Of a stretch of DNA of 64,000 nucleotides, positions 1 through 64,000 are shown piece by piece. Below the pieces are notes generated by a model. It saw only the letters and a program-made list of their open reading frames with translations. It did not search any database and was not told the DNA's origin. Position 1 is the stretch's first letter, and every line of letters starts with the position of its first letter. A program made the position numbers and the translations under genes. Source of the DNA: Lachnospiraceae bacterium (GTDB lineage: Bacteria > Bacillota > Clostridia > Lachnospirales > Lachnospiraceae); the NCBI GenBank assembly GCA_045629005.1, contig JAZQQJ010000025.1:1636-65635 (forward strand), written 5' to 3'.

Positions 1-634
1 TGACCGTATATCCGAATGGAATCACGGACAATGAAAAAACGGTGTGTCTCATCAATATGCTGAATAAATGCCCGGAGCTAATTGAGATAAATATCAAAAG
101 AGCGGGGATTATCGTGTGATGTGAAAATCTTTTCTTGGAACGTGCGGCATAAATCCAGACTCCGAGTGCAATCAGTAAATACATAACCTGCACACTCATG
201 CAGAAATAGAAACCCGGCCCCCTTGTCCACCTGATTCCCGAAATACCACCGCTTGTGTAATAATAAGCAGTTTTATAGAAAACTCCCTTATCTCCCTGGA
301 ACCATGCAAGCGCAAGCGAAATACCGGAAATAACGGCTAGTGTGATTCTGCAAAAATCGTTCATACGGAAACCGCATATTCGACACCAGACAATAACAAG
401 AGCCAACGGCATAAAGCACACCGAAATAAAGGTGATTCTGTTTCCAAGCATAGCCATTTCCGTTCCGGTCGAAAGAATAACGCACAATGCGCCCACGTTC
501 TCGGTAACAACAAGAAGCGACGCACATAAATGGTAAATGTTGTGCTTTTTCGTTACAACCGCAAGTGAAAGGAAATAAAAAACCGAAATCACAAACGAAA
601 TGAAATATAAGGTTTTTATCAATTCTGCTGTCAT
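1..634 (-). CDS. Multi-pass membrane protein, N-terminal ~211 aa only (3' end beyond left edge); possibly a 7TM sensor input domain
   Basis: Absent from the ORF track because no stop lies in the window. The minus-strand frame from ATG 634..632 (MTAELIKTLYFISFVISVFYFLSLAVV...IPFGYTV) has no in-frame stop down to base 2 by manual scan. It has 6-7 hydrophobic spans. The family assignment is a guess. Confidence 0.5.
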   Translation of the reverse strand, partial: MTAELIKTLYFISFVISVFYFLSLAVVTKKHNIYHLCASLLVVTENVGALCVILSTGTEMAMLGNRITFISVCFMPLALVIVWCRICGFRMNDFCRITLAVISGISLALAWFQGDKGVFYKTAYYYTSGGISGIRWTRGPGFYFCMSVQVMYLLIALGVWIYAARSKKRFSHHTIIPALLIFISISSGHLFSILMRHTVFSLSVIPFGYTV

Positions 635-891
635 TAAAAACCTTTCGAATAAGGGCAATACCCCATAATTAAACCCATTTTAGCAATTCATCCCCGACTA
701 ATCAATAAACTGACTATAAAGAACGTCCTTAAATACTATATTATTGCGGTTATTTGCGAATGTTGTTCGTTAAAAGGTTGTCATTCTTTTTGAGACATTT
801 CGGTTGTATTTTAGTAATTATTAAGATATTATTAATTTAATATGGCTTTTTATTCAAAAAGCAATTTTTGTACATCCAGAGGAGGGTATGT

Positions 892-2223
892 ATGAGTTTT
901 TCAAAGGGCGGAGTTCACGTTCCGCATAACAAAAATACAGCAAACCTGCCGCCGGTCAGACTTAGTGTTCCGAAGAGGATTCTGCTCCCCGTTTCGATGC
1001 ACATCGGACGTCCCGCAAATCCTGTTGTTAAGCCCGGAGATCATGTCGATGTCGGCACCCTTGTGTGTGAAAGCACAGGTCCCGTCTCCAGTCCTATTTT
1101 TTCCGGTGTTTCGGGAACAGTTAAGAGGCTTGATAACATTCGTGTTTCATCAGGCACCTTCTGTCAGGCTGTGCTCATTGAATCAGACGGTCAACAGACA
1201 ACCGATCCCGGCATTAAGCCACCTGTTGTCACAGATTATGCTTCCTTCATCGAAGCAGTCAGAAACAGCGGTATTGTCGGTCTTGGCGGTGCAGGCTTCC
1301 CTACAGCCGTAAAGCTTGACGTTAAAGATACTTCCAAGATTCAGGAGCTCGTCATTAACGCAGCCGAGTGTGAGCCTTTCATTACAAGTGACACACGCAC
1401 CATGCTTGATGACGCCGAATCCGTTGTTGAGGGCGTAAAGCTTTTCGAAAAATACCTTGATGTTAAGAAGGTTCTTATCGGTATTGAAAAGAACAAGCCC
1501 GAAGCAATCGCCAAGATGAAAGAAGTGTTTGCAGATGACAAAGCGGTTACAGTCGTTACTCTTCCGGGTCTCTACCCCCAGGGTGCTGAAAAAGTCATCA
1601 TTCGCAATACTACAGGAAAAGTTGTTCCCGCAGGAAAGCTTCCCATCGATGTCGGCTGCATAGTATGCAACGTTACGACAATGGCAGCAATAGCCCGTTA
1701 CATAAAAACAGGTATGCCTCTTGTTGAAAAATGCATAACAATCGACGGAAGTGCCGTTGAAAAGCCCGGTAACTACATCGTTCCCGTAGGCACTCTCATC
1801 AGCGATATCTTCGAAGAGCTCGGTATTGACCCCGAGAAAGCAGGCAAAGTTCTTTATGGCGGTCCTATGATGGGCATTTCCATTCCCGAGCTTCAGTTTG
1901 CTCCTATTCTTAAAAACACAAATGCTGTTACCGTCATGAACGTTAAGGACGGAACGCAGCCCGCAGCTACACAGTGCATACACTGCGGCAAGTGTGCATC
2001 ACACTGCCCGATGCATCTCACCACTTTTGCAATTGCAAAAGCATACGAAAAGAACGATGTCGAGGAGCTTACAAAGCTTCGTGTTGACATATGCTGCGAG
2101 TGCGGATGCTGTTCATTCATATGCCCCGCAAAGCGTCCTCTCGTAGAAATCAACAAGATTTCCAAGGGAATGGTTCGCGAGTGGCAGCAGAAACAAAAGC
2201 AGAAGGAGGCTGAAAAGAAATGA
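892..2223 (+). CDS. rnfC: Rnf electron-transport complex subunit C
   Basis: Track ORF is 868..2223 (TTG). I prefer ATG 892, which sits 5-6 nt after AGAGGAGGG. Contains a GGAGFPT motif and two 4Fe-4S motifs (CIHCGKCASHCP, CCECGCCSFICP). First gene of a canonical C-D-G-E-A-B order. Confidence 0.9.
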   Translation: MSFSKGGVHVPHNKNTANLPPVRLSVPKRILLPVSMHIGRPANPVVKPGDHVDVGTLVCESTGPVSSPIFSGVSGTVKRLDNIRVSSGTFCQAVLIESDGQQTTDPGIKPPVVTDYASFIEAVRNSGIVGLGGAGFPTAVKLDVKDTSKIQELVINAAECEPFITSDTRTMLDDAESVVEGVKLFEKYLDVKKVLIGIEKNKPEAIAKMKEVFADDKAVTVVTLPGLYPQGAEKVIIRNTTGKVVPAGKLPIDVGCIVCNVTTMAAIARYIKTGMPLVEKCITIDGSAVEKPGNYIVPVGTLISDIFEELGIDPEKAGKVLYGGPMMGISIPELQFAPILKNTNAVTVMNVKDGTQPAATQCIHCGKCASHCPMHLTTFAIAKAYEKNDVEELTKLRVDICCECGCCSFICPAKRPLVEINKISKGMVREWQQKQKQKEAEKK

Positions 2224-3143
2224 GTAACAAACTTCATATTTCGGTTTCGCCGCATTTCCACAGCCCCGTAACCACACAGTCCATTATGTTCTGCGTTATA
2301 CTGTCACTTCTTCCTACAACCATCGCAGGAACAATCATCTACGGTGTCAGAAGTCTTGCTGTTATAGCAACATGCGTAGGCTTCGCAGTACTTGCAGAAT
2401 ACATCTTCAATAAAATCGCAAAGAAGGCAACAACCATTTCCGACTTAAGTGCGGTTGTCACAGGACTTCTTCTTGCACTTACCATACCGGCTAACATTCC
2501 TCTCTGGCAGGCTGCCATCGGTGCAATCTTCGCCATAGTATTTGTAAAGGGAGTGTTCGGCGGCATCGGTCAGAACTTTGCAAACCCCGCTATCACAGCC
2601 CGAATCTTCATGCTCATTGCGTTCGGCGAAATGGCAAAGGGTGCTTTCCCTACAGTCGATACCGTTTCAACAGCTACACCGCTTGTTGATCTCGAAGCCG
2701 GCAAAGCATTCGATACATTAATGCTTTTCCTCGGAAACCGCGGCGGTGCCATCGGCGAGTCCTGCACACTTGCACTCATTATCGGCGGCCTTTTCCTTAT
2801 TGCGGTTAAGGTTATCACATGGCATACACCCGTTGCCTACATCGGAACGGTATTTGTATTCACACTCATCCTTACCGGTGATGTAAGTCTTGCACTTCAG
2901 TTCACAATGGCAGGCGGTCTCTTCATCGGTGCCATCTTCATGGCTACAGATTACGCAACAACACCTTTCACTCCTCTCGGAAAGATTATCTTTGGTGTCG
3001 GTGCAGGACTTATTACCGTTATGATTCGTCAGTACGGCAACTACCCCGAGGGCGTAAGCTTTGCAATACTTCTTATGAACATCCTCACTCCTTACATTGA
3101 CAAATGGACGGAGAAAAAACCGTTTGGAGGTGAAGCAAAATGA
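2220..3143 (+). CDS. rnfD: Rnf complex subunit D (polytopic, flavin-binding)
   Basis: ATGA overlap with rnfC. Polytopic membrane protein with an STATPL flavin-attachment-type motif and MATDYATTP. Confidence 0.9.
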   Translation: MSNKLHISVSPHFHSPVTTQSIMFCVILSLLPTTIAGTIIYGVRSLAVIATCVGFAVLAEYIFNKIAKKATTISDLSAVVTGLLLALTIPANIPLWQAAIGAIFAIVFVKGVFGGIGQNFANPAITARIFMLIAFGEMAKGAFPTVDTVSTATPLVDLEAGKAFDTLMLFLGNRGGAIGESCTLALIIGGLFLIAVKVITWHTPVAYIGTVFVFTLILTGDVSLALQFTMAGGLFIGAIFMATDYATTPFTPLGKIIFGVGAGLITVMIRQYGNYPEGVSFAILLMNILTPYIDKWTEKKPFGGEAK

Positions 3144-3640
3144 AAAAATCACTTTCAAGCGTAATCGTGCTCACACTCATCTGTCTCATTTCCGCTGTTG
3201 TACTTTCGGTAACAAACGGAATAACAGCTCCCATCATTGCCGAGACAGAAAAGAAAGCCACACAGGAAGCTCTCCTTGTTGTTTATCCCGACGGAGGCAG
3301 TTTCGAGGAACTTTCTGTTGACAGTCTCAGCCTTCCTTCATCCGTTATTGCTGCTTACAAAGCATCCGAAGGCGGCTATGTTTTCAAAATGAACACAACA
3401 GGTTATTCATCCGGACTTCAGATTCTCTGTGGTGTTGACTCAAACGGCAATGTTACGGGTGCCAAGTGCCTTGCTTCTTCCGAAACTCTCGGCTACGAAA
3501 AGACATACGGCGACAGTTTCAAGGGTGTCGGTGCAGGAAGCGTTGACAGCATCGATACAATCGCCGGCGCAACAAAAACAACAACCGCCTACAAAAAGGC
3601 AATTAAAGACGCTCTCAGTTCCTGGGATGCATTAAAGTAG
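3140..3640 (+). CDS. rnfG: Rnf complex subunit G (FMN-binding)
   Basis: Overlaps the rnfD stop. Has one N-terminal TM helix and a C-terminal FMN_bind-type motif (IAGATKTTTAY). Confidence 0.85.
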   Translation: MKKSLSSVIVLTLICLISAVVLSVTNGITAPIIAETEKKATQEALLVVYPDGGSFEELSVDSLSLPSSVIAAYKASEGGYVFKMNTTGYSSGLQILCGVDSNGNVTGAKCLASSETLGYEKTYGDSFKGVGAGSVDSIDTIAGATKTTTAYKKAIKDALSSWDALK

Positions 3641-3650
3641 GGGGTACGAA

Positions 3651-4352
3651 ATGGAAAAGAATAATAAGCTTTCACTAATCACAAACGGCTTCTTAAAAGA
3701 AAATCCCGTTTTCGTGCTCGTTCTCGGAACATGTCCGACACTTGCCACAACCACGGGTGTCATCGGAGCCGTCAGCATGGGTCTCGCCGCAACGGCAGTT
3801 CTCATCTGTTCAAACTTCGCAATATCACTTCTTCGTAAGGTAATTCCCGACAAAGTCAGAATTCCCTGTTACATTGTAATCATCGCTGCGTTCGTTACAG
3901 TAGTTCAGATGCTTATGCATGCATATCTTCCTGACCTCTACGAGCTCCTCGGTGTTTACCTTGCACTTATCACCGTTAACTGCATCATCCTTGGCAGAGC
4001 CGAGATGTTCGCAAGTAAGAACGCACCTCTTGATTCCGCGCTGGACGGTCTGGGTATGGGCCTTGGCTTTACCATTGCTCTTCTCTGTATGTCCACAATA
4101 CGTGAAGTACTTGGTGCAGGTTCCTTTGCAGGCATTGAAATTCCTTTCATCAAGGATCACACAATCAACTTCCTTGTTAAGAGCCCGGGTGGCTTCCTAG
4201 TTTTCGGTATAATGATTGCCATTGTTACAGTCATTACTACAAAGCAGGGTAAGAAAGCACCGACTCTCGGATGTGCAGGATGTCCCGCCGCTGCCACATG
4301 TGGTGCCGTAAACAAAGACATCTGTAACGAAGCCGGAAAGGAGGACAAATAA
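3651..4352 (+). CDS. rnfE: Rnf complex subunit E
   Basis: NPVFVLVLGTCPTLATT signature shared by RnfE/NqrD. Polytopic. Carries an extra Cys-rich C-terminal tail (see findings). Confidence 0.9.
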   Translation: MEKNNKLSLITNGFLKENPVFVLVLGTCPTLATTTGVIGAVSMGLAATAVLICSNFAISLLRKVIPDKVRIPCYIVIIAAFVTVVQMLMHAYLPDLYELLGVYLALITVNCIILGRAEMFASKNAPLDSALDGLGMGLGFTIALLCMSTIREVLGAGSFAGIEIPFIKDHTINFLVKSPGGFLVFGIMIAIVTVITTKQGKKAPTLGCAGCPAAATCGAVNKDICNEAGKEDK

Positions 4353-4946
4353 ATGTTTAAAGAATTAGTCATCATCTTAATGACGTCAGTTCTCGTTAAC
4401 AACTACGTCCTTTCCCGTTTCCTTGGCATTTGCCCTTTCCTCGGCGTTTCCAAAAAGCTTGATCAGGCTTTCGGTATGGGTGTATCGGTTATATTCGTTA
4501 TGCTCGTTGCCACAGCTGCAACATGGCCCATTCAGTATTATGTTCTGAATCCTTCAGGCCTTGAATACCTTCAGACAATCGTATTCATCCTCGTTATTGC
4601 AGCACTTGTTCAGTTCATTGAAATCGTTTTGAAGAAATACATCCCCGGTCTCCACAAGAGCCTCGGCGTATATCTTCCCCTTATTACTACAAACTGTGCA
4701 GTTCTCGGTGTCACAATCAACAACATCACCGATGGCTACAATTTCCTTGAGTCAATGGTTTCCTCACTCGGATGCGGACTCGGATTCCTCCTTGCAATGG
4801 TTCTTTTCGCAGGTGTTCGTTCAAAGCTTGATGCTCCTTCAACACCTAAGGCATTCAAGGGCCTTCCTTCCACTCTGATTGCTGCCTCCATCGTTTCCAT
4901 GGCTTTCATGGGCTTCGCAGGCATCATTGACAATCTGTTTAAGTAG
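4353..4946 (+). CDS. rnfA: Rnf complex subunit A
   Basis: Starts directly after the rnfE stop. NNYVLSRFLGICPFLGVS and ITTNCAVLGV motifs are typical of RnfA/NqrE. Confidence 0.9.
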   Translation: MFKELVIILMTSVLVNNYVLSRFLGICPFLGVSKKLDQAFGMGVSVIFVMLVATAATWPIQYYVLNPSGLEYLQTIVFILVIAALVQFIEIVLKKYIPGLHKSLGVYLPLITTNCAVLGVTINNITDGYNFLESMVSSLGCGLGFLLAMVLFAGVRSKLDAPSTPKAFKGLPSTLIAASIVSMAFMGFAGIIDNLFK

Positions 4947-4958
4947 GAGGTGCCGCAA

Positions 4959-5792
4959 ATGGATTTTAAAGCTATTTTAATTGCGGTTCTCGTTGTTGCC
5001 GTAATCGGACTTGTTTGTGCAATTGTTCTTGCACTTGCTTCTCACTTTATGGAGGTTAAGGTTGACGAGCGTTTCACAATAGCTCGTGAATGCCTCCCCG
5101 GCGCCAACTGCGGTGCCTGCGGCTACACCGGCTGTGACGGTTACGCTCAGGCTCTTGCTTCCGGCGAAATGGAAATGACAAACCTTTGCGTTCCCGGCGG
5201 TGACAAGGCTGCTAAAGCTCTTTCAGAAGCTCTTGGCCTCGCATTCTCGGACGTTGAAGAAAAAGTCGCATACGTTCACTGTAACGGTAACTGCGATGAT
5301 TCCAAAAACAAAGCAAATTATGACGGAATTAAAAACTGTCATTCAGCCGCTCTTATCTATGGCGGTCCCGAAGCTTGCGTTTACGGTTGCTTAGGATTCG
5401 GCGATTGTGCCGCTGTATGTCCCGAAAACGCAATCTGCATGGATGCAGGCATTGCTAAAATCGATATCAGAAAATGTGCAGGCTGCGGCCTTTGTGCAAA
5501 GACATGTCCCAAGCACATCATTTCCATCATTCCCGTCAAGGCTAAGACACTTGTTCAGTGCTCCAGCCAGGCAAAGGGTGCTGACACCCGTAAGGAATGT
5601 ATGGTCGGCTGTATCGGTTGTAAGAAGTGCGAGCTTAACTGCCCTTCAGGTGCAGTCAAGGTTGTCAACAATCTCGCACAGATTAATTACACTCTCTGTA
5701 CCGATTGTGGAAAGTGCGCAGAAGTATGTCCTGTCGGCTGCATGAAGATTGCAGACTTCTCAACATCACTCGGCGCAAGCAGAGCACTGTAA
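4959..5792 (+). CDS. rnfB: Rnf complex subunit B (polyferredoxin)
   Basis: Track start is GTG 4950, but ATG 4959 lies 7 nt after AGGAGG. Has an N-terminal TM helix, a CGACGYTGCDGYA cluster, then several CxxCxxCxxxCP ferredoxin motifs. Confidence 0.9.
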   Translation: MDFKAILIAVLVVAVIGLVCAIVLALASHFMEVKVDERFTIARECLPGANCGACGYTGCDGYAQALASGEMEMTNLCVPGGDKAAKALSEALGLAFSDVEEKVAYVHCNGNCDDSKNKANYDGIKNCHSAALIYGGPEACVYGCLGFGDCAAVCPENAICMDAGIAKIDIRKCAGCGLCAKTCPKHIISIIPVKAKTLVQCSSQAKGADTRKECMVGCIGCKKCELNCPSGAVKVVNNLAQINYTLCTDCGKCAEVCPVGCMKIADFSTSLGASRAL

Positions 5793-5836
5793 ATCAACCT
5801 GCATAAGCATTCACGTTTGTTCAAGTAAAATATGGT

Positions 5837-5881
5837 TAAAAAAAGTGGGTGAATCCAATTCTAGGATTCATCCACTTTTTA
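5837..5881. terminator. Bidirectional intrinsic terminator between rnfB and the nitroreductase gene
   Basis: A-run, then a 13-bp stem 5844-5856/5864-5876 (AGTGGGTGAATCC / GGATTCATCCACT, one G-U pair), then TTTTT at 5877-5881. Sits between convergent genes. Confidence 0.75.
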
Positions 5882-5896
5882 TAAACAAACTTTTTC

Positions 5897-6466
5897 TTAG
5901 AAGTACCTCACAACTTCTTCAAGTTTTTTCTTCGGTACACAGTAATCTTTATTTTCGTCAAGATAGTATTTAAGGCTTCCGTCCATTACAGGAACAATTG
6001 TACTCTTGTGGGAAGGAAAGCCGAAAGCTATCATCGTGTGAAGCTTATCTGTTTCCTTCAGGCAGAAAAGTTCTGAAAGCTGTGGTCTGTCGATTGCGCC
6101 CATTATGCAGCTTCCGACACCTTTTGCCCACGCTGCGGTTGTCATGTTCGCAATGGCTATGCCTGCGTCGGTATCGTTCCCCTGTGCTGCAAGGTCCTCA
6201 ATAACAGCTACAAAGAGAGTCGGAATCTCATTTTCCTTCGGTGTGCCAAGCTCTTTGGGAAGAGCTGCTGCCCAATAAACAAGGCCGTTAACTTTCTTTA
6301 CGTCTTCAGGCTTGTTTACAACGATGTAGTTAAGAGCCTGTCTGTTTGCACCGCAATTGGCAATGCGTGCACTCTCCAGAATGTCATCAAGCACGTCCTG
6401 AGGAACAGCCTTTTGCTCAAATCTTCTGTATGTTCTTCTTGTTTCAAGCAATTGCATTATATCCAT
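5897..6466 (-). CDS. Nitroreductase-family flavoprotein
   Basis: 189 aa. The N-terminal RRTYRRF motif and overall length/pattern are typical of the NfsB/FRase nitroreductase fold. Confidence 0.7.
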   Translation of the reverse strand: MDIMQLLETRRTYRRFEQKAVPQDVLDDILESARIANCGANRQALNYIVVNKPEDVKKVNGLVYWAAALPKELGTPKENEIPTLFVAVIEDLAAQGNDTDAGIAIANMTTAAWAKGVGSCIMGAIDRPQLSELFCLKETDKLHTMIAFGFPSHKSTIVPVMDGSLKYYLDENKDYCVPKKKLEEVVRYF

Positions 6467-6468
6467 AA

Positions 6469-7743
6469 TCAGTCCTCCTCATATGTTCCGCCGGGATAAA
6501 GTGTTGAAGAATACAGTCTCCTTATCTGTTCAAGCGGTTTTCCGGAAGGTGCTGTGGCCATATCGTATGCCGTTCCCGCATAAATCCATGCTGTATCGGC
6601 GCTGTAGACAATTACGTCTTCTTTTCCTCTTCCGAAAAGGTCTGCATGAAGAACATATCCTTCATTGGGGAAGTTAACAACCTTATCACCCTGCGCGTTG
6701 TAAAGGCCGGGCATAACACCGCCGCCTCTTCTGTAGGCAAGAATGTAATCCTTTCCTTCTCCGTTCCAGTTTCTGAACGTATCAACAATGGTAAGCCAGC
6801 CCTTAGTCTTGCGGTCTTCCTTCCAAAGGCCCTTTCCATCGGAACCTATAAGGAACATGCCGTCCTTTCCGTCCCACTGTCCTTTGTAGCCGTCGCCCCT
6901 TTGAATACGGTCGAGGCCTGCCACTTGGAGCCCCTTGCCTTCGTCAATAAAACGGCCCGGTGCAATATGCTGGGATTCTATTGAATCCTCGTAGCGCCAA
7001 AGTTCATTACCATCTGCATCATAAAGACATGTAACGCTGCCGCCGACGCATATTTCTTTCCTGCCATCGCCGTTAATGTCTGCCGTCCACAGGCAATCGG
7101 CGTGATCCTCAAGATTCTTGCAGGACCACATAAGCTTTCCGTTATGGTCAAGCATATCATAGCCCGCCATTACTTCATCAAAGCCATCACCGTTAATGTC
7201 ATATGCCCACGGGAAATGACCAAGATTGCCATCATGAGTCCAAAGAAGATTAAAGTCGTTGTCCATGGCCCACATATGGAAATATCTGTCTTTCAGAATA
7301 ATGTCCCCGGGATGGGATTTTCCGGAAATATTGCAGATAATAATGCAGTCATGCGCCTCATCCGAAGGAAGCGGATAATCTTTCTTTGTTGCGCCCGTTT
7401 TACCGTCAAGGACGAGAAACCGCTTATTCATAACGCAGAGCACTTCAAGTTTTCCGTCGTTATCAAAATCATAAACCTGTGCAGGAAAGTCCGAACCGAA
7501 GTTTCCCGGCTTTTCAGAGGGCGTACCCTTCTGCCACATCATCTCGCCTGTAAGCCTGTACGCTGTAACGCAGACAATCTGGTGAGGAACATATCTGTCG
7601 TCGATATCACCGTCTGCCTGCACCATAACAAGCTCCATGCGTCCGTCACCGTCTATGTCGCCAAGCAGGCCCTTGCTGCCTTTAGCGGCAGACAAATCAA
7701 TTTTACCAAGTTCAATAGCATCCATCATTATCACCTTGCGCAA
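6469..7743 (-). CDS. FG-GAP/VCBS-like repeat beta-propeller protein, apparently cytoplasmic
   Basis: Repeated DxDxDG-type loops (DIDGDGRMEL, DFDNDGKLEV, DINGDGFDEV, DINGDGRKEI). No signal peptide seen. Function unknown. Confidence 0.5.
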   Translation of the reverse strand: MRKVIMMDAIELGKIDLSAAKGSKGLLGDIDGDGRMELVMVQADGDIDDRYVPHQIVCVTAYRLTGEMMWQKGTPSEKPGNFGSDFPAQVYDFDNDGKLEVLCVMNKRFLVLDGKTGATKKDYPLPSDEAHDCIIICNISGKSHPGDIILKDRYFHMWAMDNDFNLLWTHDGNLGHFPWAYDINGDGFDEVMAGYDMLDHNGKLMWSCKNLEDHADCLWTADINGDGRKEICVGGSVTCLYDADGNELWRYEDSIESQHIAPGRFIDEGKGLQVAGLDRIQRGDGYKGQWDGKDGMFLIGSDGKGLWKEDRKTKGWLTIVDTFRNWNGEGKDYILAYRRGGGVMPGLYNAQGDKVVNFPNEGYVLHADLFGRGKEDVIVYSADTAWIYAGTAYDMATAPSGKPLEQIRRLYSSTLYPGGTYEED

Positions 7744-7754
7744 AGAATTAGTTT

Positions 7755-9305
7755 TTATCGACTCAGCCTTACAGCCACAAAGCTGCCGGACTTAAGTATA
7801 ACATCCGTAGCATCGGCACTGACATCACCTATTGAAAATACAATGTCTCCACATACGGAATAAGTCTTTTCTTTGTTTGTCGGATTAACAACCATTACAA
7901 GACTTCCACGCTTGTAAGCAAGGGGCTCACGGCTTAAAAGCTCCAGGTTGTCATTATCGGTAAGCTCAGGATTCTCATGTCTGAAGGCAGTAATCTTCCT
8001 GAAAACATTCAAAAGGGAATCTGAATCTTTCTCTTCTGCTTCAACATTCACCGACTTGTAGTTTTCTTTATCGATCGGAAGGTAAAGCTTATCCTCCGAA
8101 GCCACTGAAAAGCCTGCGTTAACAGACGAGTTCCACTGCATGGGAGTTCTTGTACCGGTTCTTGTGAAGCCTCCTTCCTTCGTAGGCATTCCGTCAATGT
8201 ATCTCATGCCGATTTCGTCACCGTAGTACATAAAAGGAGTTCCCGGAAGCGTAAAGAAAAATGCATAGAAGAGCTTTGCTTCTTCATCATTCAGAACAGG
8301 CTGTATGCGAGGTGTGTCGTGGTTACCTGTTATAAGCGCAATATAGCCCTTTCCTTTGCTTTGTTCATACAAAGACATGTAATCGTTAAGGAACTTCTCG
8401 GCAGAGCCGTTCCTGGCCATTTTTCTAAAATAACTGTTGTCCTCACCGCCTTCATGGTCGGAATATTCTCTTACAAGCTGCTTATAACCGCTGCCCCACC
8501 AATCCAGAAGGAAGTCCATATCAAAGCCCGCATCAAGTGATTCGTTCGGACGTCCCCACTCGGAAACAAAAGCCGCCTCGGGATATTTGGTATGAACACG
8601 TCCAAGAATGTCCTGCCATACTTTTATTGTACCGGACTTATGTTCGTCATCACGTTTAATGAGAGAGTCCGCCATATCCACGCGGAAACCGTCACAGCCC
8701 TTTTCGAGCCAGAAGCAAATAATGTCAAAAACCGCCTCTCTTGTTGCAAGACAGGCAGGGTCATCCATAGATTTCTGCCAAGGCTTCTCAGGCTTCAGAA
8801 AACCATAATTCAACGCAGGCTGACATTTAAAAAAGTTCGTAATGTAAGCTCCGTCACGAGGTGCCTCGCCGGCCACGAAATTAAGACCATCCCCGCCCTC
8901 AAGCCAGAAGCCTGTCCAAATGTACCTGTCGGAGAATTCATTCTTCTCAGCCTTACAGCTTTCCTTAAACCAGGCATGTTCCTCGGAAGTGTGTCCCGGT
9001 ACAAGGTCAAGAATAATATGCATATCACGTTTATGCACTTCCTCAAAAAGATGAACAAGATCAGCCTCGGTACCGTAACGGTCAGCAACCTTTTTATAAT
9101 CCCTTACATCGTAACCTGCATCCTTAAAAGGGGAGTCATAACAGGGATTCATCCATATCGCATTACATCCAAGCGATTTAATATAATCAAGCTTCTCTGT
9201 AATACCGTTAAAATCGCCTATTCCGTCGCCGTTTGAATCATAAAAGCTCTGCGGATATATCTCGTAAAAAACCGCATCCTTAAGCCAGTTTGCCATATTT
9301 CCCAC
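7755..9305 (-). CDS. GH13 alpha-glucosidase / oligo-1,6-glucosidase-like enzyme
   Basis: GH13 conserved regions DLVPGH, GFRVDMAD, SEWG and GNHDTPR. N-terminus reads WLKDAVFYEIYPQSFYDSNGDGIGDF. The start may be the 4th codon (ATG 9296). Confidence 0.85.
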   Translation of the reverse strand: MGNMANWLKDAVFYEIYPQSFYDSNGDGIGDFNGITEKLDYIKSLGCNAIWMNPCYDSPFKDAGYDVRDYKKVADRYGTEADLVHLFEEVHKRDMHIILDLVPGHTSEEHAWFKESCKAEKNEFSDRYIWTGFWLEGGDGLNFVAGEAPRDGAYITNFFKCQPALNYGFLKPEKPWQKSMDDPACLATREAVFDIICFWLEKGCDGFRVDMADSLIKRDDEHKSGTIKVWQDILGRVHTKYPEAAFVSEWGRPNESLDAGFDMDFLLDWWGSGYKQLVREYSDHEGGEDNSYFRKMARNGSAEKFLNDYMSLYEQSKGKGYIALITGNHDTPRIQPVLNDEEAKLFYAFFFTLPGTPFMYYGDEIGMRYIDGMPTKEGGFTRTGTRTPMQWNSSVNAGFSVASEDKLYLPIDKENYKSVNVEAEEKDSDSLLNVFRKITAFRHENPELTDNDNLELLSREPLAYKRGSLVMVVNPTNKEKTYSVCGDIVFSIGDVSADATDVILKSGSFVAVRLSR

Positions 9306-11105
9306 CTACTTATTTTCAACCTTCTCAAGTCTTCCGAAGAAGATTTCATGAGCATCGTTATATTCTTTATTGTACTTTTCGTTAGCGCCCTGATGTAAAA
9401 GTGATGTGTAGTTGTGTGCCTTGTCAGCATCAGGCTCAACACGTGCAACTACAGCAATGCCGACATTTGAGCATATGTCGGAGATTCTTTCCGCATTTGT
9501 AAGCACGTCCATAAATACAGTACCCTGGAAGACATCACATTCTCCCTCTCTGAGCCTTATGTAATGATTGTCTTTCAAGGTTGCCACGAGATCGTCAACA
9601 ACCTGCTCAAGCGGCTCAATGTGACGTGCACTTTCGATATCTCTGAATTGGAAAGCCTTTGTAGTATATTCAAGTATTCTGTCAAGCAGTGACTGAAGGA
9701 CACGTAATTCCTCAAGTGCACTGTCAGAAAGCTTGAAACCCTTTTCCGCAAGGTTCTTGGCACATTCGGAAATATTAACGGCATGGTCCCCGAGACGTTC
9801 AAACTCCTCAGTAGTCTTAAAATACTGGTCGAAAATGTCAACGTGATTCTCAGCTCTGACATAAGGAGACATTTTGGCAAGATAGTGGCTCACACCATCC
9901 GTAAGCCTGTCGATGTTGTCCTCTTCTTCCATAACTTCGTTAAATTTGGCTTCATCGTATTCATTAAGCAGTCCGATAGCAATTGAAATGTTTGAAATTG
10001 CTGCCGAAAGCATTGTAAGAAGCGCATTGTAGCAGCCTCTGAAGGCAATAGCGGGAGTACTGAAGAATGAAGGGTTGAGTGCTTCAATCTTATCTTCATA
10101 TTTCCAGCCTTTATTGTCTTCTTCCTTTATTATCTTTCTGGCAAGCTTCTCATAGACCGGAATTAACGGGAAAAGACAAATTGCACAGCCAAGATTGAAC
10201 ACAGTATTTGTATTCGCAATACCACCGGAATTGATGGGTGCTTCCCAAATCGAATCAAGAAGTCCAACGCTATGAACTATTGTAACGACAACAAGGACAA
10301 GGACTGTTTCGCTGAGGTTAAAGAGAATGTTGACAATACCGACACGTCTTGCCTCTGCCTTTGCACCGATAGAGCATACTATTGCGGTTGTAACACAGTC
10401 ACCGAGATAAATACCTACAACAACCGCATATATTGCCTTAAAGGTCAAATCCCCAGACAATGAAAATGCCTGCAAAATACCGATTGTCGCGGAAGAACTT
10501 TGCAGAACAAAAGCAACGCCCGCACCTGTAGCATAGCCGAGGATAGGATTGCCCGAGAGATTGGAAAAGAGGCTGTCAAATGCTCCGGATTCGGAAAGTG
10601 CATTAACAGAGCCCGTCATATTCAGAAGTCCGCTGAAAAGGATACCAAAGCCGATGGCAATGCTTCCGACTCCCTGAGTCTTTTTAGCCTTGAAGCCCAT
10701 TATAAGAATAATACCAAGAATAAGTGCCAGGGGTGCCAGTGTGGAAGGCTTGAAAATCTGAAGCCACGATGATCCCGATGCATCAACATCAAGGAGACGG
10801 ATAATCTGACCGGTAACTGTCGTTCCGACGTTTGCACCGATGATTATTCCGAGAGACTGTTTAAGAGTGATAATGCCTGCGCCAACGAGGCCGGCAGTAA
10901 TAACAATTGTCGCTGTTGAAGACTGTATAACGGCAGTAACGAATACACCAAGCAGGAATGCCTTGATGGGATTGTTTGTGACTTTTTCCATAGCCACCTT
11001 CAAAGTACCTGAAGAACTTTCCCTCAGGCTGTTTCCCATAAGACGCATACCATACAGAAACATGGCAAGCCCGCCAAATAACGTAATTACGTCAAAAATG
11101 CTCAT
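9306..11105 (-). CDS. Na+/phosphate cotransporter family protein with C-terminal PhoU-like domain
   Basis: 599 aa. Polytopic N-terminal half with a GANVGTT motif and a helical C-terminal half resembling PhoU repeats. Confidence 0.8.
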   Translation of the reverse strand: MSIFDVITLFGGLAMFLYGMRLMGNSLRESSSGTLKVAMEKVTNNPIKAFLLGVFVTAVIQSSTATIVITAGLVGAGIITLKQSLGIIIGANVGTTVTGQIIRLLDVDASGSSWLQIFKPSTLAPLALILGIILIMGFKAKKTQGVGSIAIGFGILFSGLLNMTGSVNALSESGAFDSLFSNLSGNPILGYATGAGVAFVLQSSSATIGILQAFSLSGDLTFKAIYAVVVGIYLGDCVTTAIVCSIGAKAEARRVGIVNILFNLSETVLVLVVVTIVHSVGLLDSIWEAPINSGGIANTNTVFNLGCAICLFPLIPVYEKLARKIIKEEDNKGWKYEDKIEALNPSFFSTPAIAFRGCYNALLTMLSAAISNISIAIGLLNEYDEAKFNEVMEEEDNIDRLTDGVSHYLAKMSPYVRAENHVDIFDQYFKTTEEFERLGDHAVNISECAKNLAEKGFKLSDSALEELRVLQSLLDRILEYTTKAFQFRDIESARHIEPLEQVVDDLVATLKDNHYIRLREGECDVFQGTVFMDVLTNAERISDICSNVGIAVVARVEPDADKAHNYTSLLHQGANEKYNKEYNDAHEIFFGRLEKVENK

Positions 11106-11152
11106 ACCTTACTCCTTTGCAAAAATGCTGCTTTCATTTTAGCTTTTCGCCT

Positions 11153-11893
11153 TTATTTTCGCAATACTATACAGTCATATCTGATGGTCTTCCCTTCAAG
11201 AGAGTACCCGGGTTTTACTCCCCCGAGGAATGGTCCCTTCAAAGGTCTTTTTACCACAATTTTACGAGGCTCTGCCGACAATGCAGCCTGCATAAGAGTA
11301 TCCTCGTCATTGCTTTGACGTTCGAGAAGATATATCATCTGGAATTTCTTTTTTACAAGAGCGGTATTGTTTTTATCGGGAAACATCGGATCAAGAAGTA
11401 TGACATCAGGCTTTTCCGTAAGCTGTCCAAGGAGTTCTATGCTGTCTCCTTCAATAACATTCATACGCGACACCGTTTCTTTAAGTTCGGGCATCTTCGC
11501 AGCTCTTCTGACAGCGTCTTTAAGAAGAGCACAAATAATAGGGTCACGCTCAAACAATGTTACTCTGTGTCCCGCTGCCGCAAGAAGAATCGAATCCTCA
11601 CCAAGCCCGGCTGTTGCATCAACAATAAAAAGAGGTTCATCCGCGTCCTTGATTTTAGCGGCTTTCAAAAGCGGCTCGTGAAGAAGCCTGCCGTTTTCAA
11701 GGCGATGCCTCATCGCCGCAAAATCACCGTGAAGAACCATTTTCCCGTTCTCAAAAAAGAGCCCGTCTTTGGCAAATCGCAAGACGGGTTCTTCTGTGTT
11801 TTCATTCTTTTCAATTACGACGGTATTGAGCTTCCTTGCCAGCTTTTCAGCAAGTCCCCTGTCTCCGCCTTTATCAAGAAATACTTTAAACAT
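11153..11893 (-). CDS. rsmJ: Class I SAM-dependent methyltransferase, RsmJ-like (16S rRNA m2G)
   Basis: DATAGLGEDSILLAAAGHRVTLFERDP SAM-binding motif, and a length of 246 aa that fits the RsmJ/YhiQ family. Confidence 0.6.
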   Translation of the reverse strand: MFKVFLDKGGDRGLAEKLARKLNTVVIEKNENTEEPVLRFAKDGLFFENGKMVLHGDFAAMRHRLENGRLLHEPLLKAAKIKDADEPLFIVDATAGLGEDSILLAAAGHRVTLFERDPIICALLKDAVRRAAKMPELKETVSRMNVIEGDSIELLGQLTEKPDVILLDPMFPDKNNTALVKKKFQMIYLLERQSNDEDTLMQAALSAEPRKIVVKRPLKGPFLGGVKPGYSLEGKTIRYDCIVLRK

Positions 11894-11972
11894 GATAAAT
11901 CCCTTTGTTACAGCCTTTTATATACTTTACACACAAGGATTATATCATCATTAATCTGCATCATCAATACAA

Positions 11973-14015
11973 TCAGGCACGCTTTCCGCTTACAATTCTA
12001 TAGTATGTGTTGCTTGTAAGCTTATAAACCGTAATATAGCCTATGGCAAATATGGTTACGCATACAGCAGCAATGCCTATAAGAAGCGGAACGTTATTAA
12101 CATGAAAGAGCTTAAGCATTTCAAACATCATCGGCATTGCGAAAGAGAGATGCACTACCGCAAGGAAGGGAGGGAAGAAAAATACTGTAAGCATCTGTGA
12201 ATTGATGCTCTTCTTAATGTCGTTTTTCGTCATTCCGACCTTCTGCATAATTTCGAAGCGCTTCTGGTCTTCAAAGCCCTCCGTAATCTGCTTGTAATAG
12301 ATTATAAGCACTGTTGCAACGATAAAAACAATGCTAAGCAGGATTCCGATGAAGAAAAGGCCACCATACATCGAGAAGAATTCGGCCTTCTCTGTAGCAA
12401 CATCACCTATCGTACACTCAAGGCTTCCGTCATTCCATCTGATTTCTTCGGAAATGCTCTCTACCGCTTCGCTTATCACTGCATACGTATCGGGTGCACC
12501 GGACATATTCCATCCATAGTACCAGTCCGCTCTTACAGGCACTTTTGTGCTTATTTCCACGTCCGAGAAAACCATCGGAGCAAAGGTGCTGTAGGAATCA
12601 ACAACAATACATATGCTGTTAAACAAAAGCTCTGAGTCTTTAGAATACACATACGGAAAATCCGAAGGATTTTCTTTTACTTTAAATGTTTTCAGTCCCT
12701 CAAACTCAAATGTCGGTAATTTATATTTTCCCGCAGTGCAATAAATTATTATTTCATCAGAAGCAAGAGAATCACTTTTTCCGGTAAGAGCATTGTAATC
12801 TTCAATACTCAGGATGTAGAGGTTCTGGCTCTTCTCAAGCTTTTCCGAAGCCTTCATGGTATCGGCACCATAATTGTCATCATAATGGAAAACGCCGTTT
12901 TCAAATATTCCATCACTCTCAAGGTACCTTGAACTTAATGTCGTAGAAAGATCGACACCCTTTTCGGTAAGGAACGCTTCGTAAGTCTTTGTTTTCTCCG
13001 CAAGTGATTCATCGCTAATGGCGTTAACATCATCAAGATAGGCAACAATATGGCAGTCCCTGGGATACTGACGTGCTATGCTGTCTTCTTTACCGAAGAA
13101 AAGGCAGCCCGAGCCCGTAATCATTACCATAACCATTGTAGCGAGAATACAGATTACCGCAAGACCCGCACCATTTCGCTTCATTCTGTACGTCATTGAA
13201 GATACCGATACAAAATGTTTTGCTTTGTAATAATAACCTTTTCTGCTCTTAAGGAATTTGCAAAGAGCAACAGACCCTGAAACAAACAGAAGATCGGTAG
13301 CTAAAATTACAAGTCCGACTGCAATAAAGAAGCATGTAATAGCTGTAATAGTTGTTCTGCATCTGACTGCGATGTAATACGCAACAGCAAGAATTACAAC
13401 ACCAAGAACCGCAAGCACCCAGTTTGCTTTTACGGGTTTTTCTCCCATGCTCTCATTCTTAACGAGCTCAATAGGGTTTGTTTTCTTCACTGCCCGAAGG
13501 GATCTTAGCAGGATAATAATAAACAGTATTGCATAAAACACAATTGTTCTAATAACCGAAGAAAATTCAAAGGTCAGTCCGTATGTTACTTCCAAATCAA
13601 CAAATCTCAGGAGACACACCTCGGAAAATTTCTCCAGAAGCATTCCGACAGCAAGACCACCTGCGATACAAACACCTGCGGAAATAGCATTTTCCCACAA
13701 AAGAATCTTTGAAAGGTTCTTCTTGTCCATACCAAGAACATTATAAAGTCCAAATTCTTTTAGTCTGCGTTTTATCAGGAAAGAATTGACATAAAGCATG
13801 TATGTAATAGAGAAAAAGAATATTACATACATTCCGAGATAAAGAACAACAACCAATGTTGTGCTCATTTCTGCAACGGACTGCTTTCTTGAAAGCGCAT
13901 CCAAAATGTAATAAATGGATATTACACACATTCCCATAATGAAATAGGGAATGTACAGCTGTTTATTGTTTTTAATGCCGTTCAGGGCAAGTTTTCTGTA
14001 TAATCCCTGTTTCAT
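11973..14015 (-). CDS. BceB-type ABC transporter permease (FtsX domains, large extracellular loop)
   Basis: 680 aa with about 10 TM helices and a roughly 200-aa extracytoplasmic insert. Its start overlaps the stop of the upstream ATPase gene by 1 nt. Confidence 0.85.
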   Translation of the reverse strand: MKQGLYRKLALNGIKNNKQLYIPYFIMGMCVISIYYILDALSRKQSVAEMSTTLVVVLYLGMYVIFFFSITYMLYVNSFLIKRRLKEFGLYNVLGMDKKNLSKILLWENAISAGVCIAGGLAVGMLLEKFSEVCLLRFVDLEVTYGLTFEFSSVIRTIVFYAILFIIILLRSLRAVKKTNPIELVKNESMGEKPVKANWVLAVLGVVILAVAYYIAVRCRTTITAITCFFIAVGLVILATDLLFVSGSVALCKFLKSRKGYYYKAKHFVSVSSMTYRMKRNGAGLAVICILATMVMVMITGSGCLFFGKEDSIARQYPRDCHIVAYLDDVNAISDESLAEKTKTYEAFLTEKGVDLSTTLSSRYLESDGIFENGVFHYDDNYGADTMKASEKLEKSQNLYILSIEDYNALTGKSDSLASDEIIIYCTAGKYKLPTFEFEGLKTFKVKENPSDFPYVYSKDSELLFNSICIVVDSYSTFAPMVFSDVEISTKVPVRADWYYGWNMSGAPDTYAVISEAVESISEEIRWNDGSLECTIGDVATEKAEFFSMYGGLFFIGILLSIVFIVATVLIIYYKQITEGFEDQKRFEIMQKVGMTKNDIKKSINSQMLTVFFFPPFLAVVHLSFAMPMMFEMLKLFHVNNVPLLIGIAAVCVTIFAIGYITVYKLTSNTYYRIVSGKRA

Positions 14016-14773
14016 TATCTGTCTCCTGCCTGAAGCATTGTAAGAGTTTCGCTGACTTTCTGGTAAAGCTGCTCATTTGTCATCTCGCCGCGGAAAAGCT
14101 GATGATATACTTCTCCGTCCTTAATGAAAAGGATGCGGTTTGCATGGCTTGCTGCCTTGACCGAATGTGTAACCATAAGAATAGTCTGCCCGCCTTTGTT
14201 AATCCTTCCGAACATTTTAAGGAGCTCGTCCGTAGCCTTTGAATCAAGTGCACCGGTAGGTTCATCGGCAAGTATAATCTTGGGATTTGTGATAAGTGCT
14301 CTCGCAACTGCCGCACGCTGTTTCTGGCCACCGGACACTTCGTAAGGGTATTTCTTAATAAGATCGGAAATGCCAAGCTGTTCGGCAATAGGCGTAAGTT
14401 TTTCAGCCATCTCACTATGCGGTCTGTTTGCAAGAACAAGAGGTAAATATATGTTGTCCTCCAAAGAGAATGTATCAAGCAAATTAAACTCCTGGAATAC
14501 AAATCCAAGATTATCGCGTCTGAAAGCAGCAACTTCGCTTTCTTTTACTTTGGAAAGGTCGTTTCCGTCAAGAATTACCTGTCCGCCGGTTGCTTTGTCA
14601 AGTGCAGCAAGGATATTGAGGAGTGTTGTTTTTCCGCTTCCCGACTCACCCATGATTGCAACGTACTCGCCGTTCTCAACAGAAAAGCTTACGTTCTTAA
14701 GTGCTTCGACCTGATTCTTTCCAAGTCTTGTTGTATAAATCTTTTTTACATTTTTAACTTCCAGTAAACTCAT
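14015..14773 (-). CDS. BceA-type ABC transporter ATP-binding protein
   Basis: Walker A GESGSGKTT, signature SGGQKQR, Walker B ILADEPTGALD. Track start is 14791, but ATG 14773 has AAGGGA 8 nt upstream. Confidence 0.85.
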   Translation of the reverse strand: MSLLEVKNVKKIYTTRLGKNQVEALKNVSFSVENGEYVAIMGESGSGKTTLLNILAALDKATGGQVILDGNDLSKVKESEVAAFRRDNLGFVFQEFNLLDTFSLEDNIYLPLVLANRPHSEMAEKLTPIAEQLGISDLIKKYPYEVSGGQKQRAAVARALITNPKIILADEPTGALDSKATDELLKMFGRINKGGQTILMVTHSVKAASHANRILFIKDGEVYHQLFRGEMTNEQLYQKVSETLTMLQAGDR

Positions 14774-14926
14774 TATTATGTTCCCTTTCATAGATGTTGT
14801 TACTTTATGCAGCCCTTCAACCCCTCTTCTGCGTGCCGCATCTGACCACCATTATATTTCAAAAAAGAACCGTGCACCATCGAAACGGCTTACAGTTCTT
14901 TTGAATCACCTTACAAAATTGTCACA

Positions 14927-15919
14927 TCATTCATGCACTCGTTTTTCTGTTGGGAATCCGATGCTCACAATTGTTCCTTTGCCACGTTCCGATTCCGCAC
15001 GCAGATTAACGCCAAGATTATTACAGATGCGTCTGCATAAATAAAGGCCCAAACCGCTTGCCTTTTTATCCGAACGTCCGTTAAAACCGGTATAACCCTT
15101 GTCAAATATTCTGGGAACGTCCTCGGGCGCAATGCCTATTCCCGTGTCCTTAATGCATAATGCATATTCATGTTCGTGCTCCTCCGAATATATCTTCACA
15201 GAGCCTTCATGTGTATACTTCAAAGCATTGGAAAGAACCTGTCCGACAACAAAGCTGAGCCATTTGTCATCTGTAAGCACCTGTTTTTCAAGAGGCTCGT
15301 ATTCAAGACTGATTCCTTTGCTTATAAACTGGCCTGCCTGCTTACGGACGGCCTGCTTAACCACCTCATCAATATCGTACTCTTTGAAAACGTAATCCGT
15401 AGTTTCAGAGTCGAGGCGAAGATAACACATAACCATTTCAACATATTGTTCTATGTCGGTCAGGTCTCGGCTTATTTTTCTGGCCAGCGCCGAATCTTCA
15501 TTCTGCAAGGTCAGGCGCATTGATGCAATGGGCGTTTTTATCTGATGAACCCAAAGAGTGTAATAATCAAGCATTTCGGAGAAATTACCATCTGCACTCG
15601 CAACAAACGTTCTCGCATTTTCCTGTAATGCCTCTATGATTTGCTTATAATCATCATCATATGCACCCGTGTAATCCTCAAGTTCATTTAAAAGATTCTC
15701 GGGAATTGTAACGAGTTCCATAAGATGAAGACGTTTCTTTTTGAACTTTGAGTAATCAAACGCTGCAATCACGATAAGAATAACAAGATAAACGAAGGAA
15801 GGGTATAACACCGCTTCCAACGGAAGTTCGTACAATGCCAAACAGGCAAGCTGAAATGCAAAAAGCCCAAACAAAAGCACGGCGGGAAGTATTCTCTTTT
15901 TGATATAGCTCTGTAACAT
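14927..15919 (-). CDS. Intramembrane-sensing histidine kinase (BceS-like)
   Basis: Two N-terminal TM helices with a minimal loop, H-box HQIKTPIASMRL, and ATPase G-boxes DTGIGI and SGLGLYL. Confidence 0.85.
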   Translation of the reverse strand: MLQSYIKKRILPAVLLFGLFAFQLACLALYELPLEAVLYPSFVYLVILIVIAAFDYSKFKKKRLHLMELVTIPENLLNELEDYTGAYDDDYKQIIEALQENARTFVASADGNFSEMLDYYTLWVHQIKTPIASMRLTLQNEDSALARKISRDLTDIEQYVEMVMCYLRLDSETTDYVFKEYDIDEVVKQAVRKQAGQFISKGISLEYEPLEKQVLTDDKWLSFVVGQVLSNALKYTHEGSVKIYSEEHEHEYALCIKDTGIGIAPEDVPRIFDKGYTGFNGRSDKKASGLGLYLCRRICNNLGVNLRAESERGKGTIVSIGFPTEKRVHE

Positions 15920-15931
15920 ATTATCCTCTTT

Positions 15932-16603
15932 TTAGGAAATAATGTATCCCATTCCGACTTTAGTTTCGATAAAGCCGGGAAGCCCGTTCTCCTCAAGCTT
16001 TTTCCTGAGTCTGCCAACATTAACGGTGAGTGTGTTTTCATCTACAAAGGTGTCTGTCTTCCAAAGTGCTTCCATAAGCTTTTCACGGCTTACGGTCTTG
16101 CCCTTGTTCTGCATAAGAATAAGCAGAATGCGGAATTCATTCTTTGAAAGAGCAATCTGTTTGTCATTATACATAAAAGTGTTGTCACCCGTGTTCAGGA
16201 ACGCACCTTTATGCTCAAGAATCGGAACTGAATCCGCGAAATCATATACACGTCTGAGAATTGCCTGGACCTTTGCAACAAGTACATTTCCGTCAAACGG
16301 CTTTGCTATAAAGTCATCGCCTCCCATGTTCATTGCCATAACAATATTCATATTGTCGGAAGCAGATGAAATAAACACAATCGGCACTTTTGAGAGCTTA
16401 CGAATTTCAGAACACCAGTAAAATCCGTTATAAAACGGAAGCCCGATATCCATAAGAACAAGATGCGGCTCCGCCTTGACAAACTCTTCAGTAACCTTGG
16501 AGAAATCATTAATTACGAGAGTTTCAATATTCCACGGCTTAAGGACATTTTTAATGCCTTCGCGAATGCCTTCTTCATCCTCAATAACAAGTACTTTGTA
16601 CAT
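15932..16603 (-). CDS. OmpR-family response regulator (BceR-like)
   Basis: Receiver domain MYKVLVIEDEE...LVLMDIGLP with a C-terminal winged helix. ATG 16603 follows AAGGAAAGGA. The track extension to 16645 lacks an RBS. Confidence 0.85.
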   Translation of the reverse strand: MYKVLVIEDEEGIREGIKNVLKPWNIETLVINDFSKVTEEFVKAEPHLVLMDIGLPFYNGFYWCSEIRKLSKVPIVFISSASDNMNIVMAMNMGGDDFIAKPFDGNVLVAKVQAILRRVYDFADSVPILEHKGAFLNTGDNTFMYNDKQIALSKNEFRILLILMQNKGKTVSREKLMEALWKTDTFVDENTLTVNVGRLRKKLEENGLPGFIETKVGMGYIIS

Positions 16604-16743
16604 ATCAGTATCCTTTCCTTTGACATATCTGTTTAACAATATCACACATTGTAACAGAAAAAAAGAGGGAACCGCCCCAATGTCTTCACAGTTTAAAGAT
16701 ATTGGTTCCGATTCCCTATTAATCGAAATGTTTTACTTTAAAA

Positions 16744-17184
16744 TCATCCGAATCTTCTTACAAGCGTAACGATTACAACAGTTGCCTCAACGATGGCACA
16801 TGTTGTGCCGGTAAACATAACAGCAGTTGCAGCAGTATCTTTTGCATCACGTATGCCGTCTCTTATTTCATCGGTGCAGTAATTGCACAGATATTCAATA
16901 GCTGTGTTTATAAACTCAGAAGCGAGCAGCATAACGGCTGAAAGAAGGAATATAAGCCAGAACTCCACGCTTATTCTGAGCACGGTATTGATAATGAGAA
17001 AGGCAACAGCAAAGAACATATACTTACGAAGATTCTTCTCTGTTTTAAAGGACTGCTTCAGGCCTGCGACCGCACAACATAAACTCTCGTAAAAGTTCAT
17101 ATTCTTCATCTCATGCCCGTAATGATATTCTTTTCCCGCTTTTTTCATGTTTTTCCCCAACACATATTTTTTTGCAGTATACAA
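16744..17184 (-). CDS. dgkA: DgkA-family lipid kinase (diacylglycerol/undecaprenol kinase)
   Basis: Three TM helices and the family motif SEFINTAIE...AKDTAATAV. The exact start codon is uncertain. Confidence 0.7.
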   Translation of the reverse strand: MYTAKKYVLGKNMKKAGKEYHYGHEMKNMNFYESLCCAVAGLKQSFKTEKNLRKYMFFAVAFLIINTVLRISVEFWLIFLLSAVMLLASEFINTAIEYLCNYCTDEIRDGIRDAKDTAATAVMFTGTTCAIVEATVVIVTLVRRFG

Positions 17185-17204
17185 TAATCGGTTTGCCTTT
17201 TCAA

Positions 17205-18899
17205 CTATTTGTATTCAACCGCATTTACTATTGTAGTGTTTATTTCTCCTGACGCAACAGAATATTCAAAAGTGTATGATATTACGTCATTAAGTTTGAT
17301 TCCGGCCAGTGTATTTCCGTATGCATCCGTCTCCTCCGATGCAATTCTCGAAGCAATATCCGTTGCAATAAGCTCGGATATTTTTTTAGACCCCTGGAAT
17401 GAGGAATGAAGGCTGTCAACGCTCTTCTCCGTCTTTGCATTATACAGATGATACGTCTGTTCAACGTATGTTCTTCCTACGATACTGTACCATTCACCGG
17501 TCATCTTCGCATTGTCAATGAGGAAAACACCCTTTTCCTTTGCAAGCTCACGTATTGTCTCTGCAAACGGATAAAGTCCGCTTCCTTCAGGCTCGTCGTG
17601 CTCACCAAGATCAGCCCCGTCCTTGCTCTTCCAAAACTTTGCAGTCTGCTGGCTTGTCACAAGCACAGGAACAACCTTATGTTCCAGACACCAATCAATC
17701 ATAATCGAAAGATATTCTTTCATTTCCTCGGTATTGCTGTATGTTCTGTCGTTTATTCCCTCCTGGATTATGAAATAATCGCCGGGCTTTGCATTGTTTG
17801 TAATTCCCTTAAAATACATTTCATACCAGCTTCTTGCATATGTTCCGCCTGCTCCGAGCGAGTCAACAATTACTTCATCGGTTGTATAATGGTGGAACAG
17901 CTGTCCCCATCCGGTCTGTGCCGTTCCTGCGGCAAACTCGGCCTCGTCAAGTCTGGGATAATACGTCTGTATCGTAGAATCGCCGGCGATATAAATGTGT
18001 GTCTTTCTGGGAATAAGCTGAGAAACCCTTCTGAATTCGATATAGCACATATTCCCGTCACCAATGCTGGAGAGTCTGGCTTCTCCACCTTCGACAACAA
18101 TATCCTGTGCACTGAATATTTTGTCTTCTCCTTTTCTGTCCGTTCCGCCGATTCCGACATTAACGCCAAATGAGCCTTCATTTATTCTCAAGGTGGATCT
18201 GCCCATTTCTGCCTTTTTCACGGTTACATCGTACATACCGTCGGGAATGGCCGCAACAAAACAATACGAATCTGTTCGGAGGTTTACACCTCTCGGATGC
18301 GTATCGACCTTTCCCTCAAAGCCGGCATCTTTTGTAGCATCATAAACCTCGGTCCAAGGGATATTAACATAACCGTCTTCCGCAGATGATGTATCCTTTC
18401 CGAGGCTGTATTTAAGAACAACAGACACTTCGTATTCAAGAACGGGCTTTTCAAAATCTACATGTACAACGCCATCTGCAGCCTTAACAACGACCTGCGT
18501 ATAATCATTCTCACCGAATACAGCCGTTACAAGGTAATCCGCATTCACACCGAAGTTCTTCATCGCAGAAACATCAAGTTCAACATATGTCACGGTATTT
18601 CCGGACTCTGCTTTTCCAACGATGGTAAACTCGTCCATATTGTATTGTCTTGGAGCAGGAGTACTCGTAGGCGGTTCGGACGTTGGTTCCTCCACAATTT
18701 CCGGTGCTTCTGTTACTGCAGCAGGTGCCTCTGTTAACACCGCATCCGGTGCTTCAGTCATTATTACCGCATGCGTAACATCTGCTGTGGGTGTAACAGT
18801 CTGCGTTCCTGTGTCTCCTTTACATCCCGTAAAAACTACGGCAGCAAAAACTGCTGCCGTAACAAAAATCAGATTTTTAAACTGCCTTTTCAGCATCAT
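17205..18899 (-). CDS. SGNH/GDSL esterase lipoprotein, CE12 rhamnogalacturonan-acetylesterase-like C-terminal domain
   Basis: Lipobox VFTGC follows MMLKRQFKNLIFV. ATG 18899/18896 is preceded by AAGGGG. SGNH blocks present: IYIAGDSTIQTY, GGTYARSW, QEGINDR, DSLH. The track N-terminal extension is rejected. Confidence 0.8.
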   Translation of the reverse strand: MMLKRQFKNLIFVTAAVFAAVVFTGCKGDTGTQTVTPTADVTHAVIMTEAPDAVLTEAPAAVTEAPEIVEEPTSEPPTSTPAPRQYNMDEFTIVGKAESGNTVTYVELDVSAMKNFGVNADYLVTAVFGENDYTQVVVKAADGVVHVDFEKPVLEYEVSVVLKYSLGKDTSSAEDGYVNIPWTEVYDATKDAGFEGKVDTHPRGVNLRTDSYCFVAAIPDGMYDVTVKKAEMGRSTLRINEGSFGVNVGIGGTDRKGEDKIFSAQDIVVEGGEARLSSIGDGNMCYIEFRRVSQLIPRKTHIYIAGDSTIQTYYPRLDEAEFAAGTAQTGWGQLFHHYTTDEVIVDSLGAGGTYARSWYEMYFKGITNNAKPGDYFIIQEGINDRTYSNTEEMKEYLSIMIDWCLEHKVVPVLVTSQQTAKFWKSKDGADLGEHDEPEGSGLYPFAETIRELAKEKGVFLIDNAKMTGEWYSIVGRTYVEQTYHLYNAKTEKSVDSLHSSFQGSKKISELIATDIASRIASEETDAYGNTLAGIKLNDVISYTFEYSVASGEINTTIVNAVEYK

Positions 18900-21105
18900 T
18901 CTTTTCCCCTTCGCCTTTGCTCTTCTGCATTTCAAGCTGCGCGGTAACGAGGCCGTAGTAAATACCCTTTTTCTCCATAAGCTCGTTGTGCGTACCAACC
19001 TCAGCAATGTGGTGTGCATCAATTACAACAAGTCTGTCAGCATTCTTAAGTGTTGAAAGTCTGTGTGCAATAGCAAACGTTGTCTTGCCCTCAATCAAAC
19101 GGTCGAGTGCGGTCTGGATAAGGTATTCGCTCTCTGTATCAAGGCTTGCCGTTGCTTCATCAAGAATGAGAAGCTTGGGGTTATTAAGTATCGCACGTGC
19201 TATTGCGATACGCTGTCTCTCACCACCGGAAAGGTTGTAGCCTCTTTCACCTACATAGGTGTTGTAACCGTCAGGTGTCTTACAGATGAAATCGTGTGCA
19301 TTGGCCATTTTCGCTGCCTGAATTATCTCCTCAATAGTAGCATCAGGCTTTGCAAAACGCAAGTTGTTTAGGATAGTGCCTGAGAAAAGGAATGTTTCCT
19401 GAAGAACAACACCAATCTGCGAATGGTAGTTCTCTGCTTTAATGTCCTTGATATTTATTCCATCAACAAGGATTTCTCCGTCATCAATATCATAAAGGCG
19501 CATTACAAGGTTAATAAGTGTTGATTTTCCTGTTCCGCTCGCGCCTACAAGGCCAATCATTTCACCTTTCTTAACCTTAAGATTGATATGCTCGAGGACA
19601 GGTTCATAGCTCTTGTATCCGAAGCATACATCCTTAAACTCAAAATCTCCCTGTATCTCATGCTCCTGAGCTTTCGACTTATCAACAATCTTAGGCTCCT
19701 GTTTCATAACATCGCTGATACGTTCGATACTTGTGATCATATTCATAAGTATTCTGGGAAGATTTGAAAGCCAGCCGACGTACATGTACATCATTGATGC
19801 ATAACTTACAAACTGCATAAGCTCGCCGACAGTCTTTGTATCGCTCAGAACGTTCTTACCACCCACGTACGTAATGATGTATGTACCGATACCCATCATA
19901 AACTGCATTGTCGGGAAGAATACCGCCCAGAAAACTTCGTTTCGTTTCTGTGTAACTGCATAGCTTTCAGCAGTTTCGCTGAAATGCTTTGTTTCCTGCT
20001 CTTCTTTGCCGTAGGACTTAACTACAGCCATACCTGTAATAACATCACGAAGGTTTGAATTGATTTTATCCTCTTTTTTACGTTGCATATGGAACCGTCT
20101 GTGAATGTTCTTTCTGAATGCAACGGAAATAGTTATTGAAACAGGAATAAAAACAAACGATAAAAGTGCCAGCTTCCAGTCAAGGATAAGCATGTATGTA
20201 ACGCTGAAAATAAGCATAATCGCAACCGAGAAAAGGTTGCAGAATGCATCAGCCATAAAGTCGCTGACTCTTCTTGTATCGCCCGTAACTCTGTTCATAA
20301 GGTCTCCGGGCTTTCTGTCGGAAATGAAAGCCAAAGAAAGACTCTGAACCTTTGCGTAAAGCTTCTTTCGAAGATCCATGCTTATTGTGGAGCCAAGCTT
20401 CGCGCAAAGATAGCTTTTTGCCACATTGACCACAAGTGAAAAGATGGTAACGGCAAGCATTCCGCCAAGGCATATCGCAGCCAGAGACATTGTTCCTTTT
20501 CTGTCAAAAAGGACATCATCGACAAGCTTCTTCTGAATTTCGGGATTCATAAGCGACGTGACTGAAGAAAGAATCATTAGTATAAAAATGATTACAAGCC
20601 TGCCTTTATAAGGCTTAAGCAGCGTAAAGAAGTCGTTTATGAGTCCTTCTTTTTTGTGTGAGCAGTATGGGCACTCTTTTGTGCCGGGAAGAGCTCTGCC
20701 GCACTTCGGACACATCTTCTCATATTCTTCGCTTTCAACCTTTCGCGTACCACCTGCAAGCAACTCTCTTGCGCCCTTTGCAACATATGCATATCTTGCA
20801 AGATGTTTGCCCGAATAGCGTACAACAAGCTGTGCTTCATCGTTTGATTTAAGAACAACGAAAAGAACTCCGCAGGATATTTCTGTCTCAGCTTTAATAT
20901 CCGTAATGTCAGAGAGCAGAATTGTCTTTTTAAGAACGTCCTTTTCCAGAACAAAAATCCTCTGTGTCGTTACAACAACAAACGAACCGGAAAGCCAGCC
21001 CCCCTCGTCATCAATGTCGTAGGGCACGCAATAATATATCTCTTCACCGTTTTTAAGGGAGAGCAGTTTTTTATTTTGTTCCGATAAACCGTAATCGAGT
21101 ATCAA
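18877..21105 (-). CDS. ABC exporter half-transporter B with N-terminal PH-like domain and zinc ribbon
   Basis: TTG start with GGGAGG 7 nt upstream. The first ~125 aa are soluble (GSFVVVTTQRIFVLE). Next comes CPKCGRALPGTKECPYC, then 6 TM helices, then an NBD (GASGTGKST, LSGGERQR, LLILDEATASLD). Confidence 0.85.
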   Translation of the reverse strand: MILDYGLSEQNKKLLSLKNGEEIYYCVPYDIDDEGGWLSGSFVVVTTQRIFVLEKDVLKKTILLSDITDIKAETEISCGVLFVVLKSNDEAQLVVRYSGKHLARYAYVAKGARELLAGGTRKVESEEYEKMCPKCGRALPGTKECPYCSHKKEGLINDFFTLLKPYKGRLVIIFILMILSSVTSLMNPEIQKKLVDDVLFDRKGTMSLAAICLGGMLAVTIFSLVVNVAKSYLCAKLGSTISMDLRKKLYAKVQSLSLAFISDRKPGDLMNRVTGDTRRVSDFMADAFCNLFSVAIMLIFSVTYMLILDWKLALLSFVFIPVSITISVAFRKNIHRRFHMQRKKEDKINSNLRDVITGMAVVKSYGKEEQETKHFSETAESYAVTQKRNEVFWAVFFPTMQFMMGIGTYIITYVGGKNVLSDTKTVGELMQFVSYASMMYMYVGWLSNLPRILMNMITSIERISDVMKQEPKIVDKSKAQEHEIQGDFEFKDVCFGYKSYEPVLEHINLKVKKGEMIGLVGASGTGKSTLINLVMRLYDIDDGEILVDGINIKDIKAENYHSQIGVVLQETFLFSGTILNNLRFAKPDATIEEIIQAAKMANAHDFICKTPDGYNTYVGERGYNLSGGERQRIAIARAILNNPKLLILDEATASLDTESEYLIQTALDRLIEGKTTFAIAHRLSTLKNADRLVVIDAHHIAEVGTHNELMEKKGIYYGLVTAQLEMQKSKGEGEKNDAEKAV

Positions 21106-21117
21106 GTGAATGCCTCC

Positions 21118-21663
21118 CTACAGGAACAGATCGAGCTTTCTGCGCTCGTTTGGTGTAAGTTTCATAATATCAGGAATTTCAAATCTGTTTTCATCCAAAT
21201 CCGAAATGATTATACGTGTTTCAGAGAGATGTACTACGTCATTTCCGCCCATATGAATGGCGAACTTGCACTCTCCTCTGTCCGTTTCAACATCAAAGTA
21301 AGCAAAGCCATGCCTATCCTTAATGTTGTATATTTTAGTGATGACAGGCGTGAAATAACGCAGATTCAGCTGTTCACGAATCATCGCAAGCGTATCCTTG
21401 TCGAGCTTGGCCAAATCCTCGATAATACCGATTTCCTTTGAACGTTCTTCGCAGGTTCTTACGGAAATGTAGTGCTCGGGGTCCGTAAACGGGAACATCC
21501 TGACAATCTGCACCCTAGGGTATTCTGCCTCGGGGAGCTTAAGTCTGACAAAACCGCCTTCTGTCCTTGAAAACTTTGCAGTCTTCGAGTCAAGGATGTT
21601 GGTTTTCAGCATTTCCTCTGTTTCTTTCTCCATCTGTTCAAGATCAAATTCTTTTTCTTCCAT
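21118..21663 (-). CDS. DUF1854-like soluble protein
   Basis: 181 aa. FSRTEGGFVRLKL...RMFPFTDPEHYISVR matches my recollection of PF08909, a family that co-occurs with ABC exporter pairs. Needs HMM confirmation. Confidence 0.55.
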   Translation of the reverse strand: MEEKEFDLEQMEKETEEMLKTNILDSKTAKFSRTEGGFVRLKLPEAEYPRVQIVRMFPFTDPEHYISVRTCEERSKEIGIIEDLAKLDKDTLAMIREQLNLRYFTPVITKIYNIKDRHGFAYFDVETDRGECKFAIHMGGNDVVHLSETRIIISDLDENRFEIPDIMKLTPNERRKLDLFL

Positions 21664-21758
21664 TGTTTTCCTCTGTATGTTTATGCATTATTCTCTAAAA
21701 GCAGGTACGTTGGATACTTACGTATCATCCCAAGGTCATATGCCCTGTATGCCTTATA

Positions 21759-24275
21759 TCATTCCCTCAGTGCAAGCGCCTTGGTCTGCAGTTCCATAAG
21801 TTTATAGTAGGTACCGTGAAGTTCCTCAAGCTCCTTGTGCGTACCACGTTCGGTAATCTCACCGTTGTCGATTACACAAAGGAAGTCAGCATCACGAAGC
21901 GTTGAGAGACGATGCGCTATTGATATTGTCGTACGTCCCTTAACAAGGTAGTTTATGGACTCCTGAATAGCTCTTTCGGTTTCGGTATCAACCGATGCGG
22001 TAGCTTCATCGAGAATAAGTATCTTCGGGTTTGCAAGGATTGCACGCGCTATTGATATACGCTGACGCTCACCACCGGAAAGCTCCCGTCCGGATGAACC
22101 CACAACAGTATTATAGCCGTCGGGCATTCTGAGAATGAAATCATGCGCACTGGCAAGCTTTGCGGCTCTGATGATATCTGCCTTTGAAGCGTTCGGATTA
22201 GCATATGCGATGTTTTCCTCAATAGTACCCATGAAGATGTATGTCTCCTGGGAAACCATTGCTACATTCTTTCTGAGATCGCTGAAGGAAAGATTCCTTA
22301 TATCAATTCCATCAAAGAGAATGCTACCCTCCTGAGGGTCGTACATACGTGAAATGAGGTTAACAAGCGTTGTTTTACCTGCGCCGGATCGTCCGACAAT
22401 TCCAAGCATGCTTCCTTCAGGAATCAGAAGGCTTACATTCTTAAGGACAGGCCTGTTTATTTCATAGCCGAAGGTAACATTTCTGAGTTCGATTTCACCT
22501 CTGGGCTCCTTCAAAGGAACCGGGGTCTCAGGCTCGACAATTTCAGGAATTGCATCGATAATCTCAAACATACGCTGTGCAGCGTTCATGCTGTCTGCCC
22601 ACGACTGGAACACTCTTGTCATAAATCTCATCGGACCGTCAAGCTGTCCGGCATAACCGACGAAGGTAACAAGAATACCAAGTGCCATTGTGCCGCGCTT
22701 CAAAATAAAGTATGCGCCCAAAAGCCATATGATAAGTGACGAAGCACTATGTGAAAGCTGGAATACAACAGAGAAAACATTCTGGATACGTACAATAGTC
22801 ATTTCAGTATCCTTAAGTCTTCCGTTTACGGTGTGGAATCTGTTTTCCTCTTTCCTCTCCTGACCGAAGGCCTTAACTACTCTCGCACCCGTAAGGTTAT
22901 CGTTAACCTGGTTGTTTACGGAACGCTCTGCCCTGTGTCTTCTGCCGTATGCATTCCAGAATTTCGGACGATACTTGAAGCTGAAAATGAATGCAATCGG
23001 AAGCAGAAGCATGGAAATCACAGTCATCTGCCAGTTAATCGTAAACATAACCACAAGAGTGGATATGAGTGTAACCGAGTGAATGAAAATATAAGGCACA
23101 TCATCAATAAAGAAGCCTGTTACACGCTCTGCATCGTTCAGTACACGTGTCATCAGTGTACCGGTCTGTCTGTTCTTGAAAAAGCTTATCGAAAGCTTTC
23201 CCATTGCATTGAAGATGCTCTTCTTAATGTCACATACAACATCCGCAACAATCTTTACATTCATTGTGCCCTGCAGAATGGAAAGCACCTGTCCTGTAAC
23301 CTTTGCAGCAAACATCGTAAGAATAATAAGGAGAAGCGCTAAAAGATATTCGCCGTGCGGGATGCCGAAGTTTGCAAGCAGTTCATCATTTTTGTTAAGA
23401 ACGTAATCGTAAAGAATCGTTCCGTTTAAATACGGCCATACAAGGTTAAGCAGCGCCACAAGAACATATGTGACAACAAGTATTACCATGCGCCATTTAT
23501 AAGGCGAGAAGAATTTCAGGACGCGGAAGAAAATGGACCTTCTGTCCAAACAGTAAGGACAAACCTTACGTTCCGGATTCGGATACATTCTGCCGCATTT
23601 AGGGCAGTACTCGCTGTTCTCTTCGTCTCCTTTGCCACCAGGTCCGTGACCACCGAAACCTCCGGGACCACCCGGACCACCAAAGCCACCCGGACGCGGA
23701 CCACCAAAGCCTCTTCCCGGACCGCCGAAACCACGTCCGCCAAAGCCTCCGAAGCCTCCGAAGCCTCCGCCATTTTCTTCTTTTCCAGGCAGACGGGCAA
23801 ATTCACGTGAAATACGGAACATGCTCTTTCTGTAAAGGTTTGAGAACACGGTGACGGTATGGTCGATATCATCATTGTCACGCAAAACAAGAAGGCTGCA
23901 GGCAACCTGTGGCTCTATCATTAATTTCTTATAGTCAGCTGTCGGAAGGCGCTTCACCTGCCAATTATGTTTCTCTTCGCTGTCGTCCTTCCTGATGACT
24001 GCTCCCTTAAACAGATGGACACGCCCCTTTTCGCATGGACATGAAAAGATGTAGATGGCTTCTTCGGTAAGAACAACATAGCCATCTTCGTAAGCACATT
24101 CTGTATTCATATCGGATGCTGAAGCGGCAAGAACTTTTTCGTTCTCTCCACCCTGTTCGGAAATAAGCTGCTTTATCTGCTTCGGGAGCTTGACTTCCTT
24201 ACGTGGGGATTCTTCGAATGGCGGTTTATCCGGTGTTAATGCATTATTTTCTGTTGGAAGTTTTTCTTCTGCCAT
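21759..24275 (-). CDS. ABC exporter half-transporter A with N-terminal PH-like domain, Gly-rich tract and zinc ribbon
   Basis: ATG 24275 preferred over track GTG 24323. Order is a soluble N-domain, a GGFGG/RG tract, CPKCGRMYPNPERKVCPYC, a TMD, then an NBD (GRSGAGKTT, LSGGERQR, ILILDEATASVD). Confidence 0.85.
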   Translation of the reverse strand: MAEEKLPTENNALTPDKPPFEESPRKEVKLPKQIKQLISEQGGENEKVLAASASDMNTECAYEDGYVVLTEEAIYIFSCPCEKGRVHLFKGAVIRKDDSEEKHNWQVKRLPTADYKKLMIEPQVACSLLVLRDNDDIDHTVTVFSNLYRKSMFRISREFARLPGKEENGGGFGGFGGFGGRGFGGPGRGFGGPRPGGFGGPGGPGGFGGHGPGGKGDEENSEYCPKCGRMYPNPERKVCPYCLDRRSIFFRVLKFFSPYKWRMVILVVTYVLVALLNLVWPYLNGTILYDYVLNKNDELLANFGIPHGEYLLALLLIILTMFAAKVTGQVLSILQGTMNVKIVADVVCDIKKSIFNAMGKLSISFFKNRQTGTLMTRVLNDAERVTGFFIDDVPYIFIHSVTLISTLVVMFTINWQMTVISMLLLPIAFIFSFKYRPKFWNAYGRRHRAERSVNNQVNDNLTGARVVKAFGQERKEENRFHTVNGRLKDTEMTIVRIQNVFSVVFQLSHSASSLIIWLLGAYFILKRGTMALGILVTFVGYAGQLDGPMRFMTRVFQSWADSMNAAQRMFEIIDAIPEIVEPETPVPLKEPRGEIELRNVTFGYEINRPVLKNVSLLIPEGSMLGIVGRSGAGKTTLVNLISRMYDPQEGSILFDGIDIRNLSFSDLRKNVAMVSQETYIFMGTIEENIAYANPNASKADIIRAAKLASAHDFILRMPDGYNTVVGSSGRELSGGERQRISIARAILANPKILILDEATASVDTETERAIQESINYLVKGRTTISIAHRLSTLRDADFLCVIDNGEITERGTHKELEELHGTYYKLMELQTKALALRE

Positions 24276-24383
24276 ATTCCAGACCCTTTTCAAAAAAATA
24301 GTTATTTCAAAAATACACTGCACTTCGCGAGCGCTGCTCGTTCAGTTTGCGCTGTGGCATCAGATGCCTTAACTGCTACAGAC

Positions 24384-24517
24384 GCTGCAAGCCTTACTAT
24401 CAAGTCCTTACGGTCTTGATAGTAAGAGCTGGCGCTCTACAAACTCATATGAAACAATGTGCTTTTGTAAGCAAGCTTACAGCGCACATTGTTTCATATG
24501 AGTTCTATGCTTGCAGC
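24384..24517 (-). promoter_or_regulatory. Highly structured 5' leader element of the ABC-DUF1854 operon
   Basis: Nested perfect helices. The outer 9-bp helix pairs 24384-24392 with 24509-24517. It encloses a 12-bp hairpin (24393-24404/24415-24426) and a 21-bp hairpin (24442-24462/24484-24504). Confidence 0.5.
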
Positions 24518-24547
24518 TATTAGTATGTACGTTCTTTTATATATGGT

Positions 24548-24575
24548 ATTGTAGCACTTATTTGCGTTATGTCAT
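24548..24575 (-). promoter_or_regulatory. Candidate sigma-A promoter of the ABC-DUF1854 operon
   Basis: Minus strand reads ATGACA (24575..24570), a 16-nt spacer, then TGcTACAAT, an extended -10 ending at 24548. By-eye match in an AT-rich region. Confidence 0.35.
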
Positions 24576-24697
24576 CTTATTTTTATATAAATATTGCTCA
24601 CATTTATACCAATAGCAATATTTGATAGGTGTAGTGTTAAAACCTGAGGCAATCGTTGAATTCAGCGATACCGTTACTTTCTTTTTATTCGCTTATC

Positions 24698-25138
24698 TTA
24701 TCTTGCCGGCTCAAGTACTTTAATGTATTTATTGTATTCACAAAGTTTGGCTATAAATTCATCTTCTCTTTGCGGTGATATGTAGGCTTTTTCTGTTACG
24801 GAACCTTTATAATATACAATCTCAAGGCGAACGGCCGAGCCTGCTCCGGATGCAATGAACGAGATTACTTTTTTCACCGAACAAATTGAATTAATTTTGA
24901 GGTTTGACGTGGTTGGCCCAAGACATATTTTTATTGTATCCTCAGTTAATACGTAATAATTGCGAACTAAAAACCATAACACAAAACCTATTATCGCAGC
25001 GCTCATGATTATTATCGGGATGAATTCTCCCGGATTGCTATAGTCAAGTATTGTGCAAAGTCCTACAAGCATAAATGTTACAAGTGCAAATGTTGTCCAC
25101 ATAATAACTCCGATTTTTCCTTTAAATTTCATATTCAT
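24698..25138 (-). CDS. Membrane protein with bacterial PH (bPH_2/DUF304-like) domain
   Basis: 146 aa with two TM helices followed by YYVLTEDTIKICLGP...RLEIVY, the pattern of YdbS/YdbT-type membrane-flanked PH domains. Confidence 0.5.
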   Translation of the reverse strand: MNMKFKGKIGVIMWTTFALVTFMLVGLCTILDYSNPGEFIPIIIMSAAIIGFVLWFLVRNYYVLTEDTIKICLGPTTSNLKINSICSVKKVISFIASGAGSAVRLEIVYYKGSVTEKAYISPQREDEFIAKLCEYNKYIKVLEPAR

Positions 25139-25273
25139 TCCTCACTTTCTCATACTCATATTATTTCAAATTTGTACTCTTTCAAGCTTAATGCATCATT
25201 AACGAATTACATCAACAATTGAATTGCCGTACTTCAGGCAAATAGTATGTCCGGTTGTTTATATGGTATCGTG

Positions 25274-25684
25274 CTAAGCTTTTGCTTCCAACAAGAGTTC
25301 CGCAAACGCTTCCGCCAGAAGAATCATCCAGACAAGCACCAGTCCGAATACAACGAACATCTCTGTCATTCCCGTGCACAATCCGATTACCGCAAAAACC
25401 GCGATTACTATAAGTGCTATAGAGCGTGCCTTAACTCTCCACCCGGATGCTATTTCAAACTGGTATTCGTCAAACCTTTTCTGCTTTTTCACACACAAGA
25501 TAGTAACTGCTTCTGAACCGATAAAAACAACTGTAGCAATCCCCCACCACACATCATAGGGCAGGTTCAAACCGATGTATATGCCTCTCGATGCGCTGTC
25601 GCCAAGGTATATCAGCAAAAAAACGATTATCGCAGAAACCATTTCGAAGAAAATAACATTATTGACCAACATTCGTTTATTCAT
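25274..25684 (-). CDS. Small 4-TM membrane protein, partner of the XRE regulator
   Basis: 136 aa with four hydrophobic spans. Has a 4-nt overlap with the upstream HTH gene. Confidence 0.6.
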   Translation of the reverse strand: MNKRMLVNNVIFFEMVSAIIVFLLIYLGDSASRGIYIGLNLPYDVWWGIATVVFIGSEAVTILCVKKQKRFDEYQFEIASGWRVKARSIALIVIAVFAVIGLCTGMTEMFVVFGLVLVWMILLAEAFAELLLEAKA

Positions 25685-25887
25685 CTTCTCTCGCTCCTTT
25701 CAAAATCAAATAATTCGGTAATAGCGGTATCAAAATACTTTGCGAGGTCGTAGGCCAGCCAAAGCGACGGATCGAACTTACCGGACTCTATGGCAATAAT
25801 GGCCTGCCGTGAAACCCCGACAGCCTGTCCGAGTTCCTGCTGGGTTATTTTTCTTTTTTCACGATATTCTCTGACCTTATTTACCAA
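25681..25887 (-). CDS. XRE-family helix-turn-helix transcriptional regulator (68 aa)
   Basis: ITQQELGQAVGVSRQAIIAIESGKFDPS is a classic Cro/C1 HTH. Confidence 0.85.
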   Translation of the reverse strand: MVNKVREYREKRKITQQELGQAVGVSRQAIIAIESGKFDPSLWLAYDLAKYFDTAITELFDFERSERR

Positions 25888-26109
25888 GAATTCCTTCCTC
25901 CTGTCCTTGCAACAAAAATGTTATGTGCCACTCTGCTGCAATATTTTTCGCTTTTCATTCATTGCGAATTTAGCAACGAAAACCTCCGTGCTTTACAAAT
26001 CCGATTCGCTTTATCACGCTCAATGTAACGTCAACCTTACATCAAGCATAGCGCCCTTATATGTATTTGTCAACAATTCTTTGTAAGGTTAGCATTACAT
26101 TTTTTCAAA

Positions 26110-26186
26110 ATGTCCACCACACCCCGTCCCTAGGCAGGCAGAGATGTCCACCACACCCCGTCCCTGGTGGACACCCCTGGTGGACA
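26110..26186 (+). repeat. Array of four TGTCCACC/GGTGGACA half-sites (two 22-bp direct repeats plus two inverted copies)
   Basis: ATGTCCACCACACCCCGTCCCT occurs at 26110-26131 and again at 26144-26165 (perfect). CCCTGGTGGACA occurs at 26162-26173 and 26175-26186. GGTGGACA is the reverse complement of TGTCCACC. Confidence 0.8.
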
Positions 26187-26196
26187 TCCTGCACTG

Positions 26197-26225
26197 TTGA
26201 TTTTTCCGAGGCACATTGTTATACT
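26197..26225 (+). promoter_or_regulatory. Candidate sigma-A promoter of the DUF5662-like/WYL operon
   Basis: TTGATT (26197-26202), a 17-nt spacer, then TATACT (26220-26225). About 20 nt upstream of the RBS and ATG 26248. Confidence 0.55.
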
Positions 26226-26247
26226 TCATGGAGAAAAGGAGTCTATT

Positions 26248-26772
26248 ATGCATCCGTTTAAACATTTCAGAACAATAACAAAGCATCGTCATGCCGTAAT
26301 TCGTCACTGTTTCAAGGCCGGTATCGGTTTTCAGGGACTTTTTCACGATTTGTCAAAATATACACCCACTGAATTCATTCCAGGCGCACGCTATTATCAG
26401 GGAACACGTTCCCCTAACGAAGGTGAGCGTGAAGCCATCGGCTATAGCACTGCATGGATTCACCATCAGGGACGTAACAAGCATCATTTTGAATATTGGA
26501 AGGATTATGATTACGTTACAAAGCTCATAAAGCCTGTTCCGATGCCTGACAAATACATTAAGGAAATGTTCTGTGACAGGGTTGCTGCCTCCAAAATCTA
26601 CAAGGGTAAGGATTATACCGATGATGCGCCTTTGCAATATCTTTTAAGAGGAAACAAAACAAGATTTATTCATCCGGAGACACAGGCAAAAATCGAGTTT
26701 TTATTGACAATGCTTGCAGAAAAAGGCGAAAAGGAAACCTTCAGATATATTAGAACAAGGAAGACTCTATGA
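26248..26772 (+). CDS. DUF5662-like His-rich protein (possible metal-dependent hydrolase)
   Basis: ATG 26248 follows GAGAAAAGGAG. MHPFKHFRTITKHRHAVIRHCF...LFHDLSKYTPTEF...WIHHQGRNKHHFEYW matches my recollection of the DUF5662 family. The track extension from 26167 runs through the repeat array and is rejected. Confidence 0.55.
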   Translation: MHPFKHFRTITKHRHAVIRHCFKAGIGFQGLFHDLSKYTPTEFIPGARYYQGTRSPNEGEREAIGYSTAWIHHQGRNKHHFEYWKDYDYVTKLIKPVPMPDKYIKEMFCDRVAASKIYKGKDYTDDAPLQYLLRGNKTRFIHPETQAKIEFLLTMLAEKGEKETFRYIRTRKTL

Positions 26773-27830
26773 AAGACGACAAACCGAAGAAACTAATCAT
26801 TCTGTATATATTGGAAATTCTCAGGCGTTACACAGATGATACGCATTTTTTGAATAACAAGGATATCCTTGATATTCTCAAGAGAGATTACGACATGGCT
26901 GTCGATCGTAAATCCGTCAAAAATAACCTCGACACGCTTATTGATGCGGGGTTTGACATCCTTTACGACGAGGTTCCCCGTGTATATTCGGCCGGCGAAG
27001 AAGAAACACCTGATGATGCGGACGAAAGAAACATCCGTAAAAACTTCCGTATTGAAAGGGATATAACCGACAGTGAGCTTCGTCTGTTAATCGACTCAAT
27101 ACTTTTCTCCAAAAACATCCCCGTAAAACAGCGTACGAGCCTCATACAGAAGCTGGAGGGGCTTTCCAGTACATATTTTCGTTCCAGCATAAAGCACATT
27201 GCCACAGTGCCTGTTTCCGGAGAAAAGAACAAGGAACTGTTTTACAACATCGATATTATCGATGAAGCTATTTCCGAAGGCAAACAGATCGAATTCAATT
27301 ATCTCGAATATCACACCGACCAGAAGCTTCATCCTCGTATTACAAGAAATGCAAAGGTGCGCCGTTTTTCCGTCAACCCTTATTACATCGCTGCTACTAA
27401 CGGCAGGTATTATCTCATCTGCAACAACACATGGTTTGACAATGTGACGCACTTCCGTATCGACCGCATTACAAACATCCGCATTCTCAAAGCCGACGTT
27501 AAACCGGTTACGGAAGTAAAAGGGCTGGAGCATGGTTTCTCGCTTTCAAAGCACATGGCGGAACACATTTATATGTTCTCCGATGATCCCGTGAGAGTCA
27601 TCTTCCGTTTAAAGAAAACTCTTCTTTCAGAGCTTTTTGACTGGTTTTCCGGTGATATCACATTTACTGATGAAACAGAAGATGAAGTTACGGTTTCCGT
27701 TTTTGCCAGCGAGCAGTCAATGGAGCTATGGGCAGTACAATTTGCCAAATACGTCACCGTTCTTTCTCCCAAATCGCTTGTCGAAAGTGTAAAGAATACA
27801 CTTTCGGAGGCTGTTGAAAGATATAAATAA
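26769..27830 (+). CDS. WYL-domain transcriptional regulator (wHTH-WYL-WCX architecture)
   Basis: N-terminal winged HTH (LIILYILEILRRYTDD...KSVKNNLDTL). Central WYL-type segment (FSVNPYYIAATNGRYYLICN...FRIDRITNIRIL). ATGA overlap with the upstream gene. Confidence 0.75.
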   Translation: MKDDKPKKLIILYILEILRRYTDDTHFLNNKDILDILKRDYDMAVDRKSVKNNLDTLIDAGFDILYDEVPRVYSAGEEETPDDADERNIRKNFRIERDITDSELRLLIDSILFSKNIPVKQRTSLIQKLEGLSSTYFRSSIKHIATVPVSGEKNKELFYNIDIIDEAISEGKQIEFNYLEYHTDQKLHPRITRNAKVRRFSVNPYYIAATNGRYYLICNNTWFDNVTHFRIDRITNIRILKADVKPVTEVKGLEHGFSLSKHMAEHIYMFSDDPVRVIFRLKKTLLSELFDWFSGDITFTDETEDEVTVSVFASEQSMELWAVQFAKYVTVLSPKSLVESVKNTLSEAVERYK

Positions 27831-27875
27831 AACGAGATTATTCAGTCATCCCGAGAGCACAATTTGCTATTCATA

Positions 27876-27921
27876 CAAAAAAAGGACAGGGACTTTTTCA
27901 AGTCGGCCTGTCCTTATTTTT
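27876..27921. terminator. Bidirectional intrinsic terminator
   Basis: A-run, then a stem AAGGACAGG (27882-27890) / CCTGTCCTT (27907-27915), then ATTTTT. Sits between convergent genes. Confidence 0.65.
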
Positions 27922-27927
27922 AATTAA

Positions 27928-29727
27928 TTAGAACTCTCTCTTCTTTGTTGCAAAAGCTGCGAATGCTGCTGCAAGGAATGTAAGGAGGAGAACTTCACCG
28001 AGTCTGCTGTCGCCTGTCTTAGGTGTATTATCAGGATCTACAGAGATTCTGCCTTCACCTGCGAGGTTAGCATACTGAGCCTTTGTGATTGTAGGAAGCT
28101 TGCCGGAAGGTGTTTCTGTTTCAGCAAAGGACTTAACATAGTTTGCAAGGCAGAGATAATCTTCCATTACATAGTCCTTAACAAGCTCGCCGCCTGCAAA
28201 CATTGCAAAACCGTCACCAAGATTTCTGAGTGTATAGTTTGTACCTGCAATGTTGTACTTCTTTGCAAGATCAAGCTTCTCATACTTGCCTGTTTCATTG
28301 TTAAGAACCTGAACGTTCTGTACTCTGTACTGACCGTTGCCTGCGCTTACCCAGATGCCTGTTTCGTCTTCAACAACGTTTGCATTAACGTCTGTGTGGA
28401 TTTCATACTTAAGGCCTGCTGTATGAAGGAAGCCACCGCTCTCGCTGTTGCCTACGCCCTTGTAGGACCACTCAAGCATATCAAGAATCTGCTGACCTGT
28501 AACGGAAACGAGACACATAACGTTACCGAATGTATGAACTGTCTTACAGGTCTTATATGTAATTTCGCCTGCAGGAATGTCTGCACGGATGCCGCCGCCG
28601 TTCATGATGGCTACATCAACATCAAGGCCTTCAGTTTCTTTAAAGAGGTAGTAAATAGCATCTGCACAGAAATCACCAAGGTTTGTTTCCTGTGAACGGA
28701 TGAGACGGTTACCTGTTGCGGGATCGTATGCGAAGATGCCTTCTTCTGCATAACCGATTACTGTGCCGAGCTGGCCGTCAACATCTGCCATAAGCTTGTC
28801 AACGCCTGTCTTAACTTCTGCAACTGAACCTGTATATTCGGAAATAAGCTCTGTCTTAATGGAGAGGTCCTTACCGATTGTCATCTTACCAATGTTGCCA
28901 AGGTAACTTCCGGACTGTGTGAGAATAACTGTCTTTCCATCCTTGTCCTTAACTTCCTGTGAAACTACTGTAGAGTGTGAATGTCCGTCGATGAATGCTG
29001 CGAGGCCGGATACGTTAGCAATAATATCTGTGCTTCTCCAAGGAGCGGATTCGCCATCAATACCACAGTGACCAAGAGCAATAACGATGTCAGCGCCTGC
29101 TGCCTTAGCGTCGTCAATGCCCTTCTGAACAGATGCATAGAGAGCCTTACCGTCTTCGCCGCCATCGATAACGTATGCCCAATTACCATTTGCATCCATG
29201 AAGTACTTAGGTGTGGACTTTGTGATTGTTTCGGGAGTAGTGATACCAACGAAAGCAACCTTACAGCCGTTAAGCTCGAAAATCTTATAAGCGTCAACTA
29301 CGTTCTTTCCGTCTGCTGTCTTAAAGTTACAGGAAACGTAAGGAATCTTACCGTTGATGATTTCGAGTGCTCTGGGCATGTCATAGTCGAACTCATGGTT
29401 ACCCATTGTAGCAAGGTCATAGCCTGCTGCTTCCATAAGGGAAACAATAGCTGCACCCTTATCCATGGAACCATAAGCAGTACCCTGTACATGGTCACCT
29501 GCATCAACAAGAAGAACTGCCTTGCCTGCATCCTGAAGTTCCTTCTTCATAGCTGCAACGCCGTCATAAGAGATGGTCTTGTCAACGTAAGTGTGGACAT
29601 CGTTTGTGTAGAGAATGGTGATGTCATCCGAAGGTGCTGCTGCCTTCACGCTGTTAAGCGGAAGGAGTGAAATGAGGAGTGCTGCTGTTAAAATAGCTGC
29701 TCCCGCCTTTTTGAAAAAGCTTTTCAT
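27928..29727 (-). CDS. Secreted, cell-wall-sorted 5'-nucleotidase / metallophosphoesterase (UshA-like)
   Basis: ATG 29727 follows AAGGAGGA. Signal peptide ends ...LNSVKA. Metallophosphatase motifs NDVHTY, DAGDHVQG, GNHEFD and DGHSH. C-terminal TPKTG, then a hydrophobic helix, then KKREF. Confidence 0.85.
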   Translation of the reverse strand: MKSFFKKAGAAILTAALLISLLPLNSVKAAAPSDDITILYTNDVHTYVDKTISYDGVAAMKKELQDAGKAVLLVDAGDHVQGTAYGSMDKGAAIVSLMEAAGYDLATMGNHEFDYDMPRALEIINGKIPYVSCNFKTADGKNVVDAYKIFELNGCKVAFVGITTPETITKSTPKYFMDANGNWAYVIDGGEDGKALYASVQKGIDDAKAAGADIVIALGHCGIDGESAPWRSTDIIANVSGLAAFIDGHSHSTVVSQEVKDKDGKTVILTQSGSYLGNIGKMTIGKDLSIKTELISEYTGSVAEVKTGVDKLMADVDGQLGTVIGYAEEGIFAYDPATGNRLIRSQETNLGDFCADAIYYLFKETEGLDVDVAIMNGGGIRADIPAGEITYKTCKTVHTFGNVMCLVSVTGQQILDMLEWSYKGVGNSESGGFLHTAGLKYEIHTDVNANVVEDETGIWVSAGNGQYRVQNVQVLNNETGKYEKLDLAKKYNIAGTNYTLRNLGDGFAMFAGGELVKDYVMEDYLCLANYVKSFAETETPSGKLPTITKAQYANLAGEGRISVDPDNTPKTGDSRLGEVLLLTFLAAAFAAFATKKREF

Positions 29728-29865
29728 AAAAATCCTCCTTTGCCCCAACGGGCTTATGATATCTACATTTTCCTCGTTTTTGCACAAAAAGTAAATGGTT
29801 TCAAAGCATTATTTTAGTTATTTTTTAAATAATCCTTACATTTCTGTGACTTAATAGTATTTTTC

Positions 29866-29894
29866 TTGACTTTTTGTGTTTGCACGCGTAAGAT
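29866..29894 (+). promoter_or_regulatory. Candidate sigma-A promoter of the 162-aa protein gene
   Basis: TTGACT (29866-29871), a 17-nt spacer, then TAAGAT (29889-29894). Confidence 0.5.
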
Positions 29895-29958
29895 ACACGC
29901 ATACATTAAATGGATAATTTTTGGATAAAGATGAAAACCAAAGAAAGGAGACTTAATT

Positions 29959-30447
29959 ATGAAAGAATTTGTCTCACCCGAATTAACACCTATTGAAGAT
30001 CTTGTTGAAGGCGTATACGCTTTGAGTGGTGCTGAACCGCCTATGCGTTATAATTCCGATTGGTCTGCTTCTGCTGCAGGCATTTCTCACGATTCCGGAA
30101 GTCATACTGATTTTCATATCATTTTAAAGCATAATAGCGACTATGCATCCCCTGCAGGACGTCAGGTTGTAACAGAGTGGGTAACCGATTTTAAAATCAA
30201 TTCCTTCGAAACTGATTCCGGTTCATGTACTTATGAAATTACGAACGGTGGTTATGGTTTTAAGTTAACAACAACCAAAGGCTACAACAATCAAGGCGAA
30301 TCCGTTGACTTAAGAGTTCGACTCACCGGAGAAACTGAATATGGTCATACAGCTGTTGGAAAAAGTTCTGAAGGCACTATTCCCGAGAGTGACCATCATA
30401 TCACGTCTGGCCTTACATTAGTCAACTGGAATTATTTAGGAGAATAA
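29959..30447 (+). CDS. Hypothetical 162-aa protein, no signal peptide, leader-like acidic N-terminus
   Basis: AAAGGAG RBS. Begins MKEFVSPELTPIEDLVEGVYALSGAEPP, and the remainder is rich in Gly/Ser/Thr/Asn. I recognise no family. Confidence 0.6.
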   Translation: MKEFVSPELTPIEDLVEGVYALSGAEPPMRYNSDWSASAAGISHDSGSHTDFHIILKHNSDYASPAGRQVVTEWVTDFKINSFETDSGSCTYEITNGGYGFKLTTTKGYNNQGESVDLRVRLTGETEYGHTAVGKSSEGTIPESDHHITSGLTLVNWNYLGE

Positions 30448-30462
30448 ATAATTAGCATATTA

Positions 30463-30487
30463 AGCACCACATTTGTGGTGCTTTTTT
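30463..30487 (+). terminator. Intrinsic terminator/attenuator between the 162-aa gene and the ABC exporter
   Basis: AGCACCAC (30463-30470), loop ATTT, GTGGTGCT (30475-30482), followed by TTTTT. Lies 16 nt after the stop and 16 nt before the next ATG. Confidence 0.7.
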
Positions 30488-30502
30488 CAAATTTGAGGGA
30501 TT

Positions 30503-32281
30503 ATGGGAAAAAAAACTATATCTGATAAACTTAAAATTAACAAAATCATTGAAAAACTAAAGGACCTTCTTTGGCTTTGGCCGTTTGCCAAAAAAAACTT
30601 TTTCTTCATTATTGTTTTTTCTCTTCTAGGTCTTACAGGAACCGTCACAAGCCTTATTAATAGCCTCGTTTCAAAAGATTTGGTTGACATAATCACAGGT
30701 CACAAAACCGCAGAGTTATTAAAAACCTTCCTTCTTCTCATTGGAACAGCGGTAGTAACAACAATTATCGGTCAAATAAGCTCCATTATTTCTACCAAGA
30801 TCACACTAACCGTTCAGAATAAGTTTCAAGGAGATATTTTTGATAGTATTCTTTCAACAGAATGGGAAGCTCTGTCCAATTATCATTCGGCTGAATTAAT
30901 GATGCGATGGGGTGGTGATTCGTCCACTATTGCAAACAATGTACTTACTCTTGTTCCAAACATTATTAATTATTCTATTAGTGTAATTTCAGCCCTTATT
31001 ATTGTTCTTCAATATGATGTATCATTCGCCGTAATAACCCTCCTGTGTGTACCTATAAGTTTATTTTCTTCTCGCCTTTCTTTAAAACGCATGAGAAGCG
31101 GCAATATGGAAACTCACCAGTCGCAAACTAAGCTTTCATCTTTTTTGCAGGATACTTTCGGAAACATTCAAACCATAAAAGCCTTGGATATGATAAAGCT
31201 TTCATCCTCAAGGCTTCGTGAATACCAGCAAAACTCCGCAGATGCACGCATACACTACCAATGGCTTGTTGCTAAAAATTCGCTCATACTGACTTTAGTG
31301 TCATTATTAACAACGTATATTATTTACGGATGGGGAATATATCGTGTATGGTCTGGGGTTATTACTTATGGCACCATGACGCTTTTCCTTTCTTTATCAA
31401 ATACCCTTTCAAATTCGCTCCAATGCTTTGTAAGACTTCTCCCTACCACTGTTCAACTCGCCAATTCAGCAAAGCGCGTAAGAGAGCTTTGCGAGCTTCC
31501 TAAAGAAATCGATTCTTCGCGAAATGAAGTTGCCTTATTTTTTGAAAAGCATAAAGCAGAAGGAATCAGCCTCTGTGTCAGAGGGCTTTCTTATCAATAC
31601 CCTACCGGAACAGAAGTTTTTGCCGATGCATCCTTTGAAGCACATCCACATGAGATTATATCTTTCGTTGGTCCTTCAGGAGAAGGAAAAACCACTATGC
31701 TTCGTTTTCTTTTATCCATAATTAGGCCTCAATCCGGTAAAGGTTTTATTTGCGCAGGCAATTCCGTACCAGAAGATAACACTGACCAACTGACGCTGAA
31801 TGCTTCTGTTCGTCAGCTTATTGCATATGTTCCACAAGGTAACACAATGCTTTCGGGTACAATCGCTGATAATATGCGAAACGTAAATCCTGACGCTACT
31901 GATGAGGATATAATTAATGCTTTGAAAACAGCATGCGCATGGAATTTTGTTCAGAAACTTCCTGACGGAATTAATACCCCATTGCAAGAGCGTGGAGGTG
32001 GTTTTTCAGAAGGTCAGGCGCAACGTCTTTCTATTGCTCGTGCACTTATAAGGAAGTCACCAATTCTTCTTTTGGATGAAGCAACTTCCGCTCTTGATAT
32101 TGAGACAGAAAAAAAGGTTCTGACTAATATTCTCGAGGATGAATATCCTCGCACAACAATTGTCACAACCCATAGACCTTCAGTATTAAAAACATGCAAC
32201 AAAGTATATTCCATAAGAGATATGGGTTGCAAAGTTCTCACCGAAGAAGAAATCCACAAAATGCTTGTGGATTATATGTAA
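30503..32281 (+). CDS. ABC exporter (fused TMD-NBD, no C39 peptidase domain)
   Basis: 592 aa with 6 TM helices. Walker A GPSGEGKTT, signature FSEGQAQRL, Walker B ILLLDEATSALD. Confidence 0.85.
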   Translation: MGKKTISDKLKINKIIEKLKDLLWLWPFAKKNFFFIIVFSLLGLTGTVTSLINSLVSKDLVDIITGHKTAELLKTFLLLIGTAVVTTIIGQISSIISTKITLTVQNKFQGDIFDSILSTEWEALSNYHSAELMMRWGGDSSTIANNVLTLVPNIINYSISVISALIIVLQYDVSFAVITLLCVPISLFSSRLSLKRMRSGNMETHQSQTKLSSFLQDTFGNIQTIKALDMIKLSSSRLREYQQNSADARIHYQWLVAKNSLILTLVSLLTTYIIYGWGIYRVWSGVITYGTMTLFLSLSNTLSNSLQCFVRLLPTTVQLANSAKRVRELCELPKEIDSSRNEVALFFEKHKAEGISLCVRGLSYQYPTGTEVFADASFEAHPHEIISFVGPSGEGKTTMLRFLLSIIRPQSGKGFICAGNSVPEDNTDQLTLNASVRQLIAYVPQGNTMLSGTIADNMRNVNPDATDEDIINALKTACAWNFVQKLPDGINTPLQERGGGFSEGQAQRLSIARALIRKSPILLLDEATSALDIETEKKVLTNILEDEYPRTTIVTTHRPSVLKTCNKVYSIRDMGCKVLTEEEIHKMLVDYM

Positions 32282-33507
32282 TTATTCTCAACACGTTCTT
32301 TACATATAATTGCTGCCTCATCATCCATATTACATTGAAGTTGAAAAACATCTGTACATTTTACAACATTCTCAGCTATTTTTAGCAAAATATCAAGATC
32401 TTCAACCGACCAATTAGGACTGATAAAACGATGCATTATATGCGTCGTTTTTTCTTGTTCCGTCAATTCATTTATCTCGTTTTTTTCTGATTGTTTCAGC
32501 ATAACGATGGAACCCACTTCATATTTGCCTTTATTATACATTTCTGATGTTCCGCACCAAGGAAGACCGCAAATATAAGTTTTTCCGTTTTCAATATAAA
32601 TTAAATTGACATCTCCGTTAAAAATAACATTTTTAAAGAGTTTCACCCATAAAGAAGCATGCGTACTTTTACCAACACCAGACATTGCAGAAAATAAAAT
32701 AGCCTTATCCTTGTGAATTATTGAAGCAGAATGTAAAACCGTATAGCCACACTTCTGAGCAAAATATAAAAATACAAATCTTGTAGCTTCGTAAATCTCA
32801 TTCTTAATAATATCTTCATCGCCACTTGACATCCCTATTTCGGCGTACTTTCCATCTTTACTTATAAAAAGCCACCTAACAAATTTATGATTATTAAGAA
32901 ATGCAACGTATCCTGCACGAGCCTTGTGCAGGCACATTCTTTCATCAAACAAGAAATAAGAATGATGCATTGAAAATCTTTTCCCCACACCCCCTGACTC
33001 ATTCATACCATCACAACATTTCACAACAATTTTCTGAACATTCTTTACATCGCTCAAATCATCACTAAATAGTTCAAAATTGTCAGGGATTATTCTCTTG
33101 TCGCCATGTATTTCAATGCCAATTTCGCCGATTTTATACTTTCCAACAAGTGGTCTTTCCAGTTGGTCATAATAACTGTTTTCTCGTATTTCGAAGCCGC
33201 GTAATTCTTTTTCAAATTCATTCGCACTATACTCCAAAAACGCATTTGCAATCATCATTTGAACGGAAAACTCTTTAACTTTATCAGATACAAGTTTTTT
33301 TTCTTCTTCCCCTTCACATTCAAAAAATAAACAACTCTTCTCAACAAGTTCATCAAGCGTAATATCACTATCCAACAAATTCCATATGTCCGCTCCGGTA
33401 GAATTTAGATTAATCTCCTTCCGCATTCTTGCAGCTGCTTTCCCCGTAACAAGAAGATATGGTGCGCCGCTTATATATCTAAGTACAAAATCAGGGTTAC
33501 GTCTCAT
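32272..33507 (-). CDS. PqqD/RRE-like domain fused to HPr-kinase-like P-loop kinase domain
   Basis: ATG 33507 follows GGAGG. N-terminus reads NPDFVLRYISGAPYLL...STGADIWNLLDSDITLDELVEKSCLFF (PqqD-like). C-terminal part reads VLHSASIIHKDKAILFSAMSGVGKSTHASLW (HprK C-terminal-like P-loop). Confidence 0.6.
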   Translation of the reverse strand: MRRNPDFVLRYISGAPYLLVTGKAAARMRKEINLNSTGADIWNLLDSDITLDELVEKSCLFFECEGEEEKKLVSDKVKEFSVQMMIANAFLEYSANEFEKELRGFEIRENSYYDQLERPLVGKYKIGEIGIEIHGDKRIIPDNFELFSDDLSDVKNVQKIVVKCCDGMNESGGVGKRFSMHHSYFLFDERMCLHKARAGYVAFLNNHKFVRWLFISKDGKYAEIGMSSGDEDIIKNEIYEATRFVFLYFAQKCGYTVLHSASIIHKDKAILFSAMSGVGKSTHASLWVKLFKNVIFNGDVNLIYIENGKTYICGLPWCGTSEMYNKGKYEVGSIVMLKQSEKNEINELTEQEKTTHIMHRFISPNWSVEDLDILLKIAENVVKCTDVFQLQCNMDDEAAIICKERVENNYI

Positions 33508-33611
33508 AGTAAGCCTCCAAACATTTATCTTAATGATAATATCATTTTTAGCGAATAAAACCAATTAAGAAATCCTAACCATTTTTCATATAGCCTATTT
33601 TGAGACACTTC

Positions 33612-33640
33612 TTGCACATTTTGTCCAAGTCTTCTATAAT
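33612..33640 (+). promoter_or_regulatory. Candidate sigma-A promoter of the peptidase/lipoprotein genes
   Basis: TTGCAC (33612-33617), a 17-nt spacer, then consensus TATAAT (33635-33640). Confidence 0.55.
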
Positions 33641-33747
33641 CAAATTTGTTGTTATCTGTTCATTTAACGAACAATCAAAGCTATTACATTTTTGTCTTAC
33701 CACCACTTTTTTATGGTTTAAAATTTCTATTTATCAAGGAGCTCACT

Positions 33748-34185
33748 TTGGCTAAACTTGACGTTGAAAAAACACTTATGGCAGGATTGCCGGTTACATT
33801 CCCGCTCACCGGAATGAGTATGAATCCTCTTTTTATGGGCGGACGTGACTACATTACCGCCGAGCCCGTTCCGGAAGGTTATAAATTCAAGCGCTTGGAC
33901 GTAGTTCTTTACCGACGTGAAGGAAGTGTCCTTGTACTTCATCGTATATATAAGGTTAAGCCCGAAGGCTTATATCTTGTCGGAGACCATCAGAAGGAAA
34001 TTGAAGGTCCTCTCCCGTATAAACAGGTTCGTGGCATTATGACAAGTGCCATCCGAAAAGGAAAAACGCTTACGCTGAATGAAAAATGGTACAAGCTCTA
34101 CTCATGGGGATGGATGCTCATTCGCCCCTTCAGACTTCCTATCCTTAATCTTTACGTGAAGATTAAGCTCAAAGTAAAGAAATAG
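33748..34185 (+). CDS. S24/S26-family serine peptidase (signal-peptidase/LexA-like fold), ~145 aa
   Basis: TGMSMNPLF (catalytic Ser context), DVVLYRR, VLVLHRIYKV, LVGDH. TTG 33748 lies 7 nt after AAGGAG, with ATG 33778 as the alternative. Track start 33646 lies at or upstream of the predicted TSS. Confidence 0.6.
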   Translation: MAKLDVEKTLMAGLPVTFPLTGMSMNPLFMGGRDYITAEPVPEGYKFKRLDVVLYRREGSVLVLHRIYKVKPEGLYLVGDHQKEIEGPLPYKQVRGIMTSAIRKGKTLTLNEKWYKLYSWGWMLIRPFRLPILNLYVKIKLKVKK

Positions 34186-34288
34186 CGTTTAAAATAAACG
34201 CATAACATAAACCAAACACAACGTACATTTTATGTACAAGCATAATTCAAACATAATGTTTAAAGCAAACACCAAGGAGCAATTGCTA

Positions 34289-34849
34289 ATGAATAAGCTC
34301 AAAAAAGCAGCATCTGTGTCTCTAATCCTTTTTATGCTGACATCTCTTTTGGCATGCGGCACAAAATCAGGTTACAGACACACATTGAATACAATAGACG
34401 ATAATTTAAATCTGGATTTTGAGTTCCTCCAGAAAATGGACGATGTCGACCTCACCGCATATCACGCATATGAGGATACTGTGACTACAGACTATGTTTC
34501 TGACGCGTATTGGGACGAATACAAGAGTGATGGCGAATATGTTCTATACTCCGTGTCTCCGTTCCCAAACTACACATCCGAAAGCATTTACGTTACAAAG
34601 ATTTATATTTCCGACCCCAACGTCTCATTCTTCGGATGCACTCTGAATTCCGGCTCGTCCGCCATTCAGGAAGCCTTTGAAAAAGCGGGCTTCACCGTTG
34701 AAAACAAGTTCCATAACGGAGCAACAAGAATTACTGCAGACCTTGGAAACGGAATGGTAATGGGCGTATATATTTCCGCAACAGAAAGATATTTTGCAAT
34801 TGCCGCAAAGGTATCCGAGAATTCAAGGCTTATAATCGACTGGAGATGA
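34289..34849 (+). CDS. Lipoprotein of unknown function
   Basis: ATG 34289 follows AAGGAG. MNKLKKAASVSLILFMLTSLLACG contains a lipobox. No recognisable domain. Confidence 0.65.
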   Translation: MNKLKKAASVSLILFMLTSLLACGTKSGYRHTLNTIDDNLNLDFEFLQKMDDVDLTAYHAYEDTVTTDYVSDAYWDEYKSDGEYVLYSVSPFPNYTSESIYVTKIYISDPNVSFFGCTLNSGSSAIQEAFEKAGFTVENKFHNGATRITADLGNGMVMGVYISATERYFAIAAKVSENSRLIIDWR

Positions 34850-34887
34850 CAGTCATTTCATAGCGCGACTCACAAATTATTACCTTC

Positions 34888-34934
34888 AAAAAAACACGGC
34901 CATCACCTTTAACGGGTGAAGGCCGTTATTTTAT
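34888..34934. terminator. Bidirectional intrinsic terminator
   Basis: A-run, then a stem ACGGCCaTCACC / GGTGAaGGCCGT (one mismatch), then TATTTTAT. Sits between convergent genes. Confidence 0.55.
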
Positions 34935-34977
34935 AAAGTCAGAAATGGTAGCCATTTTATCGACCACTTTTCTTTTA

Positions 34978-35889
34978 CTATCTTCTCATCTGCTGTCTCT
35001 GCTGAGCTCTCATATAATCATTAAGGCATTGATCTATTTTAGTGCGTATATAATCACGCCACTCATCTTTAACAAGATAGTATAAATATGACTCCTTAAC
35101 GAACTCCTGCGGAAGTCCGCGTCCAACAATCTTAAAGTTCACAAACCCTCTGTCGATGTAGTTCTGTATCTCATCATTTGAGATAAATGCAGGACGGTTT
35201 GCACACTCTTCAAAAACTCTTGCGCCGCTCTTATTCGGACAGTGAAACTCTGTCGAACGGTCAAACTCCAATTGTGAAAGCGACTCAGCCTTATAATGCT
35301 CCGCACGCTTCGGGCAATTAGGGAAACATATCTCATTGACAAGAATCTCTATTTTGCCTGCCTGAGGCTCAAGTGCTTTCAAAACAGCTTCATCATGATT
35401 CAAATCATAATCAAGAACCACAAGGAAGTAGTCTTTATCAACTTCTTCAAGAATAGCCTGCATGTCTGTCATACGCTTTGTCGTTGAAGAAATCAGCTTA
35501 AAATTCGGATATTCTTCACGAATATATTTTTCAAGGCATGAACGGTTGCAAAGCACCTGATTCATACCATTGTCTGCGAGTCTCATAATGAGATTGCAGT
35601 ACGTATCATAAACATGCTTTTCCTCGAGAAGAGAATTGGTCCACGTAAATCGAACGGGCACTCCATGAGCATTGTAGCCCTTAATAAGGCGCTCCATATC
35701 TCCCTTTGCAGCAGTTCCGAACACTGCTCGTCCTCCGTTCCATATCGCACCGGGAAACGTACCGTAAACACTGCCGATTTTGTATCCATCACGGAATTTG
35801 CTTGGATTGTCATTCATCAGACTGATTACAATCTGGTTTAATGTACTAAAATATACAAATCCCGGAAGGTGCCAATATATATCTGCCAT
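34978..35889 (-). CDS. Uncharacterised four-Cys protein, paralog B
   Basis: ATG 35889 lies 7 nt after AAGGAG. Shares HLPG, KIGSxxGxFP, WxGGR, ADNGMNQVL, EILVNxxCxPxCPxRxxHY and RGFxNFKIxGR with the upstream gene. Confidence 0.6.
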   Translation of the reverse strand: MADIYWHLPGFVYFSTLNQIVISLMNDNPSKFRDGYKIGSVYGTFPGAIWNGGRAVFGTAAKGDMERLIKGYNAHGVPVRFTWTNSLLEEKHVYDTYCNLIMRLADNGMNQVLCNRSCLEKYIREEYPNFKLISSTTKRMTDMQAILEEVDKDYFLVVLDYDLNHDEAVLKALEPQAGKIEILVNEICFPNCPKRAEHYKAESLSQLEFDRSTEFHCPNKSGARVFEECANRPAFISNDEIQNYIDRGFVNFKIVGRGLPQEFVKESYLYYLVKDEWRDYIRTKIDQCLNDYMRAQQRQQMRR

Positions 35890-35900
35890 AGGCTTCTCCT

Positions 35901-36851
35901 TTACGGCCATACGCCGGGTCTGGGTTTATTCTTAATAAGAATACGGTTAGACTCAAGATTTGCAAGGAGCTGAATACGGATAAAGCCCTGATACTCAGGC
36001 TTGATAAGGTAGAAACAGTATGTCTCAACAAGTGAGAAAAGGTTACCCGTTCTGCCTTCAATCTTGAAATTGTTAAAACCTCTGGGAAGGTATTCGTTAT
36101 AAATAGCTTCAGGTGAAACGTATGTCTTATAGTCCTGAATTGTGTAAATACAATTGCGTTCGCCGTACTCGCAAGACCACGGAATATGAGGAATATGCTT
36201 GTCAGGCGGAAGCTCTCTGTTTGCAAGCTCGATACGATGATTCTTTGCAACATTTTCGTAATGTGCACCACGTCTCGGACAGTCAGGTATGCAACAAGGG
36301 TTAACAAGAATCTCACATCTGGAAGGATCATTTACCTTATCAAGTATGTCCCACTCGTTGTTAAGATTGTAGTCTGCAACAACAAGGTAATAGTCTTTTG
36401 AAAGTTCTTCGTTAAGGCCTTCAAGCGTACGTATTTCCTTGCAGGTAGAACTGCAAATTTTAAATGAAGGGTATTTTTCCCTAATATACTCTTCAAGAAT
36501 CGGTGAAACCACAAGGACCTGGTTCATACCGTTGTCTGCTTCCTGCATGCAGAAATTGCAGTAAAAATCATCAAGTTCTTCTTTTTCAAGAATAGGATTG
36601 GTGTAGGTGTAGCGAATAGGAATTCCCTGATTATTAATTGCTTTAATTACATTTCTGACATAAGTGGCATCACACTGGTCACCAAGAACAAGGCGTCCGC
36701 CTGCCCACGCAGAAGTCGGAAATTCACCAAAGAATGAACCGATTTTAATTCCTTCTCTGAAGTATTCCGGTTTTGTTTTTAAGAGGTTTAACATGAGCAT
36801 GTTGAGCGGATAATTAAACCTTAATCCGGGTAAATGAAAAATAACGTCCAT
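35901..36851 (-). CDS. Uncharacterised four-Cys protein, paralog A
   Basis: ATG 36851 follows GAGGAG. By eye about 35-40% identical to paralog B. Its stop lies 11 nt before the start of paralog B. Confidence 0.6.
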   Translation of the reverse strand: MDVIFHLPGLRFNYPLNMLMLNLLKTKPEYFREGIKIGSFFGEFPTSAWAGGRLVLGDQCDATYVRNVIKAINNQGIPIRYTYTNPILEKEELDDFYCNFCMQEADNGMNQVLVVSPILEEYIREKYPSFKICSSTCKEIRTLEGLNEELSKDYYLVVADYNLNNEWDILDKVNDPSRCEILVNPCCIPDCPRRGAHYENVAKNHRIELANRELPPDKHIPHIPWSCEYGERNCIYTIQDYKTYVSPEAIYNEYLPRGFNNFKIEGRTGNLFSLVETYCFYLIKPEYQGFIRIQLLANLESNRILIKNKPRPGVWP

Positions 36852-36944
36852 AAATATCTCCTCATAATTTATAAGATGGAAAACATTATACCACAAAAGC
36901 TTCTACGTACAAAGTAATACTTTGCTTATTATATTTCAAATGTT

Positions 36945-36983
36945 GCGCGAAATAAAGGAGAGCGCCCGGAAAAACGCTCTCCT
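36945..36983 (-). terminator. Intrinsic terminator after the solute-binding protein gene
   Basis: Stem AGGAGAGCG (36956-36964) / CGCTCTCCT (36975-36983). On the minus strand it is followed by TTTATTT. Confidence 0.6.
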
Positions 36984-37013
36984 ATAATTTGTTTATTCAG
37001 TTATGATAACTAA

Positions 37014-38534
37014 TTATTTATTGAACTCGTCAAGAACTGCCTGCCATGTAGAACGAACAGATTCAGCAACCTGTGCGGGTGTGTTATCTTCTGAGAAGCT
37101 CCACCATGAAAGAGCTGCGCCTGTATCGAAACCAGGAACGAGCTGGTGATACTGAACCTGAGCATCAGACATAGCGAGTCTGAGGGAGATGTCGATAGCT
37201 TCGAAATCTTCGTAAGAAGCTTCGTAACCAGCCTGCCATCCTTCATAATCTTCGTATCCAGGAATCTTGTCGTTGAAGATATCATATGCGAATGCGATCT
37301 TCCAAGCTCTGTCTGCATCGTAGCAGCCAGGGATAGCGTAAAGGTTATCAGATACGTACATAGGACGCTTGTCAGCTGTTGCACCTGCTGAAGGTCCGCA
37401 AGGGAATGAAAGAACGCCCCACTCAAGGCTTGCGCCGCCATCTACAGCTGCCTTAATGTTGTTTCCGTAGTAAGCTTCATCAGGAAGGAATGCATACTGA
37501 CCATTGTTGAATGCGTCTTTGTAGTACTCCCATGTTCCATCTGCAGGCTGCTCCATACCAAACTGCTGTCTGATTTCCCAACCAGCATTAACAGCTTCCA
37601 TTGTAGCCTTGGACTCGAAGTTGTTAACAAGCTTGCCATCAGCGCCAAGTGAAACGAATGAACCTCTGTTAGAGAAGATCATCTCGCCGTAGAATACGCC
37701 CCAGTTAGAAGCCATACCATAAATATCGATAACGCCGTCGCCGTCTTTATCTTTCTGAACTTTACCCATGAGCTCTTTCCATGTATCCCATGTCCAGTAT
37801 GAAGGATCCTTCTGGTCTTCATAAAGCTTCTGCCAGTCAATACCAGCATCTGTAAGGAGCTGCTTATTGAAGAAGAGAACGCCTCTTGCTTCAGGATCGC
37901 CAGGTGCACATGCGAATGTTCCCTGAGGGAATGTATAAAGCTTATGAACGTTTGTCTTGCCCCACTTATCAGCATCGTTGAGGTCGATAGCGCCTTCAAG
38001 CTTGGAAAGGTCTGTAACGAGACCGGACTTCATAGCTTCGATGATACCCGGGTCAGCACGAAGTGCGAAAATGTAGTTATTCTCATCGCCACCTGTTGTG
38101 CAGTAGTCGATGAAATCTGCAGGAACGTTGCCCCAGTCAGAGATTGTTTCTCTCTTCATTGTGAAGTGATATTCTTCCTGTGCCCACTCCCAGTAATCCT
38201 GACATGCTCTGTCATAATCACTCTTAGCTTCGCCCGGCCACTTTGAACCGTCTGTCCACCAGTCACGGATTGTAACTGTTATACCGCCAAGGTCAACAAC
38301 GTTACCATTAGCGTCTCTACGGATAACATAACCCTCTTCTGTAATGTTGGGATCCTTAGTAGCTTCGGGAGCGTCTGTAACCTTAGGAGCTTCTGTTACC
38401 TTAGGTGCTTCTGTAGTCTTAGGAGCTTCTGTTGCCTTAGCACCAGAATCACCGTTGCCGCAAGCTGCAAGACCAACTGTCATTACAACTGCCATAGAAG
38501 CAGCCATAACCTGTCTGAGTTTCTTACTAATCAT
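37014..38534 (-). CDS. ABC sugar-transporter solute-binding lipoprotein
   Basis: ATG 38534 follows AAAGGAGGA. Lipobox GLAACG, an EAPK-rich linker, then an SBP_bac_1-like body. Confidence 0.8.
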   Translation of the reverse strand: MISKKLRQVMAASMAVVMTVGLAACGNGDSGAKATEAPKTTEAPKVTEAPKVTDAPEATKDPNITEEGYVIRRDANGNVVDLGGITVTIRDWWTDGSKWPGEAKSDYDRACQDYWEWAQEEYHFTMKRETISDWGNVPADFIDYCTTGGDENNYIFALRADPGIIEAMKSGLVTDLSKLEGAIDLNDADKWGKTNVHKLYTFPQGTFACAPGDPEARGVLFFNKQLLTDAGIDWQKLYEDQKDPSYWTWDTWKELMGKVQKDKDGDGVIDIYGMASNWGVFYGEMIFSNRGSFVSLGADGKLVNNFESKATMEAVNAGWEIRQQFGMEQPADGTWEYYKDAFNNGQYAFLPDEAYYGNNIKAAVDGGASLEWGVLSFPCGPSAGATADKRPMYVSDNLYAIPGCYDADRAWKIAFAYDIFNDKIPGYEDYEGWQAGYEASYEDFEAIDISLRLAMSDAQVQYHQLVPGFDTGAALSWWSFSEDNTPAQVAESVRSTWQAVLDEFNK

Positions 38535-38792
38535 TAAATTTTCCTCCTTTAAATGATAGTGCCGAAAACCGGTTTGCCGGTTTTCTGTTTTTCTCCTCTG
38601 ACGAAACTGCATTTTCCGGGATGCTTTTCGTCCGGAATATCTTGAGCACCTGCTCAAATATCTGTACAGCATATTTGAACGAAGATGCGAAAGATCATAA
38701 ACTTAAACGTTTACTTTGATATTTTACCACACTTAGCAAAATATTACTACTTTTTTCGTAAAGTTTCCGTTTTTTTAGTAAATTTTACCAAA

Positions 38793-39809
38793 TTACATCT
38801 TAATACCACTGCTTGAAAGGCTTTCTACGAATCCTTTCTGTGCAAAAAGGTAAAGGATAAGAACCGGGAAAATAACCATAAGTGTAGCTGCACATACAAT
38901 TGCGTTAATCATAGCCTGAGAAGCAACATAAGCACCATCTCCGCCGTGATCTGCCAAGAGCAATTGGAAAATACGTTCTGATACAGCTGCAAGCTGAAGT
39001 GAAATCATGTTAGCTTTGCCAAGGAAGAGTTTTGAATAAAAACTGTCTGTCCACTGCCATACAAATGCAAAAAGGAAACATGATGTAAGAATCGGCTTTG
39101 CATCCGGAAGCATAACTCTTACGAAAGTTCTTAATGTACCTGCGCCATCGACGTAAGCCGCCTCTTCAAGTTCTTTAGGAATTGTACGGAAGAACTGTCT
39201 GATAAGGAAAATGTACAAACCATTCTTCAGGGCCATACATGTTGCACTCAGCATATAGTACGGAGCAACCGACCCCTTAAGATTTAATGTCTCTCCTTTA
39301 TTAATCAGCTTGATAAGTCCAAAAACATCAAAATATTTGAAATGAAGCTGAAGTGATGTTGAAATAACCTGCGGCGGAATAACAATTACAAAGATTACAC
39401 AAGCGAACCAAAACTTCTTAAGAGGGAAGTCGAATCTTGCGAATCCGTAACCAACCAGTGTACATATTGCAACCTGAAGAATAGCTGAAGTTAAGGAAAT
39501 CAGCGCTGTATCACGGAGACATTCTCCGTAATGTATAAACTCAGCAGCCTTCATGTAGTTATAGGTTGTAAAGTGCTCAGGTATGGATATGATTGTGGTA
39601 TTATACAAATCTTCCTCAGCCATAAAGCTCAAGGAAATCTTCTGGAGAATAGGCTGTATTATCATGAAGCACATTCCAAAGAGAAGAACAGCCATACAGA
39701 GCTTAATAAATACGTTTGTTAAAAATTTTCTGACAAGATAACCGTCACAAGCTCTGTTACGTTCCCAGAATTTTGCACGTTTTGCTTTTCGTTCTGCTCT
39801 ACTAGTCAT
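38793..39809 (-). CDS. Carbohydrate ABC transporter permease (MalG-like)
   Basis: Six TM helices. EAA loop reads ELEEAAYVDGAGTLRTFVRVMLP. Confidence 0.85.
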   Translation of the reverse strand: MTSRAERKAKRAKFWERNRACDGYLVRKFLTNVFIKLCMAVLLFGMCFMIIQPILQKISLSFMAEEDLYNTTIISIPEHFTTYNYMKAAEFIHYGECLRDTALISLTSAILQVAICTLVGYGFARFDFPLKKFWFACVIFVIVIPPQVISTSLQLHFKYFDVFGLIKLINKGETLNLKGSVAPYYMLSATCMALKNGLYIFLIRQFFRTIPKELEEAAYVDGAGTLRTFVRVMLPDAKPILTSCFLFAFVWQWTDSFYSKLFLGKANMISLQLAAVSERIFQLLLADHGGDGAYVASQAMINAIVCAATLMVIFPVLILYLFAQKGFVESLSSSGIKM

Positions 39810-40725
39810 AATAATAAACCACCTTTGATATGATGAATGACGTTATGCCTATAAATGCTATTATTATCGCGAAATATACCCACGCCATTGCTGAAGCCAA
39901 ACCATAGTCGAGATATTCAACAAGTGTTGTCTGGATTTTATTCATAACCTGGTTATCTGTATGCATACAGAAATCAATGATTGTGTAAATCCAGTTTACA
40001 AGGAACAGAGAAGAAATCATAGGGAAGGTAATCTTCCAAAAGCTCTCCCACGCTGTACATCCTTCAATGGATGCTGCTTCATACATCGATGATGAAATTG
40101 TCTGGAGGCCGGACAGGAAAATGATAATCTGAATACCCGAAGAAATTGCAATATCATAAACCTTATCAACTATTTCAAATACTTTATCAAACAGCTTTGT
40201 TCCTATTCCGAACGTTTCAACCAGACTTTTAATTGTATCTGTAATACTGAAATCATTTGAATTTTCCTTAATCATTTCAGCCATATCACCAAGAAGAGAG
40301 TTGTTCGTTTCTACACCGAGAATAACACCGGAAGAAAGGATAACAGGTAAGAAGAAAATTGCTCTTACAAGTGCTCTTCCGCTGAACTTCTGGTTAAGAA
40401 GAATAGCAACGAAAAGGCTGAAAATCATTACGGATATTGTGTTAATAACCATCTGCCAGGCACTGTCTGTAAGCCACTGAGGAAAGTCAATATCATTTAA
40501 AAATGCATATTTATAGTTCGCGAGTCCCGTCCACTCAAAGGAGAAGCCCTCAACGCTGACATTAACTTTACAGAAGCTCATATAGAGTGACTGACACAGC
40601 GGTTTAACCAGGAATGCAAGGAAACCAATTATGAAAGGCAGGATAAACAAATATCCGGCTACCGCTTTTCTTTTTTGCAGTCCTTCATATTTCGGTCTGC
40701 GTATTTTTTCTTTTGCTTTTGCCAT
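39802..40725 (-). CDS. Carbohydrate ABC transporter permease (MalF-like)
   Basis: Polytopic. EAA-type loop reads YEAASIEGCTAWESFWKITFP. Has an 8-nt overlap with the downstream permease gene. Confidence 0.85.
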   Translation of the reverse strand: MAKAKEKIRRPKYEGLQKRKAVAGYLFILPFIIGFLAFLVKPLCQSLYMSFCKVNVSVEGFSFEWTGLANYKYAFLNDIDFPQWLTDSAWQMVINTISVMIFSLFVAILLNQKFSGRALVRAIFFLPVILSSGVILGVETNNSLLGDMAEMIKENSNDFSITDTIKSLVETFGIGTKLFDKVFEIVDKVYDIAISSGIQIIIFLSGLQTISSSMYEAASIEGCTAWESFWKITFPMISSLFLVNWIYTIIDFCMHTDNQVMNKIQTTLVEYLDYGLASAMAWVYFAIIIAFIGITSFIISKVVYYYD

Positions 40726-40742
40726 TGTTTACCACCTCCCAA

Positions 40743-43340
40743 CTACTTAACGACAACGTAATCTCTTGACTTGATTGTAACGCCGTCAACAGTGAAGTCA
40801 TCGTTGTAGCTGTAATTTACATAAACCTTAGTGCCATCTTCATAAGTCGTAACAGTAAGATCGCTGTTAATAAACTCATGATTTTCAATTTCCTGATTAA
40901 ACAAATGACCTAACTCATTATTATATCTGCTGTATGTTTCGATGATTTTGTCACGGCATGCATCGTACTCAGAACCAAAATACATATAGTACAGTGTATT
41001 CTGAAGAGTAAAAGGTGATTCATCCATAACAGTGAAGCTGAGACCTGCACCATATTCAGCACTTCTTAAAAGCTCATCGTTAAAATCACCTGTGAGATTC
41101 AGTGATTCGCCGACATAGTTTACATAACCATGAAGAGCAATCTGGTAGAAAGGAATCATCTCATCAAGGATTGTGTAGCCTGAACCATCGAAGTCCATAT
41201 TATCAATGATAGTAGCATAAGGAGCAATGTATGCATTTCCTTCATTGATCATTAATGGTTCATTTGCGATGCTCTTTATGAACTCATCCTGCTGATTCAG
41301 AACCATCTGTCTTGTATAGAAAGCCTTTTTAGAATAATCACCGGAAAGATCGTTTCCAATGTTCTGGAATGAAGGGTATGCACCATACTTCTTTGTAGCT
41401 TCGACAAAGTTCTCGCACATCTTCTGTACGTTTTTGTTGTTAAGAAGATAATAGCAGTCCAAGTCATCTCTCTGACCAAAGGTCGTTGTTGAGAATTCAT
41501 ACAGCTTTGCTCTCTCTTTGTTTGCAAAGTGTGCAACGTCATTATAGATGCTGAAGCCATCCCAGAAATCAGAATTAATTGCATAATCGGTAATACCGTC
41601 AAGATATACGTTAACTCCCATATTCTTGACATCATCAATCATCTTTTCGAAATCTTTTTTACTGCCAAGCTTCGAAACGGTTTTAACCTTATTAAGCCAT
41701 TGCTGCTTAACACCACCGTTGATATAGCCTGTAAGCTTAAGAGAGATATTCTTAACACCTTCGGCCTGTAGGTCGGAAATAATCTGCGTTGTCTCATCAC
41801 ATTCTGTAAGACCAAGCGGAACGTCCATAGGTACACCGACAACCTGCTGGATTTTATCGATAGCACCTATAACTTCAAGGAGCATCGGTGTCTGTGAATC
41901 CGAATTCTTTGTAAAGTATTCGGGATATTTGTTAAGTAGATATTGACGATAGGCCTTCGCCATATCAACATAGCCTGATGACTCTAAAAAGATGTAGCGC
42001 TGTCTGATGCCTTCACCTTCAGCAAAATGATCCTGATACTGATAGTTTGCAACGTTAGATCTCTTAGTAATATCATATGAATCACGTGCAAGAATTGTAT
42101 ACTCTGCATTTACTTCATTGTAGCTCGTTGATTTACCACTTATTATTGCGTTAATGTTGGCATATGCGTCACCATCTTCAATGATACAGATGAAAGAATC
42201 ATTTTCCTTGGCAATACCAAATACACCAAAGGATGAAGATGTTTCATGAACACGCTCTTTGTGAATGCTTGCGTAATCCCATCCATAAAGTGCTGAATAG
42301 TATGCATTCTGAGAAATCTTACCGTTATTGAAGTTGATGAGTGCTCCACCACCCTCAGGAACAAGCATGTATCCTGTTTCGTCAACTCCGCCCGCACCAA
42401 AGTTAGGAAGAAGACTGATTCTATAAAGAGGCTTCTTTGAAGGGTACTCAATCTCACTGAAAGGAACTTCAACGATAAGATCGTCACCGTCCAAACTGTA
42501 AATTACAGAAAGATTATATATAGGCTTGTTGCTTACGGTTTCACTTGTGTCACGAAGCTTATGTTCAACATACTCTTCGTATGTATATCCTGCTTCCTCA
42601 AAAATCTGCTGGAGCTTCTTTCTGATGCCCTTACCAAGATTATTTCCTGCTATATAACAAACACTTTCCTCAAGTAACGGATATCTGGCCTTATCGTCAT
42701 CAAGAGTTTTCTTCTGTGATCGTGTAGGATTGTTAATATCGTATTTTGAAAAATACTTTGAAAGGTAGTTGGCATTTGATTTGTCAAGTCTGCCTGTAAA
42801 ATCAAGATATTCCTCTTCGGTAAGCACAGGAGGATAAACATATTCCTGTTCAACCTCACCGATGGAATACAAAACTTTAATCTGATTGTCGGTTGCCTCA
42901 ACCTCGTAAATACTATTTGCCTGACTGTGCTTAAATGAATTATACGAGTTGTCCGAGCCTGTAGTATCACTATAACTTATAACTACAGCTGACTGAAGTT
43001 TTTCTTTCTCTACTGTTTGTGCAAATGTATCATTTGCAGCATCCTCGGGTGAAGATGTCCAAACAGCACCTGTTTTCTTGTTTGTGACAGTAAACTGTGT
43101 TGTGTTAGGATCCATAACAAATTTAATCCCGTCACTTTCAAGAACATATTCTGATGCTTCACCATCATAGGATCTTACCTGAACAGGCGGTTCTTCTTCG
43201 TCCGTAACGGCTTTGTATGTCGCAACAAAAGCAACTACACCAAGAATTATAAGCGTAAGAATTCCGGGAAGAATGAGACCCTTCAGGTTTTCAATGACTG
43301 AAGCTCTTATTTCCGCTTTTCTTTCAGAACTTTTTTTCAT
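40743..43340 (-). CDS. Membrane-anchored large extracytoplasmic protein, DUF5696-like (putative glycoside-hydrolase-like)
   Basis: 865 aa with a single N-terminal TM helix. I recall DUF5696 proteins in exactly this ABC/Yip1 context. Not verifiable without an HMM search. Confidence 0.45.
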   Translation of the reverse strand: MKKSSERKAEIRASVIENLKGLILPGILTLIILGVVAFVATYKAVTDEEEPPVQVRSYDGEASEYVLESDGIKFVMDPNTTQFTVTNKKTGAVWTSSPEDAANDTFAQTVEKEKLQSAVVISYSDTTGSDNSYNSFKHSQANSIYEVEATDNQIKVLYSIGEVEQEYVYPPVLTEEEYLDFTGRLDKSNANYLSKYFSKYDINNPTRSQKKTLDDDKARYPLLEESVCYIAGNNLGKGIRKKLQQIFEEAGYTYEEYVEHKLRDTSETVSNKPIYNLSVIYSLDGDDLIVEVPFSEIEYPSKKPLYRISLLPNFGAGGVDETGYMLVPEGGGALINFNNGKISQNAYYSALYGWDYASIHKERVHETSSSFGVFGIAKENDSFICIIEDGDAYANINAIISGKSTSYNEVNAEYTILARDSYDITKRSNVANYQYQDHFAEGEGIRQRYIFLESSGYVDMAKAYRQYLLNKYPEYFTKNSDSQTPMLLEVIGAIDKIQQVVGVPMDVPLGLTECDETTQIISDLQAEGVKNISLKLTGYINGGVKQQWLNKVKTVSKLGSKKDFEKMIDDVKNMGVNVYLDGITDYAINSDFWDGFSIYNDVAHFANKERAKLYEFSTTTFGQRDDLDCYYLLNNKNVQKMCENFVEATKKYGAYPSFQNIGNDLSGDYSKKAFYTRQMVLNQQDEFIKSIANEPLMINEGNAYIAPYATIIDNMDFDGSGYTILDEMIPFYQIALHGYVNYVGESLNLTGDFNDELLRSAEYGAGLSFTVMDESPFTLQNTLYYMYFGSEYDACRDKIIETYSRYNNELGHLFNQEIENHEFINSDLTVTTYEDGTKVYVNYSYNDDFTVDGVTIKSRDYVVVK

Positions 43341-43352
43341 GTCTTCCTCCGA

Positions 43353-44006
43353 CTATAACCTAAACTTTAATTCTCGATAAAGAGATACAAAATATCCGAT
43401 GCCCTGGCTTGCCATACTGAAGAAAATGAGCAATACGAATATGATTACACAAATTCCCAAAATTGTTCCGATAATGAACAAAAATGCTTTTCCGAAGCTG
43501 TACTCATGTATCTGCGTCATTGCACAGAAGATAAGGAATCCGCAATATACAAGTGATACAGTGCTTATTACCGAGATAAGATCTGCTTCGTTTAATGTAA
43601 CAAAGTTACTGAAGATAATAAGCGGAATGTGAACAACCCAATACGGAATCAGACAATAACATGATGCAATGTAAATCTGTCCGAGACGCCCTTTTCCGTC
43701 AAAAAGCGTTGTAAGCGCCCAGTTAGCAACACACCAAAGGCCAAGCGGTAAAAGAATAGCTCCAAGATACTTAAAAATGTTTTCCTCAGGCCAATAAGTA
43801 TCGTTAAAAAGGAAGCCCTCGAAACGAACCATTGCTATTCGTGTTGCAATTACCAAAAACAACATTATGTTTGCAACTGCATAAGATCCACGATGTTCAT
43901 GTGTAAGGTCCCAGAAGCCATCCATCGGATGTGTCGTGCAGTAAAATGCAAATTTAAGATCCTTACGGAACTTTGCCATATTTTCTTTTGAAAATGCTTT
44001 TAACAT
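43353..44006 (-). CDS. Yip1-domain membrane protein
   Basis: 217 aa with five TM helices. N-terminus FYCTTHPMDGFWDLTHEHRGS is typical of bacterial YIP1-family proteins. Confidence 0.6.
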   Translation of the reverse strand: MLKAFSKENMAKFRKDLKFAFYCTTHPMDGFWDLTHEHRGSYAVANIMLFLVIATRIAMVRFEGFLFNDTYWPEENIFKYLGAILLPLGLWCVANWALTTLFDGKGRLGQIYIASCYCLIPYWVVHIPLIIFSNFVTLNEADLISVISTVSLVYCGFLIFCAMTQIHEYSFGKAFLFIIGTILGICVIIFVLLIFFSMASQGIGYFVSLYRELKFRL

Positions 44007-44021
44007 GCCTGCCTCCGAGCC

Positions 44022-45644
44022 CTATTTATTATTGAGCTTTCCATTTTTCTCTAGACGATGCAGGTAATCGTTTGTATCGATTTCCCACTTAAGTTTCTTA
44101 ATTCTGCCGATAATCAGAGGTGTAGCGATAAGAAGAATAATTACAATTACAATTGCAACAATATGTTCCTCACACCACTGTTTACGGTACTGTACATATG
44201 CTCTGGAATAGTTTTCTCTGTCATACTTGAGTTCGAAATATTCCATAGCTTCTTTATATTTTTCTTCTCTGAGAAGAGTACGGCCTACGCCGATGTAAGC
44301 AAGATCGTAGTTACCGTTAAGAGCGATAACCTGCTTCCAGCTTTCGCATGAAGCTTCATACTGACCTATCTGGAATTCTTCAATCGCTTTAAAAATAGCA
44401 TTTCCGTATTCGGTAGGTGTCATAAGCGTAACTGAATTTGTAAACTGATCCAGTATAAAAAGGTCATGCTTATCATTATAGGTCATATTATCAATGGCAA
44501 CAGGATATCTGAAGCATCCATCCATATTGCCGGAACCACCGAATGCGAAAAGAAGTCTGCCCTGATCATCATAGGCAAATACACGACCACGGTTTCTGTC
44601 AAGAGCAAAGTAGGAACCGTTTTCAAGAGCGGTAATATCGACAAGAAGTGATGTGCCCTGATATCCTCCGGCACTTCCCATATGGATATCACCGTAAGGG
44701 TAGTAGTTACCGTTTCTGATGAGAATATCGCTGCCCATAAGGTTCAAAAGTCTTATGGCATTTTCGGAACCGTCTTTAAGACCTGCTTCTGAAACGTGTG
44801 ATGTTGTTACATATATGAATCCTTCGTAGTCCATATATACGTTATCGTACTCTGTAGGAACGAAGTCTTCCATCTTTTCAAGCTGCTCAACGGTAGCGAT
44901 TCTCTTCCAGATGTACTGGATGAAATCATAGTTTACAGGGTTTGCGCCGATAAAGCCGGAAAAAGTACCATCAGCCTCAAACTTCATAAGGCCTTTTGTA
45001 ACCTGTGAAGCAAGGCAATAAATACGCTCGGATTTATCAACAACAATCTTGTAAGGAAGGAATGCTGCCGACTGATCAAAAGTTTCATTTACCGGCTTAA
45101 CAAATACCTGAAGGAAGTTTAAATCCTTATCAAGCTTAACGATACGATTTCTTTCTCTGTCTGCGATAAAAATGTTTCCCTGTTCAGAAACCGCAACATC
45201 TGTAGGCCCCTTGAAACTCTTTCTGGATTCGCCATCATCATATCCGGTAATCGTTCTTACAAATGTAAGTTCTGCAGAACCGGTACGCTGACACTGAACA
45301 ATACGATTATTACCTGTATCACAGATGTAAACCATATCACCTGCTACGGTAATACCACGCGGTGCATTTAAATTTTTAGCAACAGACTTGTTGTTGTCAC
45401 CTTCCTCTTCGGAAGTCTCCATAGGGAGATCTGCAACATCAAGACCTATGTCAACTGATGTAAAAACCTTTGTTGCCGTATAAGCATCAGGTGAATACTG
45501 AACATCACCCCAGTAGTCAAATGTGTAAGTATATCCGACCTCAGCACCTTCCTGAGCCTTTGTTTCAAATGCAGGAGTTGCAAGAGCAAGAATAAACGCA
45601 ACTGCAAATGTGAGTGCGCATATCTTTTTGATTAATTTTTTCAT
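44022..45644 (-). CDS. Secreted NHL-repeat beta-propeller protein with TPR-like segment and C-terminal TM anchor
   Basis: Signal peptide ends ...FETKA. NHL-type repeats (GITVAGDMVYICDTGNNRIVQ, PTDVAVSEQGNIFIADRERNRIVKLD). C-terminal TM helix IVAIVIVIILLIATPLIIG. Confidence 0.65.
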   Translation of the reverse strand: MKKLIKKICALTFAVAFILALATPAFETKAQEGAEVGYTYTFDYWGDVQYSPDAYTATKVFTSVDIGLDVADLPMETSEEEGDNNKSVAKNLNAPRGITVAGDMVYICDTGNNRIVQCQRTGSAELTFVRTITGYDDGESRKSFKGPTDVAVSEQGNIFIADRERNRIVKLDKDLNFLQVFVKPVNETFDQSAAFLPYKIVVDKSERIYCLASQVTKGLMKFEADGTFSGFIGANPVNYDFIQYIWKRIATVEQLEKMEDFVPTEYDNVYMDYEGFIYVTTSHVSEAGLKDGSENAIRLLNLMGSDILIRNGNYYPYGDIHMGSAGGYQGTSLLVDITALENGSYFALDRNRGRVFAYDDQGRLLFAFGGSGNMDGCFRYPVAIDNMTYNDKHDLFILDQFTNSVTLMTPTEYGNAIFKAIEEFQIGQYEASCESWKQVIALNGNYDLAYIGVGRTLLREEKYKEAMEYFELKYDRENYSRAYVQYRKQWCEEHIVAIVIVIILLIATPLIIGRIKKLKWEIDTNDYLHRLEKNGKLNNK

Positions 45645-45655
45645 TGCGCCCTCCT

Positions 45656-46567
45656 TTAGTCCTTAAGTCCGGATGTAGCCATTGTTTCAAGAACCTGGCT
45701 CTGTGAAATGATGAAAATTGTAACAGGCACAATCATGAGAACTACGGCTACAGCATAGGCCTGACCTGTTCTTGCGATTGCATTGCCCGATGTAATCTGA
45801 CGAAGTGCAAAGGAAAGTGTCTTCTTCTCTTCGGAGTAAATGACTGTTGTAGCGCCATTGTTCCAAAGAGCACCAACCGTGAAGATGATAACGGTGAGCC
45901 ATGCAGGCTTAACGTTAGGCATTACGATGTGAAGGAAAACGCTCCACTCGTTAGCACCATCGATCTTAGCGGCTTCAATAAGCGATGTAGGAAGACCTTC
46001 CATGAACTGCTTCATAAGGAAGAGTCCAAGTGATGCGCCCCATGCAGGAATAATGATTGCCCAATATGTATCAATCATACCGAGCTTGTTCATAATTACG
46101 TAGTTGGGAATAGCTGTAACGTAACCGTTGAACATAAGGGATACTGTAACAATTTTGAAGAATCCCTTTCCTCCCGGGAAGTCGTACTTAGCAAGTACGA
46201 AGGCTGCCATGGATGCAAGGATAACATGTCCGAGTGTTCCTACAAATGTAAGGAATACGGTGTTGAAAATGTATCTGGGGAATGTAACCCAGGATTTACC
46301 CATTGCAACAAAGAGGTCTGTGAAGTTGTCCATTGAAGGATTCTTTGCGAAGAACTTGGGCGGGAATATGAAAAGCTCGTCCAGAGGCTTCAGCGAAGAA
46401 CTTATCGTGAAGACAAGCGGTATAGCCATGATAACGGCCATAAATGCCAGGAAAAGTCCAAGGAAGAAATCGCCTGCTTTTGAACGGTTCGGCTTTCTTC
46501 TGCGAAGGAATTTCGGCTTCGGTTTGTATACTTTTACTTTTTTGATTTTTTCTTTTTTGCTCATCAT
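45656..46567 (-). CDS. Carbohydrate ABC transporter permease (LplC/MalG-like)
   Basis: EAA loop reads LIEAAKIDGANEWSVFLHIVMP. Six TM helices. Confidence 0.85.
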   Translation of the reverse strand: MMSKKEKIKKVKVYKPKPKFLRRRKPNRSKAGDFFLGLFLAFMAVIMAIPLVFTISSSLKPLDELFIFPPKFFAKNPSMDNFTDLFVAMGKSWVTFPRYIFNTVFLTFVGTLGHVILASMAAFVLAKYDFPGGKGFFKIVTVSLMFNGYVTAIPNYVIMNKLGMIDTYWAIIIPAWGASLGLFLMKQFMEGLPTSLIEAAKIDGANEWSVFLHIVMPNVKPAWLTVIIFTVGALWNNGATTVIYSEEKKTLSFALRQITSGNAIARTGQAYAVAVVLMIVPVTIFIISQSQVLETMATSGLKD

Positions 46568-46568
46568 A

Positions 46569-47507
46569 TCAGGTTCCCAATCTCCTTAACAAGGATTGTA
46601 CGAATTTATTGCAAAGGATCATAGTAAGGAAAAGCAGCGTTGCAATAGCCGATGCATAACCCATCTCATACTTTGTTGAACCATAGTCGATAAGGTGGGT
46701 AACAATCGTGTGTGCTGCATAGTCCGTACTCGGGTTACCACAGAGAGCCATTGTAACGTCGGCAACACCGAATGATGTAGTGATGGACATAACGGCACCG
46801 AACATAAGCATAGGTCTCATGCTGGGCAGTGTGATGTAGTAAAGCTCCTGCCAACGGTTCTTAACACCGTCAACGCATCCTGCTTCAAGAAGCGAACTGT
46901 CAACACCCTGAAGGCCGGCAACGAATGAAAGGAATCCGGTACCAAGCGAGGACCAGAGGATAACGCCCATACATACAGGAAGCATGTACTGAGGATTAAT
47001 GAGCCAGAGTATCGGGGAATCAATGATTCCGAGTTCGATAAGCCACTGGTTAACGTAACCGTAGATGTCACCACGGAAAAGGATTGCGAAGATGAATGTA
47101 ACGTTACCTGCAATTGAAGGTGCGTAGAAGATAATAACCGCAATCGTTCTGATCCATCTCGGAAGCTCGTTTATAAGCCAAGCGAATACGAACGACATAA
47201 TGTATCCTACAGGACCCGTTATAATCGCTATGACGAACGTGTTCTTAACTGCCGTGATGAAAACTTCATCGTCAAGCAACAGTCCGAAGTAGTTTGTCAA
47301 GCCTGTAAATCTGGGCGGTTCAAGTACGTTGTAGTACGTGAAACTCAGAAAGATTGATGTGAATACAGGTAAAATCGTAAATGTGAAGAAGATTACTGCA
47401 TAAGGCAACAGGAAGAGATAGCACATTTTCCTTTTCTTTGCCAATTTGCAGGCAACCTGGAAGTTATGCTTACGCAGCGTAACCAGTTTTTGTAAATATT
47501 CTTTCAT
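46569..47507 (-). CDS. Sugar ABC transporter permease (LplB/MalF-like)
   Basis: EAA loop reads LLEAGCVDGVKNRWQELYYITLP. Polytopic. Confidence 0.85.
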   Translation of the reverse strand: MKEYLQKLVTLRKHNFQVACKLAKKRKMCYLFLLPYAVIFFTFTILPVFTSIFLSFTYYNVLEPPRFTGLTNYFGLLLDDEVFITAVKNTFVIAIITGPVGYIMSFVFAWLINELPRWIRTIAVIIFYAPSIAGNVTFIFAILFRGDIYGYVNQWLIELGIIDSPILWLINPQYMLPVCMGVILWSSLGTGFLSFVAGLQGVDSSLLEAGCVDGVKNRWQELYYITLPSMRPMLMFGAVMSITTSFGVADVTMALCGNPSTDYAAHTIVTHLIDYGSTKYEMGYASAIATLLFLTMILCNKFVQSLLRRLGT

Positions 47508-47522
47508 ACTGCCTCTCTCCTA

Positions 47523-50471
47523 TCAGTCCAATGATAAGTTAAATTCTTTTCGTTTCTTCTCAAGCTCACCGTTAATCTTGATTACGTAATCGATGATTGT
47601 TTCACGAGGATCTGACTTCTCGTTGATAATCTTACGGATGGCATTTGTAACATGACGACCTGTAAAGTAACCACCGGGAACTTCTCTGATACCGTGGATA
47701 TCATCCCACTGTTCATCGAGGATTGCGATGTCCTCTGCAGACCATGCAAGCTGTACAAATGCTTCACGGTTTGCTGTGTTGTAACGTGAGGATGCACCGA
47801 GGAGTGCTTCAATCTCACGGCCGTAACGAACCTGTGTATCTGCGTCTGCCCACCACTTCATGAAATCCCATGCTTTAAGGGTCTTTTCTTCGGAGCGGTC
47901 TGCATCTGCAATCATCATTGTTGCCATAGCGGAAACGAATGATGTTCTGTCGATGTACTCATTTCCGTTCTCATCTGTCTTTAATGTGCCGGGTGCAAAT
48001 GTGAAATCCCAAAGGCCCTTAATTTCAGGAGCGGAAACCATAAGTGTATTGTACATGCTGTAAGGGAAAACGCCGAGAGGCATTTCGCCTGTACGGAAAC
48101 GGCTCGCAAAGTCGAATACTGTAGGAATGCCGTAATCCGTGAAATATCTTGAGTAATCTTCAAGGGCTTTTACACCGATTTCGGAGTCACAGGTACATTT
48201 TGCACCGGACTCATTGTAGCAGTCTCCGCCGTACTGGTAGAGAAGCGTGAAGTAAAGAGTAAGGTCACCGGATGTCGAAACCGCAAGAGCCGATCCTGAA
48301 GAACCTGCTGCGGAAGGAAGTCCGACTGACATGTTGTTACCCTGAATTGTAGGAAGGATGGCAATGAGTTCGTCCCATGTGGTAGGAATTTCAAGACCAA
48401 GTTCTTCCATAACGTCTTTACGATAGAACAGTACTGAGAAGGACTGTGTTTCCGGAACACCGTAGATACCGCCTTCAAACTCGTACTGGATGTATGACTG
48501 AGGATGGAATGCTGAAAGAACTTCTTCATAATCAGCAAACTGTGTGATATCAACTGCTGCGCCACGGAGTGCGTAGTTTATAGGCTGGTCCGGATTAACA
48601 GTAAGAACAACATCCGGTCCTCTGCCTGCAAGTACTGCTGAAAGCAATGCGCCTGCATCAACGATTTCGAGGTTGACCTTAATGCCTGTCTCAGGAGTGA
48701 ATGTATCATCAATCATTGTCTTAATGATGATACCCTGGTCACGACCGGTAGCAACCCAAACTTTAATAACATCATCAGCTTTCTTATCGTATGTATCACC
48801 GACTGCATTGTAGTCTACAACGAAGCTGGCAACGAAAGCCTTAATTTCATGTGCTGCATTCTTAAAGAAGTTTACTGTGTCCTTCTTGAAATCAACATCT
48901 GTGCCCTTAACTACGAGGTAGTCAACATCGAGCTTGATTTCGGAAAGGGTAAGCATTGATGTACCGACTGCGGAAATATTATCCTTGAAGGCCTGGAACT
49001 CACGTGTGATTCTGTCAGGTCTCTCACAGAAACGCTCCATCTGACGGGCAATTGTCTGTGCGGTAGCAATCTGATCTGCTTTCTGTCCTGTGTAAAGAAC
49101 TGTATCATCTACAACTTTGTAGAGACGCTTGTATTCGAGCTCAAGAGCTTCCATAACTTCAGGGAAGACCTTGTTAATTCTGTAGTCACGCTTTGAGTCA
49201 GGAGATGCACCTGTGTAAACAAGCATTGTTCTGTAAACCTGATTCAGCTTGAATGTACTGTCTTCAAGACGTTCAAGAATGTCACCGAGTGCTCCGAGTG
49301 TAGCTTCAAGACGAATATGATGTGTACCCTTTGTAAGGTAGAATTCATATGCTTTGCCATCAGCATCGGCAAGTTCAAGAACTTCCCACTCTGTGTTATA
49401 TGCGAAACCGATTTCCTGAACCTCTTTGAAAGGAATTTCATTATCAATATAGAGACAACGGTTGGAAACGGCACCACGTGCATAGTTCTGACGGCCCTTA
49501 ACAGCGATGTTATAGAAACCGTCCTCAGGGATTTCAACGTCCCACTCAATCCACTGACCGGAAGCTTTCCATGCATCACCGCCGACATAGTTCAGAAGAG
49601 TTTTTGTAACGCTGTAAGGTGATGTATTTGCAGCTGCCTTATCGTACTTCGCATAAAGTGAAGGCTCGGAACGACGTGTTGAAGACTCGCCTTCAATCTG
49701 GTTGTAATAGGTGAGGCCTTCGCCTGTAGCAGCAGACTTTCCTGCGTTAGCTGTTTTATATTCATCATAAGTTGCTGTATCAAGAACCGGAACGAGAGAA
49801 AGCTTTCTGATAGCCATCGGTTCGTTTACAGCTTCAAGAGAAATTGTGTTCAGACCTTTTTCGAAATAGAACTGATACGGCTCAATGTGATAACCCATAT
49901 CATCACGGAAATAAGAACCCTGCCAGTCAAAGATTTCAATCTGCTTGGGACGTATCTGGTTGCCCTGGTTATCCGACTTGGGTGCATATGCATCTGTCCA
50001 AATACGATAGAAACAAAGATTTTCTGCATCGGAGAAGGGAGCCTCTCCGTTTATTTTAAATTTACGCTCAACCTGAACGCCTCTTGACTCCTCAGCAAGG
50101 TACTCAATAAAAACATTGTAGAAACCTGTTTCGGGAACGTCAACGCTCCAGGTAACTTTAGACGCATCACCTGTATGAAGTACTTTGTCTTCATTATAAA
50201 CGTTGGTAAGAATTTCGACGTTTTCTGCGTCAGTATATGAGAAAATGTCAACTTCTGCGGTAGACGAAGCAGCCTTGGCATCCGAATGAGCAAGAAGATA
50301 CTTGGAATATGTGCCTTCACGTTCCGCACCAACTGCATCCGTAAGAAGGTCCTCACCCTCATATTTAAGGTGATTGTCGTCTGTGTCTCCGCCTTTAAGC
50401 AAAATGCAGATAACAACGATGGCAACAATAACTCCCAGTGCGATTAAAAGTTTCTTTACAGAGCTTTTCAT
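47523..50471 (-). CDS. Giant (~982 aa) membrane-anchored solute-binding protein with two N-terminal CBM-like modules
   Basis: ATG 50471 follows GGAGGA. N-terminal signal-anchor with no lipobox. Duplicated module (VTWSVDVPETGFYNVFIEY... and GQWIEWDVEIPEDGFYNIAVKG...). C-terminal SBP-like region. Confidence 0.7.
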   Translation of the reverse strand: MKSSVKKLLIALGVIVAIVVICILLKGGDTDDNHLKYEGEDLLTDAVGAEREGTYSKYLLAHSDAKAASSTAEVDIFSYTDAENVEILTNVYNEDKVLHTGDASKVTWSVDVPETGFYNVFIEYLAEESRGVQVERKFKINGEAPFSDAENLCFYRIWTDAYAPKSDNQGNQIRPKQIEIFDWQGSYFRDDMGYHIEPYQFYFEKGLNTISLEAVNEPMAIRKLSLVPVLDTATYDEYKTANAGKSAATGEGLTYYNQIEGESSTRRSEPSLYAKYDKAAANTSPYSVTKTLLNYVGGDAWKASGQWIEWDVEIPEDGFYNIAVKGRQNYARGAVSNRCLYIDNEIPFKEVQEIGFAYNTEWEVLELADADGKAYEFYLTKGTHHIRLEATLGALGDILERLEDSTFKLNQVYRTMLVYTGASPDSKRDYRINKVFPEVMEALELEYKRLYKVVDDTVLYTGQKADQIATAQTIARQMERFCERPDRITREFQAFKDNISAVGTSMLTLSEIKLDVDYLVVKGTDVDFKKDTVNFFKNAAHEIKAFVASFVVDYNAVGDTYDKKADDVIKVWVATGRDQGIIIKTMIDDTFTPETGIKVNLEIVDAGALLSAVLAGRGPDVVLTVNPDQPINYALRGAAVDITQFADYEEVLSAFHPQSYIQYEFEGGIYGVPETQSFSVLFYRKDVMEELGLEIPTTWDELIAILPTIQGNNMSVGLPSAAGSSGSALAVSTSGDLTLYFTLLYQYGGDCYNESGAKCTCDSEIGVKALEDYSRYFTDYGIPTVFDFASRFRTGEMPLGVFPYSMYNTLMVSAPEIKGLWDFTFAPGTLKTDENGNEYIDRTSFVSAMATMMIADADRSEEKTLKAWDFMKWWADADTQVRYGREIEALLGASSRYNTANREAFVQLAWSAEDIAILDEQWDDIHGIREVPGGYFTGRHVTNAIRKIINEKSDPRETIIDYVIKINGELEKKRKEFNLSLD

Positions 50472-50746
50472 AAAATCCTCCACTATTTGCAGTAAATTCG
50501 CATTCTCCCTATGCTTAAGACTGCAATTCAATGTGCATGGCACATCCTGTTTGATTATAGCAACGAATGATAACATCCGCTTTTCAATTATTGCTGTTTT
50601 CTTTTTGCATTTTGCTAAAAAATTAATAAAATCTTTTTATTTTCATTATGTTTTTTTGTGCTAAAATAACAAAAGAGATGCAGGTCAATCGTTTTAATGC
50701 TATAACAATTACTAAAAAAGATTATTTAATAAGAAAAGGATTATTT

Positions 50747-51715
50747 ATGAAGCCTTCGGATTTAGCAACAGAAGATAAGAAAACCTTGGATCTGTTCAGT
50801 GCAAATTACGATCACCCGGGGTATCCTCAAATGTATGGGGAACGAGAAAAGATTCTTTTCTCAGGTAACTCCTCCATACGTGTCTGGTACAATAATGTAA
50901 ACAGCTGTTATCCCCTTCACTGGCACAAAACCTTCGAAGTCATTATGCCACTCACGAACTATTACGATGTTTCTGCCGAGGGCACACTGTTTCGAATTCA
51001 GCCCGGTGAGATCATGTTTGTTCCGCCCGGAACACTCCATGAATGTATTGCCCCGGAAAGCGGAACGCGTTTTGTATATCTTTTCAAAACAACAGCCATA
51101 GAAAACCTTAACGGTTTTGCCCGCATACAGCATTTACTGAACGAGCCCTTCCTTTTCACACAATCAGAGTTTCCTCTGGTTTATGACGATATTTTTAGGC
51201 TTCTTCTCAAGATTAAGGACGAATATTTCATGCAATCCGAGCATGAGCTTTATGAACTTACGATCCACTCTCTTATATTGGAAATCCTTGCACTTCTCGG
51301 ATACAGTCTTCTTAATAAAGATGTTGAGTCCGAAAAAACTTCTTCTTCCAACAAAAAATATACGAAGCTCTTTAACAGCCTGCTTCAGTACATAGAAGTT
51401 CACTATGCCGAAGACCTCACCCTTGAAGATATGGCTGATAAAATGGGATTTTCAAAATATCATTTCTCCAGACTGTTTAAAGAATATACTTCTTTTACAT
51501 TCTGCGATTACGTTAACTTCCGTCGAATCAAAGCCGCAGAGATTCTTTTGGAAAATCCTGAAGTATCGGTAACGGAGGTTGCCGTCAATACAGGATTCGC
51601 TTCCATTCCGACCTTTAACAGACTCTTTAAAAAATACCGCGGATGCACTCCTACGGAATACCGAAGCAAAAGTTCACGCTACATGCACACCATGGCAGTC
51701 AGGAAGAAACAATAA
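50747..51715 (+). CDS. AraC-family transcriptional regulator (cupin + HTH)
   Basis: ATG 50747 follows AAAAGGA. Has a cupin-like N-terminal domain. C-terminal part reads LTLEDMADKMGFSKYHFSRLFK...NTGFASIPTFNRLFKKYRGCTPTEYR. Divergent from the importer operon. Confidence 0.85.
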   Translation: MKPSDLATEDKKTLDLFSANYDHPGYPQMYGEREKILFSGNSSIRVWYNNVNSCYPLHWHKTFEVIMPLTNYYDVSAEGTLFRIQPGEIMFVPPGTLHECIAPESGTRFVYLFKTTAIENLNGFARIQHLLNEPFLFTQSEFPLVYDDIFRLLLKIKDEYFMQSEHELYELTIHSLILEILALLGYSLLNKDVESEKTSSSNKKYTKLFNSLLQYIEVHYAEDLTLEDMADKMGFSKYHFSRLFKEYTSFTFCDYVNFRRIKAAEILLENPEVSVTEVAVNTGFASIPTFNRLFKKYRGCTPTEYRSKSSRYMHTMAVRKKQ

Positions 51716-51736
51716 TTCACATTTTACATCTTTATA

Positions 51737-51790
51737 CAAAAACACAGCCTCAGGCAAAATCATCATTGCCCAAGGCTGTTTTTATTTTAT
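51737..51790. terminator. Bidirectional intrinsic terminator
   Basis: AAAAA, then a stem ACAGCCTcaGGCAA...TTGCCcaAGGCTGT (7+5 bp, outer arms 51744-51750/51773-51779), then TTTTTATTTT. Confidence 0.7.
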
Positions 51791-51822
51791 GTCATAATTC
51801 TCAGTCAGAACATGTAAGGCAA

Positions 51823-53166
51823 TTACTCCACCATACCTCTGTTGCCCATTTCCACAAGTTTGTCTGCAATTTGCTGATTAAAGAAGGTGAGCGTCCTTCT
51901 GTTAAATATGCCGAATCGCTCTCCATTTCCGGAATATACGCCATTATCCCACCATACGCACTTTATTCCATACTCATTTGTAAGCCCCATGTAGTCCTCG
52001 AGCCATTCAAGCACTTCCTGAGTATTGTCGCCAGCGGCATTTGTTTTATGAACAGCACCGAACTCGGTAATAATAACGGGAAGTCCTTTATCGAGAAAAT
52101 AACTCTTTACTGTAAGAAGCTGGCTTCTTATTTCTGACTTCATGGTAAGATTCCAGTTGAAAACGCTCGTATCCGGCTCAAATGTGAAATTATAAGGCGT
52201 ATACATGTGGACAGCAACTGCCACCATTTCATCCTCAGGAATCATAAACGTTCTGAAGCTGGTATTTACGACAGAGTTTCCATAAGGGCATATAATGAGA
52301 AGTCTGCGCTCATTATTGCCTCCCGTGGCTCGAACCGTTTCAACAAATGCCTTGTTTAAGAGATTAACCGCACCTCTTTCGGAATCCGTACCACCGTTCC
52401 ATTCACCTGCAGAGCCTTTTGTTCTGGGCTCGTTCATTCCCTCAAAGATAAGATGTTCATCATATTCCATGAAGTATTCGGAAAGCTGTTTCCAAATAGC
52501 GCAAAGCTCAGCAGAAACAGTTTCAAGTTTGCTCTTATCCGGCACAAGCCAGTAATCCGGCTCATGATGCGTATCCAGAATGACATACATATCATTGTTG
52601 TAAGCATAATCAACAACTTCTTTTACTCTGGCAAGCCACGCTTCATCTATTGTATAATCAGGCGCCTTTCCAACATGATTTGCAAAAGTAACCGGGATTC
52701 TTATTGTATTGAAACCCTGTTCTGCAATAGCATCAATCATTGCCTGCGTCGTTTTGGGATTTCCCCAGTAGGTTTCCGCAGCAACACCGCTTCTCCCATG
52801 TGAATCAAGTGTATTTCCGAGATTCCAGCCGACATTAAGCTTTGAAAGAAGTTCAAAAGCAGCTGTACGGTCGATTACCGGCACCGGTGTGTTTGTAGGA
52901 TACGGGGTAACTGTTGCGGTTGGCGTCGGAATGTCTGTAGGCGTTGTAACCACCGTGGGGGTAGGAGCCTCTGTAGGTGTCGGAACATCCGTGGGCGTAG
53001 GAAAGTCCGTGGGTGTTGCAGTTGCAGGTGCTTCGGTCAGAGTCACGACTGCTTCAGTCGGTGTTGCAGAGACGGGCGTTACAGTAGGCTGTACCGCACC
53101 TTGTGTGCAGCCTGTAAGCATTGCCAGCACGCACACCGTAGAAATCATTTTTAAAAATCTTTTCAT
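51823..53166 (-). CDS. GH5 endo-beta-glycanase lipoprotein (cellulase/xyloglucanase-type)
   Basis: Lipobox LTGC and a Pro/Thr linker. GH5 motifs GWNLGNTLD, FEGMNEP (acid/base) and ITEFG (nucleophile). Confidence 0.8.
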   Translation of the reverse strand: MKRFLKMISTVCVLAMLTGCTQGAVQPTVTPVSATPTEAVVTLTEAPATATPTDFPTPTDVPTPTEAPTPTVVTTPTDIPTPTATVTPYPTNTPVPVIDRTAAFELLSKLNVGWNLGNTLDSHGRSGVAAETYWGNPKTTQAMIDAIAEQGFNTIRIPVTFANHVGKAPDYTIDEAWLARVKEVVDYAYNNDMYVILDTHHEPDYWLVPDKSKLETVSAELCAIWKQLSEYFMEYDEHLIFEGMNEPRTKGSAGEWNGGTDSERGAVNLLNKAFVETVRATGGNNERRLLIICPYGNSVVNTSFRTFMIPEDEMVAVAVHMYTPYNFTFEPDTSVFNWNLTMKSEIRSQLLTVKSYFLDKGLPVIITEFGAVHKTNAAGDNTQEVLEWLEDYMGLTNEYGIKCVWWDNGVYSGNGERFGIFNRRTLTFFNQQIADKLVEMGNRGMVE

Positions 53167-53204
53167 GTTTTGCCTCCCCTCAAAGGCCTAAAACGCTTCT
53201 CCCT

Positions 53205-54227
53205 TTACATTAATTCAAGCATTTTATCTCTTACGGACTCAATCGAACCCCATATAAAGCCAAAGTTCATGCCCTTATAACTCCACGCCGCAGCACCGAT
53301 GCCATACTTCTTAAGCACTTTATGAATGTCTCTGTACCACCTGAGAGCTGCTTCAGGGTCTGCAAGATCGATAACTCCATATTCTCCGCAATAAAGAATA
53401 ACATTTCTTTCCTCTGCTGTTTTTATTGCATCTGCCATGATTTTTTCGAAATACTCGGAAGAAAGCGAATCCTCTCCGGGTGCATACGAAGCATCCTTAA
53501 GCCCTGTTCTTGCCGCTTCCTTTTCAAAGTCAGCAACCGTGAGCGGATAGGAAAGTCTGAAATCATGCGGCATACCATCGACCCATGGAGCACCCTGATG
53601 TGTAAAAACCATAGGGTCATAGCAGTGCATATCATATACACAGTTTTCATCGAAAGGCATTGCACAGTATCTTACAGCATGGACACTATTATTCCAATAA
53701 CTTCCGTACATAATTTTGATTGTAGGTGCATATGCTCTGATTGTGTTGAATGCCCTCTTGGCAATGTCTTTAAAGGGCTCATTATCCTCTGCACTGACAA
53801 TCTCATTAAGAAGCTCAAATGTAACAAAGTCAGAGTACTGTGCATATCTCTTTGCCATTTCCTCCCAGAATGAAAGGAACTGAAGAATAAGCTTCTCTGT
53901 TCTGAAGAACCCTCGCCCTTCACCTTCACCTACATCGAAGGAATATCCGTTCGTCTTATGAAGGTCGAGAATAATGTTCAAACCATTGTTTTTTGCCCAT
54001 GCAATAGCGTTATCAATGTATTTGAAATTATCATAGATGAAGTTTCCTTCTTTGTCCTGCACAAGATTGTAATCGATTGGAAGACGCACATGATCAAGTC
54101 CCCAGGACTTAATTGTCTTGAAATCTTCTTCTGTTATAAAACGGTCATAATGCTCGGTTGTATGAATGCACTGTGAGAGCCATCCGCCGATATTAATGCC
54201 ATGTTGATATCCTTCCCACTTTTTCAT
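53205..54227 (-). CDS. GH5 glycoside hydrolase, cytoplasmic
   Basis: No signal peptide. Motifs INIGGWLSQ, FELLNEI and YCGEYG. Confidence 0.75.
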   Translation of the reverse strand: MKKWEGYQHGINIGGWLSQCIHTTEHYDRFITEEDFKTIKSWGLDHVRLPIDYNLVQDKEGNFIYDNFKYIDNAIAWAKNNGLNIILDLHKTNGYSFDVGEGEGRGFFRTEKLILQFLSFWEEMAKRYAQYSDFVTFELLNEIVSAEDNEPFKDIAKRAFNTIRAYAPTIKIMYGSYWNNSVHAVRYCAMPFDENCVYDMHCYDPMVFTHQGAPWVDGMPHDFRLSYPLTVADFEKEAARTGLKDASYAPGEDSLSSEYFEKIMADAIKTAEERNVILYCGEYGVIDLADPEAALRWYRDIHKVLKKYGIGAAAWSYKGMNFGFIWGSIESVRDKMLELM

Positions 54228-54249
54228 CTTATTCCTCCCAAACTCGGAT

Positions 54250-54289
54250 TTTTCTTTTTAAAATAGGGCAGACATCCTCTGTCTGCCCT
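54250..54289 (-). terminator. Intrinsic terminator after the GH10 gene
   Basis: Stem AGGGCAGAC (54265-54273) / GTCTGCCCT (54281-54289). On the minus strand it is followed by ATTTTAAAAAG, a weak U-tract. Confidence 0.45.
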
Positions 54290-54392
54290 TGATGTTAGCA
54301 TAATATTATTACTTTTTGCCAAATATCGCTTATCAAATATTGCTACTTTTCAAAAGCGTGTTGCTATATGATAAGTTGCGGATGGCAGCCTC

Positions 54393-56456
54393 TTATTTTT
54401 TCTTTTTCTTTGATACAAGTGCGTACGCAACCGCTCCTCCTGCAAGAAGAACGACTCCGACAATGAGTATAATGATAAGCGCAATGTTATCGTTTGAAGC
54501 TTTGTCTGAAGTATCGGCCATACCGCTTCCGTCTGCACCTGATGTAACTGCTGCGGTAATCTCGGGAACTGCCGTAGGCTCAGGAGTATTTGTCGGAGCA
54601 GGTGTAAATGTTGCTGTCGGAACGGGCGTAGGTGTATTCAAAGCCTTGTAACCCGTCTGGAATTTTTCTTCGTCTGCAAATGACCAGAACGCGAGCTTTG
54701 CCTTATAATCGTCATCAAACAAAAGAGGAAGCTGTTTTCCTTTACCGCTCTGTCCGCCAACATTGCTCTGGCTTTGGAGCCATGAGCCCTTGTCAATGAC
54801 TCCCCACCATGTAATGCCTACAAAATTGCACCCTTCATTTCGGCAACTTTTTACTATGTCATAGATTTTTTTATATCGAAGTGCCTGCTTTCTGTACTCG
54901 GATATTCTGGAAGCCTCAGAGCCGTCAAATCCCGATGTTGAAAGATCAAACTCCGTAAACATGACTTTATCAACAATCTTGCAGTAGTTCTTAATGGCGA
55001 CCTTGATATTAATGGTAGTGGGATCCTCACCGGTACCATAATGGGCCTGCATACCGATACCATCGATGCGCGTTCCTTCATAAGCCTTTACATCATTTAC
55101 AAGATTTGTAATTCCCTGGACCTTCGCAGCTCCCGTTTCTCCAAAATCATTGTAATAAAGATCTACAGCGGGATCCATATACTTATTCGCATATTTGAAT
55201 GCGTTAAGGATGTATTCATTTGAATGGTATACTGCCCACCAGCCTGTTTCAGCACCGCTTTCGGTATGTCTGTAAGAGGTGCCGTCAACTGCTTCGTTTA
55301 CAACATCCCAGCCGTAGAACATACCATAGTACTTGCTGTCAGGGCCTGTAAAATGCTCGCACATTGTCTGGATGTACCACTCAAGACGTCTGTTCATCAG
55401 TTCCGGTGAAGCAAAAGGTTTATTAACATCATAATCCTCATGGAACCACCATGCAGGTGTCTGCTGATGCCATACAAGGACATGACCGCGGACTTTAATC
55501 ATATGGTCCGGGTTATTCTGATTCCAGTCATAAATTGTATCAAGAATCTTTTCGGCACGGCTGTAGTTCAATGTTGGAACATCCAAGGGCTCTCCCTGAT
55601 AATCAATTGTATGTTTTCCCGGAACGGCATTGTTACTGTAGCCGAACATACAGTCAGGCTTCAGTTCATTGCCAAGTGTTGTGCAGTTTGCATGCTTGAA
55701 AACAAGCCCCATTGTGTTCGGATCGGAAATATCGGAGCCACAAATGGCAAGACCTACAAGGAAATCATCATCATTAAGGTCTTTCTGCATTGCTTCACAA
55801 AGATCGGGGATATTCTTTTCAACTTCAGTTGCTGAAGTATCTGCAATATAAAGACGAACGCCTGTTACATAATATGTACCCATGACGCCTGCGCCCTGAC
55901 CATACTCTGTGCCCTGTTCAAGAAGACGAAGTGCCAGGAACTCACACTCGCCAACCCATGTCGGTGCAAATGTACCTTCAAACTTTGTCCATACGCCGGG
56001 CTCAAGAATCTGTGAAACCGTACCGCCAACAAACTGGCTGTAATTGTCCACGCCATCCACACGGATGTGTGGAGAAATTTCAACCTTGCGCTGTTCGTCA
56101 GGTGCATCCTTATAATCCTCAGGATCGAGCATAACGTAAAAAGCATAACGGTACAAAGTTCCACTTTCAACCTTGCCCGTAATTTCCTGCGCAAAACACT
56201 GATAGTTGTTTGTACGATCGGTTATTTTACCGTATGTGTAAATATTACCTACAATAGGAGTTTCCGATTTTTCACAGGTGATAGTGGCACCGTTCTGGTG
56301 AGCGCTCCACTCGGAAAGATCTGTACCTTCTTCGAAATTACCATTGACGATAATGTTCTCCTCTGCAGCTTCAACCTTTCTTGCGCCTGCATTGGCCGTA
56401 AGACCTGCGGAAAGAGCAAAGAGCATTAAAACCGCCACTGTTCTTTTAAATTTCAT
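54393..56456 (-). CDS. GH10 endo-1,4-beta-xylanase with N-terminal CBM22/CBM4_9-like module and C-terminal TM anchor
   Basis: ATG 56456 follows AAGGAGGG. Has a signal peptide and an NGNFEEG CBM start. GH10 motifs WDVVNEA and MFTEFDLS. Then a P/T linker, a hydrophobic helix and KKKKK. Confidence 0.8.
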   Translation of the reverse strand: MKFKRTVAVLMLFALSAGLTANAGARKVEAAEENIIVNGNFEEGTDLSEWSAHQNGATITCEKSETPIVGNIYTYGKITDRTNNYQCFAQEITGKVESGTLYRYAFYVMLDPEDYKDAPDEQRKVEISPHIRVDGVDNYSQFVGGTVSQILEPGVWTKFEGTFAPTWVGECEFLALRLLEQGTEYGQGAGVMGTYYVTGVRLYIADTSATEVEKNIPDLCEAMQKDLNDDDFLVGLAICGSDISDPNTMGLVFKHANCTTLGNELKPDCMFGYSNNAVPGKHTIDYQGEPLDVPTLNYSRAEKILDTIYDWNQNNPDHMIKVRGHVLVWHQQTPAWWFHEDYDVNKPFASPELMNRRLEWYIQTMCEHFTGPDSKYYGMFYGWDVVNEAVDGTSYRHTESGAETGWWAVYHSNEYILNAFKYANKYMDPAVDLYYNDFGETGAAKVQGITNLVNDVKAYEGTRIDGIGMQAHYGTGEDPTTINIKVAIKNYCKIVDKVMFTEFDLSTSGFDGSEASRISEYRKQALRYKKIYDIVKSCRNEGCNFVGITWWGVIDKGSWLQSQSNVGGQSGKGKQLPLLFDDDYKAKLAFWSFADEEKFQTGYKALNTPTPVPTATFTPAPTNTPEPTAVPEITAAVTSGADGSGMADTSDKASNDNIALIIILIVGVVLLAGGAVAYALVSKKKKK

Positions 56457-56638
56457 GACACCCTCCTTGTCATATAGTTCCGCAAAAAACTTTCTTATCT
56501 GCGGAATAAAATAGTGCTTTTTTATCATACAGTAGACTTAACAGCACTTCTTCTCGTTTCTTGCTATTTTTCACTAAAAAATAAATCGCTCCTTCAAAAT
56601 CATCACTCCATCTTATAAGTTCCTTTCCTTTTATTAAC

Positions 56639-56667
56639 TTGACTGAGCCACTTTGCTGTGCTAAAAT
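56639..56667 (+). promoter_or_regulatory. Candidate sigma-A promoter of lysA
   Basis: TTGACT (56639-56644), a 17-nt spacer, then TGcTAAAAT, an extended -10 (TAAAAT at 56662-56667). Confidence 0.55.
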
Positions 56668-56717
56668 TACGAGAATTTAAAGAGGTAAAGTGTGAAAGTG
56701 CACATTAAGGAGAACGC

Positions 56718-57965
56718 ATGGAATCATTCATCAAAAAATCAAACTTCTTCGGCAATTCAAATCCCGAAGAGCTTTTAAAAGAATATGGCAGTCCTCTTTA
56801 CGTTTATAATGAGGACATCCTTCGCGATCGTATGAAGAAAATGACAGGGATTATTACTAAATATCCTTTTACAGCCAATTTTTCCGTGAAGGCAAACACA
56901 AACCTCCAAATACTTAAGCTCGCCCTTGATTGCGGAATGAATGCAGATGCAATGTCACCGGGCGAAATTCTTACCCTTGAAAGAGCAGGTTTTCCAAAGG
57001 AAAAAATCTTTTTCATCCCCAATAATGTCAGTGAAGAAGAACTCCGTTTTGCAATAGACAGAGACATCATCACAAGCCTCGATTCCATCAGTCAGCTTGA
57101 ACTCTTCGGCAAGATAAACCGTGGCGGCAGATGTGCAGTTCGTCTTAATCCCGGTATCGGAGCAGGGCACAACGACAAAGTCGTGACTGCAGGCAAAAAT
57201 ACCAAGTTTGGCGTTGCAGAAGAAGATATCGATGACATTTTTGAAGTTGCCGAAAAATACAATCTTAAAATAATCGGAATCAACCAGCATGTCGGTTCAC
57301 TCTACATGACTCCCGAGCCATTCTTGAACGCTGCAAAGGAACTTTTAAGACTTGCAGAAAGGTTTGATGACCTTGAATTCATTGACCTGGGTGGCGGCTT
57401 CGGCACTCCCTACCACAAGCTTTCCGGTGAAGAGGACTTCAATGTCAACGAACTCAGAGAAAAGCTTGAACCTATTCTTGACGAATTCGCAAAAGGCAAA
57501 AAAACAGTCCCTCTCTTTAAAAGCGAGCCAGGACGTTTTGTATGCTCCGAGGGCGGTGTTCTTCTCGGAAGGGTATACGCCAAAAAACAGAACGCAGGCA
57601 AAAAGTACATCGGTACCGACATCGGAATGAATGTGCTCATTCGTCCCGCACTTTATGATTCCTGGCACGACATTGAAGTATTCAGAAACGGATGTCTCGT
57701 ATCCCCTCTCACTTCTGAAAAGGAAGTTGTTTCCGTCACAGGCGAAATTTGTGAAAGCGGTGACCTCCTTGCCAAGGACAGAGAACTCCCCGTTATCGAA
57801 GAAGGCGACATTGTATGCGCACTTGATGCAGGCGCATACGGCTACTCAATGTGCTCCAATTACAATTCAAGGCTTCGTCCCGCAGAGGTTTTGGTAATGC
57901 ATGACGGCTCGCACAGGCTCATTCGTCGCCGTGACACCTATGAGGACCTTCTCGGACGCTTCTAA
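56718..57965 (+). CDS. lysA: Diaminopimelate decarboxylase
   Basis: AAGGAG RBS. PLP-dependent Orn/DAP/Arg decarboxylase family 2 pattern: FSVKAN Lys, GxGGGFG, and EICESGD with C-terminal AGAYGYSM. Confidence 0.85.
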   Translation: MESFIKKSNFFGNSNPEELLKEYGSPLYVYNEDILRDRMKKMTGIITKYPFTANFSVKANTNLQILKLALDCGMNADAMSPGEILTLERAGFPKEKIFFIPNNVSEEELRFAIDRDIITSLDSISQLELFGKINRGGRCAVRLNPGIGAGHNDKVVTAGKNTKFGVAEEDIDDIFEVAEKYNLKIIGINQHVGSLYMTPEPFLNAAKELLRLAERFDDLEFIDLGGGFGTPYHKLSGEEDFNVNELREKLEPILDEFAKGKKTVPLFKSEPGRFVCSEGGVLLGRVYAKKQNAGKKYIGTDIGMNVLIRPALYDSWHDIEVFRNGCLVSPLTSEKEVVSVTGEICESGDLLAKDRELPVIEEGDIVCALDAGAYGYSMCSNYNSRLRPAEVLVMHDGSHRLIRRRDTYEDLLGRF

Positions 57966-57970
57966 ACACT

Positions 57971-58441
57971 ATGAAAATACTTGTATTATCAGATTCTCAC
58001 GGACGTGAAACATACACATACGAAATAATGGCAGCCAACACCGATACTGACGTACTCATTCATCTGGGTGACGGAGAAGACGACATAGACCTCGGCCTCC
58101 GTATGCTTCCGGCCTTCGGAAATACAAAAGTAATCCGTGTGCGCGGGAATTGTGACGGTGATTCGCCGCTTCCCGAAACCTCGTTTGATAACATCGGAGA
58201 TTACAGATTCTATATTACCCATGGTTATCGCCAGTCTGTAAAAAGCGGACATTTTCTTATTCTCAGCGATGCTGTTAAGCTCAATCGCAATGTAGTTCTC
58301 TTCGGTCATACGCATGAACAGTTCTATGAAGAGAAACACGGTGTGCACCTCTTTAATCCGGGTGCCGTATGCTCATATGAGTACGGAGTAATCACTATTG
58401 ACGAGAAAGACGGAACAATCAAATTCGAGCATTTCAGATGA
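57971..58441 (+). CDS. YfcE/MJ0936-family metallophosphoesterase
   Basis: MKILVLSDSHGR, HLGDG, RGNCD and GHTH motifs. 156 aa. Confidence 0.8.
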   Translation: MKILVLSDSHGRETYTYEIMAANTDTDVLIHLGDGEDDIDLGLRMLPAFGNTKVIRVRGNCDGDSPLPETSFDNIGDYRFYITHGYRQSVKSGHFLILSDAVKLNRNVVLFGHTHEQFYEEKHGVHLFNPGAVCSYEYGVITIDEKDGTIKFEHFR

Positions 58442-58451
58442 CATGTTCACA

Positions 58452-58486
58452 CAAAAAAGCCGAAGGAAAAATCCTTCGGCTTTTTG
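58452..58486. terminator. Bidirectional intrinsic terminator
   Basis: AAAAAA, then a stem AGCCGAAGGA (58458-58467) / TCCTTCGGCT (58472-58481), then TTTT. Sits between convergent genes. Confidence 0.8.
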
Positions 58487-58500
58487 ATATCAAGTATTCA

Positions 58501-60207
58501 TCAAATCTTGAAAGCAGAAATCTTCTCGTAAAGATTGTCTGCAAGACCACTGATCTTATTTGCTTCTTCAGCAAGTACACCAATGTTTGTATTGAGCTCT
58601 TCCATTGAAGCAGCTGTCTCTTCCATTGCTGCAACGTTTTCCTGAGAAACTGTTGCAAGGCTGTTCATTGCGGAAATGATGGATTCCTTTGAACCACGAC
58701 AGTTTGTTGTCTGCTCGTTGATTTCCTGAGTAGCGCTGTTTGTATCGCCGATACCAATCTGAATATCCTCGAACTGTGTCGTTGTTCTGTTGAGCTGCTC
58801 TTCCTGCTCTGTAAGACGAACCTTTGCGTCCTTCATTGCCTGAACTGACTTCTCGGACTGCTCGTAGAGTGTACCTACAATGTCATTAATCTCTGCTGCG
58901 GACTGTGCGGACTGCTCAGCAAGCTTCTGAATTTCAGATGCAACTACTGCGAAGCCTCTGCCTGCTTCACCTGCTCTGGCAGCTTCAATAGAAGCATTGA
59001 GTGAAAGGAGATTTGTCTGGGATGCGATATTTGTAATAGCGTCAACTGCAAAACGAATCTTTTCTGCAGATTCATTTGTTGAGTAAACCTGTTTTTCAAT
59101 AATGGCAACGGCTTCTGTTGTCTTTTCGTTGGATCTCTGAAGTTCCTTAACGATTGCAACGGCTTCCTCGCCTGCTTCTTTCATGCCTTCAGCAGTGCAT
59201 CTGAGGTTATCTGCTCTCTCGGAAATCTGCTCAATCTCATTACCAATACCATTTACTGCTGTGGAAGCATTATCAATATCCTGAGACTGTGAAATGGAGC
59301 CTGAAGAAATTGCTTCAACAACATCATTGATTTCATCGGATGTTGAACTGATTGTCTTAGACATATCACTGAGAACCTTACCGGACTGGTTAAGCTCGTT
59401 GGAGGACTCAAGGATACTCTTCATAATATTGGAAAGGTCACCTCTTACTTTATTAAGGGCATGACCCATATCACCGATTTCATCGCCTCTCTGAAGGAGT
59501 TTTTCAGAAACCTCCACAGTAAGATCTGACTCTGCAATCTTCTCAAGCGAATAGGAAGCTGACTTAACCGCCTTTGCAATTGTATTGGAGAACCAGAGGA
59601 TTAAAGCTGCAACTGCCACAACAAGAACGATTGCAATGATAATGATTACTCTTGTACTCTCGCTTATAAATTCATCAACCTTTGCTGAAGGCTTACCTGC
59701 GAATACCATGCCGGCAATCTTCCCGTCAGGATTCTTGAAAGGTACATAGCATGCGTAGAAGGGCTTACCTACAACCTGTACGCTTGTGGAAGTAAATACC
59801 TTACCGCCCTTAAGTGTTTTTTCGATAACTGCGTCTGTAGCCTTTGTTCCGACTACACGCTTACCGTCCTGAATGATGGATGTAACGATACGCGTATCTT
59901 CTGCAAAGATTGTAAGCTCTGCTTCGGAATCTTTTACGAACTGATCGAGGAAGTCCTCATCACCCGTAATGTCTACGCCATCTTTATAAAGGAGGCCGTC
60001 TCTGATTTCATAAGACCCGTCGCTAAGCATTGTAGCTACAGAATGAACAAGATCCGAAAGGCCTTCAACGGTCTGATCCTGCATACCTTTTGTAAGCTTT
60101 GACTTCGCTACAACAGCGAGAACAACTACTGTGATGATGAACGGAATCAAGTTAACGATAAGGAGCTTGAACATAATACTTTTAGTGACGTTTTTCTTCT
60201 GTGACAT
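58501..60207 (-). CDS. Methyl-accepting chemotaxis protein with extracytoplasmic Cache-like sensor
   Basis: Two TM helices flank a ~160-aa sensor. Has a HAMP domain and the conserved signalling hairpin [32 protein letters not shown]. Confidence 0.9.
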
Positions 60208-60346
60208 AATTGTGCCTCCCGATTACCCTTTAAAACTCTGTTTTAAATCAATGTTAGTTTCAAAAAGGAACTTTTCAGTAAAGGCATATTACCACGGAAA
60301 GTGCGTTAAATAAAGCAATTTACCGTTTTGTTAATGAAGTTTAGAA

Positions 60347-61168
60347 TCATTTAATTAACGCGAAAATCTCTTTCGCTACGCCATCTTTTTCACATTCGGG
60401 GGCAATCTTATCAGCTGCTCTCTTACACTTTTCGGTCCCGTTCGCAACGCACACGCCAAGACCTGCTGTTTCAAGCATTTCAATATCGTTATCGTTATCA
60501 CCGAAGGCAACTGTTTCCGAAGGGTCTATCCCAAGATACTCGCACGTTTTCTTAAGCCCGTTATGTTTTCCGCATAAAAGGTTTGAAAGCTCAATGTAAA
60601 GGCCGTCGGAATTAGTTACATACACTGCTTTGCCGAATTTATCCTTTACTTTGGAAACAAGTTCTTCATAGCGACCCGAAGGAGCTATAATCGTGAGCCC
60701 GTCAAGATTTCCGTCTCGTTCCTTCGCAAAATCCTTCAGATTGGCGACAGGTGTTCTCGTTGTCTGTACATACTCAACTTTTAACTGATTGAAGGAAGCA
60801 GGATTGCTGACATATTCCTGTGATGCATATGCATGTCCGTCATAATAAACCTCAACAGCCATTCTGCCTTCAGCTTCAACGAATTCAAAGAAATCCTTTA
60901 CAAACCCTTTTTGCAATGTCGTCCTGACAACAGCCTTCCCGGCTTGGACGTCATATAGCGCAACACCATTCGACGTAATAACATACTTTAGCCCTTTTAT
61001 TTCCAGGAGAGCCTTGGGCAGTGAGCCAAACGAGCGTCCTGTAGCAGGTATAAACGGAATTCCGTTTTTAATAAGCAGCTCGGCCGCTTCTTTGTTTGCT
61101 TTTGAAATCTGCCCGTCCTTATTTATAAATGTAAAGTCCAAATCACTAAAAACGGCTTTATATTTCAT
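60347..61168 (-). CDS. Cof-type HAD-IIB phosphatase
   Basis: ATG 61168 follows AAGGAG. Motifs AVFSDLDFTFI, PATGRS and FGDNDNDIEM. Confidence 0.8.
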   Translation of the reverse strand: MKYKAVFSDLDFTFINKDGQISKANKEAAELLIKNGIPFIPATGRSFGSLPKALLEIKGLKYVITSNGVALYDVQAGKAVVRTTLQKGFVKDFFEFVEAEGRMAVEVYYDGHAYASQEYVSNPASFNQLKVEYVQTTRTPVANLKDFAKERDGNLDGLTIIAPSGRYEELVSKVKDKFGKAVYVTNSDGLYIELSNLLCGKHNGLKKTCEYLGIDPSETVAFGDNDNDIEMLETAGLGVCVANGTEKCKRAADKIAPECEKDGVAKEIFALIK

Positions 61169-62334
61169 TTCAACTCCTTGTAAACCATGTTTCTGACTTT
61201 TCTTTGCAATGCCCATGTTCCTGCATCGATTTTCTGCATTCCCATGAGAATGGTAAGATCATTTTTAGGGTCGTTTGAAAAATAAGCCCCAAGCCATCCG
61301 TCCCAGCCATATTCGCCAGCTTCGCCATAGCCTACTCCCCTTCCGGGCTCATAAAGCACACGCATGAGATTTCCGTAGGAATAGCCCTGAAGTCCCTGCC
61401 AGGGGTCGAAGCCACTCTGCTGCCAGCTCTGGAGTTTTCCGGATGTCATAAACTCAACAGCCTTCTTTGAAAGAATACGTTTTCCTTCATAACTTCCACC
61501 GTTCAGAAGCATCCTTGCAAACTTTGCATAATCATCAAGAGTAGAGCAGAGTCCTGCACCGCCGGATTCAAATGCCGGTCTGTGCTCCAAGGTGTAACTT
61601 ATATCGAGGTTCGTTGTCTTGTCCTCTTCAATATTTCCGTTTGATACTTTATAGACCTGTGCCAACCTGTTTTTCTTTTCAGCAGGCACATAGAAATCCG
61701 TATCATCCATTCCAAGAGGCTCAAATATTTCTTTTTTCAGGAAATCGCCAAAAAGCATGCCGGTAACCGCTTCAACGACACCCCCGAGAATATCTGCACA
61801 TGTGCTGTAACGGAAAGTTTGTCCCGGTTGGAAAGCAAGGTCGAGTGTACCGATACGCCTTACAAGCTCCATTGTAGTCATCTCATTCGGTCCGTCTAAA
61901 CGCCCTATTGCTTCATCGAAAAGCTTTGCAGCCTGACGTGATGCCTCGCAGTCATCTCCCGGATAACACGTTCCGGCCGTCATGTTCATAAGGTTCTGCA
62001 GCGTAATAGGCTTATTTACTCTCTCTCGTCCGTTCGGTCCTGAAACCCACATGTCATTATATGTATCTATATATTTGCCCACACTGTCCTGCAAATCAAT
62101 GAGACCTCTGTCCATGAGAATCATTACCGCAGCAGATGTAATGGGCTTACTCATAGAATAAAGACGCATAATTGTATCTCTGGAAAAAGGCACTTTACCA
62201 TCAATATCCTTACAGCCGCTTTCAGCATAAGCAAGCTCTCTTCCGTTTTGAATAATCAGTGCATTGCAGCCGGCAACTTCCTTATTTTTTACTGCCTCAT
62301 CCATAACACGCTGTATTTCGATTTTAATACCCAT
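61165..62334 (-). CDS. Serine hydrolase, beta-lactamase/PBP4* family
   Basis: ATG 62334 follows GGAGGTG. SxxK motif YSMSKPIT. Its stop overlaps the downstream HAD gene start (ATGA). Confidence 0.8.
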   Translation of the reverse strand: MGIKIEIQRVMDEAVKNKEVAGCNALIIQNGRELAYAESGCKDIDGKVPFSRDTIMRLYSMSKPITSAAVMILMDRGLIDLQDSVGKYIDTYNDMWVSGPNGRERVNKPITLQNLMNMTAGTCYPGDDCEASRQAAKLFDEAIGRLDGPNEMTTMELVRRIGTLDLAFQPGQTFRYSTCADILGGVVEAVTGMLFGDFLKKEIFEPLGMDDTDFYVPAEKKNRLAQVYKVSNGNIEEDKTTNLDISYTLEHRPAFESGGAGLCSTLDDYAKFARMLLNGGSYEGKRILSKKAVEFMTSGKLQSWQQSGFDPWQGLQGYSYGNLMRVLYEPGRGVGYGEAGEYGWDGWLGAYFSNDPKNDLTILMGMQKIDAGTWALQRKVRNMVYKELK

Positions 62335-62377
62335 AATGCACCTCCGAAATGCATAAAAATATAAATCAAATATATAT

Positions 62378-62440
62378 AAAAAAAAGAAAACCTGCAATAG
62401 GTGAAACCCTTTCGGGCCACCTGTTGCAGGTTAATTTTTT
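62378..62440. terminator. Intrinsic terminator (strong on minus strand) after the CBM2 protein gene
   Basis: 15-bp stem 62389-62403/62418-62432 with one mismatch. On the minus strand it is followed by TTTCTTTTTTTT; on the plus strand by AATTTTTT. Confidence 0.75.
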
Positions 62441-62456
62441 AGTACTTAATTACAAT

Positions 62457-64000
62457 TTACTGAACGGATGTCATCTTAACGTTCTCGATAACTGCATCAG
62501 AATATGCACCGTCAGCAGGCTTTCCTGAGAATCCGAAGGAAACGTTGCCGTTTGCCCAGATTGTGGAATTCCAGTTTGCATTAGTAACTACATAGTGGTT
62601 ACCTTCATGAGAAACGATTACTGCGTTCCAGATGTTTGTAATCTCGTCTGCATAATCAAACTCGATTGTCCAGTTAACGATGTTCTCGTTGCCTGCGTTT
62701 GCAATAACGATTTCACCGTTGAAACCGTATGCCCACTCGCCTGTCTTCTTGAAGGATACGTTGTAGTCTGCTGCTGTTTCCTTTTCCTCAGAGATGAGGT
62801 CCGCAGGACCGAATGTTACTTCATCAGCTGTCTTTCTTGCGATGAAACCGAATGTGTAGCTCTCACCAACTGCAAGATTCTGCTTCCATGAAGGACAACC
62901 GATTACATAACCGCCATCGATTGTGTTAAGGAGTTCTGCGCTCCAAATCTGCTGAATCTCAAGGTTAGAAGCAACTTCTGCCTTCCAGCTCTTAATGAGC
63001 TCGTCGGAGATGTTTGTAATAGTAACTTCAAGCTGTACGCAATCATTCCAAGCGCTTACTGTCTTGAAGCTGATATCAAGCTTAGGCTCTTCAACAACAG
63101 GAGCTTCATACTTGTAGAGGTAAAGAGGCTGTGCTTCCTTAGCGCCCTCAACATATGCTCTGAAGTCTGTCTGGTAGAGGCTTAAGTATCTCTTGCAGCC
63201 TTCAAGTGTTGTACCGAACATGAAGCTTCCGTCTTCGCCTTCTTTAGCTGTGAATCTGTAAACAGGCTCATCCTTAAGTTCGAAAGGCTTTGTGGAATCC
63301 TTGCTGAGTACAAGGTACTTGCCGATTTCTGCATTGTAGAATGTGAATGTGCCATCTTCCTGAGCTGTAAGAGTCCAGATGATGTCGTTTGTAAACTCTG
63401 TGATTACACCGTCTGCTTCTGCAACTTCTACGCCAAGAGGTCTGTTGGACTTAACTGTTGAGCCCATTGCATAACCGTTGGAAACGAAGATGAACTGTCC
63501 GCCGAGAGCGATGTCTTCGAATGCAGCCTTTACATACTGTCCGCCTTCAACGAAATCTGCAGGAGCAATGATTTCGATTGTAGGAGTAGGTGTGTTTGTA
63601 GCTGTAGGAACAGGTGTATTTGTAGCTGTAGGCTCCGGAGTAGGTGTGTTTGTAGCTGTAGGCTCCGGAGTAGGTGTATTTGTTGCTGTAGGAACAGGTG
63701 TTTCTGTAGCTGTAGGAACAGGTGTCTCTGTAGGAACTGCTGTAGGAACAACTGTAGGCTGTGCCTTTACTTCGCTGTACTTGTAAAGGAAGTTCTGATA
63801 ATCAAACTGGTTAAAGATTGATTCCTTGTAGGATCTGAAGTCATTCTGGTAAATGCAGATGCCTCTGCCGTTATTCTCGGATTCAAATCTTACAGTACCG
63901 TCTTCCATGAACTTGATAGCGTATGTGCTGTCAGGTGTATCTGAAAGACCAAGACCTGAGTTATCGTTCTTAACAACGCAGAGATACTTAGCAGCTGCTG
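62457..64000 (-). CDS. Secreted modular protein with P/T linker and two C-terminal CBM2-like modules (5' end beyond right edge)
   Basis: The frame stays open upstream of track Met 63908 to base 64000 (...AAAKYLCVVKNDNSGLGLSDTPDSTYAIKF-MEDG). The two C-terminal modules have a W...N...WN...G..FGF pattern typical of CBM2. Confidence 0.65.
   Translation of the reverse strand, partial: AAAKYLCVVKNDNSGLGLSDTPDSTYAIKFMEDGTVRFESENNGRGICIYQNDFRSYKESIFNQFDYQNFLYKYSEVKAQPTVVPTAVPTETPVPTATETPVPTATNTPTPEPTATNTPTPEPTATNTPVPTATNTPTPTIEIIAPADFVEGGQYVKAAFEDIALGGQFIFVSNGYAMGSTVKSNRPLGVEVAEADGVITEFTNDIIWTLTAQEDGTFTFYNAEIGKYLVLSKDSTKPFELKDEPVYRFTAKEGEDGSFMFGTTLEGCKRYLSLYQTDFRAYVEGAKEAQPLYLYKYEAPVVEEPKLDISFKTVSAWNDCVQLEVTITNISDELIKSWKAEVASNLEIQQIWSAELLNTIDGGYVIGCPSWKQNLAVGESYTFGFIARKTADEVTFGPADLISEEKETAADYNVSFKKTGEWAYGFNGEIVIANAGNENIVNWTIEFDYADEITNIWNAVIVSHEGNHYVVTNANWNSTIWANGNVSFGFSGKPADGAYSDAVIENVKMTSVQ
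63581..63740 (-). repeat. In-frame tandem repeat encoding the Pro/Thr linker
   Basis: Two 30-bp units, 63621-63650 and 63651-63680, differ at one base. They sit within a degenerate 24-30-bp periodicity and encode PTPEPTATNT repeats. Confidence 0.8.

Follow-up and report, generated by a model that had tools for sequence, protein, structure and literature searches.

The window analyzed here, a 64,000-nucleotide stretch of DNA from a Lachnospiraceae bacterium (GCA_045629005.1, JAZQQJ010000025.1:1636-65635), carries on its minus strand a cassette of three genes, which encode two ABC half-transporters, referred to below as A and B, and, between them, a soluble protein of the DUF1854 family. The operon order, the coordinates, and the positions of both zinc ribbons proposed in the first-pass annotation are all present in the sequence, as follows:

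21759-24275, minus strand: half-transporter A (838 aa from an ATG), with a PH-like domain, variable linker, zinc ribbon, type IV transmembrane domain (TMD), and nucleotide-binding domain (NBD); Pfam, NCBIfam, and NCBI call
23796-24197, minus strand: predicted PH-like module of A, approximately residues 27-160; hhalign to B and conservation
23616-23795, minus strand: low-complexity Gly/Phe/Pro-rich linker of A, residues 161-220; hypervariable between species
23550-23606, minus strand: C4 zinc ribbon of A, CPKCGRMYPNPERKVCPYC, residues 224-242, directly ahead of the elbow helix and TM1
21118-21663, minus strand: soluble DUF1854 protein (181 aa); PF08909
18877-21105, minus strand: half-transporter B (742 aa, TTG start), with a PH-like domain, zinc ribbon, type IV TMD, and NBD; Pfam, NCBIfam, and NCBI call
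20752-21105, minus strand: predicted PH-like domain of B, residues 1-118; AlphaFold, Foldseek, and bPH_3
20662-20712, minus strand: C4 zinc ribbon of B, CPKCGRALPGTKECPYC, residues 132-148; motif and DZR

Both half-transporters have the domain order of type IV (ABCB-like) exporters, PF00664 followed by PF00005, with all NBD motifs intact. The ABC_membrane and ABC_tran domains of Pfam cover residues 264-549 (E=1e-41) and 611-760 (E=7.5e-36) in A and residues 170-441 (E=1e-46) and 504-653 (E=3.9e-34) in B. The NBD motifs, as read from the sequence, are canonical in A (GRSGAGKT, LSGGE, ILILDE, and AHRLST) as well as in B (GASGTGKS, LSGGE, LLILDE, and AHRLST), and the corresponding blocks (Walker A, LSGGE, the Asp-Glu of Walker B, and the H-loop His) are 0.91-0.98 identical across orthologues. 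A and B share 36% identity and are ancient paralogues.

The cassette was compared with a set of 83 related loci from other species, and a motif-restricted scan identified DUF1854 relatives in 284 GTDB species genomes. The best 80 of these 284 come almost entirely from Lachnospiraceae and related Clostridia of the gut and rumen and have this putatively heterodimeric cassette. The first-pass annotation had called for a survey of how often DUF1854 accompanies N-terminally extended ABC pairs; the A-DUF1854-B order with both zinc ribbons was found in 79 of the 83 loci, with differing flanking genes. Among Lachnospiraceae of the gut and rumen, the three genes are conserved as a unit.

In A and B, the ABC_membrane domain begins only at residues 264 and 170, respectively, and the N-terminal extensions claimed for them are real. 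AlphaFold models residues 1-120 of B with pLDDT values of ∼86-96 by 10-residue block, as seven strands and a C-terminal helix (residues 99-116). When this model was searched against the PDB with Foldseek, nearly all of the 50 best matches listed were PH-superfold domains, including 6b3y (E=7.7e-4), the bacterial PH domain 3dcx (E=9.7e-4), the GRK2 PH domain, PTB, and GLUE. A PH-like fold, in which a C-terminal helix caps a sandwich of seven strands, is thus a well-supported prediction for the N-terminal domain of B. The bPH_3 family (PF14470) gives 19.9 bits with the window B protein, under its gathering threshold of 23, and is matched by 9 of 16 B orthologues at E≤0.1 (best E=4.3e-5). Comparison of the N-terminal profiles of A and B by hhalign (probability 98.4%, E=8e-15, 110 columns) indicates homology between the N-terminal region of A and the PH-like domain of B, relative to which the A region has an insertion of ∼25 residues; this region of A is conserved without gaps across 78 sequences. 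The linker that follows it in A varies from 12 to 76 aa among orthologues (median, 22; gap fraction, 0.5-0.85) and, among those compared, is Gly-rich only in the window and in one other locus (L018).

The zinc ribbons of A and B align with each other (E=1e-7). The C-x2-C...C-x2-C motif is found in 80 of the 83 upstream ABC genes, with the consensus CPxCGxMYPxxxRKxCPxC, and in 82 of the 83 downstream ones, with the consensus CxxCxRALPGTxxCPxC; the exceptions are genes cut at contig ends and a single locus (L071) without an A-like gene. Of 16 B orthologues, 15 match DZR, a zinc-ribbon family. The proposal that both halves combine a PH-like fold with a C4 zinc ribbon is therefore borne out by the model of B and its Foldseek matches, the A-B profile alignment, and the conservation of the ribbons.

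The first-pass annotation had itself raised the doubt that the extensions might be miscalled upstream sequence, with the true starts lying just before TM1. Such an explanation, which appears extremely improbable, could draw on the TTG start of B and on the Gly-rich low-complexity stretch of A, which could pass for noncoding sequence. However, the reading frames are open, and the N-terminal regions of A and B are conserved at the protein level, with no gaps, in 76 to 78 distinct orthologues. In addition, the starts called by NCBI for A, DUF1854, and B (838, 181, and 742 aa) are identical to those given here, the ribosome-binding site and ATG context of A are kept in the closest relative (L004), and the called lengths of B orthologues are 725-761 aa. 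The near-invariant ribbon cysteines, the high pLDDT of the B module, and the fact that an existing NCBIfam model spans the N-terminal module (see below) point the same way. An annotation artefact is effectively refuted by this conservation, the confidence of the model, and the NCBI starts.

The protein encoded between A and B matches PF08909 (DUF1854) over the entire profile (positions 1-130 of 130; 130.8 bits versus a cutoff of 26.8; E=3.7e-38) and has a mean column identity of 72% among 19 orthologues. This match and the recurrent gene order in 79 of 83 loci agree with its description as a dedicated partner. Its AlphaFold model, of low confidence (pLDDT 66), consists of two beta-rich halves, each with a terminal helix, and this low-confidence model had no significant structural match in the PDB. 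In one representative (P0222), a PH domain, zinc ribbon, and ABC protein are naturally fused to a C-terminal DUF1854 domain; from this fusion it follows that the ABC protein and DUF1854 act together, and the fusion shows that much only. The gating of the exporter by a ligand or partner, as suggested in the first-pass annotation, is a hypothesis.

Two further genes adjoin the cassette. A gene for an SGNH lipoprotein (Lipase_GDSL_2 match, E=5.9e-8) begins at approximately position 18899, overlapping the end of B by 23 nucleotides, and the 146-aa protein encoded upstream of A matches bPH_4 (E=7e-13). The first-pass annotation had placed the lipoprotein in the operon and pointed to the bPH-domain gene beside the cassette. 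Both genes do lie where stated, but the lipoprotein gene is present only in the 3 closest of the 83 loci, whereas the bPH_4 gene, part of a ∼1.9-kb segment missing from the closest relatives, has no homologue in any of them. Because of these distributions, both are lineage-specific neighbors and not members of the system. No neighboring gene is conserved across the 83 loci, and no gene for a substrate peptide, membrane fusion protein, or immunity protein was found adjacent to the cassette. Among the PADLOC anti-phage models, none matched the DUF1854 protein, and the other proteins showed only generic NBD similarity (mad3 and mad8).

In their core, A and B resemble well-studied exporters: the best PDB matches are ABCB1, TM287/288, and Sav1866, with TM_0288 and Sav1866 the best single-chain bacterial ones (E=1e-111 to 1e-113). 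In B, no PDB match starts before residue 156, and none covers the PH/zinc-ribbon module. The cassette shares with TM287/288, BmrCD, LmrCD, and EfrCD the presence of two adjacent half-transporter genes, but those systems have neither a PH/zinc-ribbon module nor a DUF1854 partner. Pairs of this type usually contain one degenerate ATP site; no such degeneracy of the Walker B, H-loop, or signature motifs was found in either A or B. An extra cytoplasmic domain ahead of TM1 is a feature that the cassette has in common with PCAT1, SunT-type, and HlyB exporters, in which C39 or C39-like N-terminal domains recognize the substrate, a peptide or protein. The core of A and B is matched by HlyB and bacteriocin ABC models (E=1e-80 to 1e-117), and Pfam finds no Peptidase_C39 domain in either protein; the N-terminal domain is PH-like and followed by a zinc ribbon instead of having the papain-like C39 fold. 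Bacterial PH-like domains have, as in YdbS/YdbT and DdE/DdF, been tied to ABC-linked export of a cytoplasmic peptide: for one leaderless bacteriocin, which has an ABC transporter gene in its cluster, export requires the PH-domain proteins DdE and DdF (PMC8657885). YdbS/YdbT and DdE/DdF are, however, separate membrane proteins with PHb2 (bPH_2) domains, whereas the PH-like domain of the cassette is fused to the exporter and is closest, below threshold, to bPH_3.

The architecture had been presented as unusual, but a precedent exists. The best NCBIfam models for A, B, and DUF1854 are NF052233 (CphA_assoc_ABC, cyanophycin metabolism-associated ABC transporter) and NF052234 (CphA_assoc_prot, its DUF1854 counterpart), and the 766 positions of NF052233 take in the N-terminal module. 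Residues 15-734 of B align to positions 25-754 of this model; A aligns to it only from the zinc ribbon on (model position 136). Both are equivalog models, with cutoffs of 880 and 150 bits, respectively, and the window proteins score under them (553.3 bits for B and 541.4 bits for A with NF052233; 90.3 bits for DUF1854 with NF052234); this precludes a transfer of function from that family to the cassette. The positive controls from Ralstonia scored 1460 bits (ABC) and 234.2 bits (DUF1854). True members of the two families, KOL96_03340 and KOL96_03345 of Ralstonia wenshanensis p56D2, are encoded divergently adjacent to two cphA genes. The Ralstonia and window proteins are 36% (ABC) and 29% (DUF1854) identical and share the PH-like module and C4 zinc ribbon ahead of the type IV TMD and NBD, as well as the direct adjacency of the ABC and DUF1854 genes. 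Unlike the Ralstonia pair, with one ABC gene followed by DUF1854, the window has two paralogous ABC genes flanking DUF1854, and its A protein differs from the Ralstonia ABC protein in the PH-module insertion and hypervariable linker. The hosts differ as well, a Gram-positive member of Lachnospiraceae versus a betaproteobacterium, and the window cassette has no cphA nearby: tblastn with both Ralstonia CphA proteins (E≤1e-3) returned no match in the 64-kb window or in the 83 loci with 7 kb on either side, and no CphA-like domains were detected in the scanned open reading frames of the window. The cassette is an undescribed two-subunit (putatively heterodimeric) relative of a known, poorly understood cphA-linked exporter. 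For the latter, Price et al. (bioRxiv 10.1101/072470) reported a DUF1854/ABC/cphA cofitness group in two Betaproteobacteria and proposed that DUF1854 is a subunit of an ABC efflux system that exports an amino acid polymer.

The best overall explanation, one that may equally well prove right or wrong, is that A, DUF1854, and B form a single self-contained machine for the export of a peptide or peptide-like polymer, which is the most likely type of substrate. A and B would assemble into a heterodimeric exporter of type IV, both of whose ATP sites would be catalytically competent. Their N termini, given the known topology of type IV exporters, would be cytoplasmic, so that the two PH/zinc-ribbon modules would sit at the membrane-cytoplasm interface beside the TMDs, just before the elbow helix and TM1. 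DUF1854, as the soluble third subunit, would dock at the cytoplasmic face, on the side of the NBDs, and may act together with the PH-like modules in recruiting a substrate produced in the cytoplasm or passing it on, much as C39 and C39-like domains do for HlyB-type and bacteriocin exporters. Export, either to the cell envelope or into the medium, would then be powered by ATP hydrolysis at the two sites. The cassette would thereby be the heterodimeric sister of the homodimeric cphA-linked pair of Betaproteobacteria, uncoupled from a neighboring synthetase gene. Counting against this explanation, neither the 83 loci nor the 64-kb window contains a linked substrate or synthetase gene, the window proteins score under both family cutoffs, and the DUF1854 model is of low confidence and had no significant structural match. 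A further proposal, possible if on balance doubtful, is that the cassette represents an unrecognized export route of Lachnospiraceae for a cytoplasmic peptide or non-ribosomal amino acid polymer, captured by the fused PH-like domains and the DUF1854 adaptor (analogous, but unrelated, to C39/C39-like domains), with the two PH modules, that of A with the insertion and that of B without, specialized for different steps.

Other readings give these domains a different role or name a particular cargo. PH-like folds also bind lipids and play regulatory roles, and among importers, MalK, MetN, and ModC have regulatory domains at the C terminus that switch the ATPase. By analogy, A and B could be an MsbA- or multidrug-type exporter of lipids, glycolipids, or drugs, whose modules and DUF1854 switch the ATPase in response to a cytoplasmic ligand, the membrane lipid state, or a partner protein without contacting the substrate, an option that we consider unlikely. 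MsbA and MsbA-related models are indeed the next-best NCBIfam matches for both halves, but their scores are well under those of NF052233. The C-terminal position of DUF1854 in the P0222 fusion, behind the NBD, is the site of importer regulatory domains, and chains of MalK and PotA are among the weak matches given by Foldseek for the DUF1854 model (E=0.4-0.9), although these are not significant and come from a low-confidence model. Conservation is also stronger in DUF1854 than in the PH modules, as would be expected if its partners were the highly conserved NBDs, and the lack of a linked substrate gene fits gating as well. The homologous proteobacterial system, however, is tied genetically to polymer synthetases and not to lipid genes. 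The top ranking of NF052233 and NF052234 and the architecture shared with the cphA-linked Ralstonia pair would favor a cargo of cyanophycin, or of a similar Asp/Arg polymer, synthesized by the product of a cphA gene elsewhere in the genome. This appears very unlikely in view of the scores under both cutoffs, the two paralogous ABC genes in place of one, and the lack of CphA homologues in the window and in the 83 loci with 7 kb on either side; moreover, a 2023 study knew of no process for cyanophycin export (PMC9974463).

PDB searches returned no solved structure of an ABC exporter that carries a PH-like domain and zinc ribbon at its N terminus or that has DUF1854 as a subunit. We know of no exporter of either kind with a biochemically defined substrate, and the only functional data on DUF1854 exporters, to our knowledge, are the cofitness profiles from two Betaproteobacteria. 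Identification of the substrate of the A/DUF1854/B exporter would establish a new class of accessory domain for type IV exporters, would clarify what the cyanophycin synthetase-linked system exports, and could uncover a product, either secreted or part of the envelope, that major fiber-degrading anaerobes of the gut share.

The genes for the ABC half-transporters A and B, each encoding ABC_membrane and ABC_tran domains (Pfam), flank a DUF1854 gene in a conserved, self-contained three-gene unit, the A-DUF1854-B cassette, which in the window is followed by a lipoprotein gene.

Genes of the cassette and its downstream neighbor, in gene order
21759-24275, minus strand: half-transporter A, the first of the four genes, 838 aa counted from ATG
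21118-21663, minus strand: DUF1854 gene, 181 aa (PF08909, E=3.7e-38, Pfam)
18877-21105, minus strand: half-transporter B, 742 aa, TTG start
17205-18899, minus strand: SGNH/GDSL lipoprotein gene (Lipase_GDSL_2, Pfam), lipobox FTGC, with a 23-nt overlap with the end of B

In both half-transporters, the membrane domain sets in late (at residue 264 in A and residue 170 in B, according to Pfam), and the first-pass annotation had described the preceding segments as cytoplasmic modules ending in zinc ribbons. The C-x2-C...C-x2-C motifs are located exactly where they were claimed to be, at 23550-23606 in A and 20662-20712 in B, and the N-terminal extensions are genuine coding sequence. NCBI's own gene calls contain identical proteins of 838, 181, and 742 aa with the same starts, A keeps its ribosome-binding site and ATG context in the closest relative (locus L004), and the alignments of A (residues 21-160) and B (residues 1-160) across 76-78 distinct orthologues are nearly gap-free. 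Identity to the window protein in these N-terminal regions is 0.2-0.7 per 20-residue block, about as high as in the transmembrane blocks of lowest conservation. Mis-called starts of A and B can be excluded.

Both N termini, predicted to be cytoplasmic, consist of a PH-like domain with a C4 zinc ribbon behind it. An AlphaFold model of residues 1-165 of B, built with 16 orthologues (mean pLDDT 85.7, with ∼86-96 in the 10-residue blocks of residues 1-120), shows seven strands, a helix (99-116), the zinc ribbon region, and a short helix (155-163) that can be read as the elbow helix preceding TM1. In a Foldseek comparison of this model with the PDB, almost all of the top 50 matches listed were PH-superfold domains, including the DENND3 PH-like domain, bacterial PH protein 3dcx, and the GRK2 PH, PTB, and GLUE domains (best E=7.7e-4, probabilities 0.96-1.00). 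At the sequence level, bPH_3 was matched below threshold by 9 of the 16 B orthologues and zinc ribbon families by 15 of them; no PDB chain had a sequence match to the N-terminal module or to DUF1854, and the exporter structures in the PDB have no alignment to B before residue 156. The N-terminal profiles of A and B match each other in hhalign with 98.4% probability (E=8e-15), the A module having an insertion of ∼25 residues relative to that of B. The linker that joins the PH-like domain of A to its ribbon ranges from 12 to 76 residues across species. In the window, it includes a Gly/Phe/Pro-rich low-complexity stretch at 23616-23795 (A residues 161-220, GGGFGGFGGFGGRGFGGPGRGFGGP...), a composition shared with only one other locus; Gly-rich tails resembling it are found at the N terminus of DUF1854 in other species (e.g., representative proteins P0018 and P0027). 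The invariant residues Cys78, His101, Glu73, and Asp30 of B were considered as a catalytic or metal site, which was rejected because the Cys and His are missing in A and in more distant members. A and B are type IV half-transporters, paralogous to each other, and their ATP sites look active: whereas many heterodimeric exporters have a degenerate ATP site, the Walker A, signature, Walker B Asp-Glu, and H-loop sequences are canonical in both nucleotide-binding domains (NBDs), and neither site is degenerate.

The DUF1854 protein is a tightly conserved soluble partner and the most conserved accessory part of the system, with a mean column identity of 72%. Its AlphaFold model, of no more than moderate confidence (mean pLDDT 66), consists of two beta-rich halves, each closed by a helix; a Foldseek search of the PDB with this model returned nothing significant, the best matches being HIN/OB-type and MalK/PotA chains (E=0.03-0.9). 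An origin as a diverged copy of the PH module or by internal duplication found no support in hhalign (probabilities 0.1-1.8%). In at least one relative, the 930-aa protein P0222, DUF1854 is joined to the NBD end of an ABC protein, in a fusion of PH, zinc ribbon, ABC, and C-terminal DUF1854 domains.

When one genome from each GTDB species was scanned by motif, 284 genomes proved to encode a DUF1854 relative; the best 80 were compared together with three metagenome contigs (83 loci). An A-like ABC gene lies upstream and a B-like gene downstream of DUF1854 in 79 of these loci, with stop-to-stop open frames of 726-859 codons (A-like, where complete) and 728-784 codons (B-like); the exceptions are three genes truncated by contig ends and locus L071, where the A-like gene is absent. 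The zinc ribbon is kept wherever the respective gene is present, with the consensus CPxCGxMYPxxxRKxCPxC in A-like and CxxCxRALPGTxxCPxC in B-like proteins. In L071, from a Candidatus Howiella sp., positions 7001-9779 hold DUF1854 followed by the B-like gene, with no A-like gene upstream, an arrangement that may represent a homodimeric form in Firmicutes, intermediate between the cassette of Lachnospiraceae and the pair of proteobacteria. Homologues were also sought with full-length B and, separately, by an exhaustive phmmer search with its N-terminal module, which yielded 192 clusters at 50% identity. Since 16 of the 19 near-full-length phmmer clusters examined are ABC proteins of 724-751 aa, and all 10 proteins from these clusters scored against NCBIfam miss the NF052233 cut-off, the exporters with this module make up a family broader than the curated equivalog.

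What flanks the cassette varies between clades, and a search of the 83 loci for a conserved neighbor hinting at the substrate found no family in more than 15 of them; this commonest flanking cluster reflects synteny shared inside one clade. The immediately adjacent flanking cluster looks, from its sequence, like an aspartyl-tRNA synthetase. The SGNH lipoprotein is confined to the three closest loci. Translational coupling to B is possible, the lipoprotein gene beginning 23 nt ahead of the B stop codon. The protein has a weak likeness to the pectin acetylesterase PaeY (E=2.4e-8), in keeping with the genes for plant fiber degradation in the window (GH10, CBM2, and RGL11). PADLOC defense models registered only generic ATPase similarity. 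Close downstream of the cassette, at 11973-16645 on the minus strand, genes for an FtsX-family permease (680 aa), an ABC ATPase, a histidine kinase, and an OmpR-type response regulator form a module that resembles the Bce type by domain content, next to a DAGK-family gene (16744-17184).

The bPH_4 gene upstream of A, which had been singled out as a suggestive neighbor, lies on a segment of ∼1.9 kb that DNA comparison shows to be missing in the two closest relatives, L004 and L005, where the start of A adjoins the DUF5662 gene.

Contents of the segment at 24293-26192
24386-24515, minus strand: Clostridiales-1 RNA, within a structured leader upstream of A
24698-25138: bPH_4 protein gene (Pfam), 146 aa
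25274-25684: multi-pass membrane protein gene, 136 aa, no family

Neither of the two encoded proteins occurs in any of the 83 related loci, and the segment looks like a lineage-specific insertion, given that both of the closest relatives lack it; a search for terminal repeats gave nothing clear. The match to the RNA (Rfam RF01699, full model, E=1.2e-9) just exceeds the gathering score (48.2 versus 48 bits) and was missed by the whole-window gathering scan; it lies in the leader that separates the bPH_4 gene from A. This 270-nt leader folds strongly (MFE -100.8 kcal/mol, z=-7.3) and includes a perfect 21-bp hairpin (24442-24504), with a promoter-like site containing an extended -10 element at 24575-24548. 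A perfect 22-nt direct repeat, ATGTCCACCACACCCCGTCCCT, at 26110-26131 and 26144-26165 (starts 34 nt apart) may be an operator; it directly precedes the DUF5662 gene (26167-26772), behind which lies a WYL-domain regulator gene (26769-27830).

The best NCBIfam models for A, B, and DUF1854 are those of the cyanophycin metabolism-associated ABC transporter (NF052233, whose 766 positions span the N-terminal module) and DUF1854 protein (NF052234), all matched below cut-off (541 bits for A and 553 for B versus 880, and 90 for DUF1854 versus 150). A true pair, located by tblastn of plasmid records in Ralstonia wenshanensis, scores 1460 (ABC) and 234 bits (DUF1854) and differs from the cassette in having only one ABC gene (768 aa), with DUF1854 behind it and two cyanophycin synthetase (cphA) genes divergently adjacent. 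Pairwise identity among A, B, and the Ralstonia ABC protein is 36% throughout, which indicates that the A/B duplication is old; the two DUF1854 proteins are 29% identical. The only literature found on a characterized cyanophycin exporter or DUF1854 was that of Price et al. (10.1101/072470), who reported cofitness of DUF1854, the ABC gene, and cphA/cphA' in Acidovorax and Cupriavidus and proposed that DUF1854 belongs to an ABC efflux system for an amino-acid polymer. Because a catalogue entry and a published functional hypothesis exist for the architecture, it is not new as a category; the first-pass annotation is confirmed as an observation, and its interpretation holds in part. As far as literature searches show, it is the predicted heterodimeric form without a cphA link, specific to Lachnospiraceae and related Clostridia, that is undescribed. 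Cyanophycin itself is a possible, if weak, candidate for the exported compound; a CphA homologue was found neither in the 64 kb of the window nor, to a distance of 7 kb from the cassette, in any of the 83 loci.

The substrate is most likely a peptide or peptide-like polymer, as suggested, first, by the genetic tie of the sister system to polymer synthetases. PH-superfold domains commonly bind peptides, and C39 and C39-like N-terminal accessory domains of this exporter class serve in substrate recognition. Also pointing to a peptide, the export of one leaderless bacteriocin requires PH-domain proteins, its gene cluster also encoding an ABC transporter (PMC8657885). In the main rival explanation, the modules and DUF1854 may instead regulate a lipid or drug exporter. 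A and B are predicted to heterodimerize, with their N-terminal modules at the cytoplasmic face beside the elbow helices and DUF1854 docked on the NBD side, and in the peptide or polymer reading the modules and DUF1854 would jointly recruit the cytoplasmic substrate.

Follow-up and report, generated by a model that had tools for sequence, protein, structure and literature searches.

An RRE-kinase fusion cassette from a Lachnospiraceae bacterium resembles the linear-polyphosphorylated-peptide maturation and export pathway

Introduction

Linear polyphosphorylated peptides (LPPs) are a RiPP class that was described only in May 2026, in Bacilli, with lppA-K-B-S-D-N clusters including that of Paenibacillus alginolyticus DSM 5050 (Popov et al., Nat Commun 2026;17:6633; PMC13381572). 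Experiments in that work showed that LPPs are made by a RiPP-recognition element (RRE), an HprK-like kinase, a SipW-like peptidase and an MsbA-like exporter, together with an NTP_transf_5 protein. LppK polyphosphorylates core residue Ser3 of the precursor LppA, and leader removal by the SipW-like LppS depends on the RRE, giving a linear, leaderless product with several phosphates on a single serine (PMC13381572). The leader is bound through a [Y/W]xxPx[L/V] motif by the RRE (LppB), which presents it to the peptidase (PMC13381572).

Leader-dependent phosphorylation of a precursor serine is also carried out by the HPrK-like kinase (PadeK) of paeninodin-type lasso clusters, which additionally contain split B1/B2 proteins, a cyclase (C) and an exporter (D). 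SipW is the housekeeping ER-type signal peptidase that processes TasA and TapA in Bacillus subtilis. Another related P-loop family, TIGR04249/PF27840, is the ScmC family of the SynChlorMet (SCM) cassette according to its TIGRFAMs annotation; a literature search on SynChlorMet and ScmC found nothing relevant.

Here we analyze a 64-kb stretch of DNA (the window) from a Lachnospiraceae bacterium. It carries a four-gene cassette that most likely functions in the phosphate tagging, leader removal and export of a small secreted protein in a host of the gut/rumen Lachnospiraceae type.

Results

The cassette occupies positions 29959-34185 of the window, and its four adjacent genes are all intact and lie at the coordinates given in an initial annotation made from the sequence alone. 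Pfam and NCBIfam searches of the genes between 14.9 and 46.5 kb detected no lasso cyclase, transglutaminase, radical SAM, YcaO or LanM domains, confirming over this range that the locus lacks an Asn-synthetase-like cyclase, a B2 protease, a radical SAM enzyme, YcaO and LanM, as annotated. An Rfam scan of the window matched no family. We rejected a lasso peptide cluster (no cyclase, no B2 protease), a SynChlorMet cassette (no radical SAM enzyme) and a double-glycine bacteriocin export system (the exporter has no C39 domain, and the leader ends in AxSG rather than GG). Two downstream U32-like paralogues, which recur only in loci L008 and L009 beside cobalamin genes, and a 205-aa lipoprotein-like gene, seen only in the syntenic locus L001, were rejected as cassette members.

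The first gene (29959..30447, + strand) encodes a 162-aa protein consisting of a leader, a short linker and a ~125-aa beta-sandwich core, and its ribosome-binding site (AAAGGAGA) lies 7 nt upstream of the start codon. Sigma-70-like hexamers (TTGACT-17-TAAGAT) at 29866..29894 (+) are a possible promoter; this is a consensus match only, at a frequency expected by chance (16 sites against 15.3), and the proposal that the gene has its own promoter cannot be affirmed. The protein has no Pfam or NCBIfam match. A search with its single sequence recovered only 4 relatives and a 6-sequence profile recovered 68; the family comprises 68 clusters, likewise without a Pfam match, in which every named member is a "hypothetical protein". 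The AF2 model shows disorder over residues 1-31 and a beta-rich structure over residues 35-160, and the core gives weak CBM3-, CBM2- and cohesin-like fold matches.

Alignments of homologues showed that the N-terminus MKEFVSPELTPIEDLVEGVYALSG (residues 1-24; 29959..30030, +) is a true conserved leader, bearing out its initial description as leader-like. The F4-x-x-P7-x-L9 segment is a predicted RRE-binding motif, matching the [Y/W]xxPx[L/V] of lasso and LPP leaders. Using the relaxed pattern [FYW]xxPx[LVIFAM]...E...SG, we found 51 leader-bearing ORFs beside the cassette in 41 loci, the majority of which read ...EGVYAxSG. Residues E17, S23 and G24 are invariant and an aromatic residue (Tyr or Phe) is conserved at position 20; Ser23 is the sole invariant hydroxyl residue in the leader junction. 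E17, S23 and G24 would form a junction motif that is recognized by the kinase and/or the peptidase.

We considered whether the 162-aa protein could instead be an accessory, immunity or unrelated protein, with the true substrate being an unannotated peptide or encoded elsewhere, and the cassette perhaps acting as a resistance or export module. RiPP precursors are typically much smaller than this protein, whose folded domain is conserved, and related split systems have precursors of 41-67 aa. However, LPP precursors can be up to 200 aa long (PMC13381572), the RRE-binding motif is found at the extreme N-terminus of the 162-aa protein, and no other ORF between 29700 and 34300 carries a leader-like motif. 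Moreover, one leader type recurs on cores of at least four unrelated families, often with two or three copies per locus, which is a substrate signature, and precursor homologues adjoin the fusion gene at every locus first examined. A role other than substrate is therefore very improbable, and we refer to the protein as the precursor.

The second gene (30503..32281, +) encodes a 592-aa, LppD-like ABC exporter with transmembrane and nucleotide-binding domains (ABC_membrane from residue 38, followed by ABC_tran). Its top NCBIfam models are of the MsbA type (TIGR02204, 6e-71; TIGR02203, 2.6e-67), and the Pfam scan detected no C39 peptidase domain, in agreement with the initial annotation. Exporters from different cassettes are 52-84% identical.

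The third gene (32272-33507, - strand) encodes a 411-aa protein that had been read as a PqqD/RRE N-terminus joined to an HPrK-like P-loop domain. As a single sequence the protein gives weak matches, to PqqD (PF05402; E=1.4e-4, with a score just under the gathering cut-off) and to HprK_rel_A and HprK_rel_B (E=1.2e-3), and its NCBIfam scores are far under the cut-offs (12.9 bits against TIGR04249, for which the cut-off is 125). The domain identity is settled by profile and structure evidence, which showed the original reading to be correct. The best solved-structure match of the family profile is the lasso RRE TbiB1 (E=2.6e-6, residues 2-93), and weaker matches were obtained to PbaB1 (1e-3) and LppB (0.056). 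An HMM of the RRE domain matched the discrete RREs of SSN clusters 4 and 9 at ~1e-17 and LppB at 2e-7.

The AF2 model of the fusion protein (pLDDT 92.6) has three parts. Residues 1 to ~95 (33223..33507, -) form the PqqD-type RRE, with secondary structure compatible with a winged helix-turn-helix; residues ~118-230 (32818..33156, -) form a beta-rich middle domain that resembles the PEPCK N-domain and also occurs in stand-alone kinases; and residues 231-411 (32272..32817, -, including the stop codon) form an HPrK/PEPCK-fold P-loop kinase domain of the ScmC family. Foldseek aligned the model to ATP-dependent PEPCK (E=5e-6, ~350 columns) and to HPrK/P (E=1e-4, probability 1.0). The Walker-A motif, S273-AMSGVGKST-282, is encoded at 32662..32691 (-), and an alignment of 39 homologues shows no variation at residues H259, S276, G277, G279, K280, T282, N297 and D299. 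Precomputed PF27840 (ScmC) matches exist for many homologues. The kinase domain also aligned with the kinase of a bona fide LPP locus, L095 (hhalign probability 98.3%, E=1.5e-14).

This P-loop domain could conceivably operate within the same cassette logic and yet make no phosphoserine, acting for instance in nucleotidylylation or in phosphorylation of Tyr20 or a core residue, or mainly as an ATP-dependent chaperone or gate that passes the leader-bound protein to the exporter. Most of the ScmC/HprK-related families are uncharacterised, PEPCK rather than HPrK/P gives the closest structural matches, and only 24% of residues are identical to those of an LPP-type kinase (BLASTP 2e-8), with the NGD motif of the fusion family aligning to SDE in the LPP kinase. 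Nevertheless, the only homologues to have been tested, LppK and the paeninodin-type kinases cited with it, are serine (poly)kinases (PMC13381572), and neither the His, the Walker-A nor the acidic residues vary. The conservation of an aromatic residue in the junction might point to Tyr20 as the target, but this position is Phe in several members. Thus, we regard a chemistry other than serine phosphorylation as unlikely.

The fourth gene is best read as 33748-34185 (+), with a TTG start codon and AAGGAG 6 nt upstream, and encodes a 145-aa peptidase. The initial "S24/S26-type" label holds for S26 and fails for S24: NCBIfam searches matched TIGR02228 (3.5e-5) and SipW (2.5e-4), the profile matched SEC11C and SEC11A (1.5e-6), and the family HMM matched LppS (3.5e-17; BLASTP 3e-5). 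From its sequence, the protein is classed as an ER/archaeal-type (Ser-His-Asp) signal peptidase I of the SipW/SEC11-like S26B group, rather than an S24/LexA-type enzyme. Ser24 (GMSMNP), His65 (VLHRI) and Asp80 (VGDHQ) align with LppS residues S29, H68 and D93, which were proven to be catalytic by mutation (PMC13381572), and the GxSMxP and xxHRx motifs are present in 62/62 and 58/62 homologues, respectively. Homology to LppS is consistent with the proposed function as leader protease. Querying the plasmid collection with LppS returned no hits.

HMMs built from the window's family find all parts of bona fide LPP loci, with E-values of 1e-18 to 1e-22 for the kinase, 1e-6 to 1e-8 for the RRE, 1e-12 to 1e-16 for the peptidase and 1e-44 to 1e-56 for the exporter. 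These loci have the A-K-B-S-D-N gene order and ...FET..S precursors. A metagenome scan was needed to link the cassette directly to LppK-type kinases because a ..FET..S leader pattern identified no precursor in loci L001-L090; such precursors are present in LPP loci L092, L095, L099 and L105.

An exhaustive search yielded ~1,000 relatives at E<=1e-30. Full-length RRE-kinase fusions form at least 150 clusters at 50% identity, mostly from Lachnospiraceae, and cultured carriers include Butyrivibrio sp. MC2021, Fusicatenibacter saccharivorans and Anaerobutyricum hallii DSM 3353. Of 50 fused loci surveyed, 45 carried the exporter, 38 had the peptidase as divergent neighbour of the fusion, and most contained a leader-bearing ORF; linkage to an exporter, a peptidase and a small leader-bearing protein, on which the initial annotation depended, is thus conserved. 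The flanks of the first six loci fetched differed from one another, and neither an Asn-synthetase-like cyclase nor a transglutaminase-like B2 protein was among the recurrent neighbours of 49 fused loci. Gene order varies in relatives, and components occur both split and fused: L008 has a stand-alone kinase adjoining a stand-alone PqqD gene, and the peptidase is fused to a kinase domain in P0038. A radical SAM/SPASM gene lies beside the split relative in L008-L010, outside the conserved set. No second RRE was detected in the window. Among loci with window-type precursors, 6/8 have no peptidase gene within ~8 kb, and therefore leader removal may be non-obligatory or performed elsewhere.

Comparison with the closest cassette (L001) gave dN/dS values of 0.06-0.10 for the precursor (0.10), exporter and fusion, with dS > 1.7. 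These three genes are under purifying selection. This result bears on whether the cassette is a decaying, non-functional remnant of a fuller LPP-like cluster from which the NTP-transferase and core cysteines were lost. The entire 64-kb window lacks NTP_transf_5 (PF14907; best E=5.5), which is found in 26/50 fused and 12/30 split relatives; the window's core lacks the six cysteines of the precursor family consensus; and G+C content is lower in the cassette than in its flanks. Yet selection has been maintained despite the large dS, all four ORFs are intact with good ribosome-binding sites, every catalytic residue is retained, and the form without NTP-transferase recurs in at least eight loci, including that of a cultured Butyrivibrio. 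Decay is thus a scarcely credible explanation for this locus.

Discussion

Our analysis suggests that the cassette is probably a Lachnospiraceae-type variant of the LPP maturation and export pathway, with the 162-aa protein as its substrate. The modification-and-export logic and the phosphorylated, exported peptide or small protein predicted in the initial annotation both fit, given that each of the four parts has a homologue in the system characterised by experiment. The statement that no product class could be assigned does not stand, because the published LPP pathway has the same components. For the same reason, the combination of RRE, HprK-like kinase, signal-peptidase-I-like peptidase and MsbA-like exporter is no longer an undescribed maturation route; the covalent fusion is still new. 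Also not described in PMC13381572 are the absence of NTP-transferase from the window's sub-family and protein-sized (115-170 aa) conserved beta-sandwich cores.

We infer phosphorylation, its target serine, the cleavage site and the order of steps. The F4-x-x-P7-x-L9 segment would dock, forming a beta-strand, with the PqqD-type RRE at the N-terminus of the 411-aa enzyme, and the conserved junction E17-G-V-Y-A-x-S23-G24 would thereby be held in the active site of the HPrK/PEPCK-fold domain tethered to it. This domain would then add one or more phosphates from ATP to a serine; the leading candidate is the invariant Ser23, on the model of core Ser3 in LppA. The SipW/SEC11-like Ser-His-Asp peptidase would cut off the ~20-residue leader at or next to the E17-S23-G24 junction, and the MsbA-like exporter would secrete the phosphorylated ~14-kDa beta-sandwich core.

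We tentatively raise a broader possibility, that the fused RRE-kinase cassettes of Lachnospiraceae constitute a leader-guided maturation and secretion pathway for proteins rather than peptides. In such a pathway, a RiPP-type leader could mark whole beta-sandwich (CBM-like) domains of 12-17 kDa for recognition; phosphorylation at the leader-core junction would then license their cleavage and their export by the ABC transporter, independently of Sec and Tat. In relatives with NTP_transf_5 and glycosyltransferases, sugar or nucleotide groups might be attached at the phosphoserine, or the protein might be anchored through it to cell-surface polysaccharide. If true, RiPP logic would reach as far as folded proteins outside the cell, in bacteria that are abundant in the gut and rumen. 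The window reveals a Clostridia sister group of LPP that is much larger, found above all in gut and rumen Lachnospiraceae, with the RRE welded to the kinase and small proteins as putative substrates. The fusion is a natural one-chain model for RRE delivery of a leader-bound substrate to an HPrK-fold kinase, and the cultured Butyrivibrio, Fusicatenibacter and Anaerobutyricum carriers are tractable hosts. The minimal window-type form, which lacks the NTP-transferase and in some relatives the peptidase, is the simplest system in which to ask what phosphorylation is for.

The cassette shares with LPP clusters a homologous HprK-like (TIGR04249/TIGR04352/TIGR04355-type) kinase, PqqD-type RRE, SipW-like Ser-His-Asp putative leader peptidase and MsbA-like (TIGR02203/TIGR02204) exporter, and both systems lack a macrolactam cyclase. 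Both leaders begin with an aromatic-x-x-P-x-hydrophobic motif and have an invariant Ser near the leader-core junction. In contrast to LPP, in which the RRE (LppB) is a discrete protein and NTP_transf_5 (LppN) a core component, the window's RRE is covalently fused to the kinase N-terminus and NTP_transf_5 is absent. The LPP leader motif is YxxPxVLxHQxIxFETxxS, whereas the window-type leader reads xxIxDxxEGVYAxSG after [Y/F]xxPx[L/V], with a different Glu-to-Ser spacing. LPP cores are short variable tails, often rich in Gly, Asn or Pro; window-type cores are conserved folded domains of ~125 aa, and therefore the relevant modification could differ. The hosts also differ (Lachnospiraceae/Clostridia as opposed to Bacilli), the window's peptidase and RRE are nearer to the unstudied SSN clusters 4, 9 and 20 of PMC13381572 than to cluster 1, and some members of this sub-family have no linked peptidase.

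Paeninodin-type lasso clusters resemble the cassette in their B1-like RRE, ABC exporter and kinase, to which the window's predicted HPrK-like domain would correspond. The window lacks their Asn-synthetase-like cyclase and transglutaminase-like B2, its putative leader protease is a serine signal-peptidase homologue, and its substrate is far too large for a lasso peptide. The P-loop domain is common to the ScmC/HprK-related superfamily of SynChlorMet, though the radical SAM/SPASM partner of that cassette is missing from the scanned window genes. With B. subtilis SipW, the peptidase shares its family and catalytic Ser-His-Asp arrangement. Unlike TasA and TapA, however, the window's substrate has no hydrophobic Sec signal peptide, and we expect it to be recognised through its RRE-bound leader and exported by the ABC transporter.

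Organization of the cassette

The four adjacent genes reported at this site are all intact and make up a real, coherent system, and the modification-and-export logic proposed for them in the initial annotation was right. The route itself, first taken as undescribed, is so no longer: an LPP-type pathway has already been published (PMC13381572). The linear polyphosphorylated peptide (LPP) pathway was described in Bacilli by Popov et al. (Nat Commun 2026;17:6633; PMC13381572), and its conserved core comprises LppS (a SipW-like signal peptidase I), LppB (a discrete RRE), LppK (an HprK-like kinase), LppN (an NTP_transf_5 protein) and LppD (an MsbA-like exporter).

The precursor gene (29959-30447, + strand) encodes 162 residues and has a strong ribosome-binding site. 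The promoter assigned to it at 29866 is a mere consensus match, and such matches are no commoner here than in shuffled sequence. The ABC exporter gene (30503-32281, + strand; 592 residues) follows, and the RRE-kinase fusion gene (32272-33507, - strand; 411 residues) is convergent with it, with a 10 bp overlap. A 240 bp spacer separates the fusion gene from the divergently oriented peptidase gene (33748-34185, + strand; 145 residues), which is best read from a TTG at 33748, with AAGGAG 6 nt upstream.

The best models for the exporter are TIGR02204 and TIGR02203, both MsbA-type. As originally described, it lacks a C39 peptidase: no C39 domain was found with Pfam or NCBIfam models, and its transmembrane domain begins as early as residue 38, which leaves no room for one. 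Two more ABC exporters (18877-21105 and 21759-24323, both - strand) each have an N-terminal extension (170 and 280 residues, respectively) that matches no Pfam family, and a similar 824-residue exporter occupies the syntenic position in L001, the locus with the closest cassette.

The peptidase matches the archaeal-type signal peptidase I model TIGR02228 (3.5e-5) and SipW (2.5e-4), and its family profile matches SEC11C and SEC11A, the catalytic subunits of the eukaryotic signal peptidase complex, at 1.5e-6. Because Ser24 (GMSMNP), His65 (VLHRI) and Asp80 (VGDHQ) are invariant, we classify it as a SipW-like S26B enzyme with a Ser-His-Asp catalytic set. Only the S26 half of the earlier S24/S26 label therefore holds; these residues rule out an S24 LexA-type identity.

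Relative to L001, the genes for the precursor (dN/dS 0.10), the exporter (0.06) and the fusion (0.09) are under purifying selection, with dS >1.7. The cassette genes (29959-34185) are far more diverged from L001 than the adjacent 5'-nucleotidase gene, with amino-acid identities of 68-88% and dS of 1.7-2.4 compared to 95% and 0.55. Cassette G+C is 0.36-0.39 versus ~0.43 in the flanks. Such a pattern resembles the outcome of allelic replacement, or of rapid turnover, at one fixed position in the chromosome.

An RRE fused to an HPr kinase-like domain

Single-sequence searches with the fusion gave weak matches to PqqD (1.4e-4), HprK-related kinases A and B (1.2e-3) and the lasso PqqD chaperone (3e-3). 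Alignment of 39 homologues resolved three blocks, of which the N-terminal one spans ~95 residues and the middle one is beta-rich. In the C-terminal block, H259, F272, S276, G277, G279, K280, T282, W287, N297, D299, P316 and G319 are invariant, giving the pattern H...SGxGKST...NGD. With the family profile, residues 2-93 match the lasso-peptide RRE TbiB1 (E=2.6e-6), and PbaB1 (1e-3) and LppB (0.056) are also matched. The AlphaFold2 model is confident (pLDDT 92.6, pTM 0.90), and in Foldseek its residues ~120 to 411 match ATP-dependent PEP carboxykinase (E=5e-6) and HPr kinase/phosphorylase (E=1e-4, probability 1.0). Family profile, model and structural matches all bear out the proposed RRE and HPrK-like domains, and the covalent fusion is real.

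The fusion is common and linked to an exporter and a peptidase

Fusion homologues of 68%, 43%, 31%, 30% and 28% identity lie in loci whose flanks differ entirely. All five loci retain the fusion, a 141-169-residue protein without a Pfam match and a 567-592-residue ABC exporter, in varying orientations. We also took an HMM census of 91 sequences (the relative loci plus the window), including 50 loci with a fusion and 30 split loci with a stand-alone kinase and a stand-alone PqqD. Neighbourhood conservation, proposed as a check on the fusion, was evident across genomes: an exporter accompanies it in 45/50 fused loci and a peptidase in 38/50, the latter usually divergent and no more than 100 bp from the fusion gene. 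The peptidase is present in 23/30 split loci, where the usual gene order is kinase-RRE-peptidase-exporter.

When one genome per GTDB species was scanned, kinase-domain relatives turned up in at least 596 loci. Among the best 80 of these, ~45 are full-length fusions, nearly all from Lachnospiraceae; among the carriers are Butyrivibrio sp. MC2021, Fusicatenibacter saccharivorans and Anaerobutyricum hallii DSM 3353. When 1.84 billion representatives were searched exhaustively with a profile, 10,992 matched at E<=1e-3, of which 1,035 reached E<=1e-30, and the best 150 of the 10,992 are all full-length fusions. The architecture is common rather than rare.

Other arrangements were seen among the relatives. 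The 372-residue protein P0038 (L007 1844-2962) joins an N-terminal ScmC-like kinase domain to a C-terminal SipW-like peptidase and is a second fusion type within the same system. Kinase-like domains within much longer metagenomic ORFs (670-750 codons, stop to stop; L122 1757-4018, L143 310-2319, L144 595-2604) suggest further fusion architectures. Nine loci (L021, L029, L033, L035, L037, L042, L048, L051 and L053; eight fused, one split) have an extra discrete PqqD ORF, in several cases directly beside the peptidase gene. In such loci the two RREs might divide the work, the fused one acting with the kinase and the second with the peptidase; the HMM census found no second RRE in the window.

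Split kinase-RRE-peptidase-exporter operons in other Clostridia (L076, L084, L057, L071, L074, L089) carry several tandem precursors of 41-67 residues with Cys-rich cores and the leader MKxY(V/I)KPxF...EE(R)(F/L)AxGS, and are another uncharacterised branch of the same superfamily. At L008 4940-7811 and L010 93-2964, a split cassette (306-residue kinase, 91-residue PqqD, 152-residue precursor, exporter and peptidase) stands back to back with a 77-residue ORF, a radical SAM/SPASM enzyme (463 residues) and a 415-residue Cys-rich membrane protein. These may form a second RiPP system, or they may be an extension of the SCM-like kind. Tandem paralogues in the window (34978-35910 and 35901-36896, both - strand; 310 and 331 residues) have only a faint Peptidase_U32 match. 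Homologues 35-37% identical to them lie ~2.3 kb from the split-cassette peptidase gene in L008 and L009, beside CbiA and CbiJ; since this occurs in no other locus, their proximity to the cassette is probably coincidence.

One leader joined to many cores

The 162-residue precursor has no Pfam or NCBIfam match. The small proteins of the compared loci are mutually homologous, and the few named members of this 68-cluster family are all called "hypothetical protein". With a relaxed leader pattern, 51 ORFs in 41 loci were recovered, mostly of 115-170 residues with a few shorter, and a locus often holds two or three of them. The N-terminal consensus MKNYEKPVVLANEELAEGVYAASG is shared by nearly all, and the cores behind it fall into at least four unrelated types. 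A single leader carried by many cores, in multiple copies per locus, points to a substrate and not to an accessory protein.

The leader of the window precursor is MKEFVSPELTPIEDLVEGVYALSG, and its E17, S23 and G24 are invariant in precursor alignments. Its first part reads aromatic-x-x-P-x-hydrophobic, the motif bound by lasso and LPP RREs (PMC13381572). In the AlphaFold2 model (pLDDT 72), residues 1-31 are disordered and residues 35-160 form a beta-sandwich weakly resembling CBM3, CBM2 and cohesin-type modules.

The core also contains a conserved His-rich motif, SH(N/D)xGSH(T/S)D (30085-30120, residues ~43-53), in which N45, G47 and H49 show little or no variation. The copper-binding protein YcnI is among the weak fold matches, and a metal site in the core is possible. 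Six cysteines conserved in most family members are missing from the window copy.

A proposed maturation route and its relation to LPP

In the best-supported reading of the cassette, for which we infer the phosphorylation, its site and the cleavage, the leader would dock into the N-terminal RRE of the fusion and the junction EGVYAxSG would be offered to the tethered kinase domain. A serine would then be phosphorylated, the leader removed by the SipW-like peptidase and the core exported by the MsbA-like pump. Ser23 is the best candidate site, as it is the only invariant hydroxyl residue at the junction and lies at +19 from the aromatic anchor, close to the +18 of LppA Ser3. Going by LPP spacing, the leader may be cut near V19/Y20, and Ser23 would then be residue 3 or 4 of the core. 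A cut at A21-x-S23|G24 would fit the classical -3/-1 rule. The candidate cut positions are thus behind Y20, x22 or S23.

LPP precursors are 35-200 residues long with the motif YxxPxVLxHQxIxFETxxS (PMC13381572). It has been shown experimentally that core Ser3 receives several phosphates from LppK and that the LppS cut falls after Thr-1; cleavage requires LppB, and precursor without phosphate is processed poorly (PMC13381572). The domain models used for the LPP groups (TIGR04249/TIGR04352/TIGR04355, TIGR02228, TIGR02203/TIGR02204 and PqqD; PMC13381572) are those that match the window genes. Metagenome scanning seeded with published LppS sequences yielded bona fide LPP loci with the A-K-B-S-D-N order and precursors such as ...YRAPEVLNHQPIRFETAQSWNPG.... 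Window-family HMMs match every component of these loci (kinase, 1e-18 to 1e-22; RRE, 1e-6 to 1e-8; peptidase, 1e-12 to 1e-16; exporter, 1e-44 to 1e-56). The kinase domain matches the kinase of L095 in profile-profile comparison (probability 98.3%, E=1.5e-14) and by BLASTP (2e-8, 24% identity over 181 residues). Judged by this homology, the cassette is an LPP-type pathway.

The main text of the LPP report mentions no fused RRE-kinase, Lachnospiraceae or Clostridia, and in its supplementary table a small number of Clostridial peptidases are paired with "other RREs" (SSN clusters 4, 9 and 20) and not followed up (PMC13381572). Our peptidase-family HMM matches LppS at 3.5e-17 and the peptidases of these clusters at 1e-29 to 1e-36; the RRE part of the fusion matches LppB at 2e-7 and the "other RREs" at ~1e-17. 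NTP_transf_5 (Pfam 3e-39) occurs in 26/50 fused and 12/30 split relatives, and is missing throughout the window and in every one of the eight loci with window-type precursors. Of these eight, only the window and L001 have a peptidase nearby; L002-L006 and L022 have none beside the cassette. DUF4874/DUF4832 proteins (12 loci) and GT4 glycosyltransferases (6 loci) are recurrent neighbours of fused cassettes (e.g. L027 4168-5613, L021 5976-7076), echoing the polysaccharide-locus context reported for LPP. Compared to published LPP, three features are new: a covalent RRE-kinase fusion that is very widespread in Lachnospiraceae, a minimal form without the NTP-transferase, and conserved cores of protein size.
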